Shown in pieces: positions 1 to 45,362 of a stretch of DNA of 45,362 nt. The position numbers and the translations under genes were made by a program. Positions within the stretch are counted from its first letter, which is position 1. Each line of letters opens with the position of its first letter. The notes beneath the pieces were generated by a model. That model ran no database searches. It was not told the origin of the DNA and worked only from the letters and a program-made list of their open reading frames with translations. The stretch comes from Nemertoderma westbladi (taxonomy: Eukaryota > Animalia > Xenacoelomorpha): positions 1 to 45,362 of the forward strand of contig JAUCBJ010000079.1 of the NCBI GenBank assembly GCA_032718475.1, read 5' to 3'.

Positions 1-2171
1 CTAGAGAACGCCACCAAAGAGTGGAATGAAACTCTTAATGTCATTGAGATGTATGGAGTTGTCACCTACGATAATGAAGGTAGCGTTCTGGTCGGAGAAC
101 TAGGAACTACGCGCATTATCCACATACGCGGATTAGCTGGTTCTACCCACGTGTTTACTCGAGCGTGTTCCGACGTGATTGATTATTCCTTTGAAACTCT
201 CACCGAAACGCAAAAGAATCTCCGACATGGACAATTCGAACTCGCGCAGCGTTACGTCATTGACACCGAACGCAAACCGGCCATGGGTATCGATGGATCG
301 ATGTTACCCCAGCCCGTACTCGAGATGTTGTTCAACGAAAGAATCCTTAAAATCGGCTCAGCTGTTTATGGAGATCTCCAAAACGACTTTCGGAATATGG
401 AAAATATCCCATATCCTTTCGTGGATACGCAGCTGATTGCTCCCTGGGCAGAAGGTCGAGGTTTCTTCCGCACCATGTATGCTAATACGTCCAGCAACAT
501 TACAAAGGTGCAACGAACTTCCATCGGACATCTTGCCTTTCAGGAATACGGATGGAATTTCAAAGTCGGAAATCCCATCAACTATCAACAAGTATACGGA
601 GACCATTATTCTCGATTATACTTTGATGGACCATTGACCGCACCTGGCGCCGTGTATAGCTTCATGAGTGTTCCACTCCGTCCCTCCTTAGCTATCTACA
701 CGATCTTTGAAAACACCGCACTTTCTGGTTGGCTAGCCGATGTGTGCAGTTGTACTATACGCGCCCATCCATTAATACTTGGGACCAAACTCGCTAAGCT
801 AGATGAACATAATAAATTCATCCGCTTCGAATGTTTCCGGCGATTTTTAACCCCGTTCCGCAACGTGGATAGCCAATTTAAAGACCACGCTTTGACCAAG
901 CTCAGCCTAAGAAACTCAGCTGCAGAGAAGTTAGATAGCGCTGGATTTGCCATTTTCAAAGAGATTTGTATATCGAACTTGCACTCCTCTGTTATACAAA
1001 GACCTCGAATCCCCACAGGTTATTCTGTCGTGGAAATTCAGACAATAGGTCCACTTGAAGAGACAGACACGCCCACCTCAGCTATGCACTGGGAAGACGA
1101 ACCAATATGCCTAGAATCTGAGGAGATTCAGCCTATCGCGCCCCGGAACAGCGACAACGATTACATCCTAGAATGGTATCAAGGTCCACAGTGTCTCACT
1201 GCGTACGATTATCGCCATGCCAACTATGTTTCTCGGCAACGTTGTCGGTTATGCGCATCGAGAGACCATGTTACGCCCATGGACACAAACGTCCGCTGTT
1301 CCTATTTCCACGAATAACCGGCGATGGAAATTTATTGCGCGTATTGCAGACTCAATAACTTGCACATTTTTGCGGTTTGCCCTCAATTTATGACTCAATG
1401 TCACCATTGTCAACTAAAGGGACACGCCAGTTTCGATTGCCCTTTTAATCACGATTTGGAAAGCTAGATGAAATGATCACACTACGTTACATCAGAGCTT
1501 GGGAAGCGAACGCTGATTTACATTGTGATTCGCGCCATCGGTATTATCCTGGACGCGCTTACGAAGGAGTTTATGCGTTCCATCCTTATCTATTCGCTTC
1601 TGTCGAACAGAAATCACGCATATTGAGTTACGAACTACTGAAGCGCATCGGAGAATGTATTTCAACCAAGTTCGTACGCAAATTTCTCAGGAGTGTTAAT
1701 CCTAGCGACCTTCATTCATATAACCTAATCAATTTTATCCGTCAGGATCCGGACTATGGCGACTTATTTGTTAACTCACACCCCGAGTTACAGGAAGTAT
1801 ATCGACGGCCTTACGAATACCGAGCCCGCGAACGCGAGTTGGAAAGAACCATTAAACCCAGGAAGTTTCTGACTGCCTATGGTCCACCCACGGCTCTCGT
1901 TCAGACCACTCGTAAAGGACCCGTAAGAGCGGCCGTCCTAAAACGCGCTCTCAAGGCCGTTAGACCCCTCTCCCCCGACGTTGATGTCAATCAACCCGGC
2001 ACTTCGACTGGCGGATACACCGACCATAATCCTACACCCTCTGATGCAATCATATTGCACCCTTCACCCAGGAGTTATAGCCCTCCTTGTAAAGTGGCTC
2101 GCCCCAAAGAGAAAAAGACTCTGGCCAGCTTTAAAAAACTGCGTAAACGCCGTCCGCGCAAGAAAGACTAA
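1..2171 (+). pseudogene. Accessory ORF of element A: DEDDy (WRN-exo/RNase D/EXD-like) 3'-5' exonuclease domain, Cys/His zinc-knuckle module and basic NLS-like tail; disrupted by one stop and one frameshift
   Basis: Frame 1 is open from base 1. Motifs: VVTYDNEG (ExoI), LPQPVLEMLFNERILKIGSAVYGDL (ExoII), FVDTQLIA, SIGHLAFQEYG and PLRPSLAIYTIFE (ExoIII-like, E in place of D). After TAA at 1315-1317 the same frame reads YCAYCRLNNLHIFAVCPQFMTQCHHCQLKGHASFDCP. A frameshift at ~1449-1464 joins it to ORF 1473-2171, which ends KKLRKRRPRKKD. Confidence 0.75.
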
Positions 2172-2248
2172 CTGTTTAGAGTATTTACGTATATTAGAAA
2201 CTGTGATTTTGTTTATTTATAGACTTGAATCCCATTTTCTTGGAGCGG

Positions 2249-4603
2249 TGTAAAAGCTTTTGCGGATATAATCAGTCCCCTTGCCCGCAAAGTACCGTGT
2301 GGGTGTTTTAACGGACATAAAAGTTGTTTTTCTATATGTGTGCTTTGGCGGACATGGCAAGACACAAAACCCGCAATGCGTCAAATCCTCTAGCACAGTG
2401 TAGCCTTGATGATTAAGATTACGACATCTAACAGCTGGTTGCTGGCATGGAAACGGCCGTTGGACACATGGTTCTTTGTTCAGCTTAACAGCCAATCAGA
2501 GCGATTTTTACCTTAGACGTGGAGATATTCTACAGATGGTACTAGGCGTGTTCAGTCTTATAGTTTTCTTGTTACTGTTGTGTTGTTGCTTCTAGGCCAA
2601 GAACACCGGCTCTGGAGTCAATTGTTTTCAGACTTTAGAAGAAACATTAGTAGGCTTAGATTATAGAACGTATAACTGTTATCAGTCCAGTTCAATCAGT
2701 GTATCAGTGCTGCATTATCAGTGTTACACATATCATATCTTAACCTCAATCTGAAGATAAAAGTATCTATACTGTCAATAATTTATAATAGTCGGTGTAG
2801 TGTGTGTGGGGGTGTGTGTGTGTGTAGGTGTGTGTGTATGTGTGTGTGTATAAGCTTTGTCAAAATAAGATATAGAACTTAATGAAGAAAAATCATCTTA
2901 AATTGATACAAACAATAACATTGATGACTGTTTTCCAGCTTCCTCGCATTTAACCTGGTCAAGGGACGTAGCTTGGGGCACCAGGGGGGGGGGGGGTATA
3001 ATTAATATAATAAATATGACTGGGATACTCTTAAAACTGATAATATGCAGCAGTAAAGAGTATGAGAATTTCAGTAAAGGAAAGTGAGATTGTTGGTTAG
3101 ATGAAATTGTGGCAGATGTATGGAAAGTAGTAGCGTTGAACATGAACAGAACATACCATTATTGGCAGATTGCAACTGGATGCTGAAAGTTTGTTGGTGT
3201 ACGTACAAACTACCAATGAATGAATGGTTGCTGCCAAAATATATACAAATTGATTATTCTTAATTAAGAAGTGGACCATATAGATAAACAAATGCATATT
3301 CTATTCTAAAATTCAATATAATTTTGATTTAAGCGGGTGAGGCTAATTTCTAGCACGAATATACCATATAACATACAATCTCTTGTTACGTGATTATCCC
3401 TATATGCACTTTGCCACCCCATCCTATTTGCTGTAGTGATACGAACTCGCCACACTACATGGCTCGACCTATGCCAGCAGATTCCCAGGGACTGCCGTAC
3501 TGTAGGGATGACTTACGATGAGTCATGGATACACCCTGACACAAACTCGGGATACTTACCTACCGAGTAGACGGGACAGCAGTAGTTAGCTAGTCAGGAT
3601 ACTACAACGCAATTATCACCAACCAATAAGGGGATTACTACCTAGTAAAGTCAAGGTAGCAATAGGGCCTCGTGGGTCGCGTCAATCAATGGGAAGATCA
3701 CGTGTTGCGCAATCTATATCATTCTCATACAGTAAATGCATTATATATATTGCTTATGAATAGATTGTACTGGGGTTAATCACTATAGGTGAGCCTCTAA
3801 TATCGTATCAGTGTCTTGCTAAGAGAGAACTAACTAATCGATCAGTTGAACATCGATTAGTCACAACGTTACTGCTGCTACTTAATGAGAATAGTAGTCA
3901 GGCCGTCTTAATGCTATTTACTGTTGTCATTATTTGTATCAGTTGGTTGAATATTATTACTTGGAGAACATCGATAAATAACCCAAATTTCCCAATTTTC
4001 TTGATACACTACAGGTTAGAGAGACAGGTTACATATAGCGATTGCGACTTATATTATCGTGGTTTGTAGTGAATTTAATGCTATTTGATAGGCACTACAT
4101 GAGTCAATTGCTGTTCTCTTTATGTATGATAAAATTCATTGACGGTCGGCAGATTAGTGTGCAGTATTGTGCGGTACCGGTAGTGTGCATGATTGTGGCT
4201 GATAACTAAGCATTTCCTAAAGAATGCGCCTCATACGTGAATCATAAGCCTTACCGTCTTACCGTTGTGTTTAGTATAAGTCATATCTCTGTTTACCTAG
4301 ATAGAGCGCCACGTCCTAAAGGAACTGTTAATATTTCCCGAAAGTGAATAATATTAGTCAGAAATTATTTATTAACGATCAATCTAATAATACAGTAAGC
4401 TTACACTGCAATAAAATCTAAGCCCTCCGAATCCAGTCTCCCGGGTATATCCAGCGGGTGAATGGACGCGCACTAGGCTGGCTTCGGCTAATGTTGTGTT
4501 TATTGGTATTAAATACTTGTCATATGTTAAAGTCTATTTATAAACCAAAAGAAATATAAATTTTGGCAGGTTAAACTGCTAAAGGTCTTCAAAAGCGAGT
4601 ACA
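2249..4603 (+). repeat. 3' LTR of element A (TGTAAAAG...GCGAGTACA), ~1.1 kb longer than the homologous LTRs of B
   Basis: Both ends align by eye with the reverse complement of the B LTRs (e.g. TCTCCCGGGTATATCCA, GGTTAAACTGC.AAAGGTCT). CCAAT box at ~2492, AATAAA at ~4410. Segment ~2740-3910 is absent from the B LTRs. Confidence 0.8.
2795..2850. repeat. Imperfect (GT)n microsatellite
   Basis: Directly visible. Confidence 0.9.
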
Positions 4604-4818
4604 ATTATTAAGATATATCAACAATACAATATAATATAATATAAATATCAATATCAATAAACCATCGCCATTACTATGTATATAACAATAATTGATGCAA
4701 CTACAATATTAGAGTACTGTATATTTAATTAACATATGACACAACTACAGTATGTGACGCTCGCTGCAACAAAAGGTGCTATTTCCAATTATAGTATAGA
4801 CTCATTTTCAATGTAATT

Positions 4819-5271
4819 TCAAGCATGGTGAGCATCTTTATACGCGAAATAATGATAGGTAACGTCGGCGGTTTGGAAATCACTTCCCGAGAATTTCGCA
4901 CTAATGATTTTTTTATGTTCGCTGCTAAAAAAATAAGGAATATAGTAGCAACACCGTCGTACTACATTTCTATAAAAAATATTCTCCAATATTGTAAATA
5001 AATCTCCGGGATCATTACTTTCCGCAGAAATATAAGTTATATTTCGAAGCTCTTTCCAATAATAGTTTTGATAACTTGCCAACTTTATATTAAACTTAGA
5101 TATGGGTGCGTGACAAATAGGACAAATTTTAGAACAATAATTATTCATTTCGGAATATTGTACAATACATTGTACGCTAGTTGCATGTTTATTTTCACAT
5201 TTATAATAATCTCGATGTTGTTGCAATAACTTAGAATAGCAAACTGGACATTTTTCATTTAAAATATCCAT
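4819..5271 (-). CDS. 150-aa intronless protein with an N-terminal RING-finger-like domain; possibly of viral origin
   Basis: CPVC...CENKHATSVQC...CPICH gives RING-like Cys/His spacing. Compact AT-rich ORF with an AAAATG start context. Confidence 0.55.
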   Translation of the reverse strand: MDILNEKCPVCYSKLLQQHRDYYKCENKHATSVQCIVQYSEMNNYCSKICPICHAPISKFNIKLASYQNYYWKELRNITYISAESNDPGDLFTILENIFYRNVVRRCCYYIPYFFSSEHKKIISAKFSGSDFQTADVTYHYFAYKDAHHA

Positions 5272-5439
5272 TTTCCAAATTTTAAAGTAAATTGAAAATA
5301 ATTACCTCAATACACAACAACAACAACAACAAACAAATCTGTTATACTGTATATACAATTACTACTACAATTTTCGATTATTTAAAAACATTAAAATTTT
5401 ATAAATAATCATAAAATATTTATAATATAGAGGGAAAAG

Positions 5440-5883
5440 TCAAGAATCAATGATATTATCAACATATTCAACATTATCTGTTGATTCTTCAGGTTCGACA
5501 AAGGATTCTTTTGAAATCATTACAATAAAGAAAGACATAATTTCGTAGGGGCTATGCCGATTTAGCCGTATTTCAAACTTTTCACCAGCTTCGTTGTATT
5601 GTGTAATAACAATTAACCCCTCTATCATGGATAATAGTAAGATGTTGCTTAATTTTCCCTCATGCTCAACTTTCAGGTTGTAATCTAAGAGATGAATACT
5701 ATTATCAGAAGCATCAATATCAATTGAGCTTAAAACTTTCCTGGCTTTTTCAGAAAACTCAATTTTATATTTATCATCTCCCCGACGGTAAATCGTATAA
5801 TCAATAACAATATAGGCTTCACCATCTTCTGCAGTAAATGAATGCCTTACTATTGGCATAACCATATCGGAATCAGAAGACAT
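5440..5883 (-). CDS. 147-aa intronless hypothetical protein with an acidic tail; possibly of viral origin
   Basis: Clean ORF in very AT-rich DNA with globular-protein-like composition, tandem with the RING ORF (168-bp spacer), TAAATAATG start context. Confidence 0.45.
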   Translation of the reverse strand: MSSDSDMVMPIVRHSFTAEDGEAYIVIDYTIYRRGDDKYKIEFSEKARKVLSSIDIDASDNSIHLLDYNLKVEHEGKLSNILLLSMIEGLIVITQYNEAGEKFEIRLNRHSPYEIMSFFIVMISKESFVEPEESTDNVEYVDNIIDS

Positions 5884-6768
5884 TATTTAATTTATTTTAT
5901 TGTAAATCAAACAAACAAAGTAAAAACTTTTAAACTAAAACCATTACAAATGATTAATTGTGATTAAAGCAAGAGATTATATATATATAAGATATTTTCA
6001 AAAATAATACAGGTCTTAAACTGAGAAATAGCCTAAATTCGGATTATTGATTGGTTGATTAGCCGGTAGGGAACTACTGTATAAACAAAAATTATTTGGT
6101 TCTGCGTAATAATAATAATAATCACTAATGCTCGTATACGCGTAGCTGGAACGTGGCGGAATTTCATGTATCATACTGGTTGGTTTGTTGATTTGGCGAC
6201 AGCAGTTGTGGAGTTGGCAATCAATATAATATAATATATACGTGATGCGTGTAGATGGCCACGTCGTCACCATATACAGTATACAGTGGTGGTAACGTGG
6301 CAGTGGTGGTAACGTGGCGAAAAGGTGAATAACCGTAGGGTTAGGCAAGCATCACTGTTGATTGGTTGGTTGGTGGGTGGCTGGGTGGGTAACAGCCGTG
6401 GATCGAGTAGCGATGGGTTGGGGGCTAGCCTTGCATCGTGAGGTTAGGCTATGTGAAGATGAATATGCAATGGTTGGTGAAAAATAACGATTTGAAAAAT
6501 AGTAGACGTTACCTGATGCTAAGTGTAGACATCCGAACACCTGTAAAATAAAGGTTGGTGATTGGATGCAGTACTAGCGTTGGGTGACTAATAACGCCTC
6601 TAGCGGAATAAGCGGGAACTTGAGAAGTTACCATGGTTACGGATGAAATGCTGACATCTGATTGGTTGAAATAATAACGATCACTGGTAAAGGATGAAAT
6701 GGTGGCTTCTGATTGGATGCAGTACTAGAAATGGATGGTAATGATGGGCTACGGGTGACCATGGCGCA

Positions 6769-9700
6769 GTGTCATACAAACATATACTACTTATAGGGGG
6801 ATATAATTATTTTAAGGTGTGTCGGAATAAGAAACATCGTAGTGCAAAACGCTTCAGTGGTGGAGTGTTGGTATATTTTAAAATTGATCTAGAACCACAC
6901 GTAACCAATCTAAATGATTTCAGTGTAGAAGATATTATATGGTTAAAACTAGATAAACAATGTTTAGGTTTAGAAAGGGATCTTATTTTTTGTTGTGCAT
7001 ATATAGCGCCGTACAATTCCACTAGCCACAACAACAGTGCAATTGACTTATTTGATGATATTGAAAGAGGGTTGGCATTTTATTGGGACAGTGCAGATAT
7101 ACTAGTTATTGGTGATTTAAATGCCAGAACGGGTAAAGGATGTGATTATATTGCAAGCAATGGCGGGATGATTACACATTGTGATGAATCACTTATTGGT
7201 GACCAGGTTGATGATGAAAATGAATTTATTTATTATTGTATAAATATCGATAGAAATAATTTTGATAAAAAGGTAAATGCCTATGGTACAACATTATTAA
7301 ACCTATGTAAAAACACTGGCCTACGCATTTTTAATGGAAGGCTAGGGAATGACGAAGCCTGTGGTGATTTTACTTTTCGTTCTGGCAATGGTTCTTCTAC
7401 AATTGATTATGTACTAGGCACAGTACCAATGATGGGGCATTGTACAGATTTTTTTATTGGTATCCCAAATATTTATAGTCACCACTGTACAATTTCATTT
7501 AAATTAGAAGTGCAAACATTTCTCGAGCCAAATGCTACTGAACCCGATGCTAGTAACATACATGTTGAGACTCCAGTAAACCGTTATTTTTGGAACGATA
7601 GAGTTAAACAGCAATTTAATACGAATATGAAACATGCAAATATGATAAACGAGCTGCAGAATATTGGCGACCTGATTATCTCCGATGTTAATTTTCCACT
7701 GCAAAATGTAGACGCTGCGGTGGGGAACCTTTCGGATATATTCGATCGTCAGGCAGAAATTTTATCATTACATCGAACTGATAACGAACAAGGTAATGTT
7801 AATTCCTTTTGTAATGGTGCAATTTGGTTTAATTTAGAATGTAGGGATGCAAAGTTGGCTTTTAATAGTGCGTTGTCTAATTGGAAAAGTTCTGGAGCAC
7901 ATGAAGCGTATTCCTTACTTCAAAGGAGGCGTGCTCAATATAAAGCAACCCTGCGTAAAACCCGATTTGAATATTCGAGAAATGAAGCGCAGCGCCTGAA
8001 CCTGGCACGTGTGTCAGACCCGAAAAAGTTTTGGAAAAAATTGAAATCTATTTGCCGGGTTGCTATTCCGAGAGGGGCAAATGAACCATCTATTAACCAG
8101 TTTAAACAATATTTCGAGCGACTTAGTTCAAACAATTCAAATTTTCAGGATATGGGAAGGAATTGTAGTAGTTACGTAGGTAGAAATGTTAATATAATTG
8201 AAAGTAGAAGTTGTTTTGAGAATGATTTGAGTATGCCATTTGATGAAGTAGAAGTAAATAACGCTATTAATAAGTTAAAGCGCGGTAAATCTCCAGGTGT
8301 AGACAATATTATTAGTGAATTTATTATTGAAGGTCGGGATCAGTTAGTACCGGTGTTAACATTATTATTTAGTGCTATTTTGGAATCGGGCAATTTTCCA
8401 CGAGATTGGACAATTGGTATTATATGTCCATTGTTTAAAAAGGGGAAAAAGTCGGACCCCGGTAACTATAGGGGAATAACTCTGTTGTCAATTTTGGGTA
8501 AATTATTCACATCCGTTATTAATAGTCGTTTACAATGGTGGGCAGATTGCTATGGTATTGTAGTTGAAGCCCAGGGTGGTTTTCGAGCAGGGTTTTCTAC
8601 AGTTGACCAAATGTTTGTTTTACGTGCGCTTATTGATCACTTTTTGTTAACTCGTAAGAAAAAATTATATTGTGCTTTTATTGACCTGAAAAAGGCATTC
8701 GATTCAGTTAGTCGTGCAGCTTTATGGTTGAAATTAATCAATTTAGGTGCGGGTGGCAAAATGCTAAATGTTATTAAGAATATGTATAGTAGTGTAAAGT
8801 CATGTGTAAAAGTAGATGGTAAATTGTCAGAAACATTTTTAGTATCTATAGGAGTTAGACAAGGTGAGAGCTTATCACCCTTTTTGTTCAGTATTTTTAT
8901 TAATGATTTGGAAAACGAATTAAGACAAGGTGGCATTGAAGGTATAGATGTTGGTACGATGAAATTATTCTTATTGCTATTTGCTGACGACATCGTTATA
9001 TTGGCAGAGACTGAGTCAGCTTTACAGCAATCCCTAATAATTCTAGAATTTTATTGTAAATATTGGTGCTTGGAAGTAAACTTAGATAAATCTAATGTTG
9101 TTGTTTTTGGTCACAAAGGTCGTCCATCGGCGGTGCAATTTTACTACAATAACAAAGTGATGCCAAAAATTAATCAGTATACATATTTAGGTATTACTGT
9201 ATCTTCACGGTATCTGGAAAATTTTATATTGCTCAAAGTAACATTGCAGAACGAGGTAGTAGAGCATATTTTTCTTTACTAAAATACTTTGTACGATTTC
9301 CCCATGCTACTTTCGATTGTGCTATAAATTTATTCGACACTTTAGTGAAACCTATTTTAATGTACGGTGCTGAAATTTGGGGTTTTGATACAGCTGATGA
9401 TGTAGAAAGGGTACACTTACGGTTTCTGAAAAATTTTCTGGGTGTTAAAAAAACTACTCCAAATTTTGCAGTATATGGAGAGACAGGTCAATTACCACTT
9501 ATTTTCGAACGTTGATTCAGATTAGTTAAGTATTGGACCAGAATTATTAATCTACCAAATACTAGGTTGGTGAAACAGGCTTATTTAATGTTGTGCAATG
9601 ATTTGAATAACGTGCTAGATAGTAGTAGTAGTCATTTAACGCCAAAAAGTTGGGTTGTGCAATTAAGAGGAATACTAAATGATTTAGGATTTAGTTGGGC

Positions 9701-10316
9701 TTGGCAAAATCAGGATGTAGGTAATAGTGTTAATACTTTTCTATTCAATGTAAAGCAACGTATCACTGATCAGTTTGTGCAATTTTGGAGATCAGAAGTA
9801 GCATCGTCCCCAAAAGGAAGATTTTATATAAAGGAAATATTCAAACCCTCTACTTACATTTACGTATTGAGTAATAATTTAGCGTTGCGCCGGCTTTTTG
9901 CGCAATTTAGATGCTCATCACACGGGCTGAGTATTGAAACGGGACGATGGTACGGTATAGCTAGGGACCAGCGAATTTGCAATATGTGCGATTCTAATTT
10001 AGTAGAAGACGAGTACCATTTTCTATTAGGTTGCACTTTTTATCACAGCCTGCGGTGCAGATACTTGGGTATGAGATATATGGTTTTCCCGAATTTTTTA
10101 AAATTTATTGAATTAATGCAAACTGACGATCCTACTAAAGTTTTGAATATTGCGCGATTATTTTTCATGCATTTAAATTACGTGCAACTGTTAGCTAACT
10201 ACTGTATACTGTCTATTGGAAATGTTTAATTTACTGAAATTGTTGATAATATTATGTATGTATATGTACAACAGGGGCTTTAAGTAGCCCGATCGTTGAT
10301 TAATACTAATAATAAT
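6769..10316 (+). mobile_element. 5'-truncated non-LTR retrotransposon (APE endonuclease + RT; RTE/RTE-X-like), frameshifted near 9205-9212
   Basis: EN motifs GDLNAR and STIDY; RT motifs AQGGFRAGFSTVDQ, FIDLKKAFDSV, GVRQGESLSP and LLFADD; C-terminal IETGRW...C..C...EDEYHF...C. An alternative frame from ~9213 (SGKFYIAQ...KPILMYGAEIWG) runs into ORF 9567-10229. (TAA)n-like tail at ~10300-10316. Clade assignment is by eye. Confidence 0.9.
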
Positions 10317-10930
10317 TCATGCTATTACGCTCAAATTTAAGTGCTACCAAATGTTCTCAAAATTTCACCCCCTAGGTACAGAGCCCAGCAAAGGGTTGCC
10401 TAGTTGGCTACGTTTTGTTATTGGATTTATTATCCATTTAGATTTTATTTTCTAACACACCCCTATCAGCGGACAGACAGACGTAAAAGACAAACAAGAC
10501 AGAAGGAACCAGTTCCATGAGATACCAAAAAAGAATCATAAAAAGGCACAAATATAAGTCTCAATTATAGAAATTAACTCGAGAAAATACTCTAAGTACG
10601 TACAGTACAACTAATATGGTGTCAAAAAAATATAATAATTCCAATTCCTACAGCAACATAATATAAGGAAAGAACACAATCATGTTAATATCTTCAACAT
10701 AACTCAGTTTACTCTTGTCGTAACAAATAATATAAGCAAAAATATTTTTTTGTCAACAGGTTCCATCATATCAAAAAATACAGATATGCATCTAATCTCG
10801 ATATAGTTTATAAACAAAAAATAACTTTCAATTTAAATTAAGATTTAAATTCCCGCCACCATTTCACTTTATGATTTAAAATATAAAGAAAATTGCTGTG
10901 TATAAATTTAATGTAAAATGTCTTTTAAGC

Positions 10931-11907
10931 GTCCCAACCAGAAGGACTTTGTATTTCAACCTCCCAACCAGAAGAACTTTGTCTTTCAACCGTCCCAACC
11001 AGAATAACTTTGTCTTTCAACCGTCCCAACCAGAAGAACTTTGTATTTCAACCTCCCAACCAGAAGAACTTTGTCTTTCAACCGTCCCAACCAGAATAAC
11101 TTTGTCTTTCAACCGTCCCAACCAGAAGAACTTTGTATTTCAACCGTCCCAACCAGAAGAACTTTGTCTTTCAACCGTCCCAACCAGAATAACTTTGTCT
11201 TTCAACCGTCCCAACCAGAAGAACTTTGTATTTCAACCGTCCCAACCAGAAGAACTTTGTCTTTCAACCGTCCCAACCAGAATAACTTTGTCTTTCAACC
11301 GTCCCAACCAGAATAACTTTGTCTTTCAACCGTCCCAACCAGAAGAACTTTGTATTTCAACCGTCCCAACCAGAAGAACTTTGTCTTTCAACCGTCCCAA
11401 CCAGAAGAACTTTGTCTTTCAACCGTCCCAACCAGAATAACTTTGTATTTCAACCTCCCAACCAGAAGAACTTTGTCTTTCAACCGTCCCAACCAGAATA
11501 ACTTTGTCTTTCAACCGTCCCAACCAGAAGAACTTTGTATTTCAACCGTCCCAACCAGAAGAACTTTGTCTTTCAACCGTCCCAACCAGAATAACTTTGT
11601 CTTTCAACCGTCCCAACCAGAAGAACTTTGTATTTCAACCTCCCAACCAGAAGAACTTTGTCTTTCAACCGTCCCAACCAGAATAACTTTGTCTTTCAAC
11701 CGTCCCAACCAGAATAACTTTGTCTTTCAACCGTCCCAACCAGAAGAACTTTGTATTTCAACCGTCCCAACCAGAAGAACTTTGTCTTTCAACCGTCCCA
11801 ACCAGAAGAACTTTGTCTTTCAACCGTCCCAACCAGAATAACTTTGTATTTCAACCTCCCAACCAGAAGAACTTTGTCTTTCAACCGTCCTAACTGGAAG
11901 AACTTTA
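10931..11907. repeat. Tandem satellite of ~31-32 copies of a 30-31-bp unit (CCGTCCCAACCAGAA[G/T]AACTTTGT[C/A]TTTCAA)
   Basis: Directly visible, with head-to-tail units and no spacers. Confidence 0.97.
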
Positions 11908-12946
11908 TGTCTTTGTGTGCTGTATGTCAGTCTATAAATCATTGCAGTTCTTTTACAGAGTTTACCACGTAATAGTACTTTGAATAATAAACATAATCTT
12001 CGGTTGTGCTATCTTCTCTTAGCACAACCAATCACCACCAACCATTGTAGTAAATATTATATTCAAACACACAGTACTACTGTACCGTACAGTAGGGTTG
12101 TATATTACCAGTACTTACAGTACATTATATTGTAATAAGGGTTTAAATTTGTAGTACATTTTAATTTTTTTATTACCAAAATTATTATGCTCACAATTAA
12201 TCATAACATAATAATTCACTAATAAGTATAATATTAAGCCAAAATATAGGCAAATAATATATAAATACATAATAATATATACAAAAATATATAATAACCA
12301 AGTATTATATAAAAATATGTGACTATTTATTCAAATCTACTAAATATTCAAATTCTACATATTGTTATTGTTGGAGTAGGGCCTGTATTTATTCACCTAG
12401 AATCTTATAAGTCTATCATTTATGAATAATTTAACTTTTAATCCGAATAATTGAGCTTTTTTTTACTAAAGTTCCAGAAGGAATATTAAATGTTTCTTCT
12501 AAACAGATAACTAGTAAATCAACGTTTTAGCAATTTTATTCATATCTGTACCGTGAGAGCCTTTTTTATGAAAAGGGCCCCGTACAATTGTAAATTATAG
12601 TGCTGCTCTAAGGCTTTTCAAAAATCAGACTAGCTCTTAAGTTTTGGGTAATGACTTGAATTTGAGAAAACTGCTTGCAGATTTGAAATCTACATTAAAT
12701 TCGGCACATGATAGAATAAAAAAAGTTTTTTGTCAATTTCCAATATAGGGGGGGTGCTACCCCCTCTCCCCTTATGTTGTTCGAATATGAAATACATAAC
12801 GAAGCCTTATAATTTTAGAATGCGCGGATTCCAATGATGGCTGCCCCGGTTGGGCGGCAGCAGGTGAATGTGGATACAATGCGGTCTGGATGCTCCCCAA
12901 CTGCCAACTCTCCTGTAATCAGTGCAACCCAGGTTGGTTTCGTGTG

Positions 12947-13095
12947 AAGTTAGGACAATTCGTACGCGGAAAATTCGTACCGGACAATTCGTACCCGGAA
13001 AAATCATTTTTTTCAAAATTAAAATATTCAAAATTTTTTTATCCGGACGAAATTGTCCGGTACGAATTGTCCGGGTAGGAATTGTCCAGAGACCG
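12947..13095. mobile_element. Small foldback-type element: GGACAATTCGTACC-like repeats facing inverted GGTACGAATTGTCC-like repeats
   Basis: About three 15-16-bp units on each arm in inverted orientation. Possible degenerate 9-bp TSD TTTCGTGTG/CTCCGTGTG. Confidence 0.5.
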
Positions 13096-13493
13096 CTCCG
13101 TGTGTATCGTAGCAGCTTTATTTACTTTTATCCAAAGTCCTGGCACGTGACTAAAGTCTATATATTCGTGATATTTTCTCCCGAATCTACTTCCATCATT
13201 AAAACAACCTATACTCTATTGTAAAGTAAAGAAGCAGCATAGCATTATGAGAGCGCGTGCCTCTTTATGTAAAGGTCCGAAATGGGCGCATTTGGGGTGA
13301 CAACCCAATAATAAAGTCAACGTTAGATTGAGCTTTTTGTTGATGACGCACTAATGGACCAATCGAGGCATTATTGATTGTTTGGTGTTGTTTCTTTTTA
13401 CTATTTATATCGACAAGTCATTAAATTATTATTAATAATAATACTTAGAAAACAATCTGATAATCAAATGAATTTATTGTTATTATTTACTAG

Positions 13494-13531
13494 TCTCTGA
13501 TCACATTGCCGCCAACGAGAAAATGCACAGT
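13494..13531 (+). pseudogene. 5' fragment of a B-type (bulb-type, GNA-like) lectin exon interrupted by element B
   Basis: T-rich tract plus TAG acceptor at 13491-13493. Reads SDHIAANEKMHS and joins in frame to 28634 once the element and one TSD copy are removed. Confidence 0.8.
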
Positions 13532-14763
13532 TGTTCGCGCTTTCAGACCTTTGGCAGTTTAACCCGCCAAATTAGGATGTCTTCTAGATAATAAATCACC
13601 TTTAGTCTATGACAAGTATTTAATTCACTACACTAGTCGAAACCAATCTGTGCGCGATCATTCACCCGTTGGATATACCCGGGAGATTGATTTCGACGGC
13701 TTAATTTTATTGCTATGTAAGCCTAATGTATTATTCGACTGACAGTATTATATAATCTCTGACAATATTATTCACCTTCGGGGAATATTAACAGTTCCTT
13801 TAGGACGTGGCGCTTTTTCTATACAAACAGAGTTATGACTTAAACTACTCACAACGATATGGCTTAGTTATAATTCACATATATGGCGCATTCTTTAGGA
13901 AATGCTTCGTTATCAGTCTCACTCATACACAATGCTGCACAATACTGCACACTGATCTGCCGATCTTCACTGATTTTAGTCACGTATAAAAGGAACACGG
14001 ACCGAATCATGTAGGGTCTATCAAATAACATTAGATTCACTTCAAACCACTCAACATAGGTCGCAATCATTTATCTGTAACCTTTCTCTCTTACCTTCGG
14101 TATATCAAGAATATTGGGTTTTCGGGGTTATTTGTCGTTATTCCAAATATAATAATTCATCCACCATATTATGAAGAACCGACAGTAAATAGCAGTATAA
14201 CAATATAAAAGTATGCACAGTGTTACACAGTATGCAGTGTATGCAGTACTGCAGTATGCAGACATCAGACATCAAACATCAGACATCAGACATCAGAGTG
14301 CAATATGCAGATAACGGATATATGTCCTTATAATTAAGCCTACTAGTGTAGGACTAAAAACTGAAAACACGGAGGTGCCAAAAGCCGGTTCTTAGGCTCT
14401 GGGCAAAACATAACACTGAACTACTGAGTTTCTGTATACACCTCCAACACAGAGACAACAAACGCTCTGATTGGTCAACCTGAACAACGAGAGAACAAAG
14501 AAACAAAGAAACGTCGACGTGGCAATATCAGCTGCTAGCCGTCGTCATGGTAGCGACACTGTTTTCAAGAGTATCGAGCTTTTACGTCACGGAATTACGG
14601 ATTATGTCCTCTAAAGTACAAATACAGTACAAATACATAAGAAATGACTTTTATGTCCTCTAAAACACCAGTACAGCAAGGACACGGCCTTTTTATGCCT
14701 GGCAAACCAACTACAGAGTACTTTAAGGGAAAATAACCGGCTAATTACGCAAAAGCTTTTACA
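13532..14763 (-). repeat. 3' LTR of element B (1232 bp)
   Basis: Direct repeat of 27390-28628. By eye it differs by two substitutions and one 7-bp GCAGTAT unit. Confidence 0.97.
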
Positions 14764-14841
14764 CCGCTCCCAGAAAATGGGATTTAAGTCTATAAAATAT
14801 AACAAATCACAGTTTCTAAAATATAAAGATACTCTAAACAG

Positions 14842-15003
14842 TTAGTCTTTCTTACGCAGACGGCGTTTACGCAGTTTTTTGAGGCTAGCAAGAGTCTTTT
14901 CTCTTTGGGGGGAGCCACTTTACTAGGAGGGCCATAACTCCTGGGTGAAGGGTGCAATATGATTGCATCAGAAGGTGTAGGATTGTGGTCGAGGTATCTG
15001 CCG
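14842..15003 (-). pseudogene. Remnant C-terminus of the accessory ORF in element B
   Basis: Translates to DHNPTPSDAIILHPSPRSYGPPSKVAPPKEK, then a 1-bp frameshift, then TLASLKKLRKRRLRKKD*. Near-identical to the end of ORF 1473-2171. Confidence 0.9.
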
Positions 15004-17781
15004 TTTCGATATGCTTCTCCTCGAGCTGATTTTCCTCCGCTCGTAGCTGGATACGTTCATCCAAAAACTCTCGCAGAGAATAGGATCGTCCAAGTTCGAT
15101 AACTTCTTAGAGATTCTGGATTTCCCAATCGAATTGAGATAAGGCCAATTCGTTTATCGATTGGACTTACTGTTATAACTTACGTTTATCTGAACAAACG
15201 CAGGTTTCCTTTTTGATCTTTATAGAATAGCGTTTAACTCGTTTCGTACAACGCTCTCCTTCACCTTGATGAGGGGTTGTATCACGTTAAACGTGGACGA
15301 CCATACGGTTGGATAGTGATATTAGGTGTCCGCGTCACAATCCGGCTAGGTAAGATGGGCGGCTAGCTAGAAATCACTGTCGGAGTGTTACCGATTAATT
15401 GTTAGGGTAGCACTAGATCTTTGAACAGTGAATACAGTCCGCGAGGATCCGCGACACCACCAGGATCGCAGGTCTGGGGTCCAACTAAGGAATGAGGAGG
15501 TTTGACCGAGTATTCCGGGACTCTGATCGTAGGTTTACTCCAGGATCGTTCGAGCCGAGTGAGCATAGGTGATACGTCAACAAGTTTCGGTTTACGTGGA
15601 TGTTTATGTCTTTCCGTTTATTAGTTGGGTCTAGGGCATTTATCGTAATAATACCAAAGACGCACGTCTGGTAGGGTAAACGCGGGTGATATTTATTTGT
15701 TGTTACAATGCTTCTATCAAGAATTCCAAATATACGTTGGAGTTACCACGTTTATTTGTTTCTTTAATGTCTTTTCTTTCGAGCCGATTTCGAATAGAAT
15801 TTTCGCATTCGAATTTCAGTTTATGGTTCCGACTCCGCTGGGCAGGATATATAGTCGACATAGTCCGTATTGTGTAAATTGATAGAATGACCAGTAGTTA
15901 AGAAGCCCATATACGTACCATTACGCTGCGTATATCGAGCAGCGAATTTTCTATAGTCCAACTCTCGCGAGAGCTGCACTTGGGACATTGTCGGTTCGAT
16001 ATAACGACCATCGTCCTCTGCAGCAGTTGGACTAACGTCGCCGCGTATTAAGCTATCAACAAACGCTTGTAAAAGTAGAGTATATCGCTCCCCGATACCA
16101 AGACCATCTTCTATCAACTCCGTCATGTCTGCTATATATGAGTTTATCCACATTATAAGGAGTTTATATTTAGGCTAGCGAGCGTCGCTGCCTACTCCAA
16201 TTAACCCCCGGACAGTACGAGATCCTCAGCGCCGATGTGTCGTCGCCGCTGTACTTTCGCCAACGACGTAGCCGCACAACGACAACGACAACCGGCACAA
16301 GTCACTCGACTGTCCGTCCCAAAGGCTTAGATGTACTTCAGGTTTTCCTTGGAGAGTTAGGTTACTTTTACGATTGCGACTAGCTACTGTAAACACACCT
16401 TAGCAGTAACATTCACCTATAAACTCACAAATACCACACACAACTTGTCACAAATTACACACATTCGGGCCATTTGTCCGTTAGTCAATGCCTTCCAGAA
16501 TGTCACTGTATTATTATGTATCCTTGGATACTAGCAGTGCGCTATTTATTCCCTATGCTATTCAATGGGCAAGCTTTCTATTGTTCTTTTAACTCCATTC
16601 TAATTCTAGCGTGGTTGTTGCTATGGTGACATTATGCAAAGCTAGCGGTAGAATTAGGGTAATTTCCAATGCATACAGATCTGGGATGTTATTTAATAGT
16701 AATTCTTTAATAGTCAATGTCCTGTTTATACATGACTTTATGAATTTTATCGGCTATTGACTATGTTTGGGAGACTTTCGTACACGCATACGCATAATAA
16801 TATAAATCTCCGCTCCCTTGATCTATTAATTAATGGAATTTTGGGGATGTTATAAATTGCGTAAAAATGGCAATTTATTAAATTCATTAAAAGGCATGAA
16901 TTTAAATTTATTCCCTGAAATTTTATTATTTGATAATTAAATGGACATATTTTGATTCTAGAACATGTCTAGGGACACAAGATCCTTAATTCTAAGAAAA
17001 TTGTCTCTTTAAGAATATCGGTAAATGCTACGATATCTTAATTGACTAAAATTGTTGAAGGATCTGAATTTTACAGATTTTGACTTATTTGATTTGTAAA
17101 TATTAACTAATTAATATTTGAGATGGGCACCGATTTATTCCAGAACTTGTCTGGGGACGTTAACCACTGATTCTATAATTTGTCTTTCAAGTATATCGGT
17201 GGGTGCCACGATATCTTAATCGACTAGAATTACAGATGGTCAAAGGGTTTAACAGATTTATTTTGCGTTATACGCTACTGTTAAAGGGACATCACGCTAC
17301 TATATGTATTATTTAATATACGGTATGAGAGCAATATCGCACGAAGCAATGTCAGTGTGAAGAGGCAAGTCGTTTCCAAGGTCTACCCAGAGCTTGGTTT
17401 AGCCGAGACACGAGGATCTGAACTTTGCATTCCTAATACTCTGCCTACCAATAATACTTAAATATAGTAGTGGCTTTATTGTACTTTAATAAGTACGGAC
17501 ATTTCATCTTACTGTAGTTACGTATTTGTAATGTAATACGGACAGTAAGGAAGAAGGAAAAGAATTATTTCTTGCCGTCGCATTAAATATAATATATACG
17601 TAATTAAGTAATATACGCGAATATATATTGCACTAATCTACTAAATAATCGCTAAAATAACATTCTACTGAATAAAATTAAAGAAAACGATTATAATAGA
17701 ATTACATAGTAATACATACATAAATATAAAAATAATAAAATAATATAAAATAATAGAGTCACACACCCACTCCATATGTTG

Positions 17782-20700
17782 TTACGTTATGGAGTCCCTA
17801 GATGTTTGAAGGATTAGGGAGGTGGTCGTGGGAAGAGAATCTTGCCTTCCACAGTTTCCGGAGAGTCCTCCATTCCCTTCCGATAAACACAAACGACCGA
17901 CTGGGTGATTGAGTCGCTGCATCCTGAATACAATTCCAGGTTTCCTCTTCGTCCTGGAATAGTGACGATAGAAACATCGCTCAAAGTATATGACGGCGTC
18001 ACAAAGCCGATTCCAGGAGCTATAGTGGTCCGTCGCTCTCTGCAGGAGAGGTGAGAGTCCCTGCGAGACGTCTGATGTTCCAGAGCTCCAATCGCTCTCT
18101 CTGATCTTCATGAAGGATCCACTCGCGGTGGGGAGGCCCAGATCCACGGCGTCGTCCCTGGCAACATGTAATACCGACAGATCTATCCCGGGTTCAAATA
18201 ACTCCGATCCACCCGTCCGGGTTTCAGGTTCGACTTTCTCCGCTCCCTTGGCTGGTCTAATCTCAGTCGGAGTAAGATGGGGAGGCCATTCATTCTCCTT
18301 ACTCAGGAAGTCGGGTTCACCTAACCGGTCTGTAGTATCTGTCAGTTCTTGAGGAGTTGCTCCTCTGGAAGCGATGTCCGTTGGATTAAACTTCTTGGGG
18401 CAATATCTCCATTGATCTACATTGGAGCTAAGATTGTCATTATCTGAGGAGTGTGGTGTTCCCTCAGTTGGGTCGTCTCCCTCACTAGTATCATCTTCCC
18501 ATTCACTCACCTGGCAGACGCGATCTTGAAGCAGTCTTTCCCTGAGCGTTCTACGGGAAGGTCCAGTAAGGTACCAACCTACTCTAGTTCTTACCGCATA
18601 GGTCTGTAGTGGCTGCGGTTGAGCAGGCCGTTTCTCTAATGTCTCCAGCGCCTCATGCGCGTTTTGGCCGATGAGTATTTGCACTCCAGGATAATCAGTC
18701 TGGAATCGAGGTATGTTAAGATGTTGGATGCTCTCATCCTCGTCCCAATTATAAAGGTCTGCTTGAGTAGTAGCGAAGTTCTTTATAGCCACCATTTTCA
18801 CTGACCTGATGCTATGTTCTCCTAGTTCGTCCTGGGGGGTGGACAACTCACCTATATAATAGTCGGCAGCTACAGTAGAATTCCAAACCTGCATGATCCC
18901 TGACATGTTTAGCTTGGTTCGGAACTTGGGTTGTCCAGCAAAGATGACTTCGGCTAGTTCTTTATCGATGAATGTTCCTGTGCTACCGGAGTCCAGGAGG
19001 GCGTTCACTATATAGCTCTTCTGAGGTCCGTGGACCCGTAACTGGACTACAGGAAATTCTCGGATTCCTATATTGGAAGTTGGCGCTTTCCAAGATGGTT
19101 GTTGATCGGAAGTAGTTAAGGTAAGGTCGCTGTCTGTGTCTTTCTCATACACAAGTGCTCGATACACTGCGGTGGTGTTTATTAGGTAACAGGATTCGTT
19201 TTGGTCGGAGAACTCGTCCGTATAGAATCCTTCCATCTCAGATTGATCAGTGTCGTTCACATCACTGAATTGGACATGTAGTTCGGACTCACTTACCTGA
19301 CTCGGGCTGTTTCGTTCGAATTCCGTGTGCAACAAGATATGATGTTTTGCGCCGCACTTTGCACACCTTGCGTCGGAGTTACAGGTTCGCCGTTGGTGTC
19401 CTCGTCTGAGGCAATTATAACACAACCGCTTATCCCACATGACTTCACGTCTATCCTTTAGTGATTTCCTCAGGAATTTATCACACGCATTTAAACGGTG
19501 GGGCCCGTCGCACAGCACACATTTCGGCTTGATGTTACTTACTTTAACCTGTGCTATGTGGTGCACACTTGTTCTTTCCTCGGGCTTTCTCACCTGAATT
19601 CTTTTAGGAGACGTAGGAAGGGTTTTTTGTACCGGTTCCCTTCTGTCATTGGGTCGAGACTCGGATTTACTTACCTGATCTTTAGGCATTTTATTGACAT
19701 AATAAGATCTGTCAGTGTCTTTCCCGCTGTCCTCTCCTTGAGAAGTTTGGCTTTCACCGTCGTCGGTATAACATACTGGTGTTACCCTTCTCCTAGAAAC
19801 GGGTTTCTCACTTACCTTGTTTTCCAATGTCTTCTCTCTGGACTGCCTTAGGAGCTGTAATTTCACTTCTCCATCTAAGAATGACATGAGATCAGCCATG
19901 GTAGGGTCTCGTCGTTGTTGTTCCATCATATATAACACTTTCTTATCCCAGCGTGTACCTACTCCACCCTTCGGTAAAGCAGAAGCCACTGCTCTAATAA
20001 CCATAGCACTCTGATACTCATGAGACTTACCTAGCCAATCTAATTGTCTGCAGATCTCCTGAATTTCATCGGAAAACTCTATAATCCCGCTACTAATAAA
20101 CTTTCGGGGCGCTACCAACTTTGCATACAAATACCCAGCTATGTTATTCCTATTACCATACCTGATGTTTAGTGTATCCCAAACTTGTCTTAATCCGTCT
20201 GGATGTCCAATAAACCTTAACGCCATTAACTTGGGAGATCCTTCCAAGCACTCGATGAGGTATCTAAGTTTTTCTCCATTAGATAGTACGGAGTTCTGTA
20301 TGTTATCTTTGTAATATTCATTAAAAGGTAACCATTTCATCTCATCTCCATTGAACTTAACGATCTCTCCCACCTTTACCGCTTGCCGGGCTTCGGTTCT
20401 AGCCATTTGACGCGTAAAACTTTCTTGGGCCATCGTGCTATTTAATATCGAGTTATCGGTGTATAAATTTCTCGGATTATGATCAGTTCTATAGGGAATA
20501 TCATTATCAACAGGTCTATAATTACCCTTAATAGGGTTCACTATAGGAGTTTCTACTTCGCTAGCAGTATAAATGCGTGTAGGCTCCACACCTTGCGCAT
20601 GAAATACTTCAGACCTAACGGGTTGACACATTGTTACAGGGGGTGGTGTTATACCCCTTTGTATGTTCACTAATTTATCGCATTCTAACGCGATACTTTG

Positions 20701-21210
20701 CTGCACCTTTTGCAACTCTAACCTACTTTCCCTTACTGTTCCCTTGAGCTGCTGAACAGTCTCTTCCATTTCCCGGACCTGCTGAGAGGAGCACAAACAG
20801 TGTTCCCTCAGCTGCTCGAGCAGGAGACCCATCTCCCGTCGTCCCTCAGCTACCCACTCAACCGCCGAAGCGGGAGTCGCCAACGTTGTAGCGGGCGAGC
20901 GAGAGACGACGGGCGATAAATTCTTAATATCTCGCTCGGCGTCCAGGATGGGTTCGGACTCGGGAACAGTCCTACTGGGCACAGGTAGTTTAGTACTGTA
21001 CAAAGGGAATTTATAGGCAGGTTCTGGGAGTACAGGTGTCTCTATCTTTCTTTCCGCTTCTACTGTTGCCATTGCCTCTGCCGCCTTTCTTTTCGCTTCT
21101 GCTGTTGCCATTGCCTCTGCCATCTTCCTTTCAAGACCCTGTCCAAGTCTAAGGCTGATTCTAATACCTTCCAAAAGACTATCTGACAGTGCCCGTTTTG
21201 TGTCAGACAT
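17782..21210 (-). CDS. gag-pro: BEL/Pao Gag-protease fused in frame to an RNase H C-terminal remnant (1142 aa)
   Basis: DUF1759-like KFNGDEMKWLPF...EKLRYL...RYGN, a triple Cys/His knuckle (CVLCDGPH, CYNCLRRGH, CAKCGAKHHILLH), protease ALLDSGS, then QWRYCPKKFNPTDIASRG and YSSWNRL with no RT. Confidence 0.93.
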   Translation of the reverse strand: MSDTKRALSDSLLEGIRISLRLGQGLERKMAEAMATAEAKRKAAEAMATVEAERKIETPVLPEPAYKFPLYSTKLPVPSRTVPESEPILDAERDIKNLSPVVSRSPATTLATPASAVEWVAEGRREMGLLLEQLREHCLCSSQQVREMEETVQQLKGTVRESRLELQKVQQSIALECDKLVNIQRGITPPPVTMCQPVRSEVFHAQGVEPTRIYTASEVETPIVNPIKGNYRPVDNDIPYRTDHNPRNLYTDNSILNSTMAQESFTRQMARTEARQAVKVGEIVKFNGDEMKWLPFNEYYKDNIQNSVLSNGEKLRYLIECLEGSPKLMALRFIGHPDGLRQVWDTLNIRYGNRNNIAGYLYAKLVAPRKFISSGIIEFSDEIQEICRQLDWLGKSHEYQSAMVIRAVASALPKGGVGTRWDKKVLYMMEQQRRDPTMADLMSFLDGEVKLQLLRQSREKTLENKVSEKPVSRRRVTPVCYTDDGESQTSQGEDSGKDTDRSYYVNKMPKDQVSKSESRPNDRREPVQKTLPTSPKRIQVRKPEERTSVHHIAQVKVSNIKPKCVLCDGPHRLNACDKFLRKSLKDRREVMWDKRLCYNCLRRGHQRRTCNSDARCAKCGAKHHILLHTEFERNSPSQVSESELHVQFSDVNDTDQSEMEGFYTDEFSDQNESCYLINTTAVYRALVYEKDTDSDLTLTTSDQQPSWKAPTSNIGIREFPVVQLRVHGPQKSYIVNALLDSGSTGTFIDKELAEVIFAGQPKFRTKLNMSGIMQVWNSTVAADYYIGELSTPQDELGEHSIRSVKMVAIKNFATTQADLYNWDEDESIQHLNIPRFQTDYPGVQILIGQNAHEALETLEKRPAQPQPLQTYAVRTRVGWYLTGPSRRTLRERLLQDRVCQVSEWEDDTSEGDDPTEGTPHSSDNDNLSSNVDQWRYCPKKFNPTDIASRGATPQELTDTTDRLGEPDFLSKENEWPPHLTPTEIRPAKGAEKVEPETRTGGSELFEPGIDLSVLHVARDDAVDLGLPTASGSFMKIRESDWSSGTSDVSQGLSPLLQRATDHYSSWNRLCDAVIYFERCFYRHYSRTKRKPGIVFRMQRLNHPVGRLCLSEGNGGLSGNCGRQDSLPTTTSLILQTSRDSIT

Positions 21211-21339
21211 TTTTGTTTGTACAGTTGAATGCCTACTGCTATATTACAGTCTAAGCAAGTCTAGTAATTCAGTATTAACTGCTAGCCTAGTAATTAATTA
21301 CCGATACTGCTACTCAGTGTAGCGTGATATATATATAAT

Positions 21340-21590
21340 ATATTAGAATACCGGTATGCTTATAGTATATATAAGTATTATTACAGACTAGGTTTATCTC
21401 AGAATACCGGTATAATTTTAGCACAAATATATATAAATATATAATAGGCCTATCGGGAATACCGGTATACAGCTTACAATTTGTAGTATATATAATTCTG
21501 GACTAGAATTAATTACAAGTACCGGTATAATTTCAGCCTAAATTTACAGAAATAAAGATAATAGGCCTATCGTAAATACCGGTATATCAA
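21340..21590. repeat. Five ~57-bp degenerate tandem units, each containing the palindrome (A)TACCGGTA(T), in the 5' leader of B
   Basis: Motif at ~21348, 21404, 21459, 21520 and 21576. Confidence 0.8.
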
Positions 21591-23436
21591 TTATTTTAAA
21601 TAATTGAATTTCTGAACTTTAGGGTTACTTTGTTACTTTACTTACTTTATTACCGTTATTTGAACAGTAGTCCAACTGATATTGAGACCTAATGGTTATA
21701 TGGTAGGCCTACTATTTATAAATCGTTAGATTTGATTTATAATATATATATACCCGTTTTAATGGGCTTTGTCAATATTTGAAATAAATGTTATTATTTC
21801 TGGGGAGTAATCACTACACAAAGCGGTGCGCTTTCAGTGAAGTGTTACTTACAGGACACTAAAACAAATAATACTAATTTACCTAAGTTACTTAATACTA
21901 CTAATTACGTACAATTCGGGTGAGATTACAATCTCTAAATAAACACAAAAATTTACAAAAACACAAATACGAATTTTTAGGGTAATTTTACAAGAAGTCT
22001 ACAAACCAGCCTAACAAAGGGTTAGAAAACTGATTATTACAACGGACAGGGTACTACGGTATTTGAAATAATAAGTAGTAGTAAATACACTGCGTTGTCT
22101 AGATAGAAAAATACCACCGCCTGACGACCTATAGCCGTATCGCTATAGGTTCTACGTTATGTATCACGGAGTGTTCCTACCTAGAAGTTAATAGAGCTAA
22201 TCGAATGTGCCTATCAACCACTTTACAACACAAATATAATGCCTACACTAATTACTTCGGAAAGTACTGTACACTAAACCCTAAATTAGGTACGAGTACT
22301 TGTACAACAGATAATCAGTAGTTAAATATACTTGAACAGCTAAAGGAACCACGGCATCTGCTGGAGTGACCGATGCACAAAATCACCAGTCTTTACCTAC
22401 GCCGAGCAGCCCGTGTAGTACCGGGGTTAATTTAACTATAGCGGTATGTATAACAAACACAATTACTGTAGGAACAAACTTGGGGAATGAATGTTGCGGA
22501 TAATCGCATAAACTCTGAATAATAAATATTACGCTACGCGTACAAACTACTCAAACAAAATACAGACCGAACACTGACAGACTACTATCAAGCCTAAACA
22601 AACTACGGTATATGCAGACTCCGAAATGATTAGGGAGTATGCGCTCTAACCCAGTAGTGCGACTTATTCTTTAGTTGGGGGTTTACCTTACAGCGTTCGC
22701 TGCCCCTACTTCCTAACCGTACTTAATCAGACAAATGATCTACACACGCTGCAATCCGTTCCCAGGTAGCACAGGACGTCCACGAAAGAAATCGAACGTT
22801 CATATTTGGTACTTTTTTTATGCGAATCTGAACATCAATGAAATATTGTTCAAAATTGGTAAAAATTGCTGACGTTGTGAGTAATTTACCAAATTGTGAC
22901 GTTCACATTAGGTAATTTAACGTCCTAACTTTAAAGAAATTGAATATGTACCAAAACAAACGAATATTGAACGTTCAAATTGCGTCCAGTTATGCGTTCA
23001 TTTTCTTGTACCTAAATATGTACGTTGTTTGAACATTTATGAACGTTCAAACATAATTTACTTTAACTTGTTATGTCAACGGCATGTTCAAACTTGTTCG
23101 TGATACAATTATCTGACTATTTATTATTTTGCAATTATTTTTTATGTTGGTTAGCCTACTCCTTGTATGGTTGGTGTGGTTCCGCTTAGTTATACCTGGA
23201 CTAATGGTTCATTCTCAATACAAAACAATTTAATTAACTTTTTTTTTAAACACTTATTTTTTTTTTTTAATTTAAACAATTTAAAACAATTTTAAGTAAT
23301 CGAAAAATTATTCACACAACAAAACATTGATAACCAATACAATGCTGACGCATTTTTAAACATTTTAAACAACAAATAACATCAAAATTAGACAAAGGTG
23401 ATTCTACTGATTACTAAAGCTAATACACTAGTACTA

Positions 23437-25845
23437 CAGTCCCGCTCACCAACAGAGTGCCATCGGATCCGATCGGATCCAACACACTCCGACAGCTTCA
23501 AACAAGCACAATGCTAACCTACGGAGATTTAGTACTGTTTGATTCTGTTGGAGAAAATATTTCCAACAGGTTTAGTCTGTTGGAGCCCATCTGAATCTGT
23601 CTGAAATCCGTCTGAAAGTGTTTGAAATTTCTGTTGGATGTTGTTGGAAGCTATCTGAAGTTGTCTGAAGCTGTTTGAAATTGTCTGAAACTGTTGGAAG
23701 TTGTCTGAAGATGTTTGACGCCATCGGAATTTGTTGGAATTTGCCAATGCCCTACAAAAGCGTAGTTCATTAACAAAATGTCAATCACTTTAACTCTCAA
23801 TTTGAAGTGATTGTGAGGGTGTGCTATTGTCAATTATAAACCGAAACAAAGATTTGTTTCATTTAACAATTTTTATTTACATAATTATGTCGTTAATTAT
23901 ATCAATTAATTAACTAGAATGCATAAACGAATAATAAATTCCTATAATATAAATTCCGATAAATGAATATAATAACACCAACACGTTTTTAATTCCTTAA
24001 TTTAATTAGAAATGTAAATAATGCTATAAATATATTAGTTTCTTTGACGTAGGGCACTAAATACTGCACATAAACAGATATAAACACAAACAGATTAAGC
24101 AAACAGTAAATATAATTACAATGAGTGAAAAAAATATTTTTGGTTAATTTTATTAGTTGTGTTGAAAGAGCATCGAAATGAAAAGGTTTGCTCGTAATAC
24201 TTCTAGCCCAACTATTTTTTCGCGCACCTACCCTATTTGAGTAAATTACATTCACACACTCAAAAGTTATTGCAACTTTAGTCTCTGCAAGGCGAACTTC
24301 GAAACGGAACTCCATATCCAATATTGGTTTATAGTTAAGCGGTTCCCTAGTTACGAAATAAATATTCGAGAACAATAAATTATTTAACATTGAGTAAGGC
24401 AGCATTTAGGCAGAATTTAGGAACAAACAAGTACCTATTTAAGAATAAAATTACGTATACATGGGAAAACTTATTTAGAATATTATCACTACCCTTTAGT
24501 AATGATGGGTGGAAAGTCCCCCCTAGCCCTTCACAAGGGAGGGTGGACGTAGGGACGGGGCCCAACGCCAACATATCGTGATAGTTTGTCACATTGGAAG
24601 GGGAGGGGTTGATGAAACGTGGCTGTTAATGTTAAACGTGAATGAATTAATATCATAAAGTAGTATTGAGCATTACGCACAACCATAATAGATTAGATAG
24701 AGAATTGGGAATGTGAAGGCCCTTGTTTTCACGTGACTGCCATGCCATATTATGATGTAATGTATATCCGCCATGGGAGAAACGAAATTGCGACAACTAT
24801 GGAGAATCGGGAAGCCTGGAAGGATCTCATTTCCACTGTCCGAGTTCGCTCGACTTAGTAGTTAGTAGTATATCCGCCATTCACGTACTGTTGTTATGTA
24901 AAAGGTAGACCTAATCACACCAGATACTAATTAAAATAATGTCTTAATAACTAATTATATTCATTCATACAATAAGCAATGTAGCCAATTAAGGCTGTGA
25001 TTGACAAATTAACCGCACAATTAATTAATTGACAAAACAAAAATCAAACTAGTAGAGATCATATCCAAACCTGTATAAATATAAATAAACGCAACGATAT
25101 AACTAACACATGTACGTACACTATATTAACTGTAGAGGGGGATACTGTCCCTCCTGCGAAAAGCAAAATATATTTATCAGTATTTTAATTAATGTAACTT
25201 AAAGAAATTGAGCCTTATTCGAAGAAATTCTACATGGGCATTTTGGACCTATACCGCCACTCCTTGGCTCTTTGGAAGTGTATTTCCGTAAAGCTCTATT
25301 GTATGGCTCTAGACCAACCCAAAGCAACATTAGTATGTGAACACAGAATTCCATTCCCCATTCATTTCAATGGTAGCCAACTTGTCTTTCTTGTATTGGG
25401 GGTAGACCACTGGTTAGCTTTCTGCTATTGTGTTATTCAAAGATAGCGGCAGGAATAAAGAGAAATACCGACCTCACTAATGTGCTGTTCCTTCAGGTCA
25501 GCTTGAGTTACAGTGTGAATGTTCAAGGGCGCCGCCAGTGGCCAGTCCACTCTGTCGTTATTGTGGCTTTATGAATGGAGTTCCTTTAGTAGTTTCAAAA
25601 GCTTTCATTCTATCTGCGCGCAAGAAGATGGGAGTTGAGTTGGGGTTGCGGTTGAGTGTGGGTGGAGTGATTGACAGGTTGTTGGAAGTTGTCTGATTCT
25701 GTTTGAAACTGTCTGAATCTGTTTGAAACTGTCTGAATCTGTTTGAAGTTGTTGGACTGTTGGAGTTTGTCTGAAAGTGTTTGAAGCTGTTGGATCCGAT
25801 CGGTTCAGATCGGATCCGATGGCACTCTGTTGGTGAGCTGGACTG
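23437..25845. mobile_element. Non-autonomous Tc1/mariner-like element (TA|CAGTCC.GCTCACCAACAGAGTGCCATCGGATCCGATC ... |TA) nested in the EnSpm-like element
   Basis: ~38-bp inverted termini with one mismatch, TA on both sides, and internal 10-bp TGT[C/T]TGAA repeats near both ends. Confidence 0.8.
24775..24867 (+). mobile_element. ~93-bp 5'-truncated RTE-like LINE tail
   Basis: 13-bp TSD GTATATCCGCCAT (24762-24774 and 24868-24880). Encodes ...MENREAWKDLISTVRVRST* followed by a (TAG)n tail. Confidence 0.8.
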
Positions 25846-27377
25846 TATGTCACGAAAAATTGTAATAAAATTATTAGAATATATTAGGCTTATTGAACCA
25901 AGAAAATAACAAACAAAGAAAACCGCAAAAGTTTGTCTATTTTGATACCAACTGACCAAATACCATTACATTTTGTTGAGATAAATCGGATATATGGGCG
26001 TTGGAATGTTCAAACCTCTATCATGCATAGGGTAATTTTTTTAATCGCAAAACATTATTTTTTATTTTACAAATTTATCATATTATATAAACCTTTCTTA
26101 CTTTTCAATTGCTTTTTGTATGTATTATTGCCTTATTGCATAGATACAAAATTTCAAATATCAATTATAAGGTCATAAAATTAATTAATTTTTTTAAGAT
26201 TCATCAATATGAAAAATCTATTTTGGCTGGAAATAAGATAAAATACAGAAATCTAACTAATCCAATGCGAATTTGTGGATCATCACCATAATATATCATG
26301 GATACTCTTATATCACTATCGATTAAATAATTTCATATATACTCTGATGCTTCCCTCTCTAAATGTATAGGGTATTGTAGGTGTAGGGCCGTAGGATAGG
26401 GTGTAGGGATTGGATAAGGCAGGCTACCACCCCCCCCCCCCTCCCCTCTCTACACAGAACATGCACCAACAAACAGTGATTGGTTGGTCTCACGTTAAAT
26501 TTTTACGTTTATTCAACCTAATATGGACCTATAACACACCAGAAATGAACGTCTAGTGAACACGTCATTTGAACATAGATTGCCTGTAGTCTCTTTTACG
26601 TTCAATTGCCCGTTCATATTACGGTACTTCTGACGGCCAACTTTGAACTATTGAACGTTTAGCATCAATAGCATCTTATGGGAGAAATACAACGTCATAT
26701 GAACATAAATCCAGAACGTCTGGACGAATAATGAACGTAAATTTACCGTAAATTTACGTATTTGTGCTACCTGGGTTCAGACCTAATAACAGCCAGACAA
26801 CTATCCAGCCTACAAATTATCTAAATAAATATTATACGCTACCCGTACAGACTTACACAAACAAAGTACAGACTAAACGATGGCAGACTACTCTCAAGCC
26901 TAAATAAACTACAGGACATGCAGACTCCGAAATGATTAGGGAGTATGCGCTCTAACCCAGTAGTGCGACTTATTCTTTAGTTGGGGGTTTACCTTACAGC
27001 GTTCGCTGCCCCTACTTCCTAACCGTACTTAATCGGACAGGTGATCTACACACACTGCAATCCGTTCAGACTTAACAGCAATCAGACAACAGCTCAGCCT
27101 ACAAATCGTCTGCACAATCTGATCAGGTTTACACGCCTTCTGTTCAATACTGGCCTACAAACAAATAAAACTGACAGAAATAGGCCTAAGTAAAATCCCA
27201 ATAAAAACCAGGCGTCCCCGATTAATTATTAAGACCTACCGGCATATATAATCAAATCGAATAATACTGCTGTACCTGTACTGTTGTAGGTACCGGTCCG
27301 GATGATCAGGCAGTCAGGCCTACTGGTTACCGGTCGACCGGTACTTTCGACTTTATTGCTTACTGCAATAAAGAAGC

Positions 27378-27389
27378 TATATCCGTTAT
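27378..27389 (-). promoter_or_regulatory. Primer-binding-site position of element B: ATAACGGATATA, complementary to its own LTR (putative self-priming site)
   Basis: Abuts the 5' LTR end, lacks the TGG of a tRNA PBS, and forms a perfect 12-bp inverted repeat with 28176-28187. Confidence 0.65.
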
Positions 27390-28628
27390 TGTTCGCGCTT
27401 TCAGACCTTTGGCAGTTTAACCCGCCAAATTAGGATGTCTTCTAGATAATAAATCACCTTTAGTCTATGACAAGTATTTAATTCACTACACTAGTCGAAA
27501 CCAATCTGTGCGCGATCATTCACCCGTTGGATATACCCGGGAGATTGATTTCGACGGCTTAATTTTATTGCTATGTAAGCCTAATGTATTATTCGACTGA
27601 CAGTATTATATAATCTCTGACAATATTATTCACCTTCGGGGAATATTAACAGTTCCTTTAGGACGTGGCGCTTCTTCTATACAAACAGAGTTATGACTTA
27701 AACTACTCACAACGATATGGCTTAGTTATAATTCACATATATGGCGCATTCTTTAGGAAATGCTTCGTTATCAGTCTCACTCATACACAATGCTGCACAA
27801 TACTGCATACTGATCTGCCGATCTTCACTGATTTTAGTCACGTATAAAAGGAACACGGACCGAATCATGTAGGGTCTATCAAATAACATTAGATTCACTT
27901 CAAACCACTCAACATAGGTCGCAATCATTTATCTGTAACCTTTCTCTCTTACCTTCGGTATATCAAGAATATTGGGTTTTCGGGGTTATTTGTCGTTATT
28001 CCAAATATAATAATTCATCCACCATATTATGAAGAACCGACAGTAAATAGCAGTATAACAATATAAAAGTATGCACAGTGTTACACAGTATGCAGTGTAT
28101 GCAGTACTGCAGTATGCAGTATGCAGACATCAGACATCAAACATCAGACATCAGACATCAGAGTGCAATATGCAGATAACGGATATATGTCCTTATAATT
28201 AAGCCTACTAGTGTAGGACTAAAAACTGAAAACACGGAGGTGCCAAAAGCCGGTTCTTAGGCTCTGGGCAAAACATAACACTGAACTACTGAGTTTCTGT
28301 ATACACCTCCAACACAGAGACAACAAACGCTCTGATTGGTCAACCTGAACAACGAGAGAACAAAGAAACAAAGAAACGTCGACGTGGCAATATCAGCTGC
28401 TAGCCGTCGTCATGGTAGCGACACTGTTTTCAAGAGTATCGAGCTTTTACGTCACGGAATTACGGATTATGTCCTCTAAAGTACAAATACAGTACAAATA
28501 CATAAGAAATGACTTTTATGTCCTCTAAAACACCAGTACAGCAAGGACACGGCCTTTTTATGCCTGGCAAACCAACTACAGAGTACTTTAAGGGAAAATA
28601 ACCGGCTAATTACGCAAAAGCTTTTACA
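27390..28628 (-). repeat. 5' LTR of element B (1239 bp)
   Basis: Direct repeat of 13532-14763. Confidence 0.97.
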
Positions 28629-28964
28629 ACAGTGGTGATTATCGCGTATCTCCCAACGGTGAATTCAAGTTGACATACCAAGACGACGGCAATCTCGTTC
28701 TCAGATGCGGAAGTACAGCCGTCTGGTCAACTAACACCGGAAACACGGATGCTTTCGTTCAGATGAAGGGAGACGACTGCAACTTCGTAATTTGGCCAAA
28801 TGGTATTGCGATATTTCCTGTTTGGGCAACTAATGCTTTTCGTCTTTTTGTCTCATGCCAGAATCCGAGAGCGGTTGTGCAAGTCGATGGCAATTTCGTT
28901 GTCTATAATGAAGACACAGACGTAGTTTGGGCAAGCAACACTGTCGATCGTGCATCCAATCTAT
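28629..28964 (+). pseudogene. 3' part of the B-type lectin exon
   Basis: SGDYRVSPNGEFKLTYQDDGNLVL...VWSTNT...MKGDDCNFVIW...VWATN...VQVDGNFVVY...VWASNT shows three QxDxNxVxY-like subdomains. Donor GTAAGT at 28965; the reconstructed exon is phase 1-1. Confidence 0.88.
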
Positions 28965-29157
28965 GTAAGTTAGTGTATTTCTACCGTACACATTATTACA
29001 GGAACACAACGTAACTAGGTAGTCTCTAGTTTTACTTATACATTATGTAAATACAATAACAACAACAAACAATGTATATAGGTATTGTAGGGCGAGCCAC
29101 GAAGTAATGAGAACCTTAGCGTAGGGGTACCATTAATCAACTTGTAGATCAGTATAG

Positions 29158-29882
29158 GTGAGGTTTGATCAAGAAACCGACACGGTTACAAAAAATAATT
29201 TTGTGTTTTTTTATTGATTCAAATACACATTTTTATGCTAAATCGAACACTGAAAACAGATTTCAAATCCGATAAAGTTTTGTCGAGATATTGAGTTTTG
29301 AAAATTAGTAGTCTAATGACCAAATATTAACAAAGTGTTGAGAAAAACGGCTTTCAAGTTATGAGAGTTTCAAACGTTCCCGCCAATTTTCTGTAATTGG
29401 GGGGATTTTCAAATGGAAACTTTTACGATATTTCAAAGCAGACTTGTAAAAAATTAGGTATATACGTCAGAATTCTGATACACATCAGTGAATGGACCTT
29501 AGGCGACAATTTTTTAATTGTTATTTCTATTGGAGGTCACTCTGTCTGTTTGTCTGAATACTTGTCTGTTTGTCTGTCAAAAATGTAACAAATAAATAAA
29601 TAAAGCACCAACACCTACATTTGTTTGCTATTGGGTTTTTATTTGACGATGATTTCAAATACGATGTCGGTTTTCACTATTTACCGATTCTAGACGATTG
29701 TTTGAATGTCAGTCAGTCTGTCTGTTTTTGGTATGTCTGTCTGTCTGTTAAAATTTAAGAAGCGCACAAACTACTCAAAATTTGTGTTATGGGGTTTTTC
29801 TGGGTGGTGATAACATTTAAAATGTCACTGGGTGGTAATTACAGTTAAAATTTACTTTTTCAGTTTGAAGAAATCTAGACGT

Positions 29883-29915
<33 letters not shown>

Positions 29916-30780
29916 AAAAATTGAGAACTAAATCAAATTAACAAACAAATTTATTTATGGGGTTTTCTTGGTCGGTGACTTCATTTCCGATATCTATTTT
30001 TACTTTTGATTGATTATTTAATGTTTGTACGTCTGTCTGTCTGTCGGTCTTTCTGTGTGCTTGTCTGTCAAAATTGAGAAATATCTCAAATTAACAAACA
30101 ATTATGGGGTTTTCTTGGTCGGTGATTTCATTTCACCCAAAAGCAAAACGTTTTGTTAGATTTCATGCTTCCATAATTTTTGACAGACAGACCGACACAC
30201 AGACAGACAGACAGAATGACTAACACGAATTCAGACAAGCAGGATCGCGTCAAACCCATAAATCGACATTGGAAATGGAATCGCCTTCCAAGAAAACCCC
30301 CAAAGCAAAACATTTTGTTAGATATCATGTTTCCCTAATTTTTGACAGACAAACCGACACACAGACAGACAGACAAACAGACTGATCGACAGTCTATGAT
30401 CCGTCAGCCGTGGAAAGTAACAATTGAAATTAAATCACTGAACAGGAAAACTCATAGCAAAAATTATCCTGTAGGACAAATACAATTATAGTATTTTGAA
30501 AAAGTAATAACTACGTACGTAGCTATCTTACAAATAATTGGCCACTTATTTATAATAATTTCAAAATGAGTGAGGTCTACAAAAAATCAAATAACTCCAA
30601 AACTAAAGTAGATATGAAAATTTCGTTTACAATTTCAGAATTAGCAAAAAATTCTGATCTAGAAAAAGTAAAAAAATAAAATTCGATATTTTAATACCAA
30701 ATGAACTATTTTGACTACAACCTCTAATTATGTGAAATAATATTTTGCAACGGTAGGTCGATTTCTTGATCAAACCTCAC
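29158..30780. mobile_element. Non-autonomous TIR element (GTGAGGTTTGATCAAGAAA[C/T]CGAC termini) with internal (GTCT)n/(GACA)n-containing ~120-bp subrepeats; Sola-like GAG termini possible
   Basis: 24-bp inverted termini (29158-29181 and 30757-30780, one mismatch). No TSD found. Confidence 0.75.
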
Positions 30781-32472
30781 AAGTATGTTTGATATGATGT
30801 AAAGATACTTGCGTTTGTAGACCAGAGTTATCAGTTAAAGTAGAGATTAAAGGAATTTTTCCCACTAGGCAAAGACCAAACGGTGTTCTAATCAAGGAGG
30901 GTTCTTCAGGACCTCCCACAATACTTGGGGTCTCACAAAGAGCTTCTTGGAAATTTCGTCCAATAAGCATTGATACATAGGGGTTATCAGTTGGTTGTCT
31001 ATTTAATTGTGGCACATATGGTTGCAGTTCAGGTATTGATCTTAAATCAACCTTCTTCAAATCATTTGCAAATTTATATTTGAAGTTATTAACAACTAAT
31101 ACATCCTTAGCAGTTATTTTAAATGCAGGATCGCTAATATTTTGATCTGAAACCGGAGTTATTATACAATTAATAGAGCCAACCTTCTGAAAGGTAGTTG
31201 AAAATACACCCTTTGCTTTAATATCTACTTCTAAATTTACAACAATATCCAACTGGTCAATAATACTTATATCAATCAACGTAGTTGTTAAACCAGTATC
31301 AAGTAGTGGATATGTTTCTACACATTTATTATCTATAGAAATGCAAACTGGTACGACTGAAAGCCAGACAGTAGAATTAGAATTACATTTGTTACTTTCA
31401 ATTGTTTGTGATTCATATTCGTTTTTTTTACTGACAGAAGAGAAATGCAAACTGATCGAACCAGAAGTCTTGAGATGGTCTATGGCCCAATGTAAAACTC
31501 TATTATGTGCTTCTGTACACCCATTTATCCTCCTGCACTTATAAGTTTTAATTGGACATTGATCAGTCTCATGACCTGAGCTCGTACAATTTAGACATAA
31601 CTGCTTATTTAATAGCCAATTTGATTGTTTTTTTACATCCAAGGTATTATAACTAGGACAATGATATAATGTATGTCCCTCTTGGCAATAAGAACAAGTG
31701 AATTTAGTCGTTTTTGTTCTGGCTGAACCCGAATCAGTTTTACTACTAACCGGAGCACATGTATTATTACGATTAGCACTAGTAATATTAGAATTGCTCG
31801 GATGTGGTTGAGAGGTTACATTTGCTTTGTCTCTCACCTTGTCATTCTGCATGCTATTTGGTTTATTTTGTCCACCAGATGGCTGATTTCTCTGATGTGT
31901 TGTAGAATTAGGAACACCAATATTTATCACAGATGGCGTCACTTTCGAAGTATGATTAAGGGCCACATCTTCAACTGCTGTATTCATAGTTGTTAAGCGA
32001 AGAGGATGCATTGGATTAGTTGAATGTTCGCCTGATTTAGATATAGGTTGAGTTTGACTTCCTGATTTCGATCTGGATTGTTGGCTGGAGGACTGTTGTT
32101 GTAGATTGCCTCCGGGTCTCTCATTGAATACAGCATCATTCATAATATCCGACTCATCTTTTATGAACACAGTCAGTTCGAATAATGTTGGCTCTCTACC
32201 AAACCTCTGACGAATTGATCGAGCTGTGCGTTTCCATTTATCATACATCCAAGCTTCAAAATTTACTGCAATTCTCTTTAAATTATCCAAAGAGTTAATT
32301 TCTGAAGCAGACTTAGAGTAACGTAGTACTAATACCTTTTGGGTTATTTTATCAGAATATGCTCTCAGTTTCTCTCTTTTAATTGTGTAGTTATTAGAGT
32401 GCAAATCAACCTTTTCAGTTAATTCATTTATTATTTGTTGGATTATCACATTGGGATGACCGTAACGATCAT
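30781..32472 (-). pseudogene. BEL/Pao element D: C-terminal gag and protease fragment
   Basis: RYGHPNVIIQ, CSYCQEGH..CLNCTSSGH..C....C...HNRVLH knuckles and PLLDTG protease. Cut by the TIR element on the left and by element C on the right. Confidence 0.88.
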
Positions 32473-33065
32473 TGTAGGATTTGTCAAGGTGATTTACTGT
32501 GCAATATTTATTATTTTTAGAACATTACCTATGTTTGCTACAAAAATTTCATTAAGTTAGATAATGCAGTATATAGCCGCTAAATCATGAAAGCGCATGA
32601 AATAATCTGTTTATTGCTGTGTTTTTATTGGTTGGAATTGGAACCTACTCATATGATTGGATGCTTTCCCGTGATAGGAGTGGGGCAATTTCTATAAAAG
32701 CCGATGTTCTTAGTCGTTTAATTCAGTGTGCTCTTGTTGGGTTTGCGAGACAGTAATCCCAGCAAAAGTTGTTTTACCGTTTTTTGGTCCGCCCAAATCA
32801 CGGTAGATAGTTTTAATCTGTAAGCTTAAATAAAGTACAGTAGTAAGCTATCTACCGTACCGTGTCAGTATATGTGTATACTACAATCACCGTCTGCAGA
32901 TAATTAAGGAGCAATATATATAGTTGCAATAAATACGGAGCATTCGGCGTTTTGTTAATTATTGTAGGGGGATCTTTAAACGCGTCAGAAGCATTTGTCG
33001 GATAACATAAGGACAAGCCCAATAAAAGAACACACTCCATATGTCGGTGTTCGCTATACCGCACA
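32473..33065 (+). repeat. Putative 5' LTR of element C
   Basis: TG start, TATAAAAG at 32693, Inr-like TCAGT at 32723, AATAAA at 33021 and a ...CCGCACA end. The 3' boundary is inferred because there is no second LTR. Confidence 0.6.
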
Positions 33066-33688
33066 GAAAGTAAAACAACTTTTTGGTTTTATTAAATTGG
33101 AAAACGAAGGTGTTTTTACTATTAGTTAAATTGTTGCACAATTTTACAAAAAACACATAAAATCGTATTTTTAACAAATATTTATTGTTGAATTTAATAT
33201 TAGTAATTTTAATATAAGTAACAGAAATTTATTGAAAATGGCCAGGTTGAACTTAGAATTAACTGAGCCATATTAGTCATACAGTTTAGTTATACAAATA
33301 TAAGCAATATATGGTACAGTAGAACAGGTGACAGGGTTGAACAAAGCTTTCAGCTCGGTTACAATTTATTGAACAATACGGCCAATATAGCGAGCTAGTG
33401 GATATCTTCCCACATTCAGCTAATATTAATTGAGATAAAACAAGCATTAATTTATTGTCATACGCATTACAAATTAATTTATTGTTACATAATATACAGT
33501 AGGATAAAAGTACATTAAATAAATAGTTGCACAATATTTCTCTATGTACATTGCACTGTACAGTGGCCTTGTTGAGCAAAGTCTTAGCTAAGCCATGTCA
33601 TTATCCATTGCGAGCCACAGTATATAGGCTACCAGTAACAGAGTATTTCACTACAGGCTAGCTCTGCAAAATAAATTAAATATAAAAA

Positions 33689-36600
33689 ATGGCAGAGAGG
33701 AACACACGCACAAGTTCAACTGAACCGAATATTGCGCCAGAGCAACGCGACATAGATAGTCGTTCATCTTTAATGAATTCCGAGCCTTCGCAGTTCGCAG
33801 GATTTTCTTCTCCTTTCATTGAGGAATTTCCGGAACCTTCAGAAATTAACCATTTGTTAAATCTTCGGGAAAGCCCTCCTGTAGGAGTACAAACGCCTAA
33901 CTCTGATTCTCAAAATGGAATTCACCCTATATGGGAACCAACCCCAGGCAGAATTACAGCACAAACGTCGACAGTCTGGAGCACTGAGGCACATGCACCT
34001 TCAGTTAGCCTAAGTTTGAACGAAAACTCCAATGTGTCTTTTCCGAATATCCCAAATGGAAACCTAGGTAATATAGAACAACTCGTTCGAAATAGTTCCA
34101 GGAATATATATCCATGGTGTGTATCTTCACCCACATATAATTCAGGATGGGATAATTTAGTTTATCAACAACACCAGAACCCTCAATTAAGATCTCAGCC
34201 TGAAGTTCATATTCCCCTGGTAGGCCTACTGACACATCCGCATTCCGACAATTTAGCCCCAGTATATTCGTCGGGAACACCAGTTGTAAGGCCCAGAACC
34301 CCGACACTATATTCTTCTGTGCCAAACGAGAAATTCCACACTCCAGGTGTTAGGACTGATACCATAGCTCAACAATCAAATGTAGTCAGTTTTTCTCCGT
34401 CCCACTGCAATATGCCTACTGCTACCGGTCCACTGTGGTATGAAACAGCAGAATGCATGAGCTATAAGGATGTTGTTTCCGTTTCCAAGGTTACAAATAA
34501 CCCATCAGCTGATTTGAATAATGTGGGGAATCTTGAGGGCCGATCAGCGAAACAACACTTCCTTCAAATTATTAATGAAATTTATGGTTTAAATGAGTGC
34601 CACAAAGAGAGCATGACATCAGGATGTCATAATTCAATAATCAAGGCTCAATTAGAGCAGTTTGTAAGGCTGGAGATATCTTTAGAAAAATCTTACAGTA
34701 ATGCAATAGCAGAGTGTTTGGCAGCACCTGAGAGTCATAGAAATCCTGAAGATAGCCCCGCATTTCTAACCAAACTTGCACAGCAAACAATGGACGCATG
34801 TGAAACAGCGCTAAAAAACGTCAATGCAAGACTGGAGAATTTGAAATTACATTCTCGACAATGTTCGGATTCGGAGGATGCAAAATGGTTGAAAGGTGAC
34901 CTTCAAACCAATTTCAATAATCGTAAATATAATCAAGAACCATCAATACATTATGAAGAAAGAGCATATAGGAACTCCAACATAGTACGGCCACCAGTAC
35001 ACAATCAAATGGAGTCCCCTACTTATTACTGGAACCATAATAATGGCCCCAGAGGATGGCAACGGGCAAATTATAATCAAACCAGTAGGGGTGGAAGAAG
35101 TTCTGTAGATAATCGAGCAAAATTTGGGTTACCAGCAAATAATTATCAAGAAGTTAAGGCACCAGTGCGTCAACATACAGCCTACAATAATCAAACCCAA
35201 AGACCAAATTATAATACAAACGCAGGATTTGATCCATACCAAAGAGAACCAAACCCTAGGCTAGATGTAAGAACACAAAGGTATCACCCAACAATGCTGC
35301 CCAACTCAAGTAATGGCCCATTAGATGTATGTCGAGGAAATAGCGAGCAAGATTCCTCCTAAGTTTCATGATAGGTGGTTAAGAGAGGTTGACAGAAGGG
35401 AGAAATTAGGAGAGTATCCGAGTATGGTTGATTTTGCTGATTGGATTCGCAAGGAAGCCCGCGTAATTAATTCATCTTCCGCTAAGTCATATAGGTCGAA
35501 GACAGAAAACTCATCCTCATATGCCAAAGATTCTTCAAAACGAAGTTCCAAAGATTCTTCCAGCACAAAAAAGCTGTCAATTTTGGCAACAGGAATTAAT
35601 AAAGATGAGGTTGTTGTAAAGAAATCAACAGTCAAATATAAATGCATTTTGTGCAAAACACAAGAACATGAAATACTAGAATGCCCAACTCATTCAAAAT
35701 TGTCGCCAACAGAAAGAAGGAATCTAATTGCAAAACAAGGTCGTTGTTTTCGGTGCTTATGCAAAGGACATGGATATGACAATTGTAGATGGCGTTGGGG
35801 CTGTAAAAAATGTGGAAGTATAGCACATCATGTCTTTATTCACGGAGCTGCACCCGCAGAAATGAAAGGAGACACAAAAATACATGTGCAGGGTGTTAAT
35901 TATTCGGAAATAAGTGATGAAGTCAATGAATTAGATGAAGAGCTAAACGTTGTACAATATGATTCACGCAGTGATGATGAGTTGGAGACAGCTGTATTTT
36001 CAACACTTCTCCATAATCACTGTCAAGATAAGGTCTTGTTACGAATTGTTCCTGTGTTGTTGCATGGAAGTGGCCAGTGTACTATCTCAACTTTAGCTCT
36101 TCTTGACAATGCATCTGAAGGAAGCTTTATTGATCAACATGTTGGTGAAAAACTAGGATTATCAGGGAAGGAGCAAAAGCTAAAGGTGAAGACTGTTAAT
36201 GATCCTGCTGGTCATAGTGTTACATTGAAAAGAGTTGCATTTAGAGTCCAGTCTACTTCGTCAGTTGATTATCCTTATAGCCAAATCATGAGAAGTGTTT
36301 TCATGGTACCTGAATTAAACATACACTATTATAAGGATGGTAGGAAGCAATGGCAATCATCTCCAGTTCTATCACGCTTACAATATCCAAACTTTGATGT
36401 AGATATTCCAAGGGTTACAGTGCTTATTGGGCAGGACAATTCGCAATGTCTCAGAGAATGTGATTCGTATTATCCATCAGAATCAGATTGTATTCCACAT
36501 GCTATTAAATCTGTTTTTGGATGGACTATTGAAGGACCATTACCATCCTACATCGACAATTCCGATAAATTAGACTTCTTAACACGTAATGTTAACTTTG

Positions 36601-39600
36601 CTAATGTCGATTTCCTGTTTTTGGATAAAAATGAATCAGAAGCCCTCTGTGAAAACTTGGTTGATCACTACTTTCATTTGGAAACAGAAGGACTTACATC
36701 CCAAAAGGAAGGTCTGTCTGTGGAAGATGTTAGGTCTCAGGAGATACTGGATAGTACAGGAAAATTGTTGGACAATAATCATTACCAGGTTGGATTATTG
36801 TGGAAGGATAAGTCCCAGCCTTTGATTAACAATAGGTGTCTGGCAGAGAAAAGACTTCAACAGCTCAAGATAAGGTTAAATAAATTTCCTGCTTTTCACA
36901 AGTTATACCAAGACAAGATTAACCATTATTTGAATAAGGGGTATGCAAAGAAGCTATCTAAAGATGAAGCTGTTGAAAATGAAAGATCTTATTATCTACC
37001 CACACACTTTGTAGAGTGTCCACACAAACCAGGAAAAATTCGGGTTGTACATGATGCTAAGGCTACTTATCGTGGGATGTCGTTAAATAGGCTATTGATG
37101 GATGGGCCAAATATTTACAATACTATCGTTGGAGTGCTAATTCGTTTCCGCCAACATCAAGTTGCATTTGCTGCCGATATCACCGAAATGTTCTACCAGG
37201 TACACACTTCGCCAGAAGATTCGGAATCCTTACGCATACTTTGGTATGAAGGAAATGAAGACCCTGGTCCACAAACTAAAACTATGATGTATTGAAAATG
37301 TTGGTATGGCCATTTGGAATTCGCCCAGCTCCATGTGCATCAACATATATCTTACGAAGATGTGGTAGAGACAACATGCATCAGTTTTCTCCTCAAGTTC
37401 TACAGACAATTGAAAGAGATTTTTATATAGATGACCTATTAAAATCAGTTAAACAGGTGAAAGAGGCTGTAAACCTTGCTCTGGAGGTAATTGAGTGTTT
37501 AAAGCTGGGAGGATTTGAACTATGTAAATTCACAAGCAACAGCAAAGAATTCCTGAGGCATATTTCATCTGAAAAACGGGCACATCAAAATGTAGATCTG
37601 GATATGGAAGACTTGCCTATCTCTCGAGCTTTAGGAATTTACTGGAATGTAGAAGCAGATATGTTAGGTTTTAAGAGTGTCATGAAAACAGCGCAATCTA
37701 CTACCAAACGGGGTTGTTTGTCTGTCCTGAACTCGGTTTATGACCCTTTAGGTTTTATTGGCCCAGTAACTCTGGTTGGGAAATTGCTCTTGAAAGAAAT
37801 GTGGCTAGAGGGCTTTTCATGGGACCAACCTATCTCAGATAAATTAGATACTCGTTGGAATAATTGGGTTTCCCAGTTGCAACACCTATCTAAACTTCAA
37901 ATCCCCAGGGCATATTTTACTAACTCACATGAAGATGGTATATATGAACTGCATACTTTCTGCGATGCTTCTAATAATGGCTATGGTGCAGTTATGTATT
38001 TAAGGAAATCTTGGGTAACAGATGGTTGCACAAATGTAGACTCATGTTTTCTTATTTCAAAAAACAGAGCATCTCCTGCAAATCCAGTAACTATACCAAG
38101 AATGGAACTTCTTGGTGCCTTAATGGCAGTAAGGCTGCATAATCAAATAAAGGATGAACTCGATATAGACATCAGGGAGTCCCATTTTTGGACTGACTCT
38201 GAAACTGTCTTGAAATATTTAGCGAATCCAAGCAAACGTTTCAAGGTATTTGTATCTACTCGTCTTTTTGAGATCCGTGAAAGTACCACTATTGAACAGT
38301 GGCATCATTGCAGTGGTTCAGATAACCCCGCAGATGATTTGAGCAGAGGCATCTCAGTAGACAAGTTAGTAAACAATGAACATTGGCTCAAAGGGCCGAG
38401 CTGGATGCTAGTAGATAAAAGTTGGTATGATCTGGATGGGGTATCTGTTGATGTCCATGCTACAGAGATTGAAAAGGATGATAAGATCGATCCTCTAACC
38501 AAGATTACAGATTATTTTTCAGAATGGTTCCCCATTGTTAACACAGTAGCTTGGCTATTACGAATAAGAGGGTATCTCAGAGCTAGGATAAAGGGGGGCC
38601 CGACCTCCCAATTCCAGAATTCCTTGCAGGTTCAGGATATTCAGGAGGCAGAATGTCTTACTTTGAAACATGTTCAGAGGGCATACTTCCCAGAGGAATT
38701 ACAACATCTAGCAAAGGGAAATTCAGTTAGAAATAAAAGCACACTTTATAAATATTCTCCATTCCTCGATAATAAAGGACTCATTCGTCAAGGCTCCCGT
38801 TTGACTGAATCTAATTTAGATTATGATGCCAAATATCCTATTATAATACCAAAGAACTTACATGTCGGTCGCGTTATCATACGTGAGGCTCACATCCAAG
38901 CAGCGCACAGAGGGTTAGATCATGTTCTGACTGAAGTACGAAAAAGGTTCTGCATTCTTGGAGACAGACCAACAGCAAGGAGAATTTGCAACAGCTGTAT
39001 AACATGTAAGAAGATAGATGCTGTAAAAGCAAGACAAATAATGGCACCCTTACCAGAAGATCGAGTCACATTCGGCCCACCATTTTCAGTAGTTGGGGTT
39101 GATTATTTTGGACCCATCTCTGTAAGACAGGGTAGAAACTATATAAAGCACTGGGGTGTAGTTTTTATTTGTATGAAAACTTTGGCAGTGTACTTGGATG
39201 TCGTGGATTCTTGTAACAAATGGGCATGTCTCAATATATTGCGCAGGTTTTGTAGCCGACATGGACAGGTGCGAAAGATAATATCAGATAATGGGACCTG
39301 CTTTAAGGGGGCTGATACAGAACTGAAAGCCTTAGTGAAGAAGTGGCAAGGTCTGGAAGTACAGCAGTACGCATTAAAAAGAAATCTAGAATGGAAATTT
39401 CAACCTCCAACAGCAGCCCATATGTCTGGAATTTGGGAAAGAATGGTGCGATCTGTCTAGAGGGCATTGGCTGTGAGTGTCAATAGCCAAAAGTTATCTT
39501 ACGATGTTTTGAGAACATCACTTTGTGAAATAGAAGGTATCCTAAATAATCGACCTTTGTGTGGGGTGTCAGATGAACCACAGAGTGCTGAACCACTTAC

Positions 39601-39979
39601 ACCTAGTCACTTTATTGGACCAAACACAATGGATGAGTATCCAGATGAGGAATTTACAGAGATCGATTTACTGAAGAGAAACTCATTTCGCAAAGCTCAA
39701 GCGTTGTCAAAGAAATTCAAAAGGAGATGGATGACAGAATTTCTTCCAACTTTACGCAGCCGCCAGAAGTGGTTGAAACCTCAGCCAAACTTAGGGATAA
39801 ATGATTTAGTGCTTATTATTGATGAATCCATTGCTAAATGTGTCTGGCGAATGGGTCGAGTTGACAAAGTGTTCCCAGGAAGTGACGGCTATGTTAGGGT
39901 AGTCAATGTGAAGGTAAAAGATGGCAAAGTACTAAAACGTCCTGTCACAAAGCTGTGCCTTATTGACAAAGCACTATAA
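33689..39979 (+). pseudogene. gag-pol: gag-pol polyprotein of element C, broken by a frameshift/deletion at ~35325-35362, a frameshift at ~37290 and a TAG at 39458-39460
   Basis: Triple knuckle, ALLDNAS protease, RT FAADITEMF/WPFG/FYIDD, RNase H FCDAS/IPRMEL/WTDS/NPADDLSRG, integrase HHCC plus VDYFGP/SDNG/GIWER, and C-terminal RPVTKL. Confidence 0.95.
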
Positions 39980-40163
39980 GTCACAAATCATACATCACAT
40001 AAACTCAATATTATGTAGTGTAGTGTGTAATGAAAGCATATACTGTACTATATGTTAGGCGAATAATATTTATACTGTACAACTTATATACTGTAGGTCT
40101 ATATTTTGTCATTCACTCATATCTTAACTTAAGAATAAGAATAGTGATCCTTTGCCAAAGGTA

Positions 40164-41102
40164 ATGGATCTCAACAACAACTGTGGACCACCTTGTGGCA
40201 ATGAGGATAATTACTATCTTCGGAGTCCAAACTGGAAAGTATTTTTGGGATACCCTTCCAGTCCGGGAACACCAGGTATTCGAGACGAAAATGATGATCC
40301 TGTGGTGATTGACCTTTTACCCACTGAAGAGGAGAGAGAGATTTTGGGGTCTCTACCACTTCCGCTACCACCACCGATACAGCGAGAGGAACAAATAAGA
40401 AAAAATCCCGGAGATCTCTATTGGCGATTAAACCAGGAGCCATACAAAGCGCGATACATTGCAACATATGATAATTGGTATCAAACACCTTTTGCGAGGC
40501 CTCCAGAAATACCTATTTCGATTGGATATATTGTATTGTCAAAGCAAGCTACTCCTGGTTGCTTTTCATGCGGACTGGCCACTTGTCCGATTGCCCAGAC
40601 ACGGTGGGTGGAGAAGCTGGGTCCTCGCAAATGTCAGCTACGCAAAGCATTCGCATATTGCGAATACTGTGGTATAGCAGGATCGCACCTTATACATACC
40701 TGCCCTCAACTTCTTAACCGCTGTGTTAAATGCGGGTGTCGTGGACATGGACTGCATGAATGCACCTACCAGGAGAGTGAAATGAAGAAGTATCTTATGA
40801 AGTTCGAACAAGCGGCTTGCATTAGCTCTGTGCTAATAAACCGTAATAAAAGATACGATTGCGATCCATTGGCGATAGCTTTAGGTTTTTTTCCTATTCC
40901 ATTTCGGATGAAGTGCGACGGAACACTCAAGAACCGGGAATTTACCTATGATGATTTGGTGGGGGCTTCACTCCATAAGTCAGTATCTTATGTGCTGAAC
41001 TTCCTAAATCGTTTTGGGAGGGAACCACAGGGGCATCACATGCTCTTAGAAATACTGCAGTCTCGCAATTGCAAGGGCTGCAAACTCTGCCAGCCTACTT
41101 AA
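40164..41102 (+). CDS. Intact accessory ORF of element C: Pro-rich N-terminus and Cys/His zinc-knuckle module, homologous to the module in ORF 1-2171
   Basis: WYQTP...CFSC...C...YCEYCGIAGSHLIHTCPQLLNRCVKCGCRGHGLHEC...KYLMKFEQAA...GFFP. First ATG at 40164, ~185 bp after the pol stop. Confidence 0.8.
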   Translation: MDLNNNCGPPCGNEDNYYLRSPNWKVFLGYPSSPGTPGIRDENDDPVVIDLLPTEEEREILGSLPLPLPPPIQREEQIRKNPGDLYWRLNQEPYKARYIATYDNWYQTPFARPPEIPISIGYIVLSKQATPGCFSCGLATCPIAQTRWVEKLGPRKCQLRKAFAYCEYCGIAGSHLIHTCPQLLNRCVKCGCRGHGLHECTYQESEMKKYLMKFEQAACISSVLINRNKRYDCDPLAIALGFFPIPFRMKCDGTLKNREFTYDDLVGASLHKSVSYVLNFLNRFGREPQGHHMLLEILQSRNCKGCKLCQPT

Positions 41103-41479
41103 GAAAATAATTGACTCTGGAAACTTTAAATATTTCAGCTTAGTATGTACGTATATGGTGGATGGAGATAAACATTGAGATAATATTGTATTCTTTGTGT
41201 ATAATTGTAATAACTATTGCGTATCTATACTGTGTATCTATATCTGTGTATCTATCTGTCTATACTGTGTATCATATAAACTATCAATTACATTAATTTG
41301 TGCATCATCATATAAACTATTAATTTGTCAGGCCGTAATGAATTGATGATATTTGGTTTTACTGTATACTGTACCTGGTTTTACTATCTAAATGATATTG
41401 TTAGTGTTGTTTATATATATTTTTTGCAATCTACAACCGCCTTGTTATAATATTATATATAATATATTATAATATATTA

Positions 41480-43626
41480 TATACCCCATTAAACTTTTGT
41501 GGTTCCATTTTTGGTAATGACATCATTGTATTTAGTCGCTCAATAGCAGAAATATTTAATGCATTACACATTTGAAAGGCTGATATAAGTTCAGAATTTT
41601 GATTACTAGCTGTTCCAGAATGGTTTGGTGTTCTATTAATAAATCCGTCTGACACACTTTGACTTGCTGTCTGAGGAATAAATGGCGGATTTACTAAACC
41701 ATCCATTCTGTGAACAGAACTGTTTCTATACAAATCATGATAGTACATACTGTTATTCTGCAGCAATCTATCTATGCCTCCAGCATTATTTTCAGACACT
41801 GCATGGGTAGGACCTCTGTTAATACCATATTGACCCTGCACTAGAGGATTATTGCAGAGACGAGCCGCATCAGTACTAATTTGAGTCTGTGTTGTATTAT
41901 AACCATAACCCACATTATAGGTTTGATTATAGACATTATATTGTGATGTTGTAGCTCTTTCACCATTTGGAGGCAATGACTGCTCTAAATTATTACTTGA
42001 ATTTATTGGCAGTACTGCCCTTATCTGAATGAGGAGTACTGTGTAATGCGTTAAATATTGAATTTGAGTTTCTAGGACTGTATAAAGGTGCCTCAGAACA
42101 TTTAACACTCATTATACTGCTGCGTAATGGTTCATTTAGGTGATCTAATATAGACCTAGGTACAGGTAGATCATTATATCCAGATCCATGATTCAAATTC
42201 ACATTAATATCTGAATATATAGGCCTACTGGTATCAGTATAATGATTTGTATATAAAGAATGAGTTACAGATGGTATTGGTCTAAAGGAATTAACAGCAC
42301 TAGAGACCTGAACATGAGGAAAGTAATTATTATCTTCAGTATAATTGGAAGTAGTGGTACTAGTATATGTATTAGTATGACATATCTGCGAATGAGGAAT
42401 ATACTCTTCTGCATTAGGGCTTAAAATAGGCCTATCGCAGTTTGATTGCCTAACCCTATGCACATCATTAGTATTTAAACCTAACTCTGGTGCAGGTTCC
42501 TCAAAAATGTCACTAATACCGGTACATATAGGTAAATTAAAATTGACATTTCTTGGCCTACAAACATTGACATCCCATAATGGATCAGGCCTAACGTTAT
42601 CTATAAAGGTAAGGTGGAAGTATTTTCATTTATACCCCTTTCAAGTCTTGCTTCCGGTATATCACCTTCACCTAGTCCAAGGGCAATGTCAGTGTGTGAG
42701 TGTTGTTGCTGTTGCAGGAATACATTATCTTTTCCTAGCACCAAGATCCTACCTCACTGCCTGAACCTCTGTTAGAGCCGCGCTGTTCTTGTAACCAGGT
42801 GTCATCTTCTATTGCAATTTGACTATCCAAATCTGCCGATTCCACCTCGTTTTTTGCCCGTTCTAACTTCAATTGACGGTCCAGGGCAGCCTGTTTTAAT
42901 TCAAGCCCTGATACATTTTCAAGTTGCTTGCTTGTATTGTAATTCTTTGCGCCTTTTTTCAGCAATAGCCTTTTGCGCTTTTGGTATGATTGTTTCCCTG
43001 GATGTTGTGGTTAAGGAATCTTTATGAGAAATTGATTTTCCTTCCGAACTGCCTTCATTTAATGGCAGGTCATCGGAATTAAAGCCTAAATTGGCCTGTT
43101 TAAATTGTTCTAAAGCCATTTCTATTTTGTTTAACTTTCCTTTTAAATCGCTATATTATACTATTTTAAATTCCGATTTAAATTTTTGGGATTGTTGAAA
43201 ATCGCCCATTCTCTCAACTTCATCTATCACCTTAATATATAAACTGTGAATTGTTTCTATTATTGCCACTGCTTTTTTGTGTCTTTCTAAAATCAATGAA
43301 AATGTAACATTTCTTTCGTTGGAATCCTTCCAAAACAAGTTGTAATTTCGGGTGAAATGAGCCCTGTGTCCACCAATGGTGGCCCTAAAAGCTCTACTAT
43401 TTATGGGAGCAGACGGATGATTTTCAACATTCTGAATAGATCCAGCTCCAGCCAGGTTGAGCCTATCACTAAGACTGTCTGGAGTGGATGGCGAAGTAGG
43501 CCTTTGAGATTCTATGTCTGTAGAATCATTCCCTTCCCGTGAGGGAAAGGCTACATAATTATTTTTATCTACTTCATTAGGATTTGTGGAACTGGTAAAA
43601 TCACTACTACCGGTTCCTGTAGCCAT
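41480..43626 (-). pseudogene. BEL/Pao element D: degraded N-terminal gag
   Basis: A chain of minus-strand ORFs ending at LPKMEPQKFNG (start of a DUF1759-like domain), which would continue at 32472. Several stops and frameshifts. Confidence 0.7.
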
Positions 43627-44176
43627 TATGATTGACTATAAGTAGTAGGCCCACAGGCAGACAGGTATCAGGGTATAAGTACTTGTTACTGTATTAAAAA
43701 TTACACAAAAAAAGTTTTTGTGAGTGGTACTTTAGGGCATTAGGGCTAGTTGGTTAGTCTCAAGCCTAAACCTAGCCTAGCCTACCTTAGTAGACAAACA
43801 AAGCACCGGAGTAGAAATATATATATATATACCGGTAATGAAAGACTGACAGAGGGTTTGCTTGTAGATACACACAATAAAAGGTACCGCACCGATTAAC
43901 ACTTACCAGCTTACCGTCTTATAAGGTTCTCCCAGCCCACAGCATGTAACAATAAGTTATATTAATTACTTAATGCAGCAATTCCTTCATCATATAATAC
44001 AGATAATACTGATATACACTTTCAGGCATTACATGTTACAGCGTTATATATGATCAGTCGATATCAAGGCCTAGGTTACCGGTACATATCTAATACCGAA
44101 CTCTAGATTGTTAACCGGTCCCCTCCACCAAGTCACAGGGCATGGCCTCTTATAAATACTAGTATAATATCACACA

Positions 44177-45362
44177 TCTCCTCCCTAGATATTTGACTCT
44201 ATAAAGTATATAAATCGAGTTATAATAAACATCTGTAAATAATCAAATATCTAAACAATAATTGAGGGAAGGAGAAAAAAAAAATGAAAAACTAAAATTT
44301 TCCATTCCGTCTTCCATTGCTTAATATCATTTTCGTAGAAATCCAACTAATTTCATTTTCATGGTTGTACATTAAGCCTGTTTGGTTGTCTCCTGTTACG
44401 CTGACTTCTTCTCAACGGTAATGGAGTACCGGTAGTTTCATCTGGTGGTGCAGTGTGAGTTTCTGATTTAACAACCTGCTTATTATCTTCTTTGGACAAG
44501 CACGGTCTAAGGAAATGGCGGTTTCGCCATATCACACCACCAGATAGTAGTTTTATGGTATAATCACAGTGTTCCCCCACAAATATAACCTGTCCAGATT
44601 TGTCCCATTTCTTTGTAGATGGGTTTTGAATCATAACAGTAGACCCTGATTTGATCGGATTTAATTGTCTGGTAGAACGATTATAATAGTTTTCTGATTT
44701 ATAAAACTCAGCTGTTCGTTTATCATCTACATCGGATGCTAATTTCTGCCATGCAGGAGCAAACGATCGTGGGTGAGCTGGAACTTTGGATCTCAAATTA
44801 CATCCAAAAACATATTGCGCAGGTGAGCGACCCTCAACACGAGGTGTGTTTCTCAACTCTAATAAACCATTTAAAAATCCTTCAGATTTAATATTTCCAT
44901 TATGTTTCATGACAAGGTGTTTGAGAACTTTCACAGTAGCCTCAGCATGGCCATTAGATTTCGGATAGTAGGGAGATGACGGAACCCATTGAACTCCCCA
45001 CCTTGAGAGGAAGTCCTGAAACTCTTCAGACCTGAATTGAGGTCCTCCATCTGAGCGCAATACTACTGGAACCCCGGTTTGTACAAAAAAATGTTGTAAT
45101 GCAGCAGAAACTTGATCTGAGTTAGGATCTTGGGCCCATTTGGCCAGAAAGGGAAATCCTGATAATCGATCTGCATATGCTAGATATTTATTTCCTGCAA
45201 AACTAAATAGATCTGCAGATACAACTTCGAAGACTCATGTTGGTAATGGATCTGCTGCTAAGGGTTCTGTAGGGTTACTGGGTCGGTGTAACAAACATTC
45301 TTCACAATCTTCTACAGCCTGTGTTAAATCATTTGACATTCCAGGCCAAAATAATATGTCTC
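44177..45362 (-). mobile_element. 3' portion of a Ty3/Gypsy (Mag-like) retrotransposon: integrase with an in-frame stop at 45235-45237, and PPT. Its 3' LTR starts at 44176 and runs left (far end not resolved).
   Basis: FWPGM..C..C, ADLF, RSDGGPQF, SSPYYPKSNGHAE and RNRHFL motifs. Minus-strand PPT AGGGAGGAGA (44177-44186) is followed by TGTGTGA. Confidence 0.9.

Follow-up and report, generated by a model that had tools for sequence, protein, structure and literature searches.

The gene in the env position of an LTR retrotransposon at the start of the analysed stretch of DNA (45,362 nt, hereafter the window) is a real, selected accessory gene with predicted nuclease activity. It combines a predicted DEDD-like 3'-5' exonuclease domain with three CCHC zinc knuckles, and the element that carries it likely belongs to BEL/Pao. 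We hold the identity of gene and element, taken jointly, to be highly probable. We tentatively propose that the protein acts on the RNA of its own element, where it is predicted to trim 3' ends in replication. The focus copy is the 3' end of an element and occupies window positions 1-4603; its third open reading frame (ORF3) and the adjacent tract comprise the following features:

1-2171, + strand: 3' part of ORF3, which takes the env position in an LTR retrotransposon; 5' end open, reading interrupted by a stop (1315-1317) and a change of frame (near 1460)
34-750, + strand: DEDD(y)-like 3'-5' exonuclease domain with ExoI, ExoII, DTQ and ExoIII motifs, assigned by profile and Atlas evidence
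70-78, + strand: ExoI D24/E26, putative placement
373-375, + strand: ExoII D125, which aligns directly to RNase D
424-432, + strand: DTQ motif
697-711, + strand: ExoIII Y233-x3-E237
1243-1440, + strand: three CCHC zinc knuckles, recognised by sequence; the stop falls between the first and the second
1449-2171, + strand: C-terminal part of ORF3 in frame 3, with a basic tail (approximately 2106-2168) at its end
2242-2248, + strand: short purine-rich tract at the position of the polypurine tract (PPT), with a matching place in a sister element

In frame +1, the ORF spans positions 1-1317 (438 aa, no start visible) and ends at the stop; past it, 47 more amino acids can be read in frame +1 up to the frame change. 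Both lesions had been part of the original prediction, as had a long ORF ending 77 bp before the 3' LTR, and this distance holds: the stop codon ends at 2171 and the TG of the LTR lies at 2249. The motifs named in that prediction were recovered in their order (TYDNEG 64-81, LP..VLEML.NERILKIG 304-357, VYGDL 364-378, FVDTQ 418-432, SIGHLA 520-537, PL....IY...E 673-711), followed by the multi-CCHC module and the basic tail. No transmembrane segment was detected in the visible part of ORF3, whose N-terminus lies beyond the window (maximum Kyte-Doolittle-type hydropathy over 19 residues, KD19, of 1.1).

Profile and language-model evidence together suggest a DnaQ/RNase D fold for the domain. Pfam, PHROGs and PDB-sequence searches returned no exonuclease match for ORF3, while RNase D (TIGR01388) was found as a weak match in NCBIfam, far below the curated cut-off (E=0.0022). 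In the ESM Atlas, the first match of residues 10-300 scored 0.94 with 173 shared features, and the clusters found contain PF01612 (DNA_pol_A_exo1) in 28-51% of their members; shuffled proteins score at least 0.9 in 4-10 of 100 cases in this search. The top clusters are giant-virus proteins, and their taxa were not used as a sign of origin. A HMMER search against 1.84 billion proteins yielded three matches, of which P0002 was the sole real one (E=2e-6); P0001 and P0003 were dismissed as their similarity is repeat-driven. P0002 (648 aa) is 29% identical to ORF3 over 171 residues and has the layout of exonuclease and three knuckles in common with it. In the Atlas it scores 0.86 to a cluster with PF01612 and zf-CCHC, and we count the Atlas matches of both proteins as one kind of evidence. 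P0002 itself is a singleton metagenome protein located on a 9.4 kb contig. Word-indexed protein searches (lengths of 240-767 or 356-1134 aa) found nothing besides P0002, scans of metagenomes and viral contigs gave no true relative, and tblastn against phages reached E~10 at best; one candidate, L014, is an ORF carried by a phage that matched by chance and has no knuckle motif.

Profile alignments argue for the assignment independently. In hhalign comparisons with an alignment of 12 RNase D/PolA-exo sequences, the focus domain scored 28 (maximum of 40 shuffles: 21), with 19% probability on its own and an alignment from ExoII onward, and P0002 scored 38 over all three Exo motifs (maximum of 40 shuffles: 22). 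A two-sequence profile of both proteins aligned to RNase D with 92% probability and a score of 48 (maximum of 30 column shuffles: 21). ExoI D-x-E and ExoII D occur in order, and the alignment of P0002 to RNase D includes both; D24/E26 of the focus domain are placed via P0002 only, across an insertion of approximately 30 residues, and this placement is not significant by itself, being equalled by 1019 of 2000 shuffles. Pairwise MAFFT alignments put the N-terminal part in the wrong place. Two AlphaFold models, built from shallow alignments, reached a pLDDT of 30 and 36, and fold searches started from them were uninformative.

Both the focus domain and P0002 have Y-x3-E instead of Y-x3-D at ExoIII, and we thus classify the domain as a DEDD-like variant and not as a canonical member of PF01612. 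The E in place of the last catalytic D had been noted for this copy; since the change is common to both homologues, it is a family trait rather than decay. Hence, the proposed env-position gene that fuses a DEDDy exonuclease with zinc knuckles stands with regard to a DEDD-like domain, the knuckles and the position, but not with regard to a canonical ExoIII D. Nothing links the domain specifically to Nibbler, Mut-7 or EXD1. But, could the domain have lost its activity? A catalytically dead or weak pseudonuclease, similar to EXD1 or Maelstrom, would join the knuckles in binding the ends of RNA and serve as chaperone, packaging aid or decoy. The glutamate as fourth acidic residue in both homologues would fit to this, as would an EXD1-like cluster among the low Atlas matches of P0002 (0.77) and the inactive DEDD derivatives that are noted in piRNA biogenesis in the accessible part of PMC5408684. 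On the other hand, acidic residues are kept at all four positions and an aromatic one at the ExoIII tyrosine between proteins that are just 29% identical, and rotifer ORF3s with a D-to-E change (DEED) were judged possibly active in the same text (PMC5408684). We consider the loss of activity unlikely, and an E at the fourth acidic position may well still support catalysis.

The knuckles are weak by Pfam (zf-CCHC, E~0.1), but match a profile built from P0002 and a second ORF3 in the window (40128-41102) with E=4.5e-8; for the frame-3 tail, comparison with P0002 and with the knuckle profile gave no match. Single-stranded RNA is the usual ligand of CCHC knuckles. Together with the likeness of the domain to RNase D, this points to RNA as the probable substrate. 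A DNA exonuclease of the WRN/PolA type, which would proofread or trim cDNA ends before integration, is conceivable as PF01612 has DNA-acting members and the substrate of the giant-virus proteins in the best Atlas clusters is not established. Given that RNase D is the best named HMM match and that knuckles of this type prefer RNA, we regard action on cDNA as very unlikely.

The assignment to BEL/Pao draws on the LTR of the focus copy and on two further elements in the window:

2249-4603, + strand: 3' LTR of the focus copy, TG...CA, approximately 1.2 kb of LTR sequence
13532-28628, - strand: sister element, complete from LTR to LTR, internally deleted, LTRs >99% identical
14764-15002, - strand: ORF3 tail (last ~160 bases), 3' spacer and PPT of the sister, homologous to 2010-2248, arms 92% and 84%
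17782-21243, - strand: BEL/Pao gag-protease ORF of the sister with a short BEL pol remnant (DUF1759, E=1.6e-11)
33686-39979, + strand, through an ORF to 41102: another BEL/Pao element (Peptidase_A17, E=8e-49; DUF5641, E=4e-27)
40128-41102, + strand: ORF after the integrase of that element, with a knuckle module as in the focus ORF3, no exonuclease domain and no Pfam match

The focus LTR is interrupted at approximately 2760-3908 by about 1.1 kb of unrelated DNA, carries an AATAAA at 4410 that is also present in the sister LTR, and is identical to the latter at 924 of 1147 aligned bases. The features expected of BEL/Pao LTRs (TG...CA, 0.2-1.2 kb, PPT, target duplication) were found, with a length of approximately 1.23 kb and TG...CA ends in both elements and a PPT that is short. 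The sister is flanked by a 5-bp target duplication (13527-13531 and 28629-28633), which together with the near-identical LTRs indicates a recent insertion. BEL-type gag and protease were found in the sister only: its gag-protease is 26% identical to that of the neighbouring BEL element, and its pol remnant of 48 residues matches the neighbouring BEL pol at 29% (E=7e-4), RT and integrase being deleted. The pol of the focus copy lies outside the window, upstream of base 1. The predicted BEL/Pao host is thus supported through the sister, with its related LTR, ORF3 tail and BEL gag, but not by the pol of the focus copy itself. We conclude that the focus family is likely BEL/Pao, an assignment that is well supported but indirect.

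That the domain is no DEDD nuclease at all, or the element not BEL/Pao, might be argued from the missing Pfam match, the low pLDDT of both models, the high Atlas scores of some shuffled proteins and the position of the element's own pol. However, the independent profile alignment scores above all shuffles, and the sister combines a related LTR, the common ORF3 tail and a DUF1759 gag between matched target duplications. We therefore judge either error to be most improbable.

As the second BEL ORF3 has knuckles without an exonuclease, the exonuclease domain is optional in relatives. This knuckle-only ORF3 also suggests a wider class of non-envelope ORF3s in BEL elements.

Several further features of the window were recorded. 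The sister is inserted in the coding sequence of a B-type (mannose-binding) lectin, whose flanks (13500-13531 and 28629-29014, + strand) form a single reading frame through the target duplication (PF01453, E=5e-6). Its 5' region of approximately 6 kb (21243-27389, - strand) contains tandem and inverted repeats as well as an internal duplication of 240 bp (22521-22761 / 26824-27067). Just beyond the focus LTR lie two small AT-rich, virus-like ORFs on the - strand, one Cys-rich with weak zinc-ribbon matches (4819-5301), the other without a match (5440-5886). A LINE with endonuclease and RT (6745-10229, + strand; RVT_1, E=7e-38) is followed by a 31-bp tandem array (approximately 10870-12030). Fragments on the - strand comprise a BEL-like gag-protease (30770-32524), a gag-like N-terminus (41467-43635) and an rve integrase (44359-45234, E=6e-11).

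Is ORF3 an accident of a single copy? In public contig sets, six of the seven listed runs contain the stretch wholly or partly, and four runs were compared (X1-X4; three samples, two organism labels). From X1 by itself, 11,923 contig pieces of varied identity were obtained, a figure that reflects many diverged copies and is not a copy number. Nearly all depth in X1-X4 reads otherwise at the stop (1315-1317); at the frame change near 1460, the length differs in 48-72% of the depth (X1-X3) and in the single X4 contig covering it, and near position 1141 a minority differ in length. ORF3 is thus a family-wide gene with many copies, nearly all of which are without the stop. Within bases 1-750, 34 of 40 listed differences (of 52 in all) are synonymous, compared to 33% expected for identical base changes (p=2e-11), which corresponds to a crude ratio of 0.09 by site counting and not to a codon-model estimate. 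None of these 40 listed differences (of 52) falls in the six motif codons. Across the whole ORF3, synonymous changes make up 20 of 29 tested differences, with 6 of 11 upstream of the break and 14 of 18 in the frame-3 part that follows it; the table they come from lists 40 of 337 differences and favours those private to the focus copy. Judging by this synonymous excess, the exonuclease domain is under strong purifying selection among the copies.

The sister also provided hints on how such elements may prime reverse transcription:

27378-27389, - strand: primer-binding position of the sister; not of tRNA type, an exact reverse complement of 12 nt in its own LTR (28187-28176)
2671-2682, + strand: motif in the focus LTR homologous to the putative self-primer of the sister (10 of 12 bases)

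The site lies directly after the 5' LTR, its partner at LTR positions 442-453. An exact pairing of 12 nt was reached in 3 of 5000 shuffles and at none of 12556 internal anchors, can be extended by 7 bp and is retained in the MFE and centroid folds of an 851-nt stretch; the pairing was spotted after the fact in one element, for which the transcription start is not mapped. For BEL/Pao, the primer site is described as complementary to tRNA-Arg or tRNA-Gly (PMC8742986), whereas that of the sister does not start with TGG, and no tRNA or Rfam match was found in the 45,362-nt window. Lacking a tRNA-type primer site and pairing with its own LTR, the sister represents a BEL-related variant. Its geometry is putatively a self-priming one like that of Tf1/Tj1 and sushi elements, in which, according to the accessible text of PMC4600332, the primer site pairs with part of the element's own LTR and the pairing ends at the LTR boundary. 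That text reports self-priming for Tf1-like elements from fungi to vertebrates (PMC4600332); a single literature search gave no report for BEL/Pao, and the available part of PMC3601003 holds nothing further on BEL priming. If general, the geometry of the sister would extend tRNA-free priming to BEL/Pao.

Following these observations, we suggest that the knuckles likely bind the RNA of the element, whose 3' ends the DEDD-like domain would trim during replication. A candidate substrate is the primer: the LTR segment would pair with the primer site, and the exonuclease would halt at the duplex, trim the overhang and leave a 3' end suited for priming. In its boldest form, a BEL/Pao lineage would have swapped tRNA priming for self-priming and kept a DEDD exoribonuclease, once captured, for trimming the RNA primer it makes itself, and such a way of priming is not known from any LTR element; we consider this specific scenario quite unlikely. 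Even the broader role in replication, which may apply to ORF3, has points against it: the domain is optional in relatives, ExoIII carries an E, and Tf1 makes its self-primer by RNase H and without an exonuclease, according to a title in the reference list of PMC4600332. The recently moved sister is without the exonuclease domain and would need one in trans, or none.

Alternatively, an active nuclease might be directed against host defence, trimming or destroying piRNAs, siRNAs or double-stranded RNA and thereby weakening the silencing of the family. Viral DEDD nucleases that remove dsRNA exist, which we count in favour of such a function. The family, abundant as it is, includes a recent insertion; relatives can do without the domain, as expected of an accessory, and DEDD nucleases work in small-RNA pathways (Mut-7; accessible part of PMC5408684). 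Strong purifying selection, however, would be somewhat more in keeping with a helper of its own RNA than with a shared good, and we hold an attack on host defence to be possible, yet rather unlikely. Trimming of the element's own RNA thus remains our tentative preference.

How does this gene relate to known systems? In the open literature, no BEL/Pao element with an exonuclease ORF3 was found to be reported, although Repbase entries, subscription papers and supplements could contain one; the word 'exonuclease' occurs zero times in PMC3118150, PMC6238403, PMC8556966, PMC12440569 and PMC13524379. Within that literature, the claim of an accessory gene undescribed for BEL/Pao holds for this superfamily, but the concept of a DEDDy ORF3 is published for bdelloid rotifers (PMC5408684, accessible text). 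What is new is that the host is likely a BEL element, that the domain is fused to knuckles and that it is under purifying selection, while the idea of an exonuclease ORF3 is itself already known. In an abundant family that is present in a second organism too, and that likely represents a second LTR superfamily, strong purifying selection maintains the domain. This suggests that such domains were recruited repeatedly to serve a real function, and the many copies provide a system in which the function of retrotransposon-borne DEDD nucleases can be tested.

The rotifer LTR retrotransposons in question are Juno and Vesta, which we take to be Ty3/gypsy-like. According to the accessible text of PMC5408684, their DEDDy exonuclease ORF3s have a DEED motif and a putative function, with the same speculation on Mut-7/EXD1, and no clear link with copy number, the benefit to the element being left open; the report is repeated in the accessible parts of PMC6431247, PMC6338049 and PMC5718144. 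Like the focus ORF3, they are RNase D-like genes downstream of pol that replace env, have no membrane segment and carry one catalytic D-to-E change, albeit as DEED compared to D-E-D-E here (PMC5408684, same text). They differ by a GPY/F-type integrase and a dUTPase, and the accessible text of PMC5408684 mentions neither BEL/Pao nor a CCHC fusion of their ORF3. Athena/Terminon Penelope-like elements likewise carry a DEDDy accessory gene, but are of the non-LTR class, telomeric and equipped with many ORFs (accessible parts of PMC5408684 and PMC6431247). With Belpaoviridae, the focus family shares an LTR of approximately 1.2 kb and a third gene after pol, as well as BEL gag and protease, here in the sister; the third genes reported there are envelope-like, F-type in Roo and gB-like in mosquitoes (PMC8742986 and PMC13524379, accessible parts), and the reported tRNA-Arg/tRNA-Gly primer site (PMC8742986) is absent from the sister. 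Finally, the domain resembles the RNase D/WRN-exo/EXD/Mut-7 family (PF01612) in order and spacing of ExoI, ExoII, DTQ and ExoIII, but differs from it by scores below every curated cut-off, an insertion of approximately 30 aa after ExoI, the glutamate in ExoIII and the fusion to three knuckles.

Follow-up and report, generated by a model that had tools for sequence, protein, structure and literature searches.

A BEL/Pao retrotransposon with a primer-binding site complementary to its own LTR, and relatives in which the complement is predicted to be assembled by splicing

The window, the whole 45,362-nt stretch of DNA that was analysed, contains on its minus strand a retrotransposon of 15,097 nt (28628-13532; element A), the main features of which are as follows:

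28629..28633 and 13527-13531, minus strand: target site duplication (TSD) ACTGT, flanking both LTRs
27390..28628, minus strand: 5' LTR, 1239 nt, TGT...ACA
17782..21243, minus strand: ORF for Gag (DUF1759, triple Cys-His box) and protease, extending into a short remnant resembling the end of an RNase H
14764..14771, minus strand: purine-rich, polypurine-tract-like (PPT) GGGAGCGG, directly before the 3' LTR
13532..14763, minus strand: 3' LTR, 1232 nt, TGT...ACA

The single long ORF of element A matches DUF1759 (E 1.6e-11) and carries an ALLDSGS...LIG protease motif, Pao-type Gag and LLDxG...LIG motifs being the marks of the group taken from the available part of PMC554778. Together with the triple Cys-His box, the TG...CA LTR pair, the TSD and the PPT, these features uphold the assignment to BEL/Pao made in an earlier note on this DNA. 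The 18-nt tRNA primer-binding site (PBS) given in the ICTV description is missing, which indicates that this description is incomplete rather than that element A lies outside BEL/Pao. The DUF1759 Gag and Pao-type protease are at odds with an ancestry among the Ty3/gypsy chromoviruses; judged from its sequence, element A would work like Tf1 but is not a member of the Tf1 group. In a Gag-protease tree it falls among the BEL loci on a long branch, without a supported sister, and its group is presumably Sinbad/Suzu-like. The two LTRs differ by two substitutions and one 7-nt indel, and neither a reverse transcriptase (RT) nor an integrase is encoded in this copy, so that it is both young and non-autonomous. 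Element A is inserted into a bulb-type lectin-like frame (28634-29014, plus strand, and about 13480-13531; PF01453, E 4e-6, below the cut-off), which appears continuous across the TSD. Its leader contains a 4.3-kb insertion (22521-27067) bounded by a 240-nt direct repeat (91%), inside which lies a stretch with terminal inverted repeats (23435-25847).

The region in which reverse transcription would be primed, and its counterparts in the LTRs, are located as follows:

27378..27389, minus strand: PBS, lacking TGG and directly adjoining the LTR end; most family contigs have other letters at 27389 and 27385
28176..28187, minus strand: 12-nt complement of the PBS and candidate self-primer, LTR positions 442-453; the exon-1 half is predicted to consist of its first 7 nt
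14311..14322, minus strand: identical 12-mer in the 3' LTR, by sequence match

TGG is absent from the 60 nt that follow the 5' LTR, in keeping with the non-TGG site that the earlier note had placed there. When reverse-complemented, the 12 nt adjoining the LTR (27389-27378) match LTR positions 442-453 exactly and at offset 0, so that both copies of the complement and the flush priming geometry claimed in that note were recovered. A 12-nt complement to the LTR is reached at one of 12,595 internal start positions of element A, namely the PBS, at a composition-based expectation of 2.3e-4 per site and with p=0.002 over 2000 resampled LTRs with offsets of 0-4 allowed. The arrangement is that of a Tf1-type site, with a PBS of about 11 nt that is complementary to the LTR and flush with its end. 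ARAGORN located no tRNA in the 45,362-nt window, and the one Rfam match in 27200-28700 (E 0.38) lies far under its cut-off.

Several further elements occur in the window, two of which bear on the PBS of element A:

2249..4604, plus strand: related, diverged 3' LTR (element E), with 10 of the 12 primer letters kept at 2671-2682
32764..33083, plus strand: second BEL element (B), with a 14-nt contiguous complement (32764-32777 / 33070-33083) at its presumed PBS

The LTR end of element B was picked by hand. Extra 3' ORFs in B (40128-41102, plus strand) and E (1321-1473, plus strand) share a Cys/His-rich motif (E 1e-4), that of B being without a Pfam match, and element A retains just remnants of the last ORF of E (73% over 44 aa). 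A third BEL element (C) lies on the minus strand (43635-41467 and 32524-30770), its gag seemingly split by element B; its leader is occupied by an element with an integrase (44359-45234), which makes its PBS unreadable. The window also contains a 31-nt satellite array (10870-12033) and, at 6745-9282, a non-LTR element that has both endonuclease and RT.

The likely ends of the transcript are marked by two features:

28280..28339, minus strand: candidate promoter with CCAAT (28339-28335), TATA-like TATAC near 28303, and TCAGT at 28292-28288 and 28284-28280
27564..27569, minus strand: AATAAA, candidate poly(A) signal, kept in E

These promoter motifs, which we take to be CCAAT, TATA-like and TCAGT elements, place a candidate start 95-103 nt upstream of the 12-mer, and the CCAAT is kept in the LTR of E. 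From the TCAGT at 28284-28280 to the start of the 12-mer downstream is a distance of 95 nt, in agreement with the caveat of the earlier note that it lies some 100 nt past the likely Inr. The primer would probably lie about 70-100 nt inside R, unlike the 5'-end primer of Tf1. Since a TATA/Inr pair is detected in four of the 14 relatives with a splice-built complement (see below), 71-99 nt before the donor, a primer about 100 nt downstream of the start appears to be a pattern of the lineage and not an anomaly. The primer itself (28187-28180, minus strand) includes ATATCC, presumably resembling a minor-class AT-AC donor; this candidate was set aside, the motif not being kept in E or in two contig variants.

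Relatives were sought with a degenerate RNase H motif, which returned 22 loci in genome bins and at least 119 in metagenomes (4 of 64 parts); the 141 motif matches included 35 with a flanking direct repeat, 28 of them with TG...CA boundaries. Automatic boundaries were dropped for five loci (L011, L013, L103, L051 and L107), the first three of which were re-set by hand. The 22 contigs from genome bins (L011-L032) are assigned to bacterial and archaeal MAGs, and Peptidase_A17 was found in all ten such genomes searched (G001-G010), with 13 matches in G008; on sequence grounds, the BEL/Pao sequences in these bins are contaminating animal DNA. The U5 20-mer has no match in the metagenomes. Viral contigs contain no Pol and no RNase H motif match, one weak 27-residue match to Gag, and the PBS pattern at nine loci, which is taken as chance. 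A Gag-protease search confined to proteins of 2000-5000 aa gave three distant matches.

The first set comprised 15 non-TGG loci whose LTR and leader could be read, several of them bounded by hand. In 11 of these (L011, L013, L014, L015, L018, L020, L025, L027, L032, L058 and L103) the LTR yields a perfect PBS complement of 11-14 nt, but only once a consensus GT-AG intron is taken out. Boundary-free p-values for this set are 0.005-0.065, and seven loci compared with PBS shuffles reach the floor of 0.002. A second set of 16 stretches was collected after the idea had been recorded, seven of them without a usable LTR pair. Of its four non-TGG elements, three have an 11-nt match (L190, L197 and L192), while the fourth (L196) matches at 10 of 11, with one mismatch present in both LTRs; the complement in its five TGG elements is 0-6 nt. 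Thus, 14 of the 19 non-TGG relatives outside the window have a split complement, formed by 13 different junction sequences and 11 nt long in ten of the 14; the close pairs among them are L020/L032 and L018/L197. The other non-TGG misses are L076 (9 nt, no donor), L022 (8-9 nt), L012 (9-10 nt) and L017 (gap in the LTR). Nine further loci (L091, L038, L070, L097, L067, L065, L071, L100 and L107) and element C of the window, with an incomplete LTR or leader or a tRNA-type PBS, gave no match and were not counted. The controls were 21 loci in which TGG occurs no more than 10 nt from the LTR; a single assembly contributed 20 of them, and their LTRs are short and contain few splice sites. In these controls the best self-complement is at most 7 nt and no consensus-junction match occurs. 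The split complement in 14 of 19 relatives, against none in the 21 tRNA-PBS controls, suggests that RNA self-priming is likely a trait of the lineage.

When 11 relatives were compared with each other, each junction fitted its own PBS only (11-14 nt on the diagonal; off-diagonal maximum 8, mean 4.4), and in all 11 the spliced duplex is more stable than either unspliced side. The PBS-LTR pairing that the earlier note had proposed looking for in related BEL elements is thus present in 14 of 19 non-TGG loci, at 11-14 nt and with the own PBS only. A compensatory block of 3 nt distinguishes L020 from L032. The predicted introns measure 75-530 nt in 11 relatives and 1022 nt in L192, and L058 (523-828) has two alternative acceptors, each followed by TTTAC, either of which yields the same primer. 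The PBS of several relatives starts with GTAAA. BEL elements with extra ORFs after pol were also observed: L184-L187, with a TGG-type PBS and up to 13.5 kb long, and L190, with a splice-built complement. Trees built with FastTree (81 loci and element B) and IQ-TREE (51 Gag-protease rows) split arthropod-type TGG elements from a branch that unites the spliced elements with the three window elements (97/94), the latter grouping weakly (77/71). L038, assigned a tRNA-Met-type PBS by a motif from the available text of PMC5445492, falls on the side of the spliced elements. The comparative evidence that splicing would build the primer is strong for the lineage and moderate for the family of element A.

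Within the LTR of element A, two features are relevant to such a junction:

27703..28180, minus strand: predicted 478-nt intron with non-consensus donor GTTATC and acceptor TAG followed by TTTAA, holding a hypervariable tandem-repeat tract
27947..27952, minus strand: consensus donor GTAAGA, preceded by AG, inside the predicted intron; homologue CAG/GTTAGA at 4015 in E

The 12-mer created by the predicted 28181-to-27702 junction is the exact complement of the commonest PBS of the family, while the PBS of element A itself matches the unspliced RNA and not the spliced junction. The spliced and unspliced 12-mers differ at two positions, which correspond exactly to the variable PBS positions 27385 and 27389. 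Duplex energies are -13.3 for the element A PBS with unspliced RNA and -11.6 for the variant PBS with spliced RNA, against -7.3 for either swap. The sole TTTAA in the LTR of element A comes after TAG, a coincidence with a chance of 0.05 for YAG and 0.12 for any AG. The acceptor TAG is kept in E and in loose contig ends of X1 and X3, where the homologous acceptor (TGTGTTTAG, ending at 4274 in E) is stronger than that of element A. Both the hypervariable tract and about 1.1 kb of extra sequence in E lie within the predicted intron, the 3' 330 nt of which are 78% identical to E, the LTR end being 81-85% identical. The GTAAGA donor at 27947..27952 is a possible alternative or recursive splice site. 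A strict consensus-splice test returned no junction in the LTR of element A, the acceptor of which fails the pyrimidine filter; its GTTATC donor is without the +5/+6 GT that all 14 relative donors have (GTAAGT, GTGAGT, GTATGT, GTCAGT), and the 12-nt junction match in this family holds for the variant PBS and the non-consensus donor only.

Variation in the family was surveyed in the contigs of four (X1, X3, X4 and X5) of the six sequencing runs that contain the stretch, in which it is large and diverse, the shares below being of summed depth and not of copy number. PBS variants at 27385 make up 69%, 64%, 74% and 0% and those at 27389 66%, 53%, 74% and 0% of summed depth in X1, X3, X4 and X5, respectively, among the variants listed, and in X4 the two occur at one contig depth. 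This variant PBS, at about two thirds of summed depth, pairs just 7 contiguous bases with the LTR 12-mer. Plain covariation, a prediction noted beforehand, would entail matching LTR changes at 28176 and 28180, which are not listed at 2% or more; the test is weak because the site abuts the hypervariable tract, where such contigs are clipped, and one variant subfamily is visible merely as a clipped end, among the ends listed. The absence of covarying letters counts, weakly, against a simple contiguous self-primer. GTTATC, the 3' half of the 12-mer, is kept in every visible version of the LTR (element A, E and contig pieces of X1, X3 and X5), while the flanks of the 12-mer and its positions 5 and 7 vary. 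This conservation may have other causes, as GTTATC pairs with a conserved GATAAC and, we presume, resembles a GATA site. No contig of the four runs, none of which is on record as RNA though X4 may be, is joined across the predicted intron.

Folding predictions for the LTR RNA centre on two sets of strands:

27719..27772, minus strand: strands that, by prediction, pair with and hide the 12-mer as long as the RNA is unspliced (27742-27719/28205-28183 and 27772-27766/28181-28175)
28197..28216, minus strand: left arms of helices H1 (28216-28207/27495-27486) and H2 (28205-28197/27564-27556)

In RNA folded from the presumed start, the 12-mer is buried by 27772-27719 at -18 kcal/mol, with p=0.003 in element A and p=0.40 in E; as one A/E cross-pairing also equals native stability, no covariation is claimed for this helix. 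Once either candidate intron is removed, the left arm is predicted to pair instead with another partner, next to AATAAA; in the predicted fold without 27952-27703 this arm moves to H2 and the first four primer letters are unpaired. H1 and H2 join the sequence just upstream of the primer to the LTR end and show compensatory changes in E (native -13.0/-9.1 and -9.3/-12.9, crossed -3.7/-7.8 and -7.4/-7.4), and contig variants at 27558 and in the matching left arm agree. Exon-1/U5 helices of this kind reach p<0.05 in just three of 11 relatives and are therefore not a general feature. Their topology, we assume, resembles the additional tRNA-U5 contacts of retroviruses. The primer:PBS helix has a probability of 0.00-0.04 in nested folds from 28250 or further upstream, spliced or not, and of 0.97-0.98 in folds starting at 28200 or 28187; as it crosses H1 and H2, nested folding gives it only from starts at 28200 or later.

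Self-priming in some form is considered very probable for the family of element A. The reading preferred here, at a probability of roughly one half, is that the family uses an internal R-RNA primer built by splicing and that the PBS of the element A copy was copied from unspliced primer. Its basis in the DNA is the 12-nt complementarity of PBS and LTR, flush with the LTR end, and the complement that, in 14 of 19 tRNA-less relatives, arises only when a consensus GT-AG intron is removed from the LTR. Transcription would start upstream of the primer, at a distance of about 95 nt, and excision of 28180-27703 would fuse the first seven primer letters to TTTAA, producing the complement of the commonest PBS and taking away the strands predicted to bury the primer. 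In Tf1, RNase H cleavage frees the 3'-OH of the primer. Likewise, RNase H of a helper element would cut 3' of the duplex to release a 3'-OH, and the primer would then be copied into the daughter PBS, so that priming by unspliced RNA would yield the PBS of element A. In Tf1 about half of the cDNA keeps the full PBS, copied from the primer, at its 3' end, according to the available part of PMC11042837. Possible sources of the primer are the R at the 5' end, that at the 3' end or, in trans, a short transcript of the LTR, and inheritance of the intron would entail that at least one R per genome remains unspliced. Speaking against the preferred reading are the GTTATC donor and the poor acceptor of element A, the conservation of the 3' part of its predicted intron in E, the contiguous complement of element B and the near absence of the primer:PBS helix from nested folds with an upstream start, as well as the long branch of element A, the position of L038 in the tree and the origin and short LTRs of the controls. 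The broader proposal, that a large and mostly marine branch of BEL/Pao elements makes its RT primer via the host spliceosome, with splicing licensing replication and the two PBS states of this family a fossil record of the priming isoform, is put forward tentatively, at somewhat less than even odds.

A less likely, though substantial, alternative is that the primer is a ready-made contiguous internal segment from which the intron has been lost, and that copies with the variant PBS have a matching 12-mer in their LTRs. The perfect 12-nt match in a very young copy and the non-consensus GTTATC donor agree with this, as does element B of the same window, which is contiguous over 14 nt and belongs to the weakly grouping window elements (77/71). 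Removal of 27952-27703 exposes the first four primer letters in the predicted fold, and splicing from the 27952 donor may thus still clear the burying strands of a contiguous primer. Such a primer, however, predicts covarying LTR letters that are not listed at 2% or more, sits poorly with GTTATC in all visible LTR versions, and would leave the exact TAG/TTTAA match to chance (0.05-0.12). That the site is a chance match or a product of local recombination, with no role in priming, is the least probable of the explanations weighed: roughly two thirds of the summed depth of contigs has a PBS whose contiguous pairing with the 12-mer is limited to 7 bases, and TATAA at 28197-28193 could put the 12-mer in U3, but this TATAA is not kept in E, the match has a p of about 0.002 at offset 0, and the PBS-LTR relation recurs across the lineage.

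Priming by a host RNA, such as a tRNA half or small RNA, with the LTR match serving RNA folding only, is improbable. Half-tRNA primers without TGG are known in Copia lineages (available part of PMC6317226) and GTAAA at the start of the PBS is common to several relatives, but PBS sequences vary widely, each tracking its own LTR junction as a fixed host RNA would not, and Rfam gave no notable match in 27200-28700 (best E 0.38). Slightly less probable again is a strict Tf1-type arrangement, in which the transcript starts at or just before 28187 and has the 12-mer as its 5' end. It would account for the primer:PBS helix in folds from 28200 or 28187 (0.97-0.98), and the PBS starts with ATAAC like that of Tf1 (PMC11042837, in the part available); against it, no TATA or Inr lies at a suitable distance, CCAAT and TCAGT occur 95-150 nt upstream and are kept in E, in relatives the primer is preceded by a first exon, and the majority PBS is left unexplained. 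Of the tRNA-independent self-priming advanced in the earlier note, the self-priming is thus supported by the relatives (14 of 19) and element B. The plain Tf1 picture is not, as the complement of the relatives is split by a consensus intron and lies 71-99 nt behind TATA/Inr in the four of 14 with such a pair, and the commonest PBS of the family mismatches the contiguous 12-mer.

Splice-built, self-primed reverse transcription, as suggested by these sequences, was not found described for BEL/Pao: no title or abstract was found that deals with self-priming in the superfamily or with a primer built there by splicing, subscription papers, supplements and Repbase lying outside the scope of the search. 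A survey of BEL/Pao (PMC3118150) makes no mention of primer, PBS, priming or tRNA, the available part of the Sinbad paper (PMC554778) none of primer binding, priming, tRNA or self, and the available parts of PMC8220671 and PMC3601003 contain nothing on BEL priming. Officially, BEL/Pao elements are tRNA-primed and their replication is poorly understood (PMC8742986). If the preferred reading is true, they would represent a third LTR superfamily with self-priming, through an internal and usually intron-split primer, and a new way of starting reverse transcription that ties transposition to host splicing; the PBS should then flip between two sequences according to the priming isoform. A self-primed PBS would account for the failure of PBS finders on such BEL elements.

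The Belpaoviridae of the ICTV, with an 18-nt PBS for tRNA-Arg or tRNA-Gly and tRNA-primed replication, share with element A the LTRs, PPT, triple Cys-His Gag, LLDSG...LIG protease and 5-bp TSD; element A differs in its length of 15.1 kb (4.2-10 kb in the family) and in being without a tRNA PBS, RT or integrase (PMC8742986). Fungal GalEa elements are likewise LTR elements without a tRNA PBS, in which a local hairpin and no LTR complement was found (PMC5445492, available part), whereas the complement of element A is long-range. Self-priming has been described for Tf1/sushi, Tcn1, Tj1 and plant TAR elements in the available parts of PMC6317226 and PMC4600332. In the TAR lineage (Houba, Osr-1) of the plant Ty1/copia elements it is similarly predicted from PBS-LTR complementarity; these are plant elements of the Copia superfamily, for which the available part of PMC6317226 describes no splice-built primer. 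The closest likeness is to Tf1, Tf2 and Tj1 and to Tf1/sushi elements including Tcn1, which have no tRNA site and a PBS of about 11 nt that adjoins the 5' LTR and is complementary to LTR RNA (available parts of PMC4600332 and PMC6317226), the PBS of Tf1 and that of element A both starting with ATAAC (PMC11042837, in part). In the Ty3/gypsy chromoviruses Tf1 and Tj1, however, the primer is a 5' segment of the mRNA that is contiguous in the DNA, while in element A its place is likely within R, and in most of the relatives an intron splits it.
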